Source of the DNA: Centroscyllium fabricii
Taxonomy: Eukaryota
Length of the DNA stretch: 64,000 nt
Assembly: GCA_051313645.2 (NCBI GenBank)
Contig: JBNRSN020000012.1
Location: forward strand, 143,530,001-143,594,000
Reading direction: 5' to 3'
This document shows positions 1-64,000 of this stretch, piece after piece; position 1 is the stretch's first letter, and every line of letters starts with the position of its first letter. The translations under genes were made by a program, and so were the position numbers. Under the pieces are notes generated by a model that did no database searches, had not been told where the DNA came from, and was given only the letters and a program-made list of their open reading frames with translations.

Positions 1-1130
1 ATACATATATCAGAATGCTGTTTATTGACTACAGCTCAGCATTCAACACTATCGTCCCCAGCAAGTTGTCTACCAAACTCCTCTCCCTCGGCCTGAACAC
101 CTCCCTCTGCAACTGGACCCTGGACTTCCTAACCAACAGACCACAGTCTGTGAATTTAGGCAACCTCACCTCCCCCCCCTTACCCTGAACACGGGGGCCC
201 CACAAGGCTCTGTGCTGAGCCCCCTCCTCTACTCCCTCTTCACCCACGACTGTGCGGTTGTCCACGGCTCCAACACGATCAGCAAGTTTGCGGACGACAC
301 CACGGTGGTTGGCCAGATCACCAACAACGATGAGTCAGCCTACAGGGATGAGATTCAGCGCCTTGTGGGATGGTGTGCCGATAACAACCTGGCAATGAAC
401 ACCAAGAAAACCAAGGAGATCATAGTGAACTTCCGGAAGACTAAAAGCAGAAGACACCCCCCCCATCTTCATCCAAGGGGCTGACGTGGAAAGGGTGTCC
501 AGCTTCAAGTTCCTCGGGGTCTACATCTCAGAAGACCTCTCCTGGTCACTAAACACCTCCTCTCTGATTAAGGCTGCCCAACAGCGCCTGTACTTCCTAA
601 GGAAGCTGAAAAAAGCCAAGCTGTCATCCGGCATCCTCACCAACTTCTACCGCTGCACAATCGAAAGCATACTGACAAGCTGCATCACAGTCTGGTATGG
701 AAACTGCACCATCTCGGACCGGATGGCCCTGCAGCGGGTAGTCAAAACTGCCCAACAAATCACCGGCACCCAGCTACCGTCAATCGAATACACCTACCTG
801 AAAACGTTGCCTACGGAGGTCTCTGAACATTATTAAAGACCTCACACACCCTAGCCACAGTCTGTTCGCCCCCCTGCCCTCCGGGAGACGCTACAGATCA
901 ATCCGCACCCGCACGACCAGATTCAAGAACAGCTTCTTCCCCAGGGCTGTCAACCTCCTGAACTCTAACAAAAAACTTCAGTATCTGCACATCTGAAATG
1001 TACTTTACTGTATGCAATTGTATGTAACTTATTTTCACTACTCTCGGGAGAGTCGAGTCTTCGTTTCGTTGTATTGTACTAGTACTCTGCAATGACATTG
1101 AAAATTGAATTGAATTGAAAATTGAATTGA
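1..1130 (+). mobile_element. Rex1/Babar-type non-LTR retrotransposon, 3' part (RT domain, frameshifted)
   Basis: Translates to [53 protein letters not shown] and YRCTIESILTSCITVWYG (ORFs 212-484, 486-836); ends in an (AATTG)n tail at ~1103-1130. Confidence 0.9.
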
Positions 1131-1134
1131 AAAG

Positions 1135-1880
1135 AAAAAGTTTGGAGTGTCTGAGGACCTTTAAAAGAGCAAGGATACAAATTTAGAATTGTTCAGAAAA
1201 TTATTAATGACTGCTGCATGTGCAAGAAGAGTTATTAAGATTGTAAAGAGACTAGAGAATAAAACATTGCAAGAGGCTGAAAGAATCAGCCTCGTCTCAG
1301 TCGTGAGTAGAAGACCGAGGGGAGAATATGATTCAAATGAATAAGGCCCAAGGATGTATAATAATAATTCCCACTTTATTGTTATTATACAATGTACAAG
1401 TACATGAACAATGAAATGTGATCTTGCAAGCTCCCAAGAGTCCAGCAAAGCCGCTGCGTCTGTGCGCGCTGCCATTCCATCTTTCCATCATTCCGACAAT
1501 CTTCAGCCAACCGCCCCTCCCCAGGGCTCCTTTCGTGACCTTCTGCACCTGGTATTCCCTGGTGGACACCCATCCAAGTACTAACCAGGCCTGGGCCTGC
1601 TTAGCTTCCAAGCCTTGCCAGTGACCCTGTCCCGAGTACCAGGAACAGGGCGAGGGCTAATAGTTTTGACACCAGATAGCAGGGGCCACAAGTCTAAGCT
1701 GAAAAGAGGTGGATTCAGGTGACATGTATGGGACCATCACTTCACTGAGAGGATGGTCAGCTTTTGCAACAGTTTAATGAGGGAAGTTGCATGGGCAAGT
1801 AGCCGAGATTGCTTCACGGTAAAAGTGCATAAGCATCTTGAAAAGAAGCAGATTCCCAGACACACCTGCTAGGACAGCAG
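1135..1880 (+). mobile_element. Degraded CR1 LINE 3' fragment, interrupted at ~1360-1657
   Basis: Decayed matches to CR1 C-terminal coding sequence (AGAAGACCGAGGGGAGAATATGATTCAA; GGGGCCACAAGTCTAAGCTG; CACTGAGAGGATGGTC) on both sides of the insert. Confidence 0.5.
1363..1657 (-). mobile_element. 5S rRNA-derived SINE (SINE3-like) with Rex1-like 3' tail
   Basis: Minus strand 1610-1539 reads TGGAAGCTAAGCAGGCCCAGGCCTGGTTAGTACTTGGATGGGTGTCCACCAGGGAATACCAGGTGC (3' half of 5S rRNA with box A and box C); tail 1373-1434 resembles the Rex1 tail at 58564-58629; possible TSD TAATA. Confidence 0.7.
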
Positions 1881-2389
1881 GAAGGTTGGGATTTGGGCCC
1901 AACATTCCTGCTAAGCTGCGTGGACACGCAGCGATCTGGAGGTCCTGCGCAAGCAGAATCCACCACCCGTCCTGGCCCCAAGCCAGTGACCCGGTGCCAA
2001 ATGCCAGGCAGGGGCAGGGAGATGCATAATCGGAGAAAGAGTGACACCCGCTTCACACCACCGGCTGCAATTTCAGGGCAGCGCCAGGAGACCTGCCGGA
2101 ATTGATGACCTTTCCCCGGGTAAAGGTTTCGGGTCTCTTCAGGCTCCCAGCAGGGCTCATTCCAGCCCACTGAGGGCTTAATGGACAAATTTCCAGAGGT
2201 AGTTGCTAGACAGGCCCCCTTGATGTGAGGGGGAGGATCTGCCAGTGGCACCCACCCCCCTCACCGCGGTGACATTTAAAGGGTCGCAGCAAACGGAGTG
2301 GAATCTCTGTATAACCCCCAAATTCCTGACCCCCTGGGGGAAAGTTAGGTTGTCTGCCTTCCCCAGCCCCCTGGAATTTCAGAATCTGT

Positions 2390-3192
2390 GGGGGGGATTT
2401 TTATGTCCCCGTGAGGCGGGGTTTTGGGTGGCCTGGCCGGCACAATAGCAGAAACGACAAGTCCCGCCCCTCCCCGCCTTATCCCTGCCGCTTTCTCATT
2501 TTCGCCCGCCCAGATTCCCCGCCCCGAAACCTTCCCACCGCCGACCGGTGGGGATGGGTTGTCACCTCGTTAAGGGCCCTTAATTGGCATCTTTAATGTC
2601 ATTTTAAGGGCCCTCAGCCATTTTGCCCTGTTTCCCGCCCTAATCCCGCCACCCTAAACCCCCAGCGGGAGCACAGCGCTAGTCATTACTGTTGGACTAT
2701 AACCTGGTGTTGTGTGACTTGTTGCATTTATTACTTTCTCCTTCAAGGTGTGAAGGACATGCTGCCAAAAGCTTGGCATGCCTCCAGCACCGTTCTGGCT
2801 GCAGCAGCAGCTCTGAGCAGAAACTGAGCAATCTCAGCTCTGAACATGTCCTCACAGCCGCTGCGAGCTGAGGGGGATTCTGAGCCCGCCCGCCCACCAG
2901 TCAGTCACCAGCACTTGGCCTTTCCCATTGGCTCCACTCAACTGTGATGTCACAGTGGAGTGTTTCCATGGGAACTGACAACAACTAGTGCTGGAACTGT
3001 CAATCAAACTGCTCGCAGCCCCACTGCAGCCCAACTCGATTGACATAATCACCTCCCGCAGCCGCCGACGGGGATTTAACAACCTAATTAAACTAAAATT
3101 GCATGGCCTTCCCAGCTGTTTGGGCGGGCGGGACCGGAAGCCGCCCAGACCAATCCCCGCCAGGTTCCTGCTCTTCCGGCAAAATCGCCCCC
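2390..3192. mobile_element. Non-autonomous PIF/Harbinger-type TIR element, nested in another GC-rich repeat (~1895-3280)
   Basis: TIR GGGGGGGATTTT / AAAATCGCCCCC; 3-bp TSD TGT; both ends homologous (reverse orientation) to 52380-53179. Confidence 0.75.
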
Positions 3193-3875
3193 TGTGTTTC
3201 TATGTTGCCCTCGGCTGTGAGAGACCGACACAATGGGAGCCGGTGCCTGAACGCCACTATAAAAGCAGCAAGTATTGCACAAGGCCAGTCTGCAGACCGA
3301 ATCTGGTGCAATCAATATAAGGAGGCGATACAGGAGACACGACTTTCTGTCTGGGGATTTGAAGGGATACAGTGCAACATACCTTTGCACAAAGAAAGCA
3401 AAAATCGTGCCAGTGACCTTCCAAAACAGATTTACAGAAATAATAAGAAGGAGGAAGGAATTTATGTCTTAAAATTCAATACAACTAAATCCATACAAAT
3501 CAAGCAAAAGGACCACAGTATAGACTCGGAATTTTCAATATTGCATGACCTGTGCTTTTGCCCAGCAATAGTTGAAAGGGGCAAAAAATAATAATGCACC
3601 CATCTTCTCTGATGATTCACACAGCTTGTGACATTAGAATTCTAGAGAAAGTTAGGTGGCAGCACAGCTTCTGCAGGAGGTCATTCATGGTTATCCACTA
3701 TTGTGACAATGGGATTGCTGGGATTACAACACTTAAGGTTTTAGGTTGGTGCAAAGTGAGTAAATGGAGCGACACTTTCTCCACCAGAGCATCGTACTCT
3801 GCTTCACTCTCGTCAGGTCAGACCTCAACTCCAGATTCAGCCGGAGTTTACACTACAAGTGCAGCACTGGTGCAA

Positions 3876-4210
3876 AAGAAAGACTTGCATTTCCACAGCG
3901 CCTTTCATAACCTTAGGATGCCCAAGTTCCCACAAACAGCAATGAAATAAATGATCAGATAATCTGTTTTTGGCGGTGCTGGTTGAGGGATTAGCCAGAA
4001 CATCGGGGAGAACTCCCCTGCACTTCTTCGAATAGTGCAATGGGGCAGACGGGACCACATTTGAAACATGGCACTTCCAACAGTGCAACACTCCCTCAGT
4101 ATTGCACCAGAGTGTCAGCTTATTTATGTGCTCAAATTGCTGCAATGGGGCTTGAACCTATGACCTTCTGACTCAGAATCGAGAGCGCCACCCACTGAGC
4201 CAAGGCTGAC
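3876..4210 (-). mobile_element. tRNA-derived Deu-type SINE (SacSINE1-like)
   Basis: Reverse complement of the 17846-18293 family: tRNA-like head (GAGTCAGAAGGTCATAGGTTCAAG) and GAAATGCAAGTCTTTC tail. Confidence 0.7.
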
Positions 4211-5194
4211 AAAGTGGAGCCATCTCCCGATGACCGCTTGGCTGCAGTATTAATACACTGGCATATCAGTTAACCTGATGCCACCACAACAAAACACAGT
4301 TCTCTCTCACTATATAATTTGGTCTTAAAGCATAACAAATCCCATCTGTAATGATGGTCTTTGGTCCTGCCTGTAGGTATCTTCTAGATGGCTGTTGTCC
4401 CAACACGTCGCTGAACCTGAATTGTTCATTTATCAAGTTGCAAAGTGAGTGCAGCGGGGACAAGCAAGGGCTTGGGTCATCATCTTTCTTGCATCAACAC
4501 AATCTCAGATCCAATGTTTATGCCAATTAGTCACTGTATGTAGATTAAATTAAACAAAATTGAATCAAATTAAATTAAATTACAACAAAGCTGTTGGTAA
4601 TGACTACCACTGAGAGTCCTCCAGCAGAACTGAATGGCCATGAAGGACTTAGCTCAGATCAGTAGCCACTGGAGCCAGTGCAGACACCACTATTTTGATC
4701 AATAACATGTTTCAAAGAACAAAAAGAAATACTATTTTGAACTCGTGGACTCTCATTATTATTTTTTTACAAATATTGAACATTCTTCTAATTCCTTTGG
4801 TCTCATAACAGGGACGCGCCTGAAGATTGCAGGTTCTTCAATGCGACGAGAGTGGGGCACACCCGCTTCCTCCTGGTGGGAAAGCCGAGGCAGCTTCACC
4901 ACTCGGGCCCCTGGTTAAAACTGCACCAGGGTTGGTCCCGATTTGCTTCATTTGTGAGGCTTCCACCCGCAAAAGCCCTGCAGGTTAATACCTGAACTGG
5001 TCGGGATCTGAGTGGGCAAGTTACTTGCTCATCTTTAACTGCCGGGCGGGTAGGGATAAGATTGACGCCAGATGTCAGCCGCGCAGTAACCCGCTCACCG
5101 GCTTTTACTGTGCAAGTCCTGCACATGTGCAGAAATTTAAAGGGACCGCACATTAAAAGAAACAGACCACGCAGAACAAAGCGCAGCTTCCAGG

Positions 5195-5545
5195 GAACAT
5201 TGGTGATGAGCCTATATAAAACCGTTATAAGACTGTGCGCAGTATTGGGCTCCACACTACAGGGAGAATATTGAGGCCTTAGAGAGGGTACAACACAGAT
5301 TCTGTAGATTACTGCCTCGTATGAAGAAATACAAACACGAAGAAAGACTTGAAAAATGTGGTCTTTTTTATTACAACAGAGTGTGGTGCAATGGGATAGT
5401 AATGTTTAAAATTATGAAAGAATGGGACAGGATAGATAGAACCAGACTGTTCCAGTAGTTGAAGGGTCAAGAACAAGGGGTCATGGATATAAAATTAAAT
5501 GCAAGAGATTTAGAACAGAGAGCAAGAGAAACGTCTTTACACGCC
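5195..5545 (+). mobile_element. Degraded CR1 LINE fragment
   Basis: MSLYKTVIRL...ALERV-like coding remnant. Confidence 0.65.
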
Positions 5546-5691
5546 TGTGCACTTTATAGCAGGGATCAATGAAGAGTGAATAAGGAGGGGAATCTCATAC
5601 TGGTCTTCCTCAATGTCAAAACATGGGCACTGAAGGAAATGTTTATCCCCCAGCATAGGCTAGATATCAAACCTAGCACTGTGTTACCTTA

Positions 5692-5895
5692 AATAAAAAC
5701 AGAAAATGCTGGGAACACTCAGCAGGTCAGGCAGCATCTGTGGAGGGAGAAACAGAGCTCACGTTTCAGACAATGACCCTTTCATCGACCTGAAATGTTA
5801 ACTCTGTTCCTCTCGCCACAGATGCCGCCTGACCTACACATTGTTTCCAGCATTTTCTATTTTATTTCAGATTTCCAGCATCCGCAGTATTTTAC
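5692..5895. mobile_element. Penelope-like element terminal remnant forming an inverted repeat
   Basis: AAAATGCTGG..CAGCATCTGTGG..ACGTTTCAG followed by its reverse complement; same motif flanks the GIY-YIG-bearing copy at 47385-47998. Confidence 0.7.
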
Positions 5896-5915
5896 TTTTG
5901 TAATGGTATCATCTT

Positions 5916-6302
5916 GCGGCACGGTGGCACAGTGGTTAGCACTGTTGTCTCACAGCACTGGAGACCCGGGTTCAAATCCAGCCTCGGGTACTATCTGTGT
6001 GGAGTTTGCACATTCTCCCCGTGTCTGCGTGGGTTTCCTCCGGGTGCTCCGGTTTCCTCCCACAGTCCAAAGATGTGCGGGTTAGATAAATTGACCCTTA
6101 GTGTTAGGGGGATTGAATATGTGGGGTTACGGGGATAGGGTGGGATATGTGTCGATGCAGGCTCGATAGGGATATGGGGAGAGGGCAGGGGCGGGATACT
6201 GGGTTTGGATGATCAGCCATGATCTCATTGAATGGCGGAGCAGGCTCGAAGGGCCGAATGGCCTACTCCTGCTCCTAGTTTCTGTGTTTCTATGTTTCTA
6301 TG
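5916..6302 (+). mobile_element. HE1 (V-SINE family) SINE, tail type A
   Basis: tRNA-like A/B boxes (GGTGGCACAGTGGTTAGC, GGTTCAAATCC), V-core (GGGTTTCCTCCGGGTGCTCCGGTTTCCTCCCACA), CR1-type tail ending (TTTCTATG)n. Confidence 0.9.
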
Positions 6303-6346
6303 CTCTGTGTGGCAATCAAAAGGCGACTTAATGAATTAATCACCAT

Positions 6347-6741
6347 GGGGAGTTTCCGCTAATTGCGCACATTTGCAGGCCTTCAGGGAGGCTCCAAAAA
6401 TTAAGCTGGTTTGTTTGGGTGCAAGGACACTAATAGGAATGTTTTAAAAGTTTTTAAAAATGACTAAGAAACTGACTACTGTACACCAATATAACTAGAA
6501 AACGGTTCTGTATATGTTTTAAAAATAATTTTCTGTAATTTAAAATCAGGTTACTCACAGGTGGTGGATTGACACTGTGATTTAAAATTCATATCTTTTG
6601 TGATAAACCCATTTTCGGATATATTAATCAAACTTTGCCTATCTATCACTCTTAAATATATCAAGGAATAGGTTTTTAAACAAAAACAGGCGGAATTTGT
6701 GCCAGAATCGCCGATTGTGCCCGAAACGGAAACTCTACCCC
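6347..6741. mobile_element. MITE-like TIR element
   Basis: GGGGAGTTTCCG at left and CGGAAACTCTACCCC at right; AT-rich core. Confidence 0.5.
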
Positions 6742-7239
6742 TATATTTCTATTTCCATGACTTGCCAAGCTATCAAAAACTTGCCGATGATAAAGAACAC
6801 CATCTCACTAAAAGAATACAGACTTGACAGCGTGGACAGGTTCACAAAGCAACTGATTCCATTTCTTTGCGGTTCCTCAGGTTTACGGGCCCAGAAAATA
6901 AACTCTAATTAAAATAACATTCTGATTTGCTAAAAATAAAAACAGAACCACAGCAACCAAGAACAAATTGTTTCAACCTTGAAACCTGCGTTGCATCCAG
7001 CAAAAAATCACAACAAATATGTTTATGTGTTCCTCCCACAGTGTGCAATCAAAATGCACAAAGGCTTCATTAAATATATGTGTGAATGTAAACTCAGCAA
7101 GAAAACATACCAAACAAGACATGCATTCAATACACTGCCCAAAATAACTCAGTAAATGTTTCTTACTGTAGTTTTTCTCAAACAGATACAGAAATCTTTT
7201 TCCAAACTAAAATGAACCATATTAACAACTTAAGTCTTC

Positions 7240-7590
7240 GGCTTCCCCAACTGGCTCAAAAAGTAAACTCATCATCTCTGGGCCCTAAGCATCAAAACGA
7301 GGTCAGGTTTGATCCCTGGTCCGTGCTGAGTTAGTTGATCCACCAGGGCAGCAGTAGATGGCCACAGTTACTCCTATGTTCGAAAAGGACAAGTCACCCA
7401 AGGTCACTCCTGATCACCATCAAGTAACTCTTGCTGGAAAGTGCCTGTGTGGCCATTGATGACAGGATTGCGGGTCTGCTGTGATGCTCTCCACATTTGG
7501 ATAATTGTCCAGCACTCACCATCAGATCTCACATACAGATAATGGCTACTTGGAAGAGGCACTGGAAGGAAACCACTACCTGTGAGTAAG
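7240..7590 (+). mobile_element. Ancient tRNA-derived SINE (AmnSINE2-like); other copies ~10745-11040(-), ~27940-28060(+), ~33500-33800(-), ~36015-36300(+)
   Basis: CCCTGGTCCGTGCTGAGTTAGTTGATC..GGCAGCAGTAGATGGC..CTCCTGATCAC..GCTGGAAAGTG..GACAGGATT..CTGTGATGC recurs in the window; family name from memory of the consensus. Confidence 0.55.
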
Positions 7591-9104
7591 CACCTGGGAG
7601 TGTGTGGGCGCGGTGGGGGGGGGAGGGGGGAGCTCGCTAGGATATCTTGCACCATTTGAGAACAATTATGTTAAAATACCATTTGCTGCTTTTGGACAGT
7701 ATTTTTTTTTCATAGTTTGACTTCTTCTGTGCCTGGAGCCTTGTACTAGATAAAGAGAACAGAACTTAAATCAAACTTACCTGAAATACGAAGGTGAGGA
7801 CAGCATGTAATGTTGAGGAAGATCAGCAACCAGCAACCGTCAACAGGGACCGAGAAGAGAAAGAGAGGAAAAAGCAACACATTTAGAAAATGCAAGCTGG
7901 ATACAATTCAATGCATTCTTTTAGAACATTCTGTCTGAGCATACACATGAAGGATGGTCATTTGGGTGAGGTATTGAATGGCGCCAACTGACCATGAAAT
8001 TGTACCCCAGAAAGGACACCTTCAAGGATGGAGAGAAGAAAGCAGCGAGGATAATATAGCTAGGGAGACAAGTCACAACTCTTGTAGCATCACACATCAC
8101 CAGCAGGCATAGAGAGACACACTTGGTGAAAAATCTTGTAAGACACTTGACCATATCAACACCGCCTCTTCAAAATGCAGGCTGGATATTTGCCCAAATG
8201 AAAATCCAGCATCATTTGCAAGAGTCATTTAAGGACTCACAGTTCAAATATTGCCCAAGTTTTCCGTGGCTTAGCTCAGACTGCCATACATTTGCCACTC
8301 AATCTGGCAGCTTCAGCCTTGGCAGGTCACAGGATAAAGGACAGGAAATTGTTGATTTTACATGTCACAATTGAATGAAATTCTCCTTGGTTCTGCTCCA
8401 GAGAATACATTATCCAACATCTCCCAACTGGGACAGCTTCTGTAACATTCACAATTCAGGTTGCATGGGTTTGATTCTCTACCCATTGTCAGAGCAGTGG
8501 GTGGCAGACAATCCAGCACTCTGTCCTACGCTGTGTCAGAAAGCACTACCAGCTAGTAGGCACAAATAAGCTTTTTAAAAGATTTCTATGCAGATTTGCC
8601 AGTGACAGGGAATCTTCCAATAGCCGAGTGCTGTAAGGCCCATTCAGAAGATGCAGACAAAGATTTTGACTCTTCTGCATTCTTCAATGCTGAAGAACCT
8701 CTAAATATCCCAAACCTCTGGCATACAGGCACAGATAAACTGTTTTACTGGTTTCATCAAGATCTGCAGACATGGCATTCAGAATGCTGTGACTTTGGGG
8801 AAGTTTGTAAATGCTGTTTTTAGTGTCTCATTGAGGCAATTAAACAGCATCAAGCATCTGTCATCCATTATCTCGACTTTGCTGGAAGTTCACTCAAACA
8901 GCTGATTAAAACCAGCTCTGAAAGTCTGATGGGCCCACCCTGAAAACCACCAGATGACTCCCAAATCACAGCAAATTGAACTAGACCGCGGGGAGGGGTG
9001 ATGAACATTCCCTCCATTCATTTGATGTTCAATGAGCAAAATTGTTGTTGCGCAATTTCTAAAGGGGGACCTTTCGCTAAAATAATATTAAAGATAACGT
9101 GGAG

Positions 9105-9275
9105 AATTACATAGAATGTAAAGTGCAGAAACAGGTCAATCGGCCCAACTGATCCATGCCAGTGGTTCTGCTCCATATCAGCCTCCTTCCACTCCACTCC
9201 TCTTCATCTAACCCCATCAGCATGACCTTCTATTCCTTTCTCCCTCATGTGCTTCCCCTTAAATGCATCAATACT
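9105..9275 (-). mobile_element. CR1 3' tail fragment
   Basis: CATAGAAT..CAGAAACAGG..GGCCCAAC..CCATGCC reverse-complement tail typical of shark CR1. Confidence 0.6.
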
Positions 9276-9346
9276 CATAGGATGGTATAATTTTGCAGTT
9301 TTGTATTTCTCAGTTTCTCTCCCGTATAGACAGTGATTTTTGCTTA

Positions 9347-9910
9347 AGGCCCTGTCACACCTAGACGTTTTAGCCAGCCTATGCAAATGAGGCTAAAACG
9401 CTGAACTTTCGACACTTTTTTCAATTTTTGGAGTATTGGACGTATGCATAACGTATGCGTAACGTATTAGTAACGTACACAGAGCGTATCAATAACGAAT
9501 GCTTAGCGTTCACAACTTATGCCCAACGATAGTCTAACGTATGCATAGCGCGCGGCAGCGTATCGCCGACGTTTTAGATAAATTTAGAAAAAATTGGAAA
9601 ACGCTAGCTTTAAATCGTCAAGGTGTGACAGGGCATGACAGGGGCAAGGTAATGTGTGTTTAACGATCGCCTAACGTGCCTACAACGTATGTCCAGCGTA
9701 TGCGGAACGTATAAATCGTAACATTTATACGTCGTGATTTTTTGTGCATGCACAAAAAATCACGACTTATACGACTTATACAACTTATGGCCAGCGTATG
9801 CCAGCGTGCTCTTAACGTATGCATAACGTACCCATAACTTGTCCAACGTATACCAGCGTATCGGCCAAATTTGCATACGCAAGCTAAAACGTCAAGGTGT
9901 GACAGGGCCT
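9347..9910. mobile_element. PIF/Harbinger-like MITE with ACGTAT/GCGTAT motif array
   Basis: TIR AGGCCCTGTCACACCT.GACGTTTTAGC at both ends; TSD TTA (9344-9346, 9911-9913). Confidence 0.85.
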
Positions 9911-9964
9911 TTATATTTATTGGTGGCCCTTGGTACCTCACCCGAGCAGCCATTCTTGATCTTG

Positions 9965-10740
9965 AGAACATAAGAAACAGGAGCAGGAGTCAGCCAATCA
10001 GCCCCTCGAGCCTGCTCCACCATTCAATAAGATCATGGCTGATCCAATCTTGCCCTCAGCACCACTATCCGGCTCTCTCCCCATACCCCTTGACTCCCTT
10101 GTAGTTCAAATGTCTGTCAATCTCCGCCTTGAATATATTCAATGACTCCACCTCCACAGCTCTCTGGGGTAGAGAATTCCAAAGATTCACGACCCTCAGA
10201 GAAGAAATTCCTCCTCATCTCCGTCTTAAATGGGTGACCCCTTATTCTGAAACTATGCCCCCTAATTCTAGATACCCCCACTAGGGGACACATCCTCTCA
10301 GCATCCACTCTGTCAATCCCCCTCAGAATCTTATATGTTTCTTCTAAACTCGAGAGTATAGACCCAACCTGCTCAACCTTTCATCATACATCAACCATAC
10401 AGTCCAAAGATGTGCGGGGTTAGGTTGATTGGCCAGGATAAATTGACCCTTAGTGTTAGGGGGATTGAATATGTGGGGTTACGGGGATAGGGTGGGATAT
10501 GGGGAGAGGGCAGGGGCGGGTACTGGGTTTGGATGATCAGCCATGATCTCATTGAATGGCGGAGCAGGCTCGAAGGGCCGAATGGCCTACTCCTGCTTCT
10601 AGTTTCTATGTAACCCTTTCACCTCAGGAATCAACCTCATGAACCTTCTCTGTACTGTCTCCAATGCAAGTATATCCTTCCTTAAATATGGAGACCACAA
10701 CTGTACGCTATACTCCAGGTGTGGTCTCACCAGCGCCCTG
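9965..10740 (-). mobile_element. CR1 (HER1-like) 3' fragment interrupted by a truncated HE1
   Basis: ORF 10117-10308 SRIRGHSFRIRG..RRNFFS; type A tail at 9965-10090. Confidence 0.85.
10399..10610 (+). mobile_element. 5'-truncated HE1 SINE, tail type A
   Basis: Near-identical to the 3' half of 5916-6302. Confidence 0.85.
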
Positions 10741-11043
10741 TAATCTTTACCCAGTCAGTGATTGTCAGCAGCCTATTCAACTGTAGAAGGCATCACAGCC
10801 AATTTTGATGCTGACCAGACATGCTCGGCTCACAACGTGTTACTGAACAGCGATCAGGTGCGAGAATTTGGGTTGGTTTTCTCCCTCCGCACACTGGCGC
10901 GTCGAGGCTCATTATGAAGTTCTTACCGTCACCCCAACTGAGACCAGTTGACTCTGCACAGCCCTGGGCCTTTCTTGGTCAGTATAACTCAGCCCAACAC
11001 ACTTGAGTGCAATCACCCAGTGGAGTAATCCCTGTATCGTTTC

Positions 11044-11192
11044 ATAGAAACATAGAAGATAGGAGCAGGAGTAGGCCATTTGGCCCCTCGAGCCTGCTCT
11101 GCCATTCAATGCGATCATGGCTGATCATTCAAATTCAGTACCCTGTCCCTGCCTTCTCCTGTATCCCTTGATCCCTTTAGCCTTAAGAAATA
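11044..11192 (-). mobile_element. CR1 3' tail (type A)
   Basis: CATAGAAACATAGAAGATAGGAGCAGGAGTAGGCC..; same as 38620-38770, 44281-44435 and 22607-22700. Confidence 0.85.
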
Positions 11193-13039
11193 TTTCAAGT
11201 CTCCAGCAGTGGTCAGTGGTGGGGGCGGCTGGGTAAAGGCTGGATCACAACAAAACAAGATTCCGTTTACACTGCACAAAGGATTGCAAGATCTTGTTTA
11301 GAACAGTACTTTGGAGAAATAAAAAAATTACAAAGTAAATTTCCTTCCTAATTAATTCGCCACTTCTTGACCGATCACCAGCAAAGGGTAAATAAATCAG
11401 TCATAACATCGCTCTGGTGAGACCTGCACGCCCTTATGTTGATGACTATTTGTACCAGTTTCCACAGCAACGCCACTGCCTGCACATGACCCTTCAAGCT
11501 GAGTTTAGATTTCTCAACACGGTTTAAAATGACCTTCACTTAAAAACACACACATACATGAAAAATGGTTTTATAAATGATGACAGCTTGGTCGTGAAGA
11601 TATGGGTTTATATTTCACAGCCAAACGTGGTATAAACCCCCTGAACTGGTGGTGCATTCCAATTGTGCTCTCATGAGTGTGAAAGACTCTAATGGCCTAC
11701 TTATGTTTGTGGTATTCAGCAGCGACAGGCACAGAACACTCAAGAAAGGCAACTGCACTCTGTGGGATTTGTTTTTAGCGCCCTCCTTAAACTTTTCATG
11801 TCTCTCCTGAAATACCTTCGTCCTCACATTGCAGGTCTTGTTGAAACAGACACACATTTTGAAGCAATTTTCTTCTCGTTATCGTACCACAAAGTCCGAT
11901 TATTTGGCTGTGACTTGAATCTCTCACCAAATGTAATGTAAAGCTCAGAGTTTTTCTGCTAGCTGATGTTATTTTCAACTATAATGCAGAATCCATTAAA
12001 CTCTTCGCTACTGGAGGTTACATTTACTTGAGGGAGGACTGTGGAAAACAACATTGCAGCAGATGATTTCATTTGTAGCCCATCCGTCAACACAAATCTG
12101 TGCTTGGGTTGAAAGGAACTGGCCAAGAAATGAGGAAGGGCATATAAAGTGCAGAGCAGATCTATAACCACAGCATGCAGGGTCCCTCCCACTCTTCATG
12201 TCTTGGTTTAGTGAGGAAAGCCAAGGTTATTTCTGGAAAGGTTTCCTGAGGAGACAGTTGACTTGAACACTCCAGCAGTAGCCTGTGAACACCTTTAATT
12301 AAAGTGCCAATAGGAATACCATTACAGCTTTCCAAGTGAATTTTCACCTTCATTATTATAGACCCTGAAGGAAGATGTGTTTTTTTTTTTAAGAGGAAAA
12401 TAATCTATCACATCCAATATTTTAAGACCAGAGTTTGACCTGTTAAAAGAGCTTACTGCTTCACCAAAAGTCTCCTTCACACATTAATGTAACTATGGTC
12501 TCATCAAGTCACTCTCGAAGTGCCACATTCTCACACACATTTAATAAATATGATAAATCACCTCCTGCTTTGGAAATATACAATTCCCCTCCAATATCTA
12601 TTTTTAATTTCAAACAAATCATCGTCACGCACAATAAAAAAACTACAAGCAAGCATCTGCAACTGATAAATGGGGCATCTACAGATTGTGAACCAACAGA
12701 ACAGCGGTGTAGAGGGTGCATATTCCAAGTTCCAGTAGGTGTGTAGATTTGAGGTAATTGCCACAACGCCACGTTATTCAGAAGTTATGTGGCAACCTAT
12801 AGCATAAATTGAAAGATTTCTGAAGCTCTCAGTACAAATCTGTTCTACTGCTGTAGGGGAATGATGTCGAGATTGTCTGACCAGAGCCATTGGTTTATGG
12901 AGACTTCATTACTTGGGATTGGGGAATTTTGCAGGTGTGTTAAAAAAAAGTGTTTCTTCGATTTCTCTATTTTTCCATGCACACTTCGAATCAGCTGCAT
13001 GCCTCAAGCTGGCCTCGCCTCCAAGGCATCTAACTTTTA

Positions 13040-13330
13040 CTTTGTGCTCATCGAGGCCAGTGAGGTTAGTGCTGAGGAATGGAATGCTTTCTTATTTTGA
13101 GTGCTCAATGTCAGCATCAAGCATTCCCAGGTCAGGAAGAGTATATTAAGTTACAACCCCCTCTTGACTCTGCTCAATAATGAGCCTCAGCCAAACCTCA
13201 GAACAGCATCCCCTAATGTATCAGTGTGACAGTTTCAATTTCCCACATCAGCCATTCTGTGGCTTCTCAGATTGAATTTACCATTTCGGTGCAAAAATTA
13301 GTGCTGAATTAAGGGCTGAGGGTATATCCA
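13040..13330 (-). mobile_element. Degraded LF-SINE-like repeat
   Basis: Minus strand CAGCACTAATT..GAGAAGCCA..GGGAAATTGAAACT..GGCTGAGGCTCATT..GATGAGCACA resembles the LF-SINE 3' half as recalled. Confidence 0.4.
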
Positions 13331-13750
13331 GAAACGGGACTATGACTGTCTAAATGCATTTCACGTTCAACTCTTACAGTCACATAACATGCAACCTAGA
13401 AATCTAGCAAAATCTGATAGGCAGCTTTTAAAGAAAGCAGTCAATAAAATAGCAGCACTGAATATAGTAGGCCCATGGAGAGACATTGAGTGCGCAGTGG
13501 GACACAGGCTTGTCATAAATTAAGCTGTGGGTATACCATCATTTGATGCGGTGGAAGATCATGACAATAATTATGGGGATTTTTCCTAATATCTTGTGGG
13601 AAAATTGTGGGCAACACATGTATTGGTACTCACGGTGACTACATTTGACTGTCAAACTGTTTTAGAATTTAAACAGTTCCCACAGTGACATCGGAGAACT
13701 CTTCCCTCCGTCCCCCTGAAGTTCATGGAGTCACTCTTCTTCCAATCTCT

Positions 13751-15052
13751 CTAGTTCACCCTGACATTCTTCGCCACCCATCAGTTCACCCTGGCATTCT
13801 CCACTTCCCATCAGTTCACCCTGGCATTCTTCACCACCCATCAGTTCACCCTGATATTCTTCACTTCCCATCAGTTCACCCTGGCATTCTTCGCCACCCA
13901 TCAGTTCACCCTGGCATTCTTCACCACCCATCAGTTCACCCTGGCATTCTTCACCACTCATCAGTTCACCCTGACATTCTTCACCACCCATCAGCTCACC
14001 CGGGCACTCTTCACCACCGATCAGTTCACCCTGGCACACTTCACCACCCATCAGTTCACCGTGGCACACTTCACCACCCATCAGTTCACCCTGGCATTCT
14101 TCACTTCCATCAGTTCACCCTGACATTCTTCACCACCCATCAGTTCACCCTGGCACTCTTCACCACCCATCAGTTCACCCTGGCACTCTTCTCCACCTAT
14201 CAGATCACCCTGCCACTCTTCACCACCGATCAGTTCAACCTAGCACACTTCACCACCCATCAGTTCACCCTGGCACTCTTCACCACCGATCAGTTCACCC
14301 TGGCACTCTTCACCACCGATCAGTTCACCCTGGCACTCTTCACCACCGATCAGTTCACCCTGGCACTCTTCTCCACCTATCAGATCGCCCTGGCACTCTT
14401 CACCACCCATCAGTACACCCTGGCACTCTTCACCACCCCATACACCCTGGCACTCTTCACCACCCATCAGTTCACCCTGGCACATTTCACCAGCCCCATC
14501 TGTTCACCCTGGCATTCTTCACTTCCCATCAGTTCACCCTGGCACTCTTCACCCCCCATCTGTTCACCCTGGCACTCTTTACCCCCCATCTGTTCACCCT
14601 GGCACATTTCACCACCCATCAGTTCACGCTGCCACTCTTCACCCCCATCTGTTCACCCTGGCACATTTCACCACCCATCAGTTCACCCTGCCACTCTTCA
14701 CCCCCCATCTGTTCACCCTGGCACATTTCACCACCCATCAGTTCACCCTGCCACTCTTCACCCCCCATCAGTTCACCCTGGCACTCTTCACCTCCCTCCA
14801 GAGCACCCTGGCACTCTTCACCACCCTGTACACCCTGGCACTCATCACCACTTATCTGTTCACCCTGGCACTCTTCACCACCCATCAGCTCACCCTGGCA
14901 CTCATCAACACCCATCAGTTCATCCTGGCACTCTTCACCACCCATTAGTTCACTCTGGCACTCTTCACCACTTATCTGTTCACCCTGGCGCTCTTCACCC
15001 CCCATCAGCTCACCCTGGCACTCTTCACCCATCAGTTCACCCTGGCACTCTT
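13751..15052. repeat. 30-bp minisatellite (consensus TCAGTTCACCCTGGCACTCTTCACCACCCA), roughly 43 units
   Basis: Direct tandem periodicity; explains the 10-aa repeats in ORF 13685-15064. Confidence 0.97.
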
Positions 15053-16603
15053 GAAGAGTTTTAATCCCCCGGAGCAGTATCTTTAGGTTAGAGTGAAGGG
15101 GGGAGCGGGGAGTGCCACTGATTTTTATCCACAATTGCAGTCAAGTGATACTAAGTTCATAAAGTGGGCTGTCTGCATGAATAGCTGATGGTTGGCATAT
15201 ATGCAGCCATTTTACTTAAAACCCCTCAATACAGTCTGGATTTGAAACCAGGTCTGATTGGTCAAAGACCAATGTCAAACTCACAAACCACCTAATTGAC
15301 TTGCCTCTAAGGTATTTAGAGATTCTCTGTGCGACATCCCCTGAAGGGAAACTGCCACAATATTCTCTCTAAAAGATTAATTCCAGATTTACTCTTTCAT
15401 GTAGTTCATAAAGCAGCCAGAGGATTACAAAATGCCACCATATCCATTGCAGGGGGTTAATCAAATTTATTTCATGTACAGCAACAGGTAGCATTCAATC
15501 AAATTACTTAATATCCTATTTGCAGGTCACATTTCATCAAACATAAAACAGAGTCATCATTTATTAGATAGGCAGATTAGGATGTGTGGGAAGTTGTACA
15601 GTATGTCAAATTGCATCAAAGCTCACTCTAATGCAGTGTATGTTTAAAAGCTAGTATAAGGTTTCAGCTTAGAGAAAATGTCAGCATCTATGACACAGCA
15701 TAGAACAAAATTCATTCATATAGCGGTAATAGGATATTACAGACAGACCTTTCTGCAATCGGCAATAAAAATTCTAAGCCACCGATTTGAATGAAAATGA
15801 AAAAAAAGTTAAATAATGTAAAAATCCAGTTTAACTAAAAATCCTTTGATCCACATTATCCGCATCTTTGAGATCTATCCACCGCATATCCAGTGGATTT
15901 AGACACTACTTATCTCCACCATCTGATCTCATTGAAACCAACCTCCTTTATGAGTCTGTCAAGCAATCCGTAAATGGCTTTTGTCCACATCTACATTAAA
16001 GCCTGCAGTCCATCATAAACACAGGCACTGTGCAAAAAATTTAAAAAAACAGGTTGCAAAGAACAGTGGGTGGTGGAGAAAATTAGGCTGCGATTTGTTT
16101 GGCTTAGAAAGGCGGTTTGTGTGGAATTTCAAACCATCTTCGGTGAGCTTTCAAAGTGACAAAAATAAGGTGGGATGATTTAAAGGTGAAGCCTTTTGGC
16201 AACTTGTGTGTGTTGGGCCAGGTGCTCAATTGTGATGACTCAGCTTGCAGCTCTGCATCACAAAGATATTGGCTGCATCTCCTGCACACATCTCCACGAG
16301 GAAAATGATCTGCAGCCGTTTCCCCCGCCGATCAAAAAGACAGTCTCTTGTCGTTACCCTATTCTACATTACATCTGTTGTCTCTAACTCCATTCAACCA
16401 TGCCAACAGAGAATCCTTTCAGTAACTAAATGGTTAAAATGCTCTGAAATTTAAAGAAAACAAATAATGGAAATGCACAACAAATTTGTTGCAGAAAATT
16501 AGGGGGTATTACATGATTTATCACCAATATAGGCATCTCATTATGTAATTATGTTGTCAAGTAGTCTAGCCTGCACTAAACACTCCAATACCTAACCCTT
16601 AAA

Positions 16604-17292
16604 AGCCCAGCTTTCACTGGAGGCTACGAATTGCCGAATCGTCCCGAATCTGAAATTTGTCCGTTTCGTAGATAATTCTTGCAATTCGTAAACGATTCGT
16701 AGTTAATTCGTAGTTGATTCGTAGTTGATTCGTAGACATTCGTACAGTTCGCGTGATTTCGTTAATTTGGCACGAAAGTTTTTGCTTGTCAAAATCTTTC
16801 GTGGGAGGGTTAACGAATGTCCAATTCGTGAATGATTCGTAAACACTTCGTGAACCTTTCTTATCGTTCGTAACCCTTTCTTATCGTTCGTAACCGATTC
16901 GTAATCGCTTCTTCTGCATTCTGGCCTATTCTTGGGCATTCGTGACTCCCTCAAATTCGTGGACCCACGCCGAATACATCACGAAACAGGCACGAATGTC
17001 CACGAATCAAGTACGAATCAAGTACGAATCGGTCGTAGTGGATTCGTACAGTAATTCGGCACATTCGTAAGTGAGTCGTACCTTATTCGTTAAATTCTTA
17101 CCTGATTCTTTGAATTCGTACTTGTTTCTTAAACCATTCTTGACATTCGGCACGAATAATTCGTAGTCAATTCGTACCAGATTCGTAGCTCCTCCCGAAT
17201 CCACCACGAATTTTCACATTTTTTGCCGAATCGCCACGAATTTCGATTCGGGACGATTCGGGATATTCGTAGCCCTCAGTGAAAGCGAGGCA
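16604..17292. mobile_element. MITE (Harbinger-like) with TTCGT/ACGAA motif array
   Basis: TIR of about 45 bp: AGCCCAGCTTTCACTGGAGGCTACGAAT..CCGAATCGTCCCGAATC versus its inverse at ~17245-17292; TTA on the right flank. Confidence 0.8.
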
Positions 17293-17845
17293 TTAGGAAG
17301 CATCTATTGCTTCAGTGAGTTCTAGAACTGCAGACTGCAACCATTTTCCCGTGCTTCCATTTGCTGTTAAAATTTCCTTCAAACTCTTGGAAAATATTGG
17401 ATGCCTGGGTGTGGTTACAGGTCAACGATCTAACTGATGGATTCAATGATAGAATAAACCATGCAAACACATGGCCCACGAGCCAATGTACCAATTGGAG
17501 TGTGACTGAGTCACACAGACCAGGAGGCCGCCACGCTTGATCCCTGGTGTGTGTTGAATAAGGCAGTTTCAGCAAGGGTGCCAGTGGGTGCAATACTACC
17601 AGCCCGTTGGAAATTGCATGAGAATTGATGCCATGCAAGGACAGAATCATGCTTACCTGTGATCACCTCCCCGCCAACCCATGGTTGAATAGCATGGGAG
17701 CACTTGGAGCCTGTCCACTTGAACAAGGGCTGTTGGAACCCACAGAATTTACCTCAGCAAGTGTCACTTAATGAGAGAAGGGGAAAAATTTAGAGAGAGG
17801 GTAGTAGTGGTTATAACCGGCATACACTCTCAAGTTAGCTCTCTA

Positions 17846-18293
17846 GCTGGTGGCTCATTGGCAACACTCTCACCTCGGAGTCAGAAGGTTGTGGATTCAA
17901 GTCTCACTCAAGAGACTTGAGCATATAATCCATAAGCCAGTGCAGTGCTGAGGGAGTGTGGCACTGTCGTAGGTGTTGTCTTTCGGATGAGACGTTAAAC
18001 TGAATCAACGTCTTCCGTCTCGGGTGGACGTAAAAGGTCCCATTGCACTATTTCAAAGAAGGGCAAGGGAGTTCACCCCAGTGTCCTGCCCAATATTTAT
18101 CCTTCACCTAACATCACTGAAACAGATTATTATCGCATTGCTGTTTGTGGGAGCTTGCGGTGCGCAAGTTGGCTGCCGCGTTTCCTACATTACAACAGTG
18201 ACTACACTTCAAAAGGTGCTAAATTGGCTGTAAAGCACTGTGGGACGTTCCGGGGCTGTGAAAGACACGATATAAAACCAAGTCTTTCTTTCT
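17846..18293 (+). mobile_element. tRNA-derived Deu-type SINE (SacSINE1-like), near full length
   Basis: tRNA-like head, Deu-like core (GATGAGACGTTAAAC..GGTGGACGTAAAAGGTCCCATTGCACTATT..GTGTCCTG..GCTGTTTGTGGGAGCTTG), L2-like tail. Confidence 0.8.
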
Positions 18294-18694
18294 TTAGTGC
18301 ATCTTCTTTTGTATTTCTTTGGAGAGTGGGGAAGGAATTATAAGAATTACTGTTGTCAGTTTTTCTGCTGATAATGCCAATCAATGCAGAAAGCGCCAAT
18401 GTGCTCCACATCTTTGATTCAGGAGGACATTAACACAACATGGATAACCAGGCTTCTTGAGAAGGAACCTGCTGTCGATTGGCAGGATACAGATTCTGAG
18501 CCTTTCACCCATATTTGAATGAAACTGTGTTTACTGCAGGACAAACCTAATCCCATGACTTGCTACCAGGAACCTGGGTTAAATACTTTTGAAAACCAAA
18601 ATAAGTTTTAGCTTGTTTGCAGCCTCACAGCAGATAAACCATCGCACTTGATCAAGACTGTGTCAACCAGATTCAATCAGTGATGCAAATCATG

Positions 18695-18920
18695 AATCTT
18701 TGGAATTCTCCTGCCCCAGAGAGCTGTGGAGGCTGAGTCATTGAATATGTTCAAGGCGGAGATAGACAGATTTTTTAAAAACAGGGGAGTCAACAGTTAT
18801 GGGGAGCGGGCAGGGAAGTTGGAGTTGAGGCCAAGAGCAGATCAGCCATGGTCTTATTGAATGGCAGAGCAGGCTCGAGGGGCCGAATGACCTACTCCTG
18901 CTCCTATTTGTTATGTTTTT
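18695..18920 (+). mobile_element. CR1 3' end (type A tail)
   Basis: GAATCTTTGGAATTCTC..GCTGTGGAGGCTGAGTCATTG..ATCAGCCATG..CTACTCCTGCTCCT. Confidence 0.85.
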
Positions 18921-20305
18921 ATACAAGTCAGTGAAAGGTGTATAAACACTGCATAGCTTCACGCTGAGAGATTCCCCAACTATCTGATTTATTCCCACCC
19001 ATCCATACCATTGGCTGTAATCCAGGTCTGATCTCACATGCCGGCTGAGACAGCCAACTCGAAGAGACGATTTAATGGGGAAATGTATCGAAAGCTTTAT
19101 TTGAGCAAAGAGAAGAACCAGAAGAGTTGTACTGCCTGTTAATTGACCGAGTGATGTGGTTTGACACAACTTCCATTGATGTACCTGCGCCAGGTACTGA
19201 TAAACAGATGGAAACAAAATTACCCAAATACCTTTCGATAATGATAGGGCCATTTAAAATAATTCATAGTCCTTTAATCACATTCTATCCCAGAGCCAGT
19301 AATGGGTCAACTATTTTCACTCAATTGTCTGCGCTCCTTCAACCCATGCTGATTGTTGATCTAGATTTGGTAGAGTGGCCTCTGGATAAAGCGCGGAATG
19401 AATGCAACAAATATGATATCGCCTGTATATCGGGCACAGATAAGAAGAATATCTTGCTTGCCGATCACAAAGTCGTGTAGATAATAGCAGGTTTCGGGGA
19501 AGGAAGGAGGAGAAAGAGCAAGGAGAGGGAAATCAAGGTGAGAGTGCAAGTCCCAGCCTTCATTTTGCAACACTATTTTTGAACAGTTTCCAAGAGGAGA
19601 TTGTCAAAGACAACATGATTGTTGAAAACTGAATTTTTATCAAACCTGTCAATATTGCAATAGTGTGGACTGGAATGCCAATAGACATCTAATAACATGA
19701 GCTAGGTATATCTATAAGCAGAGATCTTTGTGGTGTGGACTAGCACCACAGTGCTAATATTGTACCAAATTTCTACTATTAAAACAGAAAGATAAGCATT
19801 TATTCTGTAGTATATTACAAGCAAGCTAACTTTTCTGATTCCCTCACTGTGGCTGCCATTTTTGGACACAGCAGGTAGAGTACAGATGAGGGTTTGCTCC
19901 CACTTGTAGGTTGACCCTATTTTCCATATAGCAGGTAGATCTATACTCAAAAACAAAATAATCTCAGGAGGGTGGGTAGCGTATTGAATCCTTTGTGATC
20001 TGTGCTTAGATCCATGTCAAATACACATTGAAACAGCAGTCATAAATTTGATCATTAGTTTTTGTACATTCTTCTTCAATTACCTCCCCCTCCCAACTTT
20101 TCTTTCTGGCTCTCTTTCAGATAGTCACCACAGGACCACAAAGGCTTCAAACATTCTATTTAGAACGATTTTCCCAAAACTAACAACCCTTCATTGCATT
20201 TTTAAATCTGGAACTAATGGATCTCGCGTGGCATTTCTCATGTCTAGACAGGCACTACACGCTCTCTTTCTCTTACCAGGGTTTCCCGTCTATATGTCAC
20301 AGGAA

Positions 20306-20698
20306 GGGTGGCACGGTGGCGCAGTGGTTAGCACTGTTGTCTCACAGCACTGGAGACCCGGGTTCAAATCCAGCCTCGGGTACTATCTGTGTGGAGTTTG
20401 CACATTCTCCCCGTGTCTGCGTGGGTTTCCTCCGGGTGCTCCGGTTTCCTCCCACAGTCCAAAGATGTGCGGCTTAGGTTGATTGGCCAGGATAAACTGA
20501 CCCTTAGTGTTAGGGGGATTGAATATGTGGGGTTACGGGGATAGGGTGGGATATGTGTCGGTGCAGGCTCGATAGGGATATGGGGAGAGGGCAGGGACAG
20601 GGTACTGGGTTTGGATGATCAGCCATGATCTCATTGAATGGCGGAGCGGGCCGAAGGGCCGACTCCTGCTTCTAGTTTCTATGTTTCTATGTTTCTAT
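20306..20698 (+). mobile_element. HE1 SINE, tail type A
   Basis: Near-identical to 5916-6302. Confidence 0.9.
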
Positions 20699-22606
20699 AC
20701 GGCAGTGTACTCCTTCCCTTATGTCGCTTCCTCTTGTATCCTACTTCATTTCTTTGATTTTCTGTGCTGTTCTGCTTCTCTCTCATCTTCAATTACGTTT
20801 TTGTCTGTCGCATCTGCTTTCCCCTCTCTCTTCCCTGTCACGCTTCTCTCCTCTTGTTTTTGCTTCTTCTTCTGCACTTTTGGTTGGGAGTGGCAGGTCA
20901 TGCGTGAGGGGAGGGATTGGAACAAGGCCACGGAGGTGGCAGCTCATGGCTGGGGAAAGATATCCAACAAGGTTCTCAGGCCAGCTTTCAGGTGAGATAG
21001 GGGGAGGGATCCAGCCAAAATTGGGGAGTGGGAGGGGGGATCAGATCAGGACCAAATTCTATAGTCAGCCAGATGGTGCTGTGGCGCATGGCACCCCAAC
21101 ACGACTTTTCCTAGAGATAGAGTTGGGACATCGAGGGCATGACAGAAATGTGTGATGTGACAGGGCTAACTGTTATCAGAAGTTTGTTCTATACACAAGA
21201 CCTTGATATTATAGTTAAAAATCTTGGCCCTGCAAAGCTCAACCCATGTTTATTTCCAACAGATGGCCACATTCTGCTACAGCCGAGATATTGAAGCTGC
21301 TCCTGGTTTCAATCTCTAACATGGCTGCTGAACTGGAGATGTTGACTTGCAGTTCCAATTTCCAATCTTCCCATGGCCTACTTCACCATGGATGGCTCAC
21401 ATACCATACAAAAGGACTCTGTATGGCTCCTCTGCTTTACAGCATCAAGATTGACAAGATAGGTGACGGCAGACACCACACTCGAGTGCGAGGGAACTGA
21501 GAAATTTGCTGCCCAGATTGCAGAGTCAAACCAGCATGAAAACCCCTGTTGGTATGGAGATAATCAGTGCTTGTACATCATAACTCAACAAGCTTGACAG
21601 AAAATTTACTGTCAACTTAAATCCACAGCTGATGTACCTCAGATAAAAACAAAGCTCTAAGATGAGGCTGGTTAACTATTTAACTCTGAATGGAGTTTTT
21701 TCGAAGTGGGGGCGGGATCGGTGGAGGAAAGAGGTGTAAACTGATCCGAAAGTTCCTTTTCGGCCTATTCTTTTCTCTCAATAGATAAACAAACAAGGTT
21801 CATGCCTGACACTAGGGAGCATGTTAGCCCCTCCAAAACACACATCTGCTGAGTTGTGCACGGATTGAGTAAAGACAGATTACACATCTTGACAGCTCAT
21901 TGCTGGCCCTGGCTGCACTGAACGGCCACAGTGCAAACTTCACAGCAGCAGAGGACTACAGCTCTCGCCCGCTCGCTAGGACTTGTTGCCCGGTGAAGCT
22001 GAGCTTGGGGTCTACCAATCTTGGGGACGCCAATGCAAAAACAAAGAAGCCCTCGGCCTCTGGGCACAGACTCCTGATTGCCCTTGCACACTGACTGCTG
22101 TCTATTTAGCTGGCACATTAATGCGCAACGTAGGCTCCTGGGTGTGGACCGTCAGTTAGAATTTGGGTTACAATTGCTGGCTAGATGTGTGATATCTGAA
22201 TCAGTTTTTCCCTCCACGCCACCTCGAGCTTCATGCCAAATCAGATCTTGGAGCACAGACATTAGGGGTGTCAGCTGTTGGGAGCGTCATTCTATAGTAC
22301 GGACGAAATACTGAAAGCACTGAGGCAGCCAGATTAACTTGCACGGTAACATAAACAAGACACTGAGAACCCCCCTCATAAGGTTCCAAGGAGTACCTCA
22401 GTATTACAGGGCAAGCCCACCTTGTGTCGGGGTGGAGTGGTCTCACTGCCTCGCTTATGTTAGTGATGCTTCCACAACACAAGTACCTTTAACACTCAGC
22501 AATCCCATCAGAACAGATGGCCCTGGGCCATTCAGGTTGGTAGATTGGCGCAATATGCAGCACGGACAAGGCCATTCAAAACCTGCTCTATTTTGCAGGC
22601 CCCTCA

Positions 22607-22700
22607 CATAGAAACATAACACAGAAGACAGGAGCAGGAAGGAGTAAGCCATTCAGCCCCTTGAGCTCGCTCCGCCATTTAATGAGATCATGGCTCACAT
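22607..22700 (-). mobile_element. CR1/HE1 type A tail fragment
   Basis: CATAGAAACATA..GGAGCAGG..GCTCCGCCATTTAATGAGATCATGGCT. Confidence 0.7.
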
Positions 22701-23534
22701 GATCACATTAATGAATCACATTCTATTTCTACCGGCTGGCGAAAGGAAGAAAACTAAAACTGAACCCGTGGAGCTGCTGTTCCCCTAGCAAGTATGCACG
22801 CACTGCTGAGAGCACAGCCGAGCAGGAAGGGTTGCCATTTGGTTAATTGCTGAAGCAATCTCAATACTCAAATAATCGTTTTATTAATTGGGTTTCAGCA
22901 CACTCTCGCTCCACAGTCAGCCAGCTGACACTGTGCTACCTTTGGTGACACGTTGGTTATCTCATCTTGAAACTGGGATGTGCTGAATAATTTGATTACA
23001 AAAGGCCTGTGGAAGAACTGCTGGTGTGTGACAAATTGCTGTTAATCACATTATCGCTCATCCTCTGATAGGACAACCCCCACTGAGCCTCTGTCCTCCT
23101 CCACTGGTTCAATTCACAGCGGGGGCAACATGTTATAATAAGGAGACACTACAAATTCAATTCCCCACCCCCGGACACAGGAGCATATCGAGCTGCATCA
23201 CAAACGAAGAATCTCGGCAGAGTAAGGAGTGTGCAGTGGGCGTGGAATACAGCCAGCTATTCAGTTGGCCACATCTTAAATTGGCCTGCTGAGTTTCTCC
23301 AGCGTTTTCTGTTGTTATTTCTTAAATTGGCCCACTCATTTCAAAATGAATACATTTTGTAAATTATGTTTATATGCAACTATATATAAATTTGAAAAAA
23401 GGCTGAAAAAACAAGTTTGCTTTATTCAATGGCACTGCCAGCTTCCAGTACAGACACCAAGGTTTACAAGACACGTGAAAATCATTGCTCACACATGCTG
23501 AACATGTGGTGGTAAAAGCCATCGAATCCCAGAA

Positions 23535-24040
23535 TCTTAGAGCATAGGAGAGCATTTGGCCATAATGCCTGTGGCAACTCTCTGAAAGAGCCATCTAATT
23601 AGTCCCACGACCCTGCTCTTTCCCCATAGCCCTACAATTGCTTTTCTTTTCAAGTATATATCCAATTCACTTTTGAATGTCAACCAACATTTATCAATCA
23701 ATGGTGAATACTGATTCATTGAGTTCCTTCAAGCGAGAGCTGGACCTGTTTCTGGCTGGGCTGGAGATCACCTTGTACAAGACGTAACATCTGGCAACAT
23801 TGATCAGGGCCAGGGTAGTCTCCTGGACTTGTTTCGATCACCTGAGGAGGCGGGCGAGGAATTTTCCAGAGTTTATCCCCCCCAATTTGGCCTGAGTTTT
23901 AAAATTTGGTCTTTTGTTTCTCCCAAGAGCTTCCAAGGCTGCGGGTGAGGTGGGGTGTGTATATATTGTGATGTACAATACATTACAACTGTATGGGACC
24001 AGTAGGTCTTTTCTGTTTGCCCTTTTCTTATGCTCGTATA
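23535..24040. mobile_element. Adjacent degraded CR1-type 3' fragments (minus 23535-23680; plus ~23715-24040)
   Basis: 23535-23680 matches 49075-49310; the plus part begins TCCTTCAAGCGAGAGCTGGAC (FKRELD). Confidence 0.55.
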
Positions 24041-24047
24041 TATAATT

Positions 24048-24225
24048 GAAATCTGATTATCTGGTCAATTATTCCATTGCTGTTTGTGGATCCCTGCTGT
24101 GTGCAAATTTAGTGTTTACCTACATTAAAACAGCGATGATACACCAATAGTCCTTCACTGACTGTAAAGGGCTTTGGGACATCTTGAGAACGTGAACAGC
24201 ACTATATAAATGCAAGCTCTTTCTT
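24048..24225 (+). mobile_element. Deu-type SINE 3' part
   Basis: TTGCTGTTTGTGG..CTACATT..GCTTTGGGAC..ACTATATAAATGCAAG. Confidence 0.7.
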
Positions 24226-24999
24226 TAAATAGCTGCCGTGTGCATACATGAAACAAATCCACTCGTGTATGAACGGCCACAGGTGTGATACGCAAACAAG
24301 CGCAAAATGGTTCTTCGAGCATGAATCGAACTTCCAATGAGTCGACTCATTCAGGTACATCGCATTTAAATGCATCAACAGCGGACTTGTTTTTTTTAAT
24401 CAAAGTGATCAGGCGGTCACCACCAGAAACCAGAGTGCCCGGTTCCAAACCAGGCTGGTGACCACCTTCCTGCCACTTGGTGAGTTGGACCTTTGAACAT
24501 GCTCAAACTAATCTATTTTCAAAGCTCCCTTCCCAAAAATACCCAGTGACTCGAAATTTAACTGGAGGAAATGAATCGTAGAATGAAACGGAACAAAATT
24601 CAGCTACAGGCAGGCAGTTAGGCAATTAGGATATGGGGAAAACTGTGTACAGGCCACAAAGTATCAGGTGCACAAATGGAGACAGACACAGAGCTGAGGG
24701 TGGTGGAGCGGAAGCTAAATCCCATCTACCAGCTGCTGGGTTGCTTTGTTTGTGAGGCGGTTAAGGTGCTTTTATATTACACTAGTGACTAGTGCAGCCG
24801 ATGACAACTGCACACAGTTCTCCTGCTGTCAGCTGAACTCCTAAATGTAAATGATCCAACCTGCAGGGAAACAATGGCATTGTAGCTCCACCAAACAGGT
24901 GGTCTATGAGCTTGCTATCGCACTGAGCTCCTCTTGGCGCACAAGCTAAACGTGGGCAGCTTGTTCCACGTAGCTGCACGCCTCTGCAACTGGGTCTAA

Positions 25000-25350
25000 G
25001 TTAGCTCAGTGGCAGCACTCTTGCCCCTGAATCAATTGTTGTTGGTTCAATCCCCACTTCAGAACGTGAATTTGGGGGGTGTCGGGGGATATGGGGAGGG
25101 GGTAGGAGGGGGCTGCTGGGTGTGGATGATCAGCCATGATCTCATTGAATGGCGGAGCAGGCTCGAAGGGCCGAATGGCCGACTCCTGCTCCTATCTTCT
25201 GTGTTCTGTGTTGAGCAAATGTAATAATCCAGGCCGACACTTGAGTGCAGTGAGGGAGTGCTTCATTGTCCTAGGGGCGCCTTTTGTCTAAGACGTTAAA
25301 CCGATGCCTGGTCTGCCCTCTTGGGTGGACTTAAATGATGCCATGGCACT
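25000..25350 (+). mobile_element. Deu-type SINE 5' part with an inserted HE1/CR1 type A tail (25085-25212)
   Basis: tRNA-like head at ~25000, resumes ATAATCCAGGCCGACAC at ~25223 after the inserted tail. Confidence 0.65.
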
Positions 25351-27406
25351 AAAATCAATAGAAATTAAAATTGGGCAGGGTCAAAAAGGGCGGGTGCCAA
25401 TTTCTGCCCAAGCATTGAAGGTGAAAATTACCCCAACAGTTGAAATCAAAGTAAATCACTGCTGCCTTACTCTAATGATCTTTGACCATCAGGTGCAGGG
25501 GGGGGGGGGGGGTGTGGGGGCGGGGGGCAGGTGGTAAGTCGGAGAACCTCCTGGCCAAAACAGCAATTTATAGGTCCACGATGAGTGGGACTTATGGTGG
25601 GGGCTGCTCTGGCTGCCTGCCTCTCTTGCGTGGTGTTGTCCAGGCCCAGGAGGTCCCGGAGAGGGAGCACACGGTATCCATCGGAATGCTTGAGGCCTTC
25701 TGCGAGACTGGTAAAAAGGGGCTAATCGCTAATCACAACAACATGATGATTTAATTATTTATGTACTGTTGGCTGTATTGTGCAGAGTAATTTATTGTTT
25801 ATTATAGTTGTGGTGGCCCAGAGCACTTACCTTAATATTTTATATTTCCATCTGGTGAAACTGGGGCAACCAGATACATGTCTTGTAAAAGCGCACACTT
25901 TATGAAAATCTGTTTCTTTTTTCAGGGAGGAATAAAAGTGTCAGAAGACCCATGAGCGAAGTTGTGCATTAGTGAAACGACGATGCAGATTCAAGGTGTC
26001 AAGGTATCCAGGTTTGCAAACAAGCACATAATTATTTTTCACCAGCATTTCATTTCAGGTAGACGATGTCCCTTCAGCACGACCAGCTGGGTTCAAGCAC
26101 TAAAACAAAATCTAAGTAATATTTCTGCGTTTAAAACCGAAAATCTAATTGGAATACCAAAAGCCTGAAGGAGCATCCCTGGCCCAAGATTCAGAAGATG
26201 TGGGGCGTGCGGCTGGGGGTAGTCAGGTTAAAACCGAAAGTCTCTGTCAGAAATACTTTGCTAATGGATGAGAAAGATTCTCCTATCCCTGCTCATCTGC
26301 CACCAAAACACACAGCATGGTCTCCAACAACAGTCCAAAGCTTTCAACCAGGAAAAAAATCAATCAATCATTATCGGCAAGTGCTGCACGAAAAGCCTTA
26401 TATTTGGACAATGCTGGAAGGCTGCCAAATCAATACTGCTCCTGGTAAATACAGTACATCGTAACAGTCAACAAGGGGATATGATGGGATTACACATAAA
26501 ATGCAACAAGCCTGAAAACAGTAAGTAAGGACTACAAAATCTCAGGCTGGTTGGGTCACTCTGGCAACCTTTGCAGCACAGGGTGGAAAAAAGGAACAAA
26601 GTGCACCAGTGGTACAAAAGTGTGGAGATTCTATTAAATTTTGCAGAACGTTCTGTTGGAATAGAGGTGGCAGAGTACAGAACAACGATGCATGAGCTTA
26701 CTGCTCTAATTTCCTCACTTGATGAGTTCCTGATCTCGGCTCTTCTGTCAAGGTGAGGCATTAAGCTGGGTAGAAGAGGAACTGAAGTTCTTCTTTAAAA
26801 GGATATCAGAACAATGCTGACTTTCTATCATCTTGGTGTAAGGGTTGCACTAATGTTCTCATTGGGATGGCAGCAAGGGGTTGGGGTGAGAGAAAGCAGG
26901 AAATAAAGCAACATGGAGAGAGGGAGAGGATGCTATCCAAACTTTCAATTTGGGGCACACTTTTCCTCAAATGCGTTTCTGAATGCTGACTCCCTCTGAA
27001 TTGAGCCGATCCATTAGGAAAACACTGTAGACTGCAGTTGGACATCACAACATGAACTGAGTCCTCACAGGGACCTGGAGATATGTTTTTAACCCATCCT
27101 CTTCCCCAGCCCACAAAGGAAAACCAAAAAAACACCATGCAACAGCTCATGCAAAAACGACAATTTGAAGGTCCTTTGGTATCAGAGGTGTGCATCCAAC
27201 AGCAGACATATGATGCTCCCACCATCAACTGCATTGTAAATATAAAGAACCCAACCTGGAGAGATCTAAAGGCATCGTAGACCCATTACAAGCAGCGGTC
27301 AAGATTAAGAAGCTCCTGTTGCTGGGAGCCGTTCCCACACACCTTCTGAATTATGCATTGGAAGCCAGCTGGTCTATGGAGACCAGTGCCCAACAAATAT
27401 AATGAA

Positions 27407-27719
27407 GGCACGGTGGCATAGTGGTTAGCACTGTTGCCTCACAGCTCTGGGGGCCCGGGTTCAAATCCGGCCTCCGGTACTATCTGTGTGGAGTTTGCAC
27501 ATTCTCCCCGTGTCTGCGTCGGTTTCCTCCGGGTGCTCCGGTTTCCTCCCACAGTCCAAAGATGTGCGGGTTAGGTTGATTGGCCATGATAAATTGACGC
27601 TTAGTATTAGGGGGATTAAATGTGTGGGGTTGCGGGGATAGGGTGGGATATGTGTCGGTGCAGGCTCGATGGGCCGAAATGGCCTCTATCTGCACTGTAG
27701 GGATTCTATGATTCTATGA
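27407..27719 (+). mobile_element. HE1 SINE, tail type B
   Basis: HE1 head and core, then GCTCGATGGGCCGAAATGGCCTCTATCTGCACTGTAGGGATTCTATGATTCTATG; ATGAAGGCA repeated at both junctions. Confidence 0.9.
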
Positions 27720-29146
27720 AGGCAGATCAGATCACAGAGCTTGCTGTCGCAAGATTAGAACAAATGGGAAGGTAGAAGATTAGTCAGACTCTGGAGCTGG
27801 TGACGGAGAGGTTTTGCTGGATTTCAACAAATGCAATTTTGAGGAACAAAAATTTAAGCACAATGCCCAAACAATGGAGGTGTCAATACAGAGTTCCAGA
27901 GATGTGATCCCAAAGCTTTGAAATCACTCACACTGGATCTCGGATCTTAGCTGATTAGTCTCTTCTCAGCCAGTTGAGTCGCTGTTTCTGGCCTCAATTT
28001 TCTTGGGCTAGAGAAACATAACCAACCAGGATTCTTGCTCAGGAAGGCTGTCTACTAACCTCAGTCATCTGAAGAACCACCTTGATGGAAAACAGTGCTT
28101 GCAAACCAAGCAAAAGAACCCGTGAAACAGGTGAGATGATGATGTAAATCAAAAGGTACACTTGCTGACGATGATCATTTCTAGTTTTTTCCTCTCCTGC
28201 CCCAAGTAAAGTCTCCTTCTGAAGACACTGTGCCTCTTTAAAAATTACTGTAGGTCATTTCAAGTGTCCATTTCAGTCGATGACAGGGGTTAAAATGTGA
28301 TTTCAATAAATACAACCTTGAAGTAGTTCTTGCGAAAGACAGGAGTATAATTCACTCGCAACCTGGCAACAATAGAACACAAAATTATTGAAAAAGACAA
28401 GAAAATACCAATGAGAAGTAGGGGTATGATACACCTGCATACATTTTGAAAAAACATGAAGCCTGATTATAGAATTTTTCTTGACTCGCTGAGAGTACTT
28501 TCATTACATGAGAGGAGATTAAGGAGTGATTTGTTGGAAGTGTTTCAAATTATGAAGGGATACGACAGAGTAGATAGAAACAGACTGTTTTCAGTAATTT
28601 AGCGGTCTAGAATGAGGGGACATAGATATGAGATTAAATCTAAGAGATTTAGGACAGAAAGGAGAATTTGTGGTGGGCAGTGAGGTGGTGGAGTGCACTG
28701 CTGAAGTTAATGACTGAAGTAGAGACAGTGGGGTAAATTTTCCCTGAGGTGTGGGGAATTGGCGGGTTTCTGGCGCAAATCTTTAAGGGCCTGTGAGCCC
28801 CATGCAATTTTGGCTCAATTGGCCAATTGATTTCCAGTGTGTGGGAACTCTTGGCAATTGACTATTTCCAGTCAGAATGTCGCACAATATGATGTCATCG
28901 TTGCTGGTGCATTTCAGGTTCACAGCAAGCCTTGCTTCTGCTGCGGATTGCCAATCTTGTGCCCTTTCATGCCAGAGGGACCTGGAGGCAGAATGACCAT
29001 TGAGAAACCTAGGTCTGCTTCCAGATTTGATGATGTGGCCCTGCAAGCTTCATTTGAGGGAGCAAGAGCTCATAAAGAGGTGCTCTTCCCTTCTTCAGGG
29101 AGGAAGAAATCTCCCCAGCAGGCTGTGTGTATCCAGGTGGCAGATG

Positions 29147-30881
29147 AGTGGAAGAAGTGTCAGTAGCAGAGCACTTTGGGGACAGTGACCATAATTTGGT
29201 AATATTTAAGGTAGTAATGGAAAGGACAATGATGGACCAGAAATAAAGGTTCTAAATTGGGGCATGGCCGATTTTAATATGATAAGGCAGGAGCTGGCCC
29301 AAGTGGATAAGTCTCCAGGCCCTGACGAGATGTATCCCAGGCTGCTGAGTGAGGCTAAGGAAGAGATTGCAGGGGCTCTGACACAAATTTTCAGAACCTC
29401 TCTGGCCACAGGGGATGTGCCGGAGGACTGGAGAAAGTCCAATCTAGTGCCATTATTCAATAAAGGTAGTAACGATAAACCAGGGAATTACAGGTCGGTG
29501 AGCCTGACATCAGTGGTGGGGAAATTACTAGAAAAAATCCTGAGGGACAGAATTAGTCTCCACTTGGAGAGGCAAGGATTAATTAAGGATAGTCAGCATG
29601 GCTTTGTCATGGAAAGATCATGTCTGACTAATTTGATTGCATTTTTTGAAGGGGTGACCAGGTGTGTGGATGAGGGTAGTGCAGTGGATGTGGTATACAT
29701 GGATTTTAGTAAGGCTTTTGATAAGGTCCCGCATAGGAGACTGGTCAAGAAGGTAAGAGCCCATGGGATCCAAAGCACCTTGGCACAGTGGATCCAAAAC
29801 TGGCTTAGTGACAGGAGGCAGAGGGTGATGGTCGAAGGCTGTTTTTGTGACTGGAAGCCTGTGTCCAGTGGGGTACCGCAGGGATCGGTGTTGGGTCCCT
29901 TGCTGTTTGTAGTCTATGTTAATGATTTAGATATTAATGTAAAAGGCATGATCAGTAAGTTTGCAGATGACACAAAAGTTGGGGGGTTGGTAAATACTGA
30001 GGAGGAAATCCGCAACATGCAGGACGATATAGATGAGTTGGTCAGATGGGCGGAACATTGGCAAATGGAATTTAATCCTGAAAAGTGTGAGGTGATGCAT
30101 TTCGGTAGGTCTAACATGGCAAGGGAATACACCATGAATGGTAGGATGCTAGGGAAGACAGAGGATCAGAGGGACCTTGGTGTGCAGGTACATAGGTCCA
30201 TGAAGGCAGCAGGACAGGTGGATAAGGTGGTTAAAAAGGCATATGGGATACTTGCCTTCATTAGCCGAGGCATAGAATATAAGAGCAGGGAGGTTATGAT
30301 GGAGCTGTACAAAACACTGGTGAGGCCACAGCTGGAGTACTGTGTGCAGTTCTGGTTGCCACACTATAGGAAGGATGTAATAGCTTTGGAGAGGGTGCAG
30401 AAGAGATTCACCAGGATGCTGCCTGGGCTGGGGAGCTTCAGCTATGAAGAGAGACTGGAGAGGCTGGGGTTGTTTTCCTTGGAGCAGAGGAGGCTGAGGG
30501 GGAACCTGATTGAGGTGTACAAAATTATGAGGGGAATAGATAGGGTGGATGGAGTGGAACTTTTTCCCTTGGTTGAGGGGTCAATAACTAGGGAGCATAA
30601 TTTCAGGGTAAGGGGCAGGAGGTATCGTGGGGATGTGAGGAAGAACTTTTTCACCCAGTGGGTGGTTGGAGTCTGGAACTCACTGCCTGAGAGGGTGGTA
30701 GAGGTGGGAACCCTCACAACATTCAAAAAGCATTTGGATGAGCGCTTGAAATGCCACAGCATACAAGGCTACGGACCAAATGCGGGAAAATGGGACTAGT
30801 ATAGACTGGGATTGATGGGCGGCACGGACACGATGGGCCAAAGGGCCTCTTTCTATGCTGTATTACTCTATGACTCTATGA
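29147..30881 (+). mobile_element. CR1 (HER1-like) LINE, 5'-truncated, type B tail
   Basis: Contains the 511-aa RT ORF; ends GGGCCAAAGGGCCTCTTTCTATGCTGTATTACTCTATGACTCTATG. Confidence 0.95.
29264..30799 (+). CDS. CR1 ORF2 reverse transcriptase plus C-terminus (partial, no endonuclease)
   Basis: KSPGPD, NYRSVSLTSVVGK, DFSKAFDKV, GVPQGSVLGP, SKFADDTK with no stops or frameshifts. Confidence 0.9.
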   Translation: MADFNMIRQELAQVDKSPGPDEMYPRLLSEAKEEIAGALTQIFRTSLATGDVPEDWRKSNLVPLFNKGSNDKPGNYRSVSLTSVVGKLLEKILRDRISLHLERQGLIKDSQHGFVMERSCLTNLIAFFEGVTRCVDEGSAVDVVYMDFSKAFDKVPHRRLVKKVRAHGIQSTLAQWIQNWLSDRRQRVMVEGCFCDWKPVSSGVPQGSVLGPLLFVVYVNDLDINVKGMISKFADDTKVGGLVNTEEEIRNMQDDIDELVRWAEHWQMEFNPEKCEVMHFGRSNMAREYTMNGRMLGKTEDQRDLGVQVHRSMKAAGQVDKVVKKAYGILAFISRGIEYKSREVMMELYKTLVRPQLEYCVQFWLPHYRKDVIALERVQKRFTRMLPGLGSFSYEERLERLGLFSLEQRRLRGNLIEVYKIMRGIDRVDGVELFPLVEGSITREHNFRVRGRRYRGDVRKNFFTQWVVGVWNSLPERVVEVGTLTTFKKHLDERLKCHSIQGYGPNAGKWD

Positions 30882-33846
30882 AGGCAACTCATTATCAGTA
30901 CCCCGCAGAACCTGCATTCAGTGCAGGAAGAGATTTCATGACGTTCTGCACACTGGAAAAGTGAGGATGGAACTCCCATTACCCTCAATCTGATCCCCAA
31001 TGGCTTTCTTCACCAGCACTCAGCTTCAGCAATCTCTTCCTCCACAACCCACTTGACACTCACATCCATGCACCCTTACCCATTCCCTCTCTCTCTATGC
31101 TCACATTCACATAACTATTCCACCATGCAGCCCTCACACTCCTTATCACTCTGATGCTTTGAATACAACTGACAACACATATGGAATGCCCTTGGTCTTG
31201 CCACCTCACTCCATCTTTGTCTCCTTCTCAGTATCCAGACAGGTACAGCAGTGGAGAGTCCTAGTCAGATGGCACAGAACTCTGCCAGCTTGGCTCAGCT
31301 GCATGTCGACCCTCTGCCTCTGGGTCCATCCATAAGATGGGCAGTGCTGGAACTCCAGGAACAGATGCAGGAGTGGGTTGGTGAGCAGCAGCCTGGCGCC
31401 GCTGCTGCTGCTGCTGTTGTTGTTCCTGGTACTGCTGATGCCGCGGCTGGTGTGGGAGCTCATCTAATGCTCAGAAAAGCAAACCTAAATAGCTTCCATG
31501 CTTCTGGCATGTGCCTCCACTGAGGAAGCACTGAGTGAAGGTGCCAAGAGGGGTTTCCCAGGAGTTCACACTGGAGATGTGTGTGAGGCTCCAACCTACC
31601 ACAAGTGTGATTAGGACTTCTAAATGTTGCCCCAAACCAGAAAAAATAAGGTCTTGCCACCTGCATATGATGGCAGGTTCAATGTCAGACCTTATGATGG
31701 AGCTGCTGCTGAGAGTCAGCAATTCGATTGTGTTCCCACTAGGTTTCAGCGGCGGGGTTTGCAGCTGGCGGCATTTGTGTGGGGAACATCTAAAAATCAC
31801 TAAGGGCCCTTAAAATGGCATTACAGATGGCAATTTATGAGCCTAACGAACATCCCCGCCGGCGGGAAAGATTCGGGGCGGGGCGACACGGCAGCGGGAA
31901 ATCGCAAAGCGGTGGGGATCCGTCGGGGTGGTTGGGGGGGGGGATGATCGGGACCCCCGGTTTAGCAATTTTACGGCCCGGCCCGCCCCGTCGAAAAGCC
32001 CGCCTCAAGGCTCAATGAAAATTTACCCCTATGTCAACATTTAATAGATTCGACAGGTGGTTAAAGGAAAGGGGAATAAAGGAATATGGGAATAGGGCAG
32101 GTATATGTAATCAGGACTAGTGCTGGAGTGAAGGATAAACCTGACGGGGACTGGTTGGGTCGAACGGCTTGTTTTCTTGTAGGAATTCTATAATTATGAC
32201 CATGATATAACATGGTTAACATGGACCAGTCAGATGATCAGCACAGGCCATTCTCCTTGCTGCTCCAACACCAGTCTCCAACTGCCCACAGTCCTTTTAA
32301 CCTCTCTCCCAGCCTCAAACTATAACAACTTCACCAGTTCCTCCCTGTCCCAGCAAAACCGTGGCACCCAATCCGATCTCCTGCCCACTGCATTTCAGCT
32401 AATCTCTCAACCGCCAGCATTCCCGTTTCTCTGCCTTCCCAAGCTCAATTTTCACCCAGGCCTTGGCCCCGCTCCTTGCCCTCCCAAATCCTCTTCTGGC
32501 TGCACAGCTACGAGCCACGACAGGCCCAGTAGCGAGGCCTGAGCCTCGGAAAAGCCGAGATTCAACAGCAGGTCCTGGACCTGGGTGAGAAACAACTAAC
32601 AGTTTTGTGTTGAAAGTTTTGTTACCACTGGTAACAAAACTAACATTACATGACATTGAAAAACACCTTATTCTGAAAAGATGCTTATTTTCCTTTACAA
32701 AAACACCATTAAATGGCACAGATTTAAAAAAATGAATATATAACAATGGAACTTTCCAGTACATAGTAAGTATAATTATTTATGACAAAACATCATCAGG
32801 CAATCTACTTTTTAAATGTAGTGAGAGTGGCAGTTATGCAGATGATAGAGACAGACACAATAACTGTGACATAGAGACTGACAAAAAGATTTGGAGAATC
32901 ACGGTGACAAAGGAAAGCGTGCAAGGCAGTGATACAGAAAAGGCAGAAGCCACACGGTACAAGAGAGAAGAGGACGGGAAGAGTTAGAGTGAGAGACAAG
33001 CAGAGAGTTACAGGAAGAGTTCAGTTCTCGGACTCCTTTATTGAAAAAAAATTCCCCATTGGCAACTGAAGCAGAATCTGATTGCCCTGCCGATGACCCT
33101 AGTTGTAATTTTCCCACTGCAACATGACTGTTAATTCACACCAGCCAATAGTTATGAATTTTTAAAGATAGAACCACTCTGCTTCAGTTAACTTAATGTT
33201 TTCAGCGCCTGGTCCATCATGGGTGAGAAACAACACAGCTGATGACCACCATGCTAGATTTAGGCTGCTGGGCCAAGAAACCCAAGTAAATAACTCTCTC
33301 TCTAACACAAAACACTACATTCTGTCGATTTAAAGAGACGCAAACCTCTTCGCTGACATGAATGAAAATCAATTCTATTCAATTCCAAATAGCCTTCAAT
33401 GCATTATTTTCCTTTTATCCCCCTGCTCTTTTATTTTCTCCCCTCGAAGGTCACGATTCCCTTGCAGGGGCGGGCTTCCATGGGCTCCAATCGCCATCGG
33501 TCACCTTGCCCGCGTGGCTGTTAGTCACAAGTGAGCCTTGGCAGCCAGTGTTGGTGTGTTATTTGGCCATGGGGGCATCACAGCTGACCCATCATCCTGT
33601 CTGCGCCTTGCCCCGCATCCGTGCAGGCGCACTTAAGAGCAGCAGTGCCTGGATGCCAATCAGGAGCAAAAAAAAACCAGCCAATCTCCATTGTTATCCT
33701 GGCTCAGGTCACCTGACGGGATTTTCTCGCTACAGGCAGGGTCTTGGGAGAGCCGCTCTCCTGAATTCACGTTATATCATGCCAACCACCTCCCTACAAA
33801 CCGGTGACATGGAGAAGTGCTAGTCATCACACTTTGCAGTGATATT

Positions 33847-34362
33847 GGCCCACAATTTGCTGGTAAAATAACAGCAAGTTCAGGGCGCCTGCCATTATTT
33901 TTGTGTAAAAAACCCAGTAACTTCTGGTGAGGGAGAGTTACGCTGTGAGTTGCAAATCATCACATATTGCTGGACAATGTGCGCTGCTCCGCCATTGGCC
34001 TCGCAAAAACAGCAACTCACCCTCAACCTCTCCATAAACTACAAGAAATTTGCATCATAAATATGAATTAAATTTGCCGCAGAAAGTTAGGGTTGGTATT
34101 TAACATAAACACCCTGTTAATGGGGTGATTTATGTTCCTGCAATGGCAATTTCTTTCTTTTTTTTTCCTTTCTTTCTCTTAATCCAATCTTTCTTTCCCT
34201 CTCTTTATTTCTCGTTCTGTATGTAATTTGACTCTAATTCACCCCACTTCCTTCTCCGTCATTCACTCGGTTTCTTTCTCTATCCTTAAGTTTCATATGT
34301 TAAGGAGATGGACTATTGGTCCAGTCGTTTATCAATTCGCACTTCCAGCAATTTTGCAGCCC
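33847..34362. mobile_element. MITE-like TIR element
   Basis: GGCCCACAATTTGCTGG / CCAGCAATTTTGCAGCCC inverted termini. Confidence 0.55.
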
Positions 34363-34633
34363 TAAAATAATTGGTGCTGAAGAGTGTATCACCGCCAAGA
34401 TGCGTTGTTGCCCAGTGCAGCCGGCAAAAATGCAGCAAACATCGCGCGGGTTTGCAAACCCAGCAGGGGTATGTTGATCTGGCCGTGGGGTGACCCGCAC
34501 TGAGAGAGCCAGCAGCCAAAAGGACGATATGAAAGCGTCTCAAACCCTAAAGAGGCTGGGCTCCAAGCTCACAAAGACTTGGGCGGTATAAATCAGCGCA
34601 AAAAACGTTGAATCAGCGGGATAGCCAATCCAT

Positions 34634-35519
34634 GGGGGAATTTTTAAAAAGCTGTGGGAAGCTGGCGGGTTTTGGGCGGGTCAGTTTTCTGTCCTGCCCG
34701 CCCAAGGACCTGGGAGGCCTGAGCGAATTTGGCTCAAGTGGCCAATTAAATCCCCGCCGATCTGTCGGGCTTCCGATACACACTAATGGGCGGGAACATA
34801 GCCCTTTACATTCACAGTTTGAGTTGGGCGGGCTGTTGATTGACAGGCCTGAGTAGTAAGAACTCACTGAGCTTGATTGACAGATCTGAAGTGTTGCCTT
34901 TGTTTCTATGTTTACATAGTCTCTGTGCGTCAGACTATGAAAGGAACACTTGAAACCACAAAACAAACAGTTGAAGTGAGTCACTGTTTGTTTGTGGTTT
35001 CAATGGAATGTAAACAGAAACTGGTCCCCTGGGTGATTGATAGCTGGGCTCACAGACATCTCTGTTGAATATGAGCGATTTGAAGATGAATGATTTCAAT
35101 CTTTTGGGGCTCTGAAGTTTCTCACCCTTGTGTGGCAGCTGCAACCCCAGCATGGTGGAGGCTAGCAAGCTGCTGTGTGAGTGCTGTGCCCATGCCTTGA
35201 AGGTGGTAGACACCCAGCCGCCTGGGTTCCCACCACCTTTTTCACGGTGGTGTTTTCACCAGGCGGGTTTTGGGTGGGAAGAGAGTTAAAATAGCTGAGG
35301 GCCCTTAAAATAGGATTAGCCATCCAATTAAGGGCCCTCAACAACCTCAATCTTTATCCCCACCGGCGGCGGGCAGGAAACATGCGGGGCGGCAAAACCC
35401 GCCCGACGAAAATCCCAAATGGGCGGAGATCCGGCGGGGTGCCTTCCCGCCCGACGGATTGGAAATTTAGTAACTGACCCGCCAGAAACCCGCACTCAGG
35501 GACCTCCTAAAATCCCACC
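34634..35519. mobile_element. Non-autonomous Harbinger-type TIR element (same broad family as 2390-3192)
   Basis: GGGGGAATTTTT / AAAATCCCACC termini; possible TSD CAT; shared GGGCCCTTAAAAT..AATTAAGGGCCC block. Confidence 0.6.
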
Positions 35520-37704
35520 CATAGTATCCTTCAAGATCTGCTCATGTGCAATGGGTGTGGAGCGGTCATCACAAATGACCACGACAGGCTAAACCGGCCA
35601 AGATTTTCTTCCGACACCCAGCTGTTGTGCAAGGAGTTAGGTTTTCCTACCTTGCTTCCAATTTTCTGCCCCCTCTTTGCCCCCTTATCTCAACTAAGTT
35701 TGAACCTTCAGTGTTTAACGCAGAACTTGTGCTTCCATGCCAACAGCAAAGCCCCATTCACAGAATTAAAAATTCATTCAATGCAATTTTTTTTAACAAA
35801 AAAATGTTAGGAGAAATAAAACATTAAATATGCACCTGACACAAATGTTTTAAAAAGAACATGCCGGTCAGGTTTTTTTTTTAAAACTTCGTTCTGCATG
35901 AAAAATTGAATTCTCAAATATTCATTAAGATCTGTGACATTCTCTGATGGCTTCTGTAGGTTAAGTGCATCACATGAAATGATTTCCAGAAAACCTCTGA
36001 ATAAACCACAGCTTTCCCATATGGCTCAGTGTGCAATACTCTTCCCAATGTGGAATCAAACTCGAGAGACCAGGAGAGTCCCAGATTCAATCCTTTGTCT
36101 GCGCTCAGTTTGTTGGCAATTGTGAGGCACTGTGGTTGGCTGGAGTGCCCCCAGGCTAGGGGAGGGTGCGAGAGAGGGGGAAAAAATCCAGGATTTCCGC
36201 CTCCAATCGCCATCAAATAACTCTGCTGGAACATGCACAGATGTGGTGGGTGTTGAATGAGAAGAGGGTCAGGCTTGACTGTTATGTCCTGCACTTGAGG
36301 TTACGGCACCTTAGTTCCTCAATAAATTAGTAGAATGGGTTTGGGCCCACTCTTCCCTCGGCAGTTGGCAGAGGATGAAGACTGGGCAAGATGTGGAATG
36401 AGGTGCCCTGCCTGACAAGCGGAGAAATTGTGAAATAGATGGACTGAAAACTCATCATAAAAGCATACAGACAACTCATGAAAATGGTTGACCTTAATCC
36501 AACGCGTCATTCTGACAGATTCCGTCACATTAACTCCTGTCCACAGGGTTCCACTACAGTCCCCAAGGCCATTTGCCACTTCTCTCCCCTAATGTCACTG
36601 ATGATATAAATGCAAATGACAATCAGAACAAATGGGGAAAAAGAACCTGACTAAAATGTGGAAAGAAAGCAGCAGACATGCCTGCTCAGACTTTTATCTG
36701 CTCACCAACTCTGGTACAAGAAGTGTCTGCAGTCATGCCAGATTTGATCAAGAAACCAGTGATGAAAATAATATTTCCCTTCTTGATGACTCCTGCCTAT
36801 GTGCACATTTGTCCAGATAGTGCGCAGCTACGTATTGGCAGATTACAAACCACATGAAGAAATTGGAACAAAGAATCAACGGCAATGTGATGGGTTACCC
36901 GAAGTGTGAAGGAACGTTCCAGAAATATAACTCGGGGCTCATTGATGTACTTGTCCAGTGGTGATAATCTTCAAAGTTGGGAGAGCTGACAGATAGCCAG
37001 TGTGGTACTGAGTTTCACTGGACTGTGCCACTTGGCAGAAGGGCTCAGTTCCACACAGGGTTAAAAAAGAAAATAAATCGGCCAAAAAATTTGCGACGCC
37101 GTGGCTATTCACCAAATGCACAGATGTAGCACATTTAAAAAAAAATTCTAGCACCTCAGCTGCAGTTGAAATGGAACGTGATTCGAAGGCTGTCCTTTCA
37201 AAGCTGTCCATTTTTCACTGACAGCTGCCAGTGATATCCAATTTTCCAACACTTCCAGTTCACCACACATTAGCAGGCAGCAGAGTAGGTTCAATAAATC
37301 CCAGGGGAAGCGACAATCACCCTCCTCAGAGAAACGTTGGCTGTTGGTTGCCAAACTGCTAATTGGAAGATTGTGTTTTAAGTCGCTTTCCATTCTCCCT
37401 CTCCTCACCTGCAGTATAAATTAGGCACCTGTGGAAACACACAAATTGCTGCCAAAAAGTTGATGAGAAAACTGGGAGTTAGGTAGCAGACTTCTGGTGC
37501 TCCACACATCTCCAATCTGATGCTCAAACACATCTCTGCCCTCATTACAAAACTTTCTGCTGCACCGCCAGTTCCATGACGCAGTTCGGGGACCTCATTT
37601 ACTGATGTTTCAGCTTCCACTATCTGCCAGGATAAGAGACGCTCTTTGTTGCTAATACTCAGAACACGCACCATCCTCGACTGCTAAAGGCCTCATTATG
37701 ATCA

Positions 37705-37970
37705 GAAGATAAGAACATGTGAGGAAGGTCATTCGACCCATCTTAGTGCATCCATCTGGAGAACTGCGAATCTTCCCCGCCCCACACACTGTAACATCCA
37801 ATTGTTTCTTAACTGATTTCAGAGTTTCTGCTTCCACTATTCTATCTGAATGTTTGTTCCACGTATCAATCACTCTTTGTGTGAAGAAGAATTTAACTGT
37901 CATCAGTCCTGAAATTAACTCTTTCCAGTTTGAACCCCTGTCCCCTAGTTTTACTTCCTCCGTTTAATTT
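37705..37970 (-). mobile_element. Degraded CR1 3' fragment
   Basis: ORF 37652-37903 FFFTQRVIDTWN..VEAETL..KKQLD. Confidence 0.75.
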
Positions 37971-38619
37971 AACATAAAATCCGGAGGTAACTTTGAGTGA
38001 AGCGGATGATATGAACTACTTTAAAAACCATTTCCCCAATTTTTCTTGTCGTCTTCACCGCTTCTGCAGGCTGGCATAGTTGCATGGGTGTGACAACTCT
38101 CTGCCACCTCCCTCGGATACCCAATCTTCATCTGAAAGACGGACCGCGAAGGTCCACACAGTGTACTCGCAATGATGCGGTTACAGATTAGAAGGTGGGC
38201 ACTTTTGTTTGTGTTCAACGTATAACTGATAACAACTTGAAAACTTTCAGCTTTCTGAAAGAAGCTCATGGCTTCTTGAAAAGTAAATGTCACATCTCAA
38301 CTTTTCCTCTCCCCAAGTTCCATTCCATCCTCCCCCGAGATGCTGACTGTTACAGTGCGGATCCATAGCCACTCTCGAGTACCTCCCTCTAAAATGTCGT
38401 CTTTCATACCTTGAGCCTTGCCAATTAAGTACGAGCTGGCTATTCGCCAATGTAAGGCATCACAGCGAGCCACATTGTCTTCGTACACGACACACGAGGG
38501 GTTAACGGATCGCTGTCAGCAGTTCACCTCTGGCTGATGTTCTTCTCGTTAGCCCGGGGCACTGATTGTCGACTGTCCCCCCGTGTCCCCTCACAGGGCT
38601 GTGCTGACTAACACAAGGA

Positions 38620-40610
38620 GAAACATAGAAGATAGGAGCAGGAGTAGGCCATTCGGCCCCTCGAGCCTGCTCCGCCATTCAATGAGATCATGACTGATCA
38701 TCCAAATTCAGTACCCTATTCCTGCCTTCTCTCCGTATCCCTTGATCACTTTAGCCTTAAGAAATATATCTAACTCCTTCTTGAATATATTTAATGAATT
38801 GGCCTCTACTGCCTTCTGTGGTAGAGAATTTCACAGGTTCACCCCTCTCTGGTTGAAGAAATTCCTCCTCATCTCTGTCCTAAATGGCTTACTCCTTTAT
38901 CCTTAGACTTTACCCTCCTGGTTCTGGACTCCCCGACCATCGGGAACATCTTTCCTGCATCTGGACTGTCTAGTCCTTTTAGAATTTTATAAGTTTCAAT
39001 GAGATCCCCTCTTATTCCTCTAAACTTCAGTGAGTATAAACCCAATCGACCCAATCTCTCCTCATACGTCATTCCTGCCATCCCAGGTATCAGCCTGGTG
39101 AATCTTCGCTGCATTAGCCCCATGGCAAGAACATCCTTCCTCAGATAAGGCGACCAAAACTGCACACAATACTCAAGGTGTGGTCTCACCAAGGCCCTGT
39201 ACAGCTGCAGCAAGACACCCTTGTTCCTGTACTCAAGCCCTCTTGCTACGAAGGCCAACATACCATTTGCCTCCTTAACCATCTGCTGCACCTGCATGCT
39301 TACCTTCAGCGACTGATGCACACGGACACCTAGGTCTCGTTGCACTTCCCCTTCTCCCAATCTATTTCCATTCAGATAATAATCTGCCTTCCTGTTTTTG
39401 ACACCAAAGTGGATAACGTCGCATTTATCCACGTTATATAGCATCTGCCATGCTTCTGCCCAATCACCCAACCTGTCCAAATCATATTGGAGTTTCTCGG
39501 CATCCTCCTCACAGCACACACGCCCACCCAGCTTTGTGTCATCTGCAAACTTGGAGATATTACATCTAGTTCCCTCGTCTAGATCATTTATATATATTGT
39601 GAATAGCTGGGGTCCTAGCACCAATCCCTGTGGTACCCCACTCGGAAAGAGACCCGTTTATTTCAACTCTTTGCTTTCTGTCTGCCAACCAGTTCTCTAT
39701 CCAAGTCAGTACCTTGCCCCCAATCCCATGTGCCTTAGCTTTACACGTTAATCTCTTATGCGGGACCTTATTGAATGCCTTTTGAAAGTCCAAATACACC
39801 ACATCCACTGGTTCTCCCTTACCTATTTTACCAGTTACATCCTCAAAAAATTCCAGTAGATTAGTCAAGCTCGAAGTATTCTTTGTAAATCCATGTTGAC
39901 TTTGTCTGATCCGGTCACGGTTTTCCAAGTGCTCTGCTATTACATCTTTTATAATGGACTCTAGCATTTTCCGCACTACCGATGTCAGGCTGTAATTCCC
40001 TATTTTCTCTCGACCACCTTTTTTGAATAGTGGGGTAACATTAGCTACCCTCCAATCCATGGGTACTGTTCCAGAGTCTATCAAATTTTGGAAGATGACC
40101 AGCAATGCATCTACTATTTCTAGGGCCACTTCCTTAAGTACCCTAGGATGTAGATTATCAGGCCCTGGGGATTTATCGGCCTTCAATCCCGTCAATTTCC
40201 CTAACACCATTTCCCTACAAATACTGATTTCTTTCAATTCCTCCCCCTCATTAGACCCTATGTTCCTCGACATCTCTGGGAAGTTATTTGTGTCCTCCTT
40301 TGTGAAGACAGAACCAAAGTCTTCCATTGGTCTGCCATTTCTTTGTTCCCCATTATAAATTCCCCTGATTCTGACTGCAAGGGACCTATGCTTGACTTCA
40401 CCAATCATTTCCCCTCCCCACATATCTGTAGAAGCTTTTACAGTCAGTTTTTATGTTCCTTGCAAGCTTACTCTCACACTATATTTTCCGCCTCTTAATT
40501 CATCCCTTTGTCCTCCTTTGCTGAATCCTAAACTGCTCCCAATTCTCAGGGTTACTGCTTTTTCTGGCCAATTTATATGTCCTCTCCTTGGATCTTATGC
40601 TATCCCTAAT
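38620..40610 (-). mobile_element. CR1 (HER1-like) LINE, 5'-truncated, frameshifted RT, type A tail
   Basis: ORFs 39584-40423 (KSPGPD, DFQKAFNKV) and 38869-39624 (SKFADDTK, VRPHLEYCVQFW). Confidence 0.95.
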
Positions 40611-41771
40611 TTGCAATCCCTAATAAAGAGAATCGTAAAGTCATCAAGAATCTTGCAGCAAATAACGATGAGTTCAGAGATGTCTACACACAGAGCGACA
40701 TCTGGGAAATAATTGCATCTCTGCCTCAACATCTTTGAACTTCACACAAGAACATCTTCCTAATCTAAACTCGTTTCCACATGTAACAGATGGCAAAACT
40801 GCAAGCAATGGCAAGGTGGTAAATATGGCCTCATAAATGGAGCCATAGATGATGACTTGGTTCCTTGCTGGTGAAGTGTTCCCCCCCCTCCCCCTGTTGT
40901 TGATAATGCTCAAAGTTGATTTACAAGGAGATCAGACGGCCCCCAATGACATTTTGCATGGTAGTGACACCATAAAGATTTGTTATGGGGCATGAGTGCT
41001 CTAATTACTCACATGCATGACGATGCATCTTCTGGTAGCTGTATTACCCTCCATATCCATTACTGGATAGGTTCAGGAGGCAGTTAGCTTAGAGACAAAA
41101 TTGAAGGGATTGGATCAGAAGATGGATAGGTAGATTGGAGTTATCAAAAATAGGCAGAATTGTTAGGCCGAGTTGACCTTTCCCAATTCCCAAGTGTTCC
41201 TAATTCAACAGAGCCCAGACGTCAAAGTTGGATAGTTCTGGTCTCTGCATTTAGCCAACTGAGCCTATCGGGAAGCAGATTTTTGTTAAATACATTGACA
41301 GATCCACCCCCTAATCCTAGTCAGTTGGAAATCCCATTCTCCCCCTCCCAGAACAGTGGGTCAGTCCACAGATTTTGCAGAATAATGCACTGGCAGCCTC
41401 TAAAACGCAGCCATAATCAAAATGGCAGCACCGTAGGAGAGAGTTAGAATGTGCGACATTCCTCTTGTGATTAATAAGGAAGGAGGTGTCACTCCATTTC
41501 AAGGGAAGGTAAGCACACTGGCATCACCTGGCTTAACTGCTAATGGTGGCATCTGAGGTGAATCAACAGCTCTGGCGACTGTCTCCTCTGAAAGGAAGAT
41601 TGTGGTTGTGAAATCTAGTGGCGTCAAGGGAGGAATTAAAGGGATTAAGCAATAGATTCATCCGCAAACATTTTTATTGTATTGCATGGATATATAATTA
41701 GTGTTTCAACAGGGTGTGGGCACAGGTTTTTCACAGGCCTCATTTATACAAAAAAATCAAAAGCTCAGACA

Positions 41772-42168
41772 GGGCGGCACGGTGGCATAGTGGTTAGCAC
41801 TGTTGCCTCACAGCACTGGAGACCCGGGTTCAAATCCAGCCTCGGGTACTATCTGTGTGGAGTTTGCACATTCTCCCCGTGTCTGCGTGGGTTTCCTCCG
41901 GGTGCTCCGGTTTCCTCCCACAGTCCAAAGATGTGCGGGTTAGGTTGATTGGCCAGGATAAATTGACCCTTAGTGTAAGGGGGATTGAATATGTGGGGTT
42001 ACGGGGATAGGGTGGGATGTGTGTCGGTGCAGGCTCGATAGGGATCAAGGGATATGGGGACAGGGCGGGTTACTGGGTTTGGAGGATCAGCCATGATCTC
42101 ATTGAATGGCGGAGCATGCTCGAAGGGCCGAATGGCCTACTCCTGCTCCTATCTTCTATGTTTCTATG
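41772..42168 (+). mobile_element. HE1 SINE, tail type A
   Basis: Near-identical to the other HE1 copies. Confidence 0.9.
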
Positions 42169-43290
42169 TGGAAAAAGTTACAAAAAAAAGCAAGCGCCTA
42201 AACTCTCAGGTGATTTAAATGGGATGCAATGCGGCTCTGTGATAACTAATTCCTCTCAGACAAGCAGCAGCTGTTTACCAGCTATAGCATCCAATCCACC
42301 GAGGCTGGGCTCCATCAGCTCTCCAGTTAGAATTAAATTCTCAGGTGTGCTTATGTCTAAATTTAAAAATAAATCAGCAAAGCACACACTAACTTTCCAT
42401 CCAAACCTTACATCGAGGCATGGCCCTTTTGAAAGCTCGTTAACTCTTCAGAAGCACTCTTCCTACAAATATATAGGAGAGATACCTGCCGCATTAGAGG
42501 GCGCCAGTTTTAAGGGTTTAGATGATGTCAAACCAGATTCCTCGTCAAACTCGATTCCTTCCCTTTCATGCGTTTTTTTTTTAAACATGATAATTGACCC
42601 ACATTACTCGCTTAGGGTTCATTGTCTTTCTGCATTGTACGCCCCGGGTACGAATGTTTACAATGTCGAACAGCTTCTGGGATAGCCATGTGCATCACAG
42701 TGCAGATGTTCCAGCTGTGGCAGCAACAGACAAATATGGGATTTCAGCCACTGGGAATAATCAACACTGGAATACAGGAAAAAGTCAGGGAGATGAGAAA
42801 AGGCCTTTCAGCCCATTCCAGCCAATAAATGCTGGCCTTGCCAGCGACGCCCACATCCCAGGAACAAATTAAATAAAAACCCTATTCCTTCTGTACTCAA
42901 GATTCTCCCACCACAGCATCCGGCTGTACTCTAAACAATCCCACTACTTCCGTCTGCAAACATTTATTCCTCTTAAACTAAATACATTCTTCCTTGTTTT
43001 CAAATTCGAAACATTGCTCCACAAATCAAACATGCTCTTCTCACCGGACATCCCAAAGTGCAAAGTCATTAGCAAGGAGACACCATCTTTCTTACTTGGA
43101 CTTCAGCCATTAGCGAATCTTGAGTAAATAAAAAAACCTCATGCTTGAGCATGTAAGATTATCATGGATGAGTTGATTTTTAGAATACTTGTTTTAATAT
43201 CTTATAATCATTAATATCTTATAATCCTCAATATCTTATAATCATCAGTAATGGAGTTATAATCGCGTGTAAGAATTAAATGTAGAAGTC

Positions 43291-44056
43291 TGTAATCATC
43301 AATTGTATGCAATAATAACCTGAATTATATATGACATGTAACCCCTTTGCTTATAATTAAAAGTCTGTGAGAAAGCTGTAATCAGACAGCCTGGGGTGAA
43401 AAAGAGGGTTGCTATAGTCGAATAGGGAAGCTGTAGGAGAACGCTGGATATTAGCCAACAGTAAGGATGAGACATAGAGTGCATCTAGCCTGGGAAGCAA
43501 GATCAGGTGTAACTACCACTGTGTTGGAATGTTATGATGTCTCCAGTGAATTAAAATCATAAGCATTTCACAGCAAACAGCAAGGATACCATAGCTCTAC
43601 ACTGTGGAGACATGTTCTTTTTGTGTTGCTATAACTACCCCAGATATGTGTCTTGATGGTCAAAAACAGATGAGGTAAGGGTATCACAAGACTAGAACCT
43701 GCATAAGCCAAGGAGCTGCGGACACGGCATTTTTATGATTGGATTTAGGGTTTTGGATGCAAGTCAGTGATTGGTTCAGTAAGACTCCACGGGTTTTGAA
43801 TGAGAGTAAGGGTACAAGAAACGGGTCTTAACAGCCACAAAGTGTAGAAGATTCCAGGAAGAATCAAGAAGACACCCAGGAGAGAGAGAGAGAGATAAGC
43901 GAGACACAGGGCGCAGCTCACTCATGGTTGCACTTTTGCCCAGAGGGTAACGGGGTAATATAAGTCTCAATTATTCACTGTAAACTGCTGCTTAAATACT
44001 GTAATGTATTAAGTTGTGCTTATGCTGAATAAAGTTCAATCACTGTCCCCAATACA
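43291..44056 (+). mobile_element. Probable solo LTR
   Basis: TGTAAT...AATACA termini, AATAAA at ~44028, flanks AGTC/GGTC (imperfect 4-bp TSD). Confidence 0.45.
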
Positions 44057-44280
44057 GGTCAACCTCAAATCATTTGGAACCTGGGTCCCTCTGGGATCTT
44101 GCAGCAGAAGTCAATTATTTGACATTCAATCCCTTCCCTTTAGGACAGTGCTCAACATATTGCACAGCACCAACATTCCCTCATGGCTTAACACTGCTTA
44201 CATAAGACCAACGCAGCTGCCAGTGGAAAAACAACCCAGAACGTATGTTTGAGAAAATTGCAGAAACATTCTCGAGAGTT

Positions 44281-44435
44281 ACATAGAAACATAGAAGATA
44301 GGAGCAGGAGTAGGCCATTCGGCCCCTCGAGCCGACTCCGCCATTTAATGAGATCATGGCTGATCATCCAAATTCAGTACCCTGTCCCTGCTTTCTCCCC
44401 ATATCTCTTGATCCCGTTAGCCTTAAGAAATATAT
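44281..44435 (-). mobile_element. CR1 type A tail
   Basis: Matches 11044-11192; CGA(A)GAGTTAC-like sequence on both flanks. Confidence 0.85.
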
Positions 44436-44739
44436 CGAAGAGTTACCAGTTACATGTACACAGTAAGCAGTAGAGTTCAGCTGTTCATTTGTGTTTTGGG
44501 AGAATAGATGCTTTCCATTTTTGTCACCGCAACGTCATGTGCAAGTGATGTACGTCGTAATCAGAATTATGTCAGCGCACTGACCGTAAACAAACCAGGT
44601 GGGCGTTGCCAAACATTATTTCATACAGATGATGACCCCTTTGAAAATACTGCAAGCTATTCACAAACAGTAACTCATACACCAGTGATCGGCCAAATCT
44701 GTCACACCCTCTTCATAATACTGCAAACGAAGGCCGAAG

Positions 44740-44960
44740 TGTCAGCCATGGCTCAGTTGGTAGCTCGCTCGCCTGAGTCAGAAGGTCATGGGTTCCAGCT
44801 CCACTTCACGAGACTTGAGCGTATAATCTCAGCCGACACTCCCAGTGCAGCACTGTCGGAGGTGGCATCTTTCAGATGATACGTTGAATCCAGGCCCCGC
44901 CTGCCCTCTTCAGGTGGATGTAAAAGACCGCACGGCACTATTTGAAGAGGAGCAGGGGAG
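44740..44960 (+). mobile_element. Deu-type SINE 5' part
   Basis: GGCTCAGTTGGTAGC..GAGTCAGAAGGTCATGGGTTC..GGTGGATGTAAAAGACC. Confidence 0.75.
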
Positions 44961-45442
44961 CCTCAGCCATCACGTGCACATTGGGAACAACACAGGCTCA
45001 GCGGGTGAGCATTTTTGCAGCTTGCGCAGATACGTGGTCTGCTGCGACAATGCTTTTGCAAACATTGCCATTGTGTTCTTGCAATTTTATTTTAAAGTTC
45101 TTTCTCATTACCATTTTGTTCCGATGCCAGCCTTTGAAGAGAAAGGCCATACTGTGCAACTGAAATACGGGGAGACTGGCACCGACACTGTCCAATACAA
45201 CAGTAATGCCCCCCGCTGGGTTTTAGAAAAGATCCCCTATAACAAGTCAGTTTATGGGGCGAATCGAGACTGCCTTTGTAGCCAAAATTCTAGCGAAATG
45301 GTTGTCATAGTTTCAGAGAGAGAAAGTGAGTGCAAAATAACAACAGAAAATGCTGGAAAAACTCAGCAGGCCAGGCAACATCCGTGGATAGAGAAATAGA
45401 GTCAACATTTTGGGTCGAAACCCTTCTACAGAACTACAGGGG

Positions 45443-46822
45443 TGGGGAGAAATTTGTGTTTGCCAGCCAAGCTGCTGGTGTTACCGGCAGTTAATGGCCG
45501 CATCGCTAACCGAGTGAAATTTGTCTGGGGGGCATGGAGATAGGTGGCACAGTGCTCACCTTCCACGCAACACCATCCTGGTGGCGTTCCCAGAGGGATC
45601 CGGGACGAAGTTCCTGTCCAGGTCCGGCATTACAGCTTCCCACAGCCGCTGGGAGCGAAGCTGTCGAGCTTGCACGGAATGGTGGGTAATGAAGAGGTCT
45701 GAGAATTAAAGGGGCCACGCACACTGAAAGCAATACAAAATAAAATACAGTGAATCAATACGTTTTCCAGCCCTTTCTGCCTTTTGAGAAAATATTCAAC
45801 ATTTAAAAGAAGTTTCAAATGTGAATATTCAGCTATTAAAGTTGAATTACCTTCCTAACCTCAACAAATGGGAAAACTGCCTCAGCACTAACACAAATGG
45901 CTCAGCAAGCCAGGGAAGGGACATCGAGGGTCTCACATGCAGCACTCCAGCTTTATGCAAGGGGTCAACACTGCAAGAGCGGCCCTCTACCCACAGGGCC
46001 CAGGAGGCCCTCCAGAAAGAAGGATGTGGGAGTACATCACTAAGACAGTCACTGTCAGCAGTCTTGCCCCCACCACCTGGCTCCACTGCCCAAAGAAGCC
46101 TCATGAACTCAGACCTCTGGTCAAGGTCAGTGAAAGCATCTTCAAAAGCCGACTCCGCCCAACTGCATCACCAGCCCCACACACTGCTCAATGCACAACC
46201 CCCAATCACTCACCTACCAACAATCTGTACCAATGATGAGGCACACCTCCCATTCCTAGCGTCACCTCACCCCCCTTGGAGGAGACGGTGCCGGCCATTC
46301 TTGGCAGGGGCACAGTCGCGCCCTTGGCCAGCGGTGGGGCTGAAAAGATACAAGATGCGGGTATCCTCGTACGTTATCCTCCCTCTGGCATGCACCTCTG
46401 GCTTTGTCGTCCTCCCGTCAGCACAACTGCACCCTTGTGCCTTCCTCATTTCACACACCCAAGAAATGCATCCTGCCCAGCCAGTGGGACCGCAGGCGGA
46501 TGATTCCATCCTGGATATCCCGACCAGAAAAGGACTGTCTTCGGAATCTGCCTGCACATCATCACTGAATTCAGCGCTTGGGTCGAAGTATGTGTTGGTG
46601 TCGTTAAGTCGACGTTGCACGCCGATTGATGTCATCACGCCACCATTTTTTTTTTTTTACAGGGCGCTGCCAGTTACCGGCAGCGCAAAGGGCGGGGGGG
46701 AGAAAGAGGAATATGGCAGCCACCACAGGACCTACCACTAGCTGGCGAAAGAGCGGCGGCTGCCATTTTATCGCCATTTCATGGTGCGACAGAGTGGCGG
46801 TAAATACATCAACTTCTAGCCC
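45443..46822. mobile_element. Decayed Harbinger-like TIR element
   Basis: GGGGAGAAATT / AACTTCTAGCCC termini, subterminal TTACCGGCAG motifs, weak SANT-like remnant on the minus strand (ORF 46267-46638). Confidence 0.4.
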
Positions 46823-46829
46823 TTGGAAT

Positions 46830-47165
46830 CAAAAACAAAATACTGCAGATGCTGGAAATATATGATAAAAAAATGCTGGAAACACTCAGCCGGTGAGGAA
46901 GCATTTGTGGAGAGAGAAAGAGAGTTAACATTTCGGGTCTGATGACCTTTCGGCAGCACTGGAAGATTCTAGAGATGAACTTCTTCTAAGCAAATACAGG
47001 GCCTGGGAAAGGGGGTGGGAAGAGAGAAAATACAAAGCCCGTGATAGGGTGGAGGACAAGAGTGATTAAATAGCAAAAGGGATGATGGTGTGAGGCAAAA
47101 GGAGGTGATAATGAGACAAGTGCAGAAACAAAAGATGGATCCAGAAGAGGTGTGAATCATTAAAG
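46830..47165 (-). mobile_element. Penelope-like 3' terminal fragment
   Basis: AAATACTGCAGATGCTGGAAAT..AAATGCTGGAAACACTCAGC. Confidence 0.65.
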
Positions 47166-47384
47166 CAGGATAGCAGAGGGGGGGTGGGGGCGCCATGGGA
47201 AACCTGACAAAGAGGAGAAGGCTTCTGTGGCCCAGGGTTTGAACCTGGTATCTCCCTAGCCTGTGTGGCGCAGAACATCAATGCAAGATGAGACATCGGG
47301 AGGACGACAGCTAAATTCTGTTGTAGACTTTACTCAAAAGTTCAACTGAAAACTTCAAACACATGAACCTACCTACCGGACGAT

Positions 47385-47998
47385 AACAAAATACTGCAGA
47401 TGCTGGAAATCCAAAACAACAACAGAAAATGCTGGAAAAACTCAGCAGTTCAGGCAGCATCAGTGGAGAGAAACAGAGTCAACGTTTCGGGAAGTTCCCT
47501 TTATCGAGACTGATGAAACAGCCGAGAAGGATAGCAGAGGGCTGAGAGAACACAAAGGGACGAGAAGAGACAATGAGAGTTATTCAGAACGAGACGAGGT
47601 GAAATAGGACAGAAGACAGCTCTAGATTAGGTGTGAAATGCGCTGGCTGAATAGGAGACAGCTGCCGTGTGGGAAAGAGAAAGAAGGAGGGGGGGGGGGG
47701 TAGGGGACAGCCGAGGCAAAGGTGTGGATAATGTAAAGAAAAGGTAAAAATGTTAAGGGTTATGATCTGAAATTGTTGAACTCGATATTGAGTCCGGACG
47801 GCTGTAAAGTGCCTAATCGGAAAATGAGGTGCTGTTCCTGGAGCTTACGCTGAGCTTCGGTGGAACAATGTAATAGGCCAAAGACAGAGATCAGAGAGGG
47901 TGTGAAGCGGAGAATTAAAGTGACAGGCGACTGGAAGCTCAGGATCACCCTTGCGGACTGAACGGAGGTGTTCCGCAAAGTGGTCACCCAATCTGCCT
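47385..47998 (-). mobile_element. Penelope-like element 3' part with GIY-YIG endonuclease remnant
   Basis: RLGDHFAEHLRSVRKGDPELPVACHFNS and RKLQEQHLIFRLGTLQPSGLNIEF. Confidence 0.85.
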
Positions 47999-48019
47999 AC
48001 CAGCCCTGCCCATGTCTTA

Positions 48020-48160
48020 GTTGCCATGATGTGGAGGTGTCGGTGTTGGACTGGGTTGGACAAATGCAAGAAGTCACACAACACCAGGTTATAGTCCAAC
48101 AGTTTTATTTGAAATCACAAGCTTTCAGAGCGCTGCTCCTTCGTCAGGTGGAAGAGAAGT
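48020..48160 (-). mobile_element. Second Penelope-like family terminal fragment with hammerhead-like motif
   Basis: CACCTGACGAAGGAGCAGCGCTCTGAAAGCTTGTGATTTCAAATAAAACTGTTGGACTATAACCTGGTGTTGTGTGAC; a 41-bp piece recurs at 2689-2729(+). Confidence 0.7.
48116..48150 (-). ncRNA. Minimal type I hammerhead ribozyme-like motif
   Basis: CAC-CUGACGA-A-GGAGC(AGC)GCUCU-GAAA-GCUU-GUG. Confidence 0.55.
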
Positions 48161-49074
48161 TGATCGAAAGAAAGCACATATGCAAGGGAGAGAGAAATCT
48201 GATCTCTCCCACATCTCACCTTAGCAAAGAGACAAACAGAGCAGACAAAGGTGTATTAACATATTTTAACATATCAGTCTGAGATCAATGAGGCACAGTG
48301 ACTTCTTGCACATGTCTTAGTTGGCATGGTTGCCTTGTGGGGGTTAAAATACATTATAATAAAATGGAACAAGTTGATGCATTTTTCTAAAATTTTCAAA
48401 ATATTCCTGACGAATGGATTGTTTGCCCACTGAACACACACACACACACACTTGTGCACCAATTGCCAATCAAATGGCAGATACCATATTGCAAGCGGCA
48501 ACAAAAATGCAAGTTCTTTCTCAATGTGACATTGGCATCGCTGGCAGAATCAGCACAGAAGAGTCACTTGCCCGGCTTCACGTGAACTTTTCAGCGCTCA
48601 CTTCACAATGAGTGGAAGATCTGGCAAATTGCTGCTCTCAAAATTAATGCTTCTCTGCTGCATGAATAAATCTTCCATGACTAATGCACCCATCTGACTG
48701 ACTGACAACACTTTTAACACAGAATACATGCCACATGCAGACAGGGGCAATATTATGCTGTTTCCCAACTTGGGCCAAGAGCAGATGAAGATGTAACAGG
48801 TCGTTACACATCAGACTGAATTGACAGTGAAATAAGCCTGTCCCTTCCTTTGGGCCAATATAATGTCACACAGGTTTGAGTGTACTTGGTTATGTTGGTA
48901 ATGAACATGCAGAATACAATGGTCAGTAATGTATTTCGAATCCATATGTAACTGGCAATTAATACAATTAACCCACATCTCGCTGAAAGTGACAAACCTT
49001 TTCCTGTTTGCTTACAAGCACGTGATGCCGTGACATAATCCACATGGAAACTCATCACCATGTCCATTGCTCAG

Positions 49075-49310
49075 CACAGAAGGAGGAGGCCATTTGGCAA
49101 ACTGTGCCTGTGCCGGCTCTTTGAAAGAGCTATCCAATTAGTCCCACTCCCCTGCTCTTTCCCCATAGCCCTGCACAATTTTCCACGACGAGTATTTATC
49201 CAGTTCCCTTTTGAAAGTTACTTTTGAATCTGCTTCCACCGCCCTTTCAGGCAGAGCGTTCCAGATCATAACTCGCTGCATAAAAAATTGTCTCATCTCG
49301 CCTCTGGTTC
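49075..49310 (-). mobile_element. CR1-type 3' fragment
   Basis: Matches 23535-23680 and continues into the TCTGCTTCCACC..TTCCAGATC CR1 motif. Confidence 0.7.
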
Positions 49311-49919
49311 TATGAACCCAGAAAAGCTCCCAAAGTTGTCAACACAAGACAAGCATGTACCAACTTCCAAGACCCCAAATTAACTGATAGAACTGCATGA
49401 AATCAGTGCACAAAACTGGAAGCCCAAAAATCAAAGGGATAGGTCCTGCCCCCACCCAGTTTCCTTAAATGGTATACAGGGGAATCCACACACTGAACAG
49501 CACTCATGAAGTTCAACTTCATACAGTAGGTGGCATGACAAGGAATCAGATGCTGTGCAGCTAAAATTGCACATAGTAAAGGACGCTGAAAAATGCAACC
49601 TATAATTGAGGTTTAAGGGCCTTGAGCGATTTCCCTCGTCTCCTCAACCTTCCATCAGCAGGTTCCAGTGTAAGACGGGGCTTCTGGGTTTTCGCCTGAA
49701 AGTAAAGCTGCTTTCATATCAAGTTACGTGCTGTGCTGGTGCTGCTGCATCTCAACCCCATAGATCTTGTACAGTCAGCATCAACCCCAAAGTCAACTTG
49801 TTGGCCGTAGGAAATCCAGCAAATTCATCTTGGTGGGGTGGCCGGCTTCATGAAACTCACTCGTCAGGAGACTGCGGTCCAAGTGTGAGTCTTATGTAAT
49901 ATAAAAGCGCCTCAAGGTA

Positions 49920-50604
49920 CGTGCCAGTGCAGCCTTCGGTCGCCTGAGGAAGAGAGTGTTTGAAGACCAGGAGCTCAAACCCAGCACCAAGCCCATGGTC
50001 TGCAGAGCAGCAGCGATACCCGCCCTGCTGTATGCTTCAGGGACATGGATCATGTACAGCAGGCACCTCAAAGCACTGGAGAGGTACCACCAACGCTGCC
50101 TCCGCAAGATCCTGCAAATCCATTGGCTCAGGCCAATATCCCCAGCATCGAAGCTTTGACCACGCTCGATCAGCTCCAATGGACGGGTCACACTGTCCGC
50201 CCGATACAAGACTCTCCAAATAAGCGCTCTACTCGGAGCTCCGACACAGCAAGAGTGCCCCAAGTGGGCAGAGGAAATACTTCAAGGACACCCTCAAAGC
50301 CTCCTTGAAAAAGTGCAACATCTCCACTGACACCTGGCCCAAAACTTCACAAAGTGGAGGAGAAACATCCGGGAAGGCGCCGAACACCTCAGGTCTCTAC
50401 ACCGGGAGCAAGCAGAAGCCAAGCGCAAACAGCGGAAAGAGCGCACATCAACCCAAGAACCCCACCCACCCACCCCTTCAACCACCGTCTGCCCCACCTG
50501 TGACAGAGACTGTCGGTCCCGCATTGGACTCATCAGTCACCTGAGAACTCATTTTTGGGGCGGAAGCAAGTCACCCTCGGTTCTGAGGGACTGCCCAAGA
50601 AGAG
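49920..50604 (+). mobile_element. RTE-clade LINE 3' fragment with TSD
   Basis: ASAAFGRLRKRVFED..PALLYAS..HQRCLRKILQIHW, C-terminal CPTC..H motif; TSD ATAAAAGC(G/A)CCTCAA(G/A)GTA at 49901-49919 and 50605-50623. Confidence 0.9.
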
Positions 50605-51184
50605 ATAAAAGCACCTCAAAGTATGTACAAGGACCTGCTCAGTTTTTAACTGTATATGGCCTACAAATGGGAAATGTGCACTTTCCGCATCAGACTATCA
50701 CACACAGGATGTTTAATCATGGCTGCTTGTAACTTAAGTGCTTCCTAATTTAGCTTGAAGTGGTAATTTGAGTAGGATACAGCAGGCACTTTGCATCTTT
50801 TAACCACAGTTTACTAAGGCCCAAGAGGTGGTTTGAAACATGCTAGTGTACAGTATCAGTGACAGCCTGGCTTATTGAAAGAGATAGAGATAAAGAGGTA
50901 GAATTTGTGTCTTTATTGCCTGGACATTAAGCATTGCCTGGTTAGAGCATGGAGTGGAAAAGCACAAGGAGAATCGCATATCAGTAACAGAACCTGCCTC
51001 ATTTTCCTTTGATTTAATTCAAAGTGAGGAAAATCAGACAAGCTCTGTAACAGGCATGTGATCCTCTGCCAGATTTTCCTCTCTGCCTCCGCCCAGGTGA
51101 TGCTTACCACCCAGGGTAAAAAGATGCAAATTTATCACAGAGAAAGAAAGAGCAAAAGAAAGAGGAAGGAAAACAAATAATAAT

Positions 51185-51876
51185 GGGCCAGAAATTGCAG
51201 TCTGCCCATATCCTGTTTGAGCTCTGGTGCGAGCGCACCAAAGGTTAATCTGGCTATCGCAGGAACCAGCGAACTACATGGTGCGTTGAATCATTCTGAT
51301 TTTTTAAAAAAGTTTTTCTACGGACCAAGACCAGAAGATTGTACGCCTGAAAAAAGGAATCGTAAGGACCCGTTTTTATCATGTACGTCTGTATTTTATT
51401 GATTTTAAGTGTTGTTTTTTCAGGTTTTTAATTATTGTTAACTTTAAAAGGCAGGTAAGTATTTTTAAGGCCTGTTAATAGGTGAAAAAAAATTCTGTAA
51501 GTTTTTCTTTTTTCTTTAAAATAGGTCATTTATGTTAGTTGGAGTAATGTTAAAAAAATGTGGTGTTTTTAAAATTTTATTTTTGAGTTTAGATGTGTTT
51601 TGGGTAATCTCTCCTTTCAAAACTTAAACAGATTTCTTCGTGGAAGTTTTGAACGGAGGATTGCTTCCACTGATTGGCTCCCTGCCAATCACATGGTCTC
51701 AAAAGCTATCTCGCACTAATTACGCCGTTCAGTAGCCCATGAAGCTCGCAGAGAGCTCGGACAAGCTGGGCTAACTGGAATGACTGAGTGCAAAAAAGCA
51801 AACCGGCAGATGTGCTGGGTAAGTGCAACTAGCAGCACTGCACCCGCACGAAAGGCTCCACTGCAATTTCTGGGCC
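51185..51876. mobile_element. MITE (Harbinger-like)
   Basis: TIR GGGCCAGAAATTGCAGT / ACTGCAATTTCTGGGCC; TSD AAT. Confidence 0.8.
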
Positions 51877-51898
51877 AATAAATATTTAGAAATATTTA

Positions 51899-52217
51899 GG
51901 GCGGCACGGTGGCATAGTGGTTAGCACTGTTGCCTCACAGCACTAGGGGCCCGGGTTCAAATCCGGCCTCAGGTGACTATCGGTGTGGAGTTTGCACATT
52001 CTCCCCGTGTCTGTGTGGGTTTTCTCCGGGTGCTCCGGTTTCCTCCCACAGTCCAAAGATGTGCGGGTTAGGTTGATTAGCCAGGATAAATTGACCCTTA
52101 GTGTTAGGGGGATTAAATATGTGGGGTTACGGGGATAGGGTGGGATATGTGTCGGTGCCGGCTCGATGGGCCGAAATGGCCTCTATCTGCACTGTAGGGA
52201 TTCTATGATTCTATGAT
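51899..52217 (+). mobile_element. HE1 SINE, tail type B
   Basis: Same tail as 27407-27719. Confidence 0.9.
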
Positions 52218-52379
52218 TAATCTAATTTTGATACACTCTGATAGAGTTGCACCATGATGGTCCTAATGATGGTCCCAATAACATGGGCAGCACAGACACC
52301 AGACTGAAGGGATTCGAACAGGGGGCGGTGAGCAATGTGAGCACGGAGTTGGGTGGCAATGAGACAGTCCAGAAGCTTA

Positions 52380-53179
52380 GGAGGGGATTTTTCCTGGAGG
52401 TGCGGGAACCTGGTGGGAATTGGTCAGGGCGGGTTCCTGTCCCGCCCGGCCAAGGGCCTGGGAAGCTGATGCTATTTTACTTTAATTGCTCAATTAAATT
52501 CCCACGTGCGGGGTGCCCCTGGTAATTGCCGCAGTCAAGTCGGCAATTACGGAGCACAAACGGGAGTCTAGGAGGTTGTCAGACAGCTGCGGGGACTCTG
52601 TGTTTACAGTTCCCATGGAAATACTCCACTGTGATATCACAGTAGAGTATAACCAATGGGACAGGCCAAGTGCTCTGAGTGACAGGTGGGTGGGCTGCAA
52701 ATCTTTGACAGCTAGGGGCTGGCTGTCAGTGGAGCTGTCAAGGTAAGATTTCTAAGTTTTTCCCCACAGCTGGTCTTCACCCAAGGGAATGACTTACACC
52801 TCCAGGGTGTTGAAGGCCTGGGAAGCATTTTGCTCTAGGTCCTTAAACACCTTGAAGGAGAAAGTTAGCAAGACCACTGTGCACCTGCTGGGTTTCACCA
52901 GCGGGGTTTTAGGATGGCAGGGTTTGGTTGGGAAGGGGTTGAAAATTGCTAAGGTCCCTTAAAATGGCATTACAGATGCCAATTAAAGGCCCCTAATGAG
53001 CTTAACAACCATCCCCGCTGGCCACCGGCAGGAAAGATTTGGGGCGGGGAGGCAGGGCGGCGGAAAATGAAAAAGCGGCGGGGATCTGGCAGGGCGGGGG
53101 GTCGGGACCCACCAGTTCCGCTATTTTTCCGTCCGACCCGCCGAAAACCCCGCCTCATGGGGACATGAAAATTTTGGCC
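52380..53179. mobile_element. Non-autonomous PIF/Harbinger element
   Basis: Termini GGAGGGGATTTT / AAAATTTTGGCC; TSD TTA; homologous to 2390-3192. Confidence 0.8.
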
Positions 53180-54235
53180 TTAGTCTAGAAGGATGCTCTC
53201 CACCCAAAGCTTTCTGTGTCAGAGGCAAGAGTTCTACCAGCTGAGCCAAGCTGGTACAGAAGAGAAAGGGACCAATTTCAAAGTTATTCTGGAAAACTCT
53301 TCAGGAAAGCCACTGTCGCATGTCTTCACAGACCGTACCAAACACATGAAGGCAAAAAAAGTAACTGCATAAAACACCAAAAGAAAAATCTGTCTCTGTG
53401 TCTCTCTCTCCCAAGTGAATTTTAACACCCGTGTGTCATTCAACGACCTTAACCTGCTAGGTGGTAGCCGTAACAATATTTGAGCTCAATGTGCCACTTC
53501 AAGGAGAATTGCGATTTATAGCTGTTTCAGGCAATTGAAAGTCTTTGAAAATGACAAGGTAGCTCATGATCGCAGACACACATACCAGCAGTAGAGAAGC
53601 TCAGTTCCCAGGGGCGCTGAGAACTCAAACTTACACAACTCAATTTGTTCTCGCTTCTGTTTTCACTACAGTGCGCCGGCCCAGTCCTAGTGGTAGAGAA
53701 TCCTCTCGGGTGCTTGTTCCGCTTGAATCACATTCTTCCTATATATCTTGGAGCAAAACACACATCAATTCACATAGACATCCAGACCATCCTCAAGCTG
53801 CGCCCTGGTGAATGGCCATCAAGGTGAGAAAAGCAAAGAGAAAAAATTGACAGATAATGGAAACTTGACAAAAAAGTTTTCTGGTAATGAATTCACTCCA
53901 AGAAACACCGAGATGGATCTTTCATAAGTAGGTTTCAGCAGCTATGAAACCACTAAATCTGGGCATCATATAAAAAGCCAATTTAGTCAATCCAGTTACC
54001 ATGGTTGCTCAGAAACATGACTCTGCAAGATGCCATGAGAATAAAGTAATATAGTTCTGAAATACCATTATTGGAACGTCAACCAATTTGAACTTTGAAA
54101 GTGACACATTATATATAAGCTTTTCGATAAATCTTCAGGATAAACAGGAAACAATGATCTTACTCTGCAGAAAAGAGAGAAACCATGTTGTGAAGTGAGC
54201 CACTGAACTACACAACCCCAGATTTCAAATTTCAA

Positions 54236-54685
54236 ATTCCGATTAGGCACTTTACAGCCCTCCGGACTCAATATCAAGTTCAACAATTTCAGATCATAAC
54301 TACGGCCCCCATTATATTTTTACTTATTTTTATCCACACCTTTTATTTGCCCCCCGCCTCTTTTTTTTTCTCTCTCTCTCTCTCCCACATGGCAGCAACC
54401 TCCCATTCTGCCAGTGCATTTCACGCCTAATCTATAGCTGTATTCTGTCCACAGCCCCATCACAATTTCGTCTCATTTTGAATACCTCTTAATGGCTTTT
54501 CTCTTTGGTTTTCTCTTCCCTTTTGTTCTCTCCCAGCTCCCCCGGCCTTCTCACCTGTTTCATGTCCTTGCTTTAGTCTTGACAAAGGGTTCTAACCTGA
54601 AACGTCGACTCTATTTCTCTCTCGACAGATGCTGCCTGGCCGGCTGAGTTTTTCCAGCATTTTCTGTTGTTATCCCAGATTTCAA
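54236..54685 (+). mobile_element. Penelope-like 3' part
   Basis: Reverse complement of ~47400-47825 (FRLGTLQPSGLNIKFNNF). Confidence 0.8.
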
Positions 54686-54924
54686 ATTTCAGTTATTTTC
54701 TCCTGCCAACCCTACAGTTACCACACCAGCTTCTTCAATCAGATCAGATCATATGCACCAGCACATAAACATGAGCAGAGACAGAATGAAAACTGCTTGC
54801 GCCAGGCAGCAAGCTCCAAGAATATGAGAAAGCCCTCTGGACAGTTACGTTTTTCTCCTTTGGCCAACTTTGTCAAAAGTGACCACCTGCGTTCTCTCCA
54901 AATAGCCAAGCTGAAATTGAGATC

Positions 54925-55409
54925 TGTTGGTGAAAAATAAATTCACACGACTCTGAGTAAAAGCAAGAGACACACTTTATTGCTAACAGAGCTCTGGGAG
55001 AAAGGTTTGAGACCCCGCGTCTGCAAAACCACTTTCTCGTTTTAACAATGGTTACCAGGCTTTTTTTATACACTTCAAGATGCCGGGTAAGCAGTTTATT
55101 ACATACAAATGTCATCCAATCGCGTTCCCCTAGCAACAAGCCCCTTACCCAATCATACATCTCCAACACTGACTTAGGTATATCTATGCTTTGAGCTAAA
55201 TTTTCCCTTTACTTCTCCTCCGAAACTATAAACATACAAAGCCGTTATGTCACATTTGCCTGGTGGTCCTGAGGTGTCGCACTGTGATTGGTTCTTAGAT
55301 GCAACCGCTGTGCTATTTCAAAACAATGGGTATTACTCATCAACCCTATATTAGCCAGACCATCTTGTCATGTGTCTGTGTCCCTTATGTACAAGCTTAA
55401 TTTCTTACA
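54925..55409 (-). mobile_element. Possible ERV-like solo LTR
   Basis: On the minus strand: ATTGG boxes, TATAAAAAA, AATAAA and a CCAACA end; no TSD found. Confidence 0.35.
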
Positions 55410-57526
55410 CACATTCTCATAATTCATTATGTTGCTGCTTTAAGCTATATAATTATTTGTCTCAAGTGTTACTTCTATTGGGAATAAATTCATTGATAAA
55501 TGAGATATATATATATATCATAGTCATTGGTGTATTAGGTCAGCCGTGCCATGCATGGATTAGTAGTTCTTCCTCTTCTGTGGACAGCTGTCCTTTTTGC
55601 GAAGCTATCCATATGTAACAGCAGTTTGCACCTGGCCATGAGTCTACTATGTCCAAAAATTCACTCCAACAGATTCAACACATTTTGTTCCACTTGGGAA
55701 CCCAATGCCTTGGTGTTATATTTACCCAGGTGCCCCAGTGCCCTGTGTTTTGTGAAGATTAAGCAATTAAAATTCAAGATATGCATCACGGCTACAATCT
55801 CCTTCAGCTTCAAGCTGCCAGATGCTCATCTGTAATTCATTACATCTTTGACACTGCTCAGGTCCTCAATCAGAATCCACACCACAACCACTTTGCCCTT
55901 TTCTGAAATAAGGGCAGGCCAAACTCAAAACTAGCAGCACCACACGGGCTAAATTTTATAATTCAGCAAACAACCACATCCAATTTGCAGCACACAAAAG
56001 TTTCCATCCAGGATGACTGTGAATTGAGTGCGCTGATGAAATATGTACTCCCATCGTAGGAAGCTTAATTGTTAAATTAACCCCAACATCTTAATCCCAG
56101 AAATGTCATTACCTTTTGTCATTAAAACTTGCAGTGAAACAATAGTAATGTAGCCTTATATTGACTGCCCAGGACACCATAATCTATTATGGAACTACTT
56201 GAAGTCTTCGGGGAGAGCAGTTCCACAGGGAAACCAATCAAAATATAAACCATACAGAGCATTACTCAGAGGCCTTTTGGGCATTGCTCCCCAGGAACCT
56301 GATCACCAAGGTAAATGGGCCTCCTCTGTGTTACGGGCATGACGTACTGCAAGGGTAATTCCTTCTCCCCACCCACCCACCCCTGCCAGAAATCACCCAA
56401 CTGCAAACACTTTAGTAAAATAGATGAGCATTAGGCTCCACACAGGAGCCCTGCAACAGAATCAACAATATATTGATTGGGGGGGTAGGAGGAGAAGAAA
56501 AACAAACTAATAGCTCATACTTATCCCTCAATAAGTGGTTTCTGCTAAACTGAAGTCCTACTCTGTTTGTGATGCAGATTTGCTGTGAAAAAGTCATGAA
56601 TATGGAATTTTCCCCATGGAAATCTCAAGGAGTTTCTCCACAGATTAAGGAGTATATTACTCATGATAATGTGATCCCTCAATTTGTGAATGAAAGGAAA
56701 TCCTAAGGACGTCCACATCAGAGCAGTTTAAAGAATCACTAGATCTGATGGGCAGCTGTGTTGCAAGTGTAACCTTGAAAGACCGCCCCCTTCTCCCTGT
56801 GATTAATGACATAAGGTCACACAAACCAGCTGAGGTCACAAGCAGCTCCTGAACTTGGGCTGTTCTCGAACCAATTAATTATTCAACAAGCTGTTTGAAT
56901 GAAACCTCGGCCACGACATCATCTTCAGTCTCTCCTCTTTGTCTCGCAGGGGTCCCTCTGGTCCTGTGCCAATTTCAATCGCTGGCTATAAGCGGTGAAA
57001 TACAGTTCTATTTCACTAACAGTATGATGAGCAAGGACCACAATGTTCTATTTAATGGGGCTGGGTCAGAACTTGAAAATCAGGCTAACTGATGGGTTTT
57101 TTCAAAGACGTTTTTAGATCTCGCTCTGCCCTTTTTACTTCAAACTCAGGTGCCTATAGCATTGGGTTAATAGCATTAAGCACCTCGAGACATTTTACTA
57201 TGTTAAAGACACTATATAAATGCAAGATATTGTTGTTGGTTTCTGTGCACGATGTCCCAGCTACTTCATTGAATGCAAACCTGAAACAGATTCCTCATTT
57301 AATTTCCTGAAGCCAGCTCTTTTAATCCGACAGCACATTTGTAGACATGCAATTCCATGGTTCTCATGACACTGCAGCTTCCCCGAGTTCAGGGGAGGGT
57401 TAATCGTATGAGTGCAGCCAATGGTAGGAGGCCCGTACATCCAAAGGCAGCTGCACCTCTGATGTATAAAGGCACAGAGGGTCTAAGAAAAAAACAAAAC
57501 CTAACCCAATTTTTGCATGCACCAAA

Positions 57527-57690
57527 AGAAATAAAATTGCATTTGTATAACAGCCTTCAGGTCCTCAGAATGTCCCAAAGCGTTTTATACCCAATGAGTT
57601 ACTTCTGAAGTGTAGCCACTGTTGTAATGTCAGAGAAGGGGAATCAGATTTTCCCCACCGCATCCAGCAAAGCCAAAGCCTTGCTGTTAA
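57527..57690 (-). mobile_element. Deu-type SINE 3' part
   Basis: TTGCATTTGTATAAC..GTCCCAAAGCGTTTT..GAAGTGTAGCCACTGTTGTAATGT. Confidence 0.65.
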
Positions 57691-57693
57691 GAA

Positions 57694-58062
57694 AGGGGGG
57701 GGAGTGGGAGATGGATTGGGGGGGGGAGTGGGAGATGGATGGGGGGGGGGGGGGAAGAGATAGATTGGGGGGGGATGGATGGGGGGTGGGGGAGATGGAT
57801 TGTGGGGGGAGTGGGAGATGGATGGGGGGGGGGGGGAGATGGATTGGGGGGGAGTGGGAGATGGATGGGGGAGATGGATTGGGGGGGAGTGGGAGATGGA
57901 TGGGGGGGGAGAGATAGATTGCGGGGGGAGATGGATGGGGGGAAGATGGATTGAGGGGGGGAAGATGGATTGGGGAGGGGAAGATGGATTGGGGGGAAGA
58001 TGGATTGGGGAGGGGAAGATGGATGGGGGGGGGGGAAGATGGATTGGTGGGGGGGGGAAGAT
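57694..58062 (+). repeat. G-rich imperfect tandem repeat (GGGAGATGGATTGGGGGG-like)
   Basis: Directly visible; source of the Gly-rich and Pro-rich ORFs. Confidence 0.95.
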
Positions 58063-58543
58063 GGTGGTAGAACTCAATTCTGTATTATTCACTCTGTGCC
58101 ACAACAAGCCAGAGTTTCAGCACACCATGCCATCTAAAGATGCAGCTGCAACCCACCAGGAGCTCACCATCTGCACAAATCTCCAGTGGGCTTCCAAGTG
58201 AATGACTGTAACAGCTCCCACACATTGTTTAGGGTCAAAAAAATAAGGGGCCATCTTTACACATATCATAGTGGTGGAGGGTATTGCAGCAGATTGTGGA
58301 GAGCTCACTCGCCTTCTCCTGGCCTAGTCCTACTCTCTGGTCCACTCTGGTTGCTTCTCTTCACTCCCTTCCCAAGCTACTGGCCCTCCCACTCCCCATT
58401 TGCACGTTAACAGGGTTGAAAAGTCAGCCTGCATTAAAAATGCAGAGGTCCCACTGGCTTAGCCCATGGATCATGGATTTTTCTTCCAGACTTTTGGCCG
58501 GAAAGTAGTGTGACTGTCATATATGTGGATCACTTTATATGGC

Positions 58544-59136
58544 TCAAGTTCAAGTTCAAGTTTACTTTATTTGTCACATACATCATTATACATGTACAAA
58601 GTGCAGTGAAATGCTTAGTCGCAAGCTCCATGTCTGTGCTCTCCGGATAACAATAAATACAAATAATAAATTAGCAATTATAAGAAGAAAAGGCATTCAA
58701 TCGTCAGTATGCCGACCCTTGGCAGCGTATTCATTTAGGATCCGGATGGCTTGGGGGTAAAAGCTCCTCCTAAGCCTCTCGGTGTTTGTCTTAATGCTGC
58801 GGTAGCATTTTCCTGACCGCAGCAGTGAGAAGAGGCCATTGTTCGGGTGACTAGGATCCTTAATGACCTTCTTAGCCTTAGACATGCACCGCCTGGTGTA
58901 GATATCCTGCAGGTTAGGGAGTGCACCCCCAGTGGTACGTTCTGCCGACCGTACTACCCTCTGCAGGGCCCTACGGTCTTGTTTAGTGCTGTTGCCACAC
59001 CAGGCGGTGATGCTCCCCGACAGGATACTCTCAATAGTACATTTATAAAAGTTGTTTAGTATTTGGGGGGACATTCTAAATTTCCTCAGGCTTCTGAGCT
59101 GGTAAAGACGCTGCCGCGCCTTCTTCACCAAGGCTG
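58544..59136 (-). mobile_element. Rex1/Babar LINE 3' fragment
   Basis: ORF 58697-59131 KKARQRLYQLRSL..FYKCTIESILSGSITAW..RRSFYPQAIR; (CTTGAA)n tail. Confidence 0.9.
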
Positions 59137-60325
59137 TAAACTAATTCAGTATCTGCGCTGCAATTAAAATCTGCAATTTTATTATGCCTCAGTAATTTTA
59201 AAATGAGTTGCATTGTGCACAGTATCTTATTAGTTCTCCATGTCAGTGTCTGCTTCTTTTTCAAAGATCTGGTTCCTTTTAGAAATCTGGTTTCTTGGCG
59301 AAGTGTGAATTTCCTTGATGTGTGTCTTTCTGTCAATGCATCTCACTTCTTTGTGTTTCTGTCAGTGACTTTGATCTCCGTCTCCGTGTCTGCAGATTCT
59401 GCTGCCCTTGTTATCCTGATGTGTCTCTCTTTATATCTTCCGGATGTTTGTTGCTGTGTCCTTGATTGCTTGATCTTGGTCTCCTAATTGCACAGTCCTC
59501 CTAGACTGCTCCTGTGCCTTCTACAGCCTTGTTGTCTGTGCCCTGATCTTTATATCTGTCAATCTCTTTGTCTTTCGCCAAAATCTCTTTGCCTTTGTCC
59601 CCAGAATATTTAGATTTTTTTTGTGCTGCAACCTCTGTTTATATTTGCCCCTCTATCTATCTCTCTGTCCCAAGATTCTCTCTCTGTCCCCTGGCTCTGT
59701 CACCCTGGCATTCCTCTTTATCTGTCCCAGCAATGTGTCCTTGTTCCCTTCATGCTCTGTCTGTCTGCCCAACAACCTTTCTGTTCCTCGCATCTCTCTC
59801 TTGGTACCCAACAATCTGTGTGTGCATCCAATCTCTTGTCCTCGCTGACCCGAATCTTTCTCTGCCTGCAATTTATCTTTTTTCTCTTACTCGGTCTCTC
59901 TCTCCCCAACCTGTCCCATAATGTATTTTTCTAATCTGTCTCCCAATGTCTGCATCTCCACCTCCCTGTCTCGCTCTCTCTCTCGCTTGTTCTGAGCCTT
60001 GAATCTTCAACTGTTCTATTGTTTTCTCTCTCTCTCCACGATCTAATTTTAGTCATTAATTTGGACTGTTGAATGTCTGAAGTACAAACTTAGCTAATGC
60101 CACAGAACATTTAAAATACATCAAATTTTTTAGCACCTCAAAATAGTCTAACTACACTGATTATTTTATGCAAAATGGCCACAAAGATTACCACAGGCCT
60201 GAAATTATGCAATATATGAACGATGACACAAGTATGGAAGAATGAATGACTGAACTTGCATTTATGCAGCACCTTATTACAGCCTCAAGACATTCCCAAA
60301 GTGCTTTGCTGCCTTACAACAGTGA

Positions 60326-63300
60326 CTACTGCGATGCCTTCAAGGCGTGCTTCAAGGTTTGCACGAACCTTTCTGCCAGGCCGTTAGTAGAGGGATGGTA
60401 GAGCGCAGACCTGATGTGTTGGACACCATTCACTTGCACGAAACTTGCAAACGCCTGTGACACAAACTGTGGACCATTGTCACTTACGAGTTGCTCTGGT
60501 GAGCCATAACGGCTGAACATCTCACCGAGTTTCTCAATTGTTTTCTCTGCCATGGTAGACCTCATCACAGCGACCTCCGGCCACTTGCTACGAGCATCCA
60601 CAACCACCATAAACATCTTCTCTGCGAAAGGGCCGGCGAAGTCCACATGTACGCGCTGCCACACTTCTTCAGGCCAATCCCAGGGCTGCAAGGGTGCCAG
60701 CTGCGGAACATTCAGACCCTTTGACACGGGGAACATGTTTTGGCCTTCTCCTCAATGTTTCCATCGAGACTTGGCCACAGAAGTAGCTTCTGGCCATTTT
60801 CTTCATCCATTTCACTGTGGCCTGCATGAACTTTTTGCAGTACAGGTTCCCTCAGAGGTGGCAGAATGATGACACGGTGTCCCCAGAGAAGACGACCTGC
60901 CTGGACGGAGAGCTCACTTCTTTTTGAAACGCAAGGTTTCAACCGAGGAGAATCTCCTATAGCTCTCCCTCGAATGACATTGTCCATTACCTCAGACAGA
61001 ACTGGATCATTGTGGGTGTGCCTTCGCACCTGGGCTGCAGTGACAGGAGCTCCCTCAACTTGTCTGAAGAAGAAGATGTCTGTCTATCTGACGAGGCTCT
61101 GGGTGAGTAACAGGCAAGGGCAGCCTTGAGAGACTGTCTGCGTTGCCGTGCAATTCTGATTTACGATATTTGATGTCGTATGTGTGTCCCGACAACAGCA
61201 AAGCCCATCTTTGCATCCTGCTTGCAGCGAGAGATGGAATTTCAGTGTGGGGCCCAAAGATTGATGTCAAGGGACGATGGTCTGTCAGGAGTGTGAACCT
61301 TTTCCCAAACAAGTACTGATGAAATTTTCAAATTCCAAAAATGATTCCCAATGCCTCGCGCTTAATTTGTGCATAGTTACTCTCAGCCTTGTTTCAAGGT
61401 GCATGATGCGAAGGCGATAGGGTGCTCTTCACCAGAAGGCATGATGTGGGATATGACTGCTCCCACCCCATATGGTGATGCATCACAGGCTAGCTGCAAG
61501 GGTAGCTTTGGGTCGAAGTGTGTCAGGCCCTCCGACTTCAGCAATGCTTTCTTTGCTTGGGCGAAAGTTTCATTGCACAGCGCAGTCCATTTCCATGTTT
61601 TGCCTTGACATAGCAACTGGTGTAACGGCTTCAGCAATGTTGCTAAGTTTCGAATAAACTTTCCATAATAGTTAAGTAGCCCCAGGAATGAACGTAACTG
61701 GCTCACATTCTGCGGTGCCGGGGCCTCCACGATCGCCTTGACCTTTGACGGCGCCTTGTGCAGGCCGGTAGCGTCAATCACATGCCCTAGGTACTCAACA
61801 GAAGACTGAAACAATTCCCATTGGTCCTTACAAACTCTGAGTCCGTACTCTTTCAGTCACTGTAGTGTCGCATTCATATTCAGAAGATGATCCTCCTCAT
61901 TCATTCCAGTGACAAGGATGCCATCCAGGTAGCACTGGACTCCTCGCAGTCCACTCAAAATTTGGTCCATTGCCCTTTGGAATAGAGCAGGGGCTGACGT
62001 AATTCCAAATGGCAGGCGGCAGTACCTGTATAGCCCCTTGTGTGTCACAATTGTCAGCAGCTCCTTTGATTTGTCATCTACATGCATTTGTAGACAAGCC
62101 TAGCATAAGTAGATTTTGCTGAACTTTTGCCCTCCAGCCAGGCCCGTAAAGCGATCACCAACGAGGGGAAGAAGGTACTGTTCCACCAACAGCACCGGGT
62201 TAATATTCACTATAAAATGCCCGCAGATTTGAATGGATTCATCCTTTTTTAGGACAGGAACAATGGGTGTAGCCCATTTGCTCATGCTCACAGGCTCCAG
62301 GACTCCTTTCTCGACTAAGGCATCCAAGTTAGCCTCAACCTTTGGCCTAATTGCATAGGGTACAGGTCGGGCTTTGTGAAACTTCAGCTTGCTGTCAGGT
62401 TTAATGTTCAGTCTCACGCTGATTTTTTTCATGCTCCCAAGTTCCCCATTGAAGAGTTCTGCATGTTTGTTTAAAACTGCAGTCAGACATGACTCCCCTT
62501 TTGACATCATGCGGACTGCAGGCCCGTCCATCGTGATTTTCTCTAGCCACGCACGTCCCAGTAGAGATGGGTAATTTCCCTTTACCACATATAGTGGCAG
62601 TTTCGCAGTCTGTCCATTCAATATAACTGTCACCTCCATGACACCTCTCATGGCTACCGGTTCGCCGGTATACGTCTTTAATACAATGTTTGTTGGCTGA
62701 AGGGTAATGTGCTTTAGCATTTTGTTGTAGACAGTGTCTGAAACAAGTGACATAGCCGTGCCTGTGTCCACCTCCATCCGCACTGATTGTCCCTCCACCA
62801 GCGGTGACACCCAGTAACCATTTGGGCCACCTGCAACCGTCAGTATGTGCACCTCCTCATCCTCCGAGGTGTTGCTCCCCTCTGCTTTGCTTATTCCGTC
62901 ACGCTGCACTGAATGAACACTCTTTCTTCTTTTGTCCAAATATAGACATTTTGTTTTCGTGCTTCCCAGCTCTGTCTGTTCCTTTTTTACCTCTACAGAC
63001 ACGTTCGATGTGACTCTTTTTGCCACAGTTTTGGCATTCCAGCTCTGTACACCAGCAGTCATTAGCGTAATGGCCCGTTTTCCCACAACGGTAACATGTG
63101 CCGTTCCGCACTCTTTTAGGCTCCGACGACACCTTGTGAACTCTCCCTATTGAACTAAACTGGTGAGCCTCCTTTTCCGCCATCTCCATGGAGACACCAA
63201 CTTCAATGGCCTTTTCAAGTGAGGTTGTCCTCAGTAAGAAGGCGTTTCTGTATGGCTGCACTTTGCAGACCACACACCAATCTGTCTCTAATGGTGTCCT

Positions 63301-63950
63301 TCAACACCTCATTGAATTCGCAGTGTTCTGACAACCTTTTCGAAGCAGCAATAAACATAGTCACTGTTTCCCCTTCCTCTTGCTTCCGTTTGTGAAATCT
63401 AAATCACTCTGTAATAACCAGAGGTTTCGGTGAAAAATGTGCTTCAAGAATTTCCACGAGTTCTTTATATGTTTTAGTTCCTGGCTGTACAAGGCTGCGC
63501 AGTAAATAGTATGTCTTTGCTCCAATTGCACTCAAGAATGTAGGCACGATCTTACCATTTGCCATGCCATTTGCCAATACAAAATAGTCAAAACGTTCCG
63601 TATAAGCATTCCATTGCTCTAGCTCTGCATCAAAATCGCCGATGTTTCCGAATAAAGCAGCCATTTCGCATTGCAATTTTCGATTTCTGTTTACTTGCTG
63701 CATCCGTACATTAGTTTATGCTGCAATCTCCGGTCTGATTGTTTGTAGTTGAAAACTAGAAAATTCTGACTTGTTCTTTTTTTTTTTAACAGTCTGTATG
63801 TTCCACATGCAGAATAATCCCACTTCGCGCCACTTATTGTATCTAAGTCTTTCTACTTAATCACAAAGATAATTCAAACTACAGAGCTGTAAAAAAGCTG
63901 TCTAGTTTAATCAACAGTTAAAAGAGAAAGTGAAAGTAAAAAGTAAAAGA
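60326..63950 (-). mobile_element. Decayed Ty3/Gypsy LTR retrotransposon internal region (gag-PR-RT-RH-IN)
   Basis: gag start MAALFGNIGDFD (ORF 63404-63703), two CCHC-type knuckles, protease VDTG, RT LPFG/QCYLDG, RNase H CDASPYG, integrase RVHVDFAGP..SDNG..NGLAER; multiple frameshifts. Confidence 0.95.
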
Positions 63951-64000
63951 ACGTCATGGCTGTGCAGTGCTGTAGCAGCGCCACCACAGGTGGGAGGATA

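Follow-up and report, generated by a model that had tools for sequence, protein, structure and literature searches.

The window (the whole 64-kb stretch of DNA that was analysed) is vertebrate DNA with many repeats. Besides CR1 fragments, it contains two fragments of Rex1/Babar, and a tRNA-type SINE, which we take to be HE1-like, is present five times. An old CR1 copy on the plus strand is interrupted by a unit of ~295 nt on the minus strand (positions 1363-1657). With the CR1 ORF at 29210 as reference, the flank to the left of this unit (1166-1358) corresponds to residues 398-431 and aligns also with the 3' ends of other CR1 copies; the flank to the right (1663-1856) corresponds to residues 460-512. 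The E-values of these flank matches are weak; the flanks are collinear across the unit, and when joined they outscore either flank alone against seven of seven CR1 copies, in agreement with the preliminary description of a unit inserted into an older CR1. The TAATA target-site duplication proposed there is present at both edges as a candidate (1359-1363 on the left, with an alternative register at 1362-1366, and 1658-1662 on the right, both on the plus strand). Because the left copy overlaps the (AAT)n tail, the 3' edge of the unit is uncertain by 1-4 nt; priming of reverse transcription by the tail repeat would be expected to produce such a merging of TAATA with the (AAT)n end. CR1 alignment scores stay level over 1600-1663, and close to the junction some 20-30 nt of CR1 are unaccounted for. 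The host CR1 is too decayed for the 5' edge to be fixed from its alignment.

Read on the minus strand from G1657, the unit consists, in order, of a 47-nt non-5S head (1611-1657; element positions 1-47), a 5S rRNA-derived promoter region comprising the internal control region (1538-1610; element positions 48-120), a unique purine-rich body (1436-1537), a Rex1/Babar-type 3' tail (1372-1435), and a short linker with the start of a terminal (ATT)n repeat (1364-1371), which runs into the target duplication. An AATAAA motif lies at element position +278 (1375-1380), and the tail ends just past it. The definition of a SINE given in the relevant part of the SINEBase paper (PMC3531059) asks for a non-tandem element of <1 kb, at least 60% identity over at least 60 nt to 5S, tRNA, or 7SL RNA, at least 100 interspersed copies per genome, and distinctness from an RNA pseudogene by virtue of additional body sequence or of diagnostic changes common to the copies. 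The present element is 295 nt long, i.e. within the size limit, and no tandem array is found at the locus.

The 5S rRNA family of Rfam (RF00001) matches positions 1537-1664 with 37.8 bits, slightly below its gathering score of 38, and with E-values of 5.2e-6 on the 1 kb searched and 3.3e-4 on the whole window. This is the sole 5S-like match in the window at E-values up to 0.5, and none is found there at the gathering score. The first 47 nt of the unit align poorly to the 5S model and are partly skipped. Good alignment starts only from about model position 48, where 50 of 65 consensus positions agree (counted by eye from the alignment), a value above the SINEBase identity threshold. Box A (AGCTAAGC; 1599-1606) begins at element position +52 and the box C core (TGGATGGG; 1569-1576, starting at 1576) at +82, both on the minus strand; they are thus 30 nt apart with no insertion or deletion between them relative to the Rfam model, which is the spacing of a type 1 promoter. 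The Rfam match and the box spacing support the claim that the internal control region of 5S has been retained, and the positions previously given for the element start (G1657) and box A (+52) were reproduced. A functional 5S rRNA gene is not indicated, since the 5' domain is unalignable, the score is below the gathering score, T4 is absent, and the copy is single. No oligo-T terminator is found 3' of the 5S region and no T4 occurs within the element, the nearest lying 99 nt downstream. The 5S part contains no CpG, while the body retains seven (o/e 0.89), compared with an o/e of 0.57-0.68 in the five HE1-like copies, which are mutually 94-98% identical. These counts are small and weakly suggest that the 5S part had drifted in the source element before the present insertion.

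The body is 102 nt long, GC-rich (59%), and purine-rich. It had been called unique, and indeed no match was found among the window sequences tested, including the Deu-type and V-type SINE copies and the UTRs and ORFs of both Rex1 copies (p 0.06-0.97 for the latter). In the comparison for a Deu domain, the body did not match three SacSINE1-like copies (p 0.35-0.85), for which the Deu label is our assumption. In that for a V domain and tRNA head, the element did not match two HE1-like copies, its head being of the 5S type. The body end may resemble Rex1 5' ends, and a more elaborate scheme can be formulated in which the element belongs to a SINE3 family of sharks or rays that has yet to be described. 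In such a family, a hairpin module of matching length would have been captured in place of the entire 5S 5' domain, and the 5' end of a Rex1 LINE would have given rise to the body. This scheme appears rather doubtful. A word-index search for the body as a Rex1 5' end was negative, and comparison of the body with 101 named Rex1-like proteins (of 123, with 22 unnamed proteins excluded) gave spurious short matches only, none of the 15 N-termini inspected clearly reaching the element 5' end. If the scheme were true, only promoter spacing would matter, and the element would be the first bipartite Rex1-derived SINE; bipartite LINE derivatives are limited to RTE, Ingi, Vingi, and R2 in the pertinent passages of PMC5786205.

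The two Rex1/Babar copies in the window are copy A (29-1138, plus strand), which runs off the window start and contains RVT_1 and PF09004 domains, and the 5'-truncated copy B (58545-59140, minus strand), which contains PF09004. The last 80 nt of the element align to the end of copy B (58563-58642) with 44 of 66 columns identical, and to a second Rex1 3' end (1023-1102), which had previously been overlooked, with 48 of 75 columns identical. None of 5000 shuffles reached the score in either case. The four tail motifs reported to occur in order in 58564-58629 were found in that order. Among 6340 window segments scored against the tail, the top two scores belong to the two Rex1 ends, and six tails of CR1, HE1-like, and SacSINE1-like copies gave p-values of 0.19-0.90. 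In a blind scan of the whole window, the single best tail score has by itself a p-value of only about 0.06 (shuffled tails); the evidence therefore lies in both top ranks being Rex1 ends. A stem-loop is predicted in the tail (z -1.8), and a conserved fold across the element tail and the two Rex1 ends was not supported (consensus of -1.8 kcal/mol from three sequences only).

Since the identity of the tail to the two Rex1 ends is 64-67% and their terminal repeats differ from the (ATT)n of the element, the partner is apparently a Rex1 family other than these two, as judged from a comparison set formed by the LINEs of the 64-kb window with its two Rex1 families. The modest identity, the unlike terminal repeats, and the restriction to window LINEs would also suit a genuine 5S SINE with a different partner, such as L2, CR1, or another LINE with a similar AT-rich end. 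This explanation is improbable, because the two Rex1 ends are alike only weakly (score of 57) and yet both match the tail (scores of 120 and 110), and because the CR1, HE1-like, and SacSINE1-like tails do not match it. The protein sequence of copy B is 61-74% identical to 120 proteins among the matches listed, mostly teleost proteins with RT and PF09004 domains, and no chondrichthyan name appears among these 120. High coverage of Rex1 in rays and Rex1 transfers between rays and teleosts are described in the relevant part of PMC13343379, with which the teleost-like character of copy B accords.

The pieces described above are short and one locus was seen, so that a decayed 5S pseudogene fragment might have come to lie by chance beside a separately inserted, unrelated Rex1 3' fragment. 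Such a juxtaposition is very improbable, as the pieces are arranged on the same strand and in canonical order, a single TAATA pair encloses the whole unit with CR1 resuming on both sides, and the 5S-body junction contains neither poly(A) nor a microsatellite. We consider it likely, with a probability of about 0.7, that positions 1363-1657 hold a single retroposed SINE copy, that this SINE belongs to the 5S rRNA-derived SINE3 class, and that a Rex1/Babar-type LINE mobilised it. The preliminary description had proposed a 5S-promoter SINE mobilised by Rex1 and possibly undescribed, and this is still the best reading, each module having passed a test; the novelty is smaller than was proposed. The element probably represents a new family of the SINE3 class, a family status that we infer from one copy.

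With respect to copy number, no second copy of the element was detected within the 64-kb window by blastn, Smith-Waterman, or Rfam scans, whereas five HE1-like SINEs are present there. This disparity weakens the 5S SINE reading, as do the overlap of the target duplication with the microsatellite and the 20-30 nt of CR1 that are missing. Relative to the SINEBase definition, one copy in 64 kb compares with at least 100 interspersed copies per genome. Of the two features that may separate a SINE from an RNA pseudogene, a single copy can show only extra sequence, and a body and tail are present here. One frame is open for 105 codons through the whole element (1342-1656, minus strand). A phmmer search with this 105-aa frame against 1.84 billion proteins, which is insensitive for non-coding DNA, yielded three matches, all confined to the 5S part (query positions 17-43) and so of no use for tracing the element itself, and the open frame is regarded as due to chance since it has no protein relative beyond that part. 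Word-index searches of the open frames of the element found no relative, and a scan of bacterial and archaeal genomes gave 92 pattern matches, none of which was confirmed; both are likewise insensitive for non-coding DNA.

The non-5S head contains the hairpin noted in the preliminary description (9-10 bp; z -1.96; p 0.012-0.044 over three lengths). The fold is only modestly above chance, with 17 of 672 GC-matched 47-mers from the window folding as well; the hairpin is present though unremarkable as a fold, and the replaced head is possibly no family trait. A segment homologous to the head only lies ~325 nt away in the same orientation (1978-2019, minus strand; 33 of 44 columns identical). It was also recovered by blastn of 1000-2000 without preset limits, in which 1617-1656 matched 1982-2019, and it is the best match to the head in the window, its score being reached in none of 1500 whole-window shuffles. 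Four of 393 GC-matched local comparisons scored as high, all within repeats already found by blastn. The homology stops at the edges of the head and extends neither into the 5S part (p 0.32) nor past 1657 (p 0.52), and this termination supports 1657 as a module edge. The head was also tested as a CR1 remnant, for which the CR1 alignment scores were flat.

In the part of PMC10886601 that treats SINE3 heads, the promoter is described as their conserved portion and the sequence upstream of box A as divergent. Given this divergence and the homology to the nearby segment, the head may be specific to the present copy and not a family trait. The odds are about even that the 47-nt head belongs to the SINE family, perhaps as a module related to a repeat that lies nearby by chance. 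Local addition or duplication of the head at the present copy, with one of the two segments copied from the other, is given a chance slightly below even. As the head and its neighbour share only 75-81% identity, such copying would be an old event, and an old local event fits poorly with a body that retains seven CpGs.

The head homologue also bears on the possibility that the unit is a one-off chimeric retrocopy without a family. Here, the Rex1 RT would have begun on a Rex1-derived RNA, the body and tail corresponding to the 3' UTR of a Rex1 family absent from the sample or to a non-autonomous derivative. It would then have switched to cellular 5S RNA and stopped near 5S position 48, and about 45 nt copied from a DNA segment at a distance of 325 nt would have been joined to the 5' end. 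The single copy is in line with this scenario, as is the fact that the homology to 1978-2019, found without presupposed limits, covers exactly the non-5S part. The combined length of the body and tail (175 nt) is also near that of the Rex1 UTRs in the window (about 135-150 nt). These UTRs are AT-rich, however, and unlike the body; the placing of box A at +52 by filler DNA would be a coincidence, and the body CpGs have been kept despite the age implied by the 75-81% identity. On balance, we regard a one-off chimera as unlikely.

Two further readings of the head and its homologue were considered and rejected. One, prompted by a single 15-nt inverted repeat, was an inverted or direct copy of the 3' half of 5S (p 0.29 and 0.31; duplex p 0.09). 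The other took 1907-2019 as an older copy of the whole element, for which the whole alignment was borderline and driven by the head (p 0.009-0.04), while the anchored 5S part and the body gave p-values of 0.32 and 0.72, respectively. A GC-rich segment (1856-2385), bounded by the CR1 end on one side and the following repeat on the other, contains the head homologue and a 15-nt inverted repeat at 1876-1912; no clear second copy of this segment was found within the window.

For the 5S SINE reading, the promoter, the tail similarity, and the insertion geometry can be seen in the sequence, and a route of mobilisation may be proposed from established SINE and 5S biology. TFIIIA, TFIIIC, and TFIIIB would recruit Pol III to start at G1657, some 50 nt 5' of box A, and the transcript would read through the body and tail to a downstream T-run. 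The Rex1 endonuclease-RT would bind the tail, and the (AUU)n end would anneal at the nicked TAATA site and prime reverse transcription, so that copies would be inserted at sites resembling the terminal repeat. Transcription, protein recognition, and multiplicity are inferred from this general biology, and Pol III transcription from the 5S internal promoter combined with tail recognition by Rex1 and target-primed insertion is the probable mechanism.

RSg-1 is presumably a LINE of the Rex1/Babar clade, a membership for which no confirmation was found in the portions of the literature and supplements searched. OS-SINE1, a DeuSINE of salmon and trout, combines a 5S head with an RSg-1 tail (tables in PMC3747384 and the PMC3472496 supplement; the tail is given again in passages of PMC5135761 and PMC3272025) and hence resembles the element in joining a 5S head to a LINE-derived tail. 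It is set apart by its description as a DeuSINE, the Deu domain measuring about 330 bp in vertebrates according to a passage of PMC4824008, whereas the body of the element has 102 nt and does not match the Deu-type copies in the window. More generally, members of the SINE3 class, such as zebrafish SINE3-1, AmnSINE1, CoeSINE5, SINE-1_Pmo, Ped-1, HaSE3, and PxSE4/5, share with the element a type 1 promoter (A, IE, and C), a body, and a LINE tail. Their published partners, as given in the sections concerned, are CR1/L2, RTE, I, and RSg-1 (PMC3747384, PMC5786205, and PMC7245038), whereas the tail of the element is of the Rex1 type. A 5S head with an RTE tail is found in CoeSINE5, SINE-1_Pmo, HaSE3, and Ped-1 (parts of PMC5786205, PMC3747384, and the PMC3472496 supplement). 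The premise that 5S-headed SINEs have CR1/L2-type tails was therefore too narrow, since RTE, I, and RSg-1 tails have been published. The statement in Kojima 2020 (PMC7245038, in the section concerned) that the SINE3 families of vertebrates have their partners in the CR1 clade counts against a precedent for a Rex1 partner.

A Rex1 tail is reported for SINE2-5_NV of the sea anemone, which derives it from Rex1-24_NV (entries in PMC3747384 and the PMC3472496 supplement), but this SINE has a tRNA head, and its printed tail looks different by eye. From the same host group, HE1 is listed for sharks and rays (a table entry in PMC3747384), so that the HE1-like copies in the window suggest an elasmobranch source; HE1, SacSINE1, and CmiSINE have tRNA heads with CR1 (HER1) or L2 tails (portions of PMC3747384 and PMC5499810); the HE1-like and SacSINE1-like copies in the window are unlike the element in head, body, and tail. 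Ajax retains only the promoter part of 5S inside a mobile element (PMC10886601, same part as above). Ajax and Cassandra TRIMs are LTR elements, however; the present element lacks paired LTRs, and its 3' end is a LINE-type tail with a microsatellite. No 5S SINE family of sharks or rays was found in the published papers searched, and none appears in the portions covered of PMC4824008, PMC5499810, PMC6274825, PMC7599744, and PMC8010984. It is possible, rather than probable, that the family has already been catalogued in Repbase or Dfam.

If the element proves to be multi-copy, it would mean that 5S-promoter SINEs arose independently in cartilaginous fishes, for which the literature covered gives tRNA SINEs only. 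It would also be one of few SINEs partnered by Rex1/Babar, offering a route to defining which features of the Rex1 3' end are recognised, and would provide insertion markers for shark and ray phylogeny. In practical terms, it would be a source of false 5S matches in 5S gene annotation. The standing view of SINEs is unchanged, as the exchange of heads and tails is well documented.

Several other repeats were recorded in the window. The five HE1-like copies (5916-6295, 20305-20692, 41771-42169, 27407-27719, and 51898-52216, all on the plus strand) are 94-98% identical in their first 250 nt. The first three are longer by ~100-130 nt at the 3' side, and the additional stretch ends in the manner of the CR1 at 38619-38770; the other two stop sooner and have a different CR1-type tail. 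These two 3' forms appear to reflect the gain or exchange of a tail within a single family. Older SINE copies at 17851-18290, 44749-44960, 3923-4211, and 24049-24226 are presumably SacSINE1/Deu-like, and one of them has a 10-nt motif in common with the beginning of the element tail, a match that is not significant. A GC-rich repeat family of ~800 nt (2397-3201, 52371-53172, 31711-32024, and 34650-35441), with about 68-74% identity and internal short inverted repeats, is possibly a non-autonomous DNA transposon. A 30-bp minisatellite with 43.6 copies occupies 13753-15052 and accounts for the long spurious open frames found there. Another repeat family, which we take to be Penelope-like, is found as inverted pairs (5691-5900, 45335-45425, 46830-46945, 47385-47822, and 54237-54683), and the inverted pair at 5712-5846 gives a hairpin-driven MIR8670 match far below the gathering score, which is probably spurious. 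Finally, 60326-63300 (minus strand) contains broken LTR retrotransposon-like frames, Gypsy-like by eye, with zinc-knuckle, protease, RT/RNase H, and integrase-like segments.
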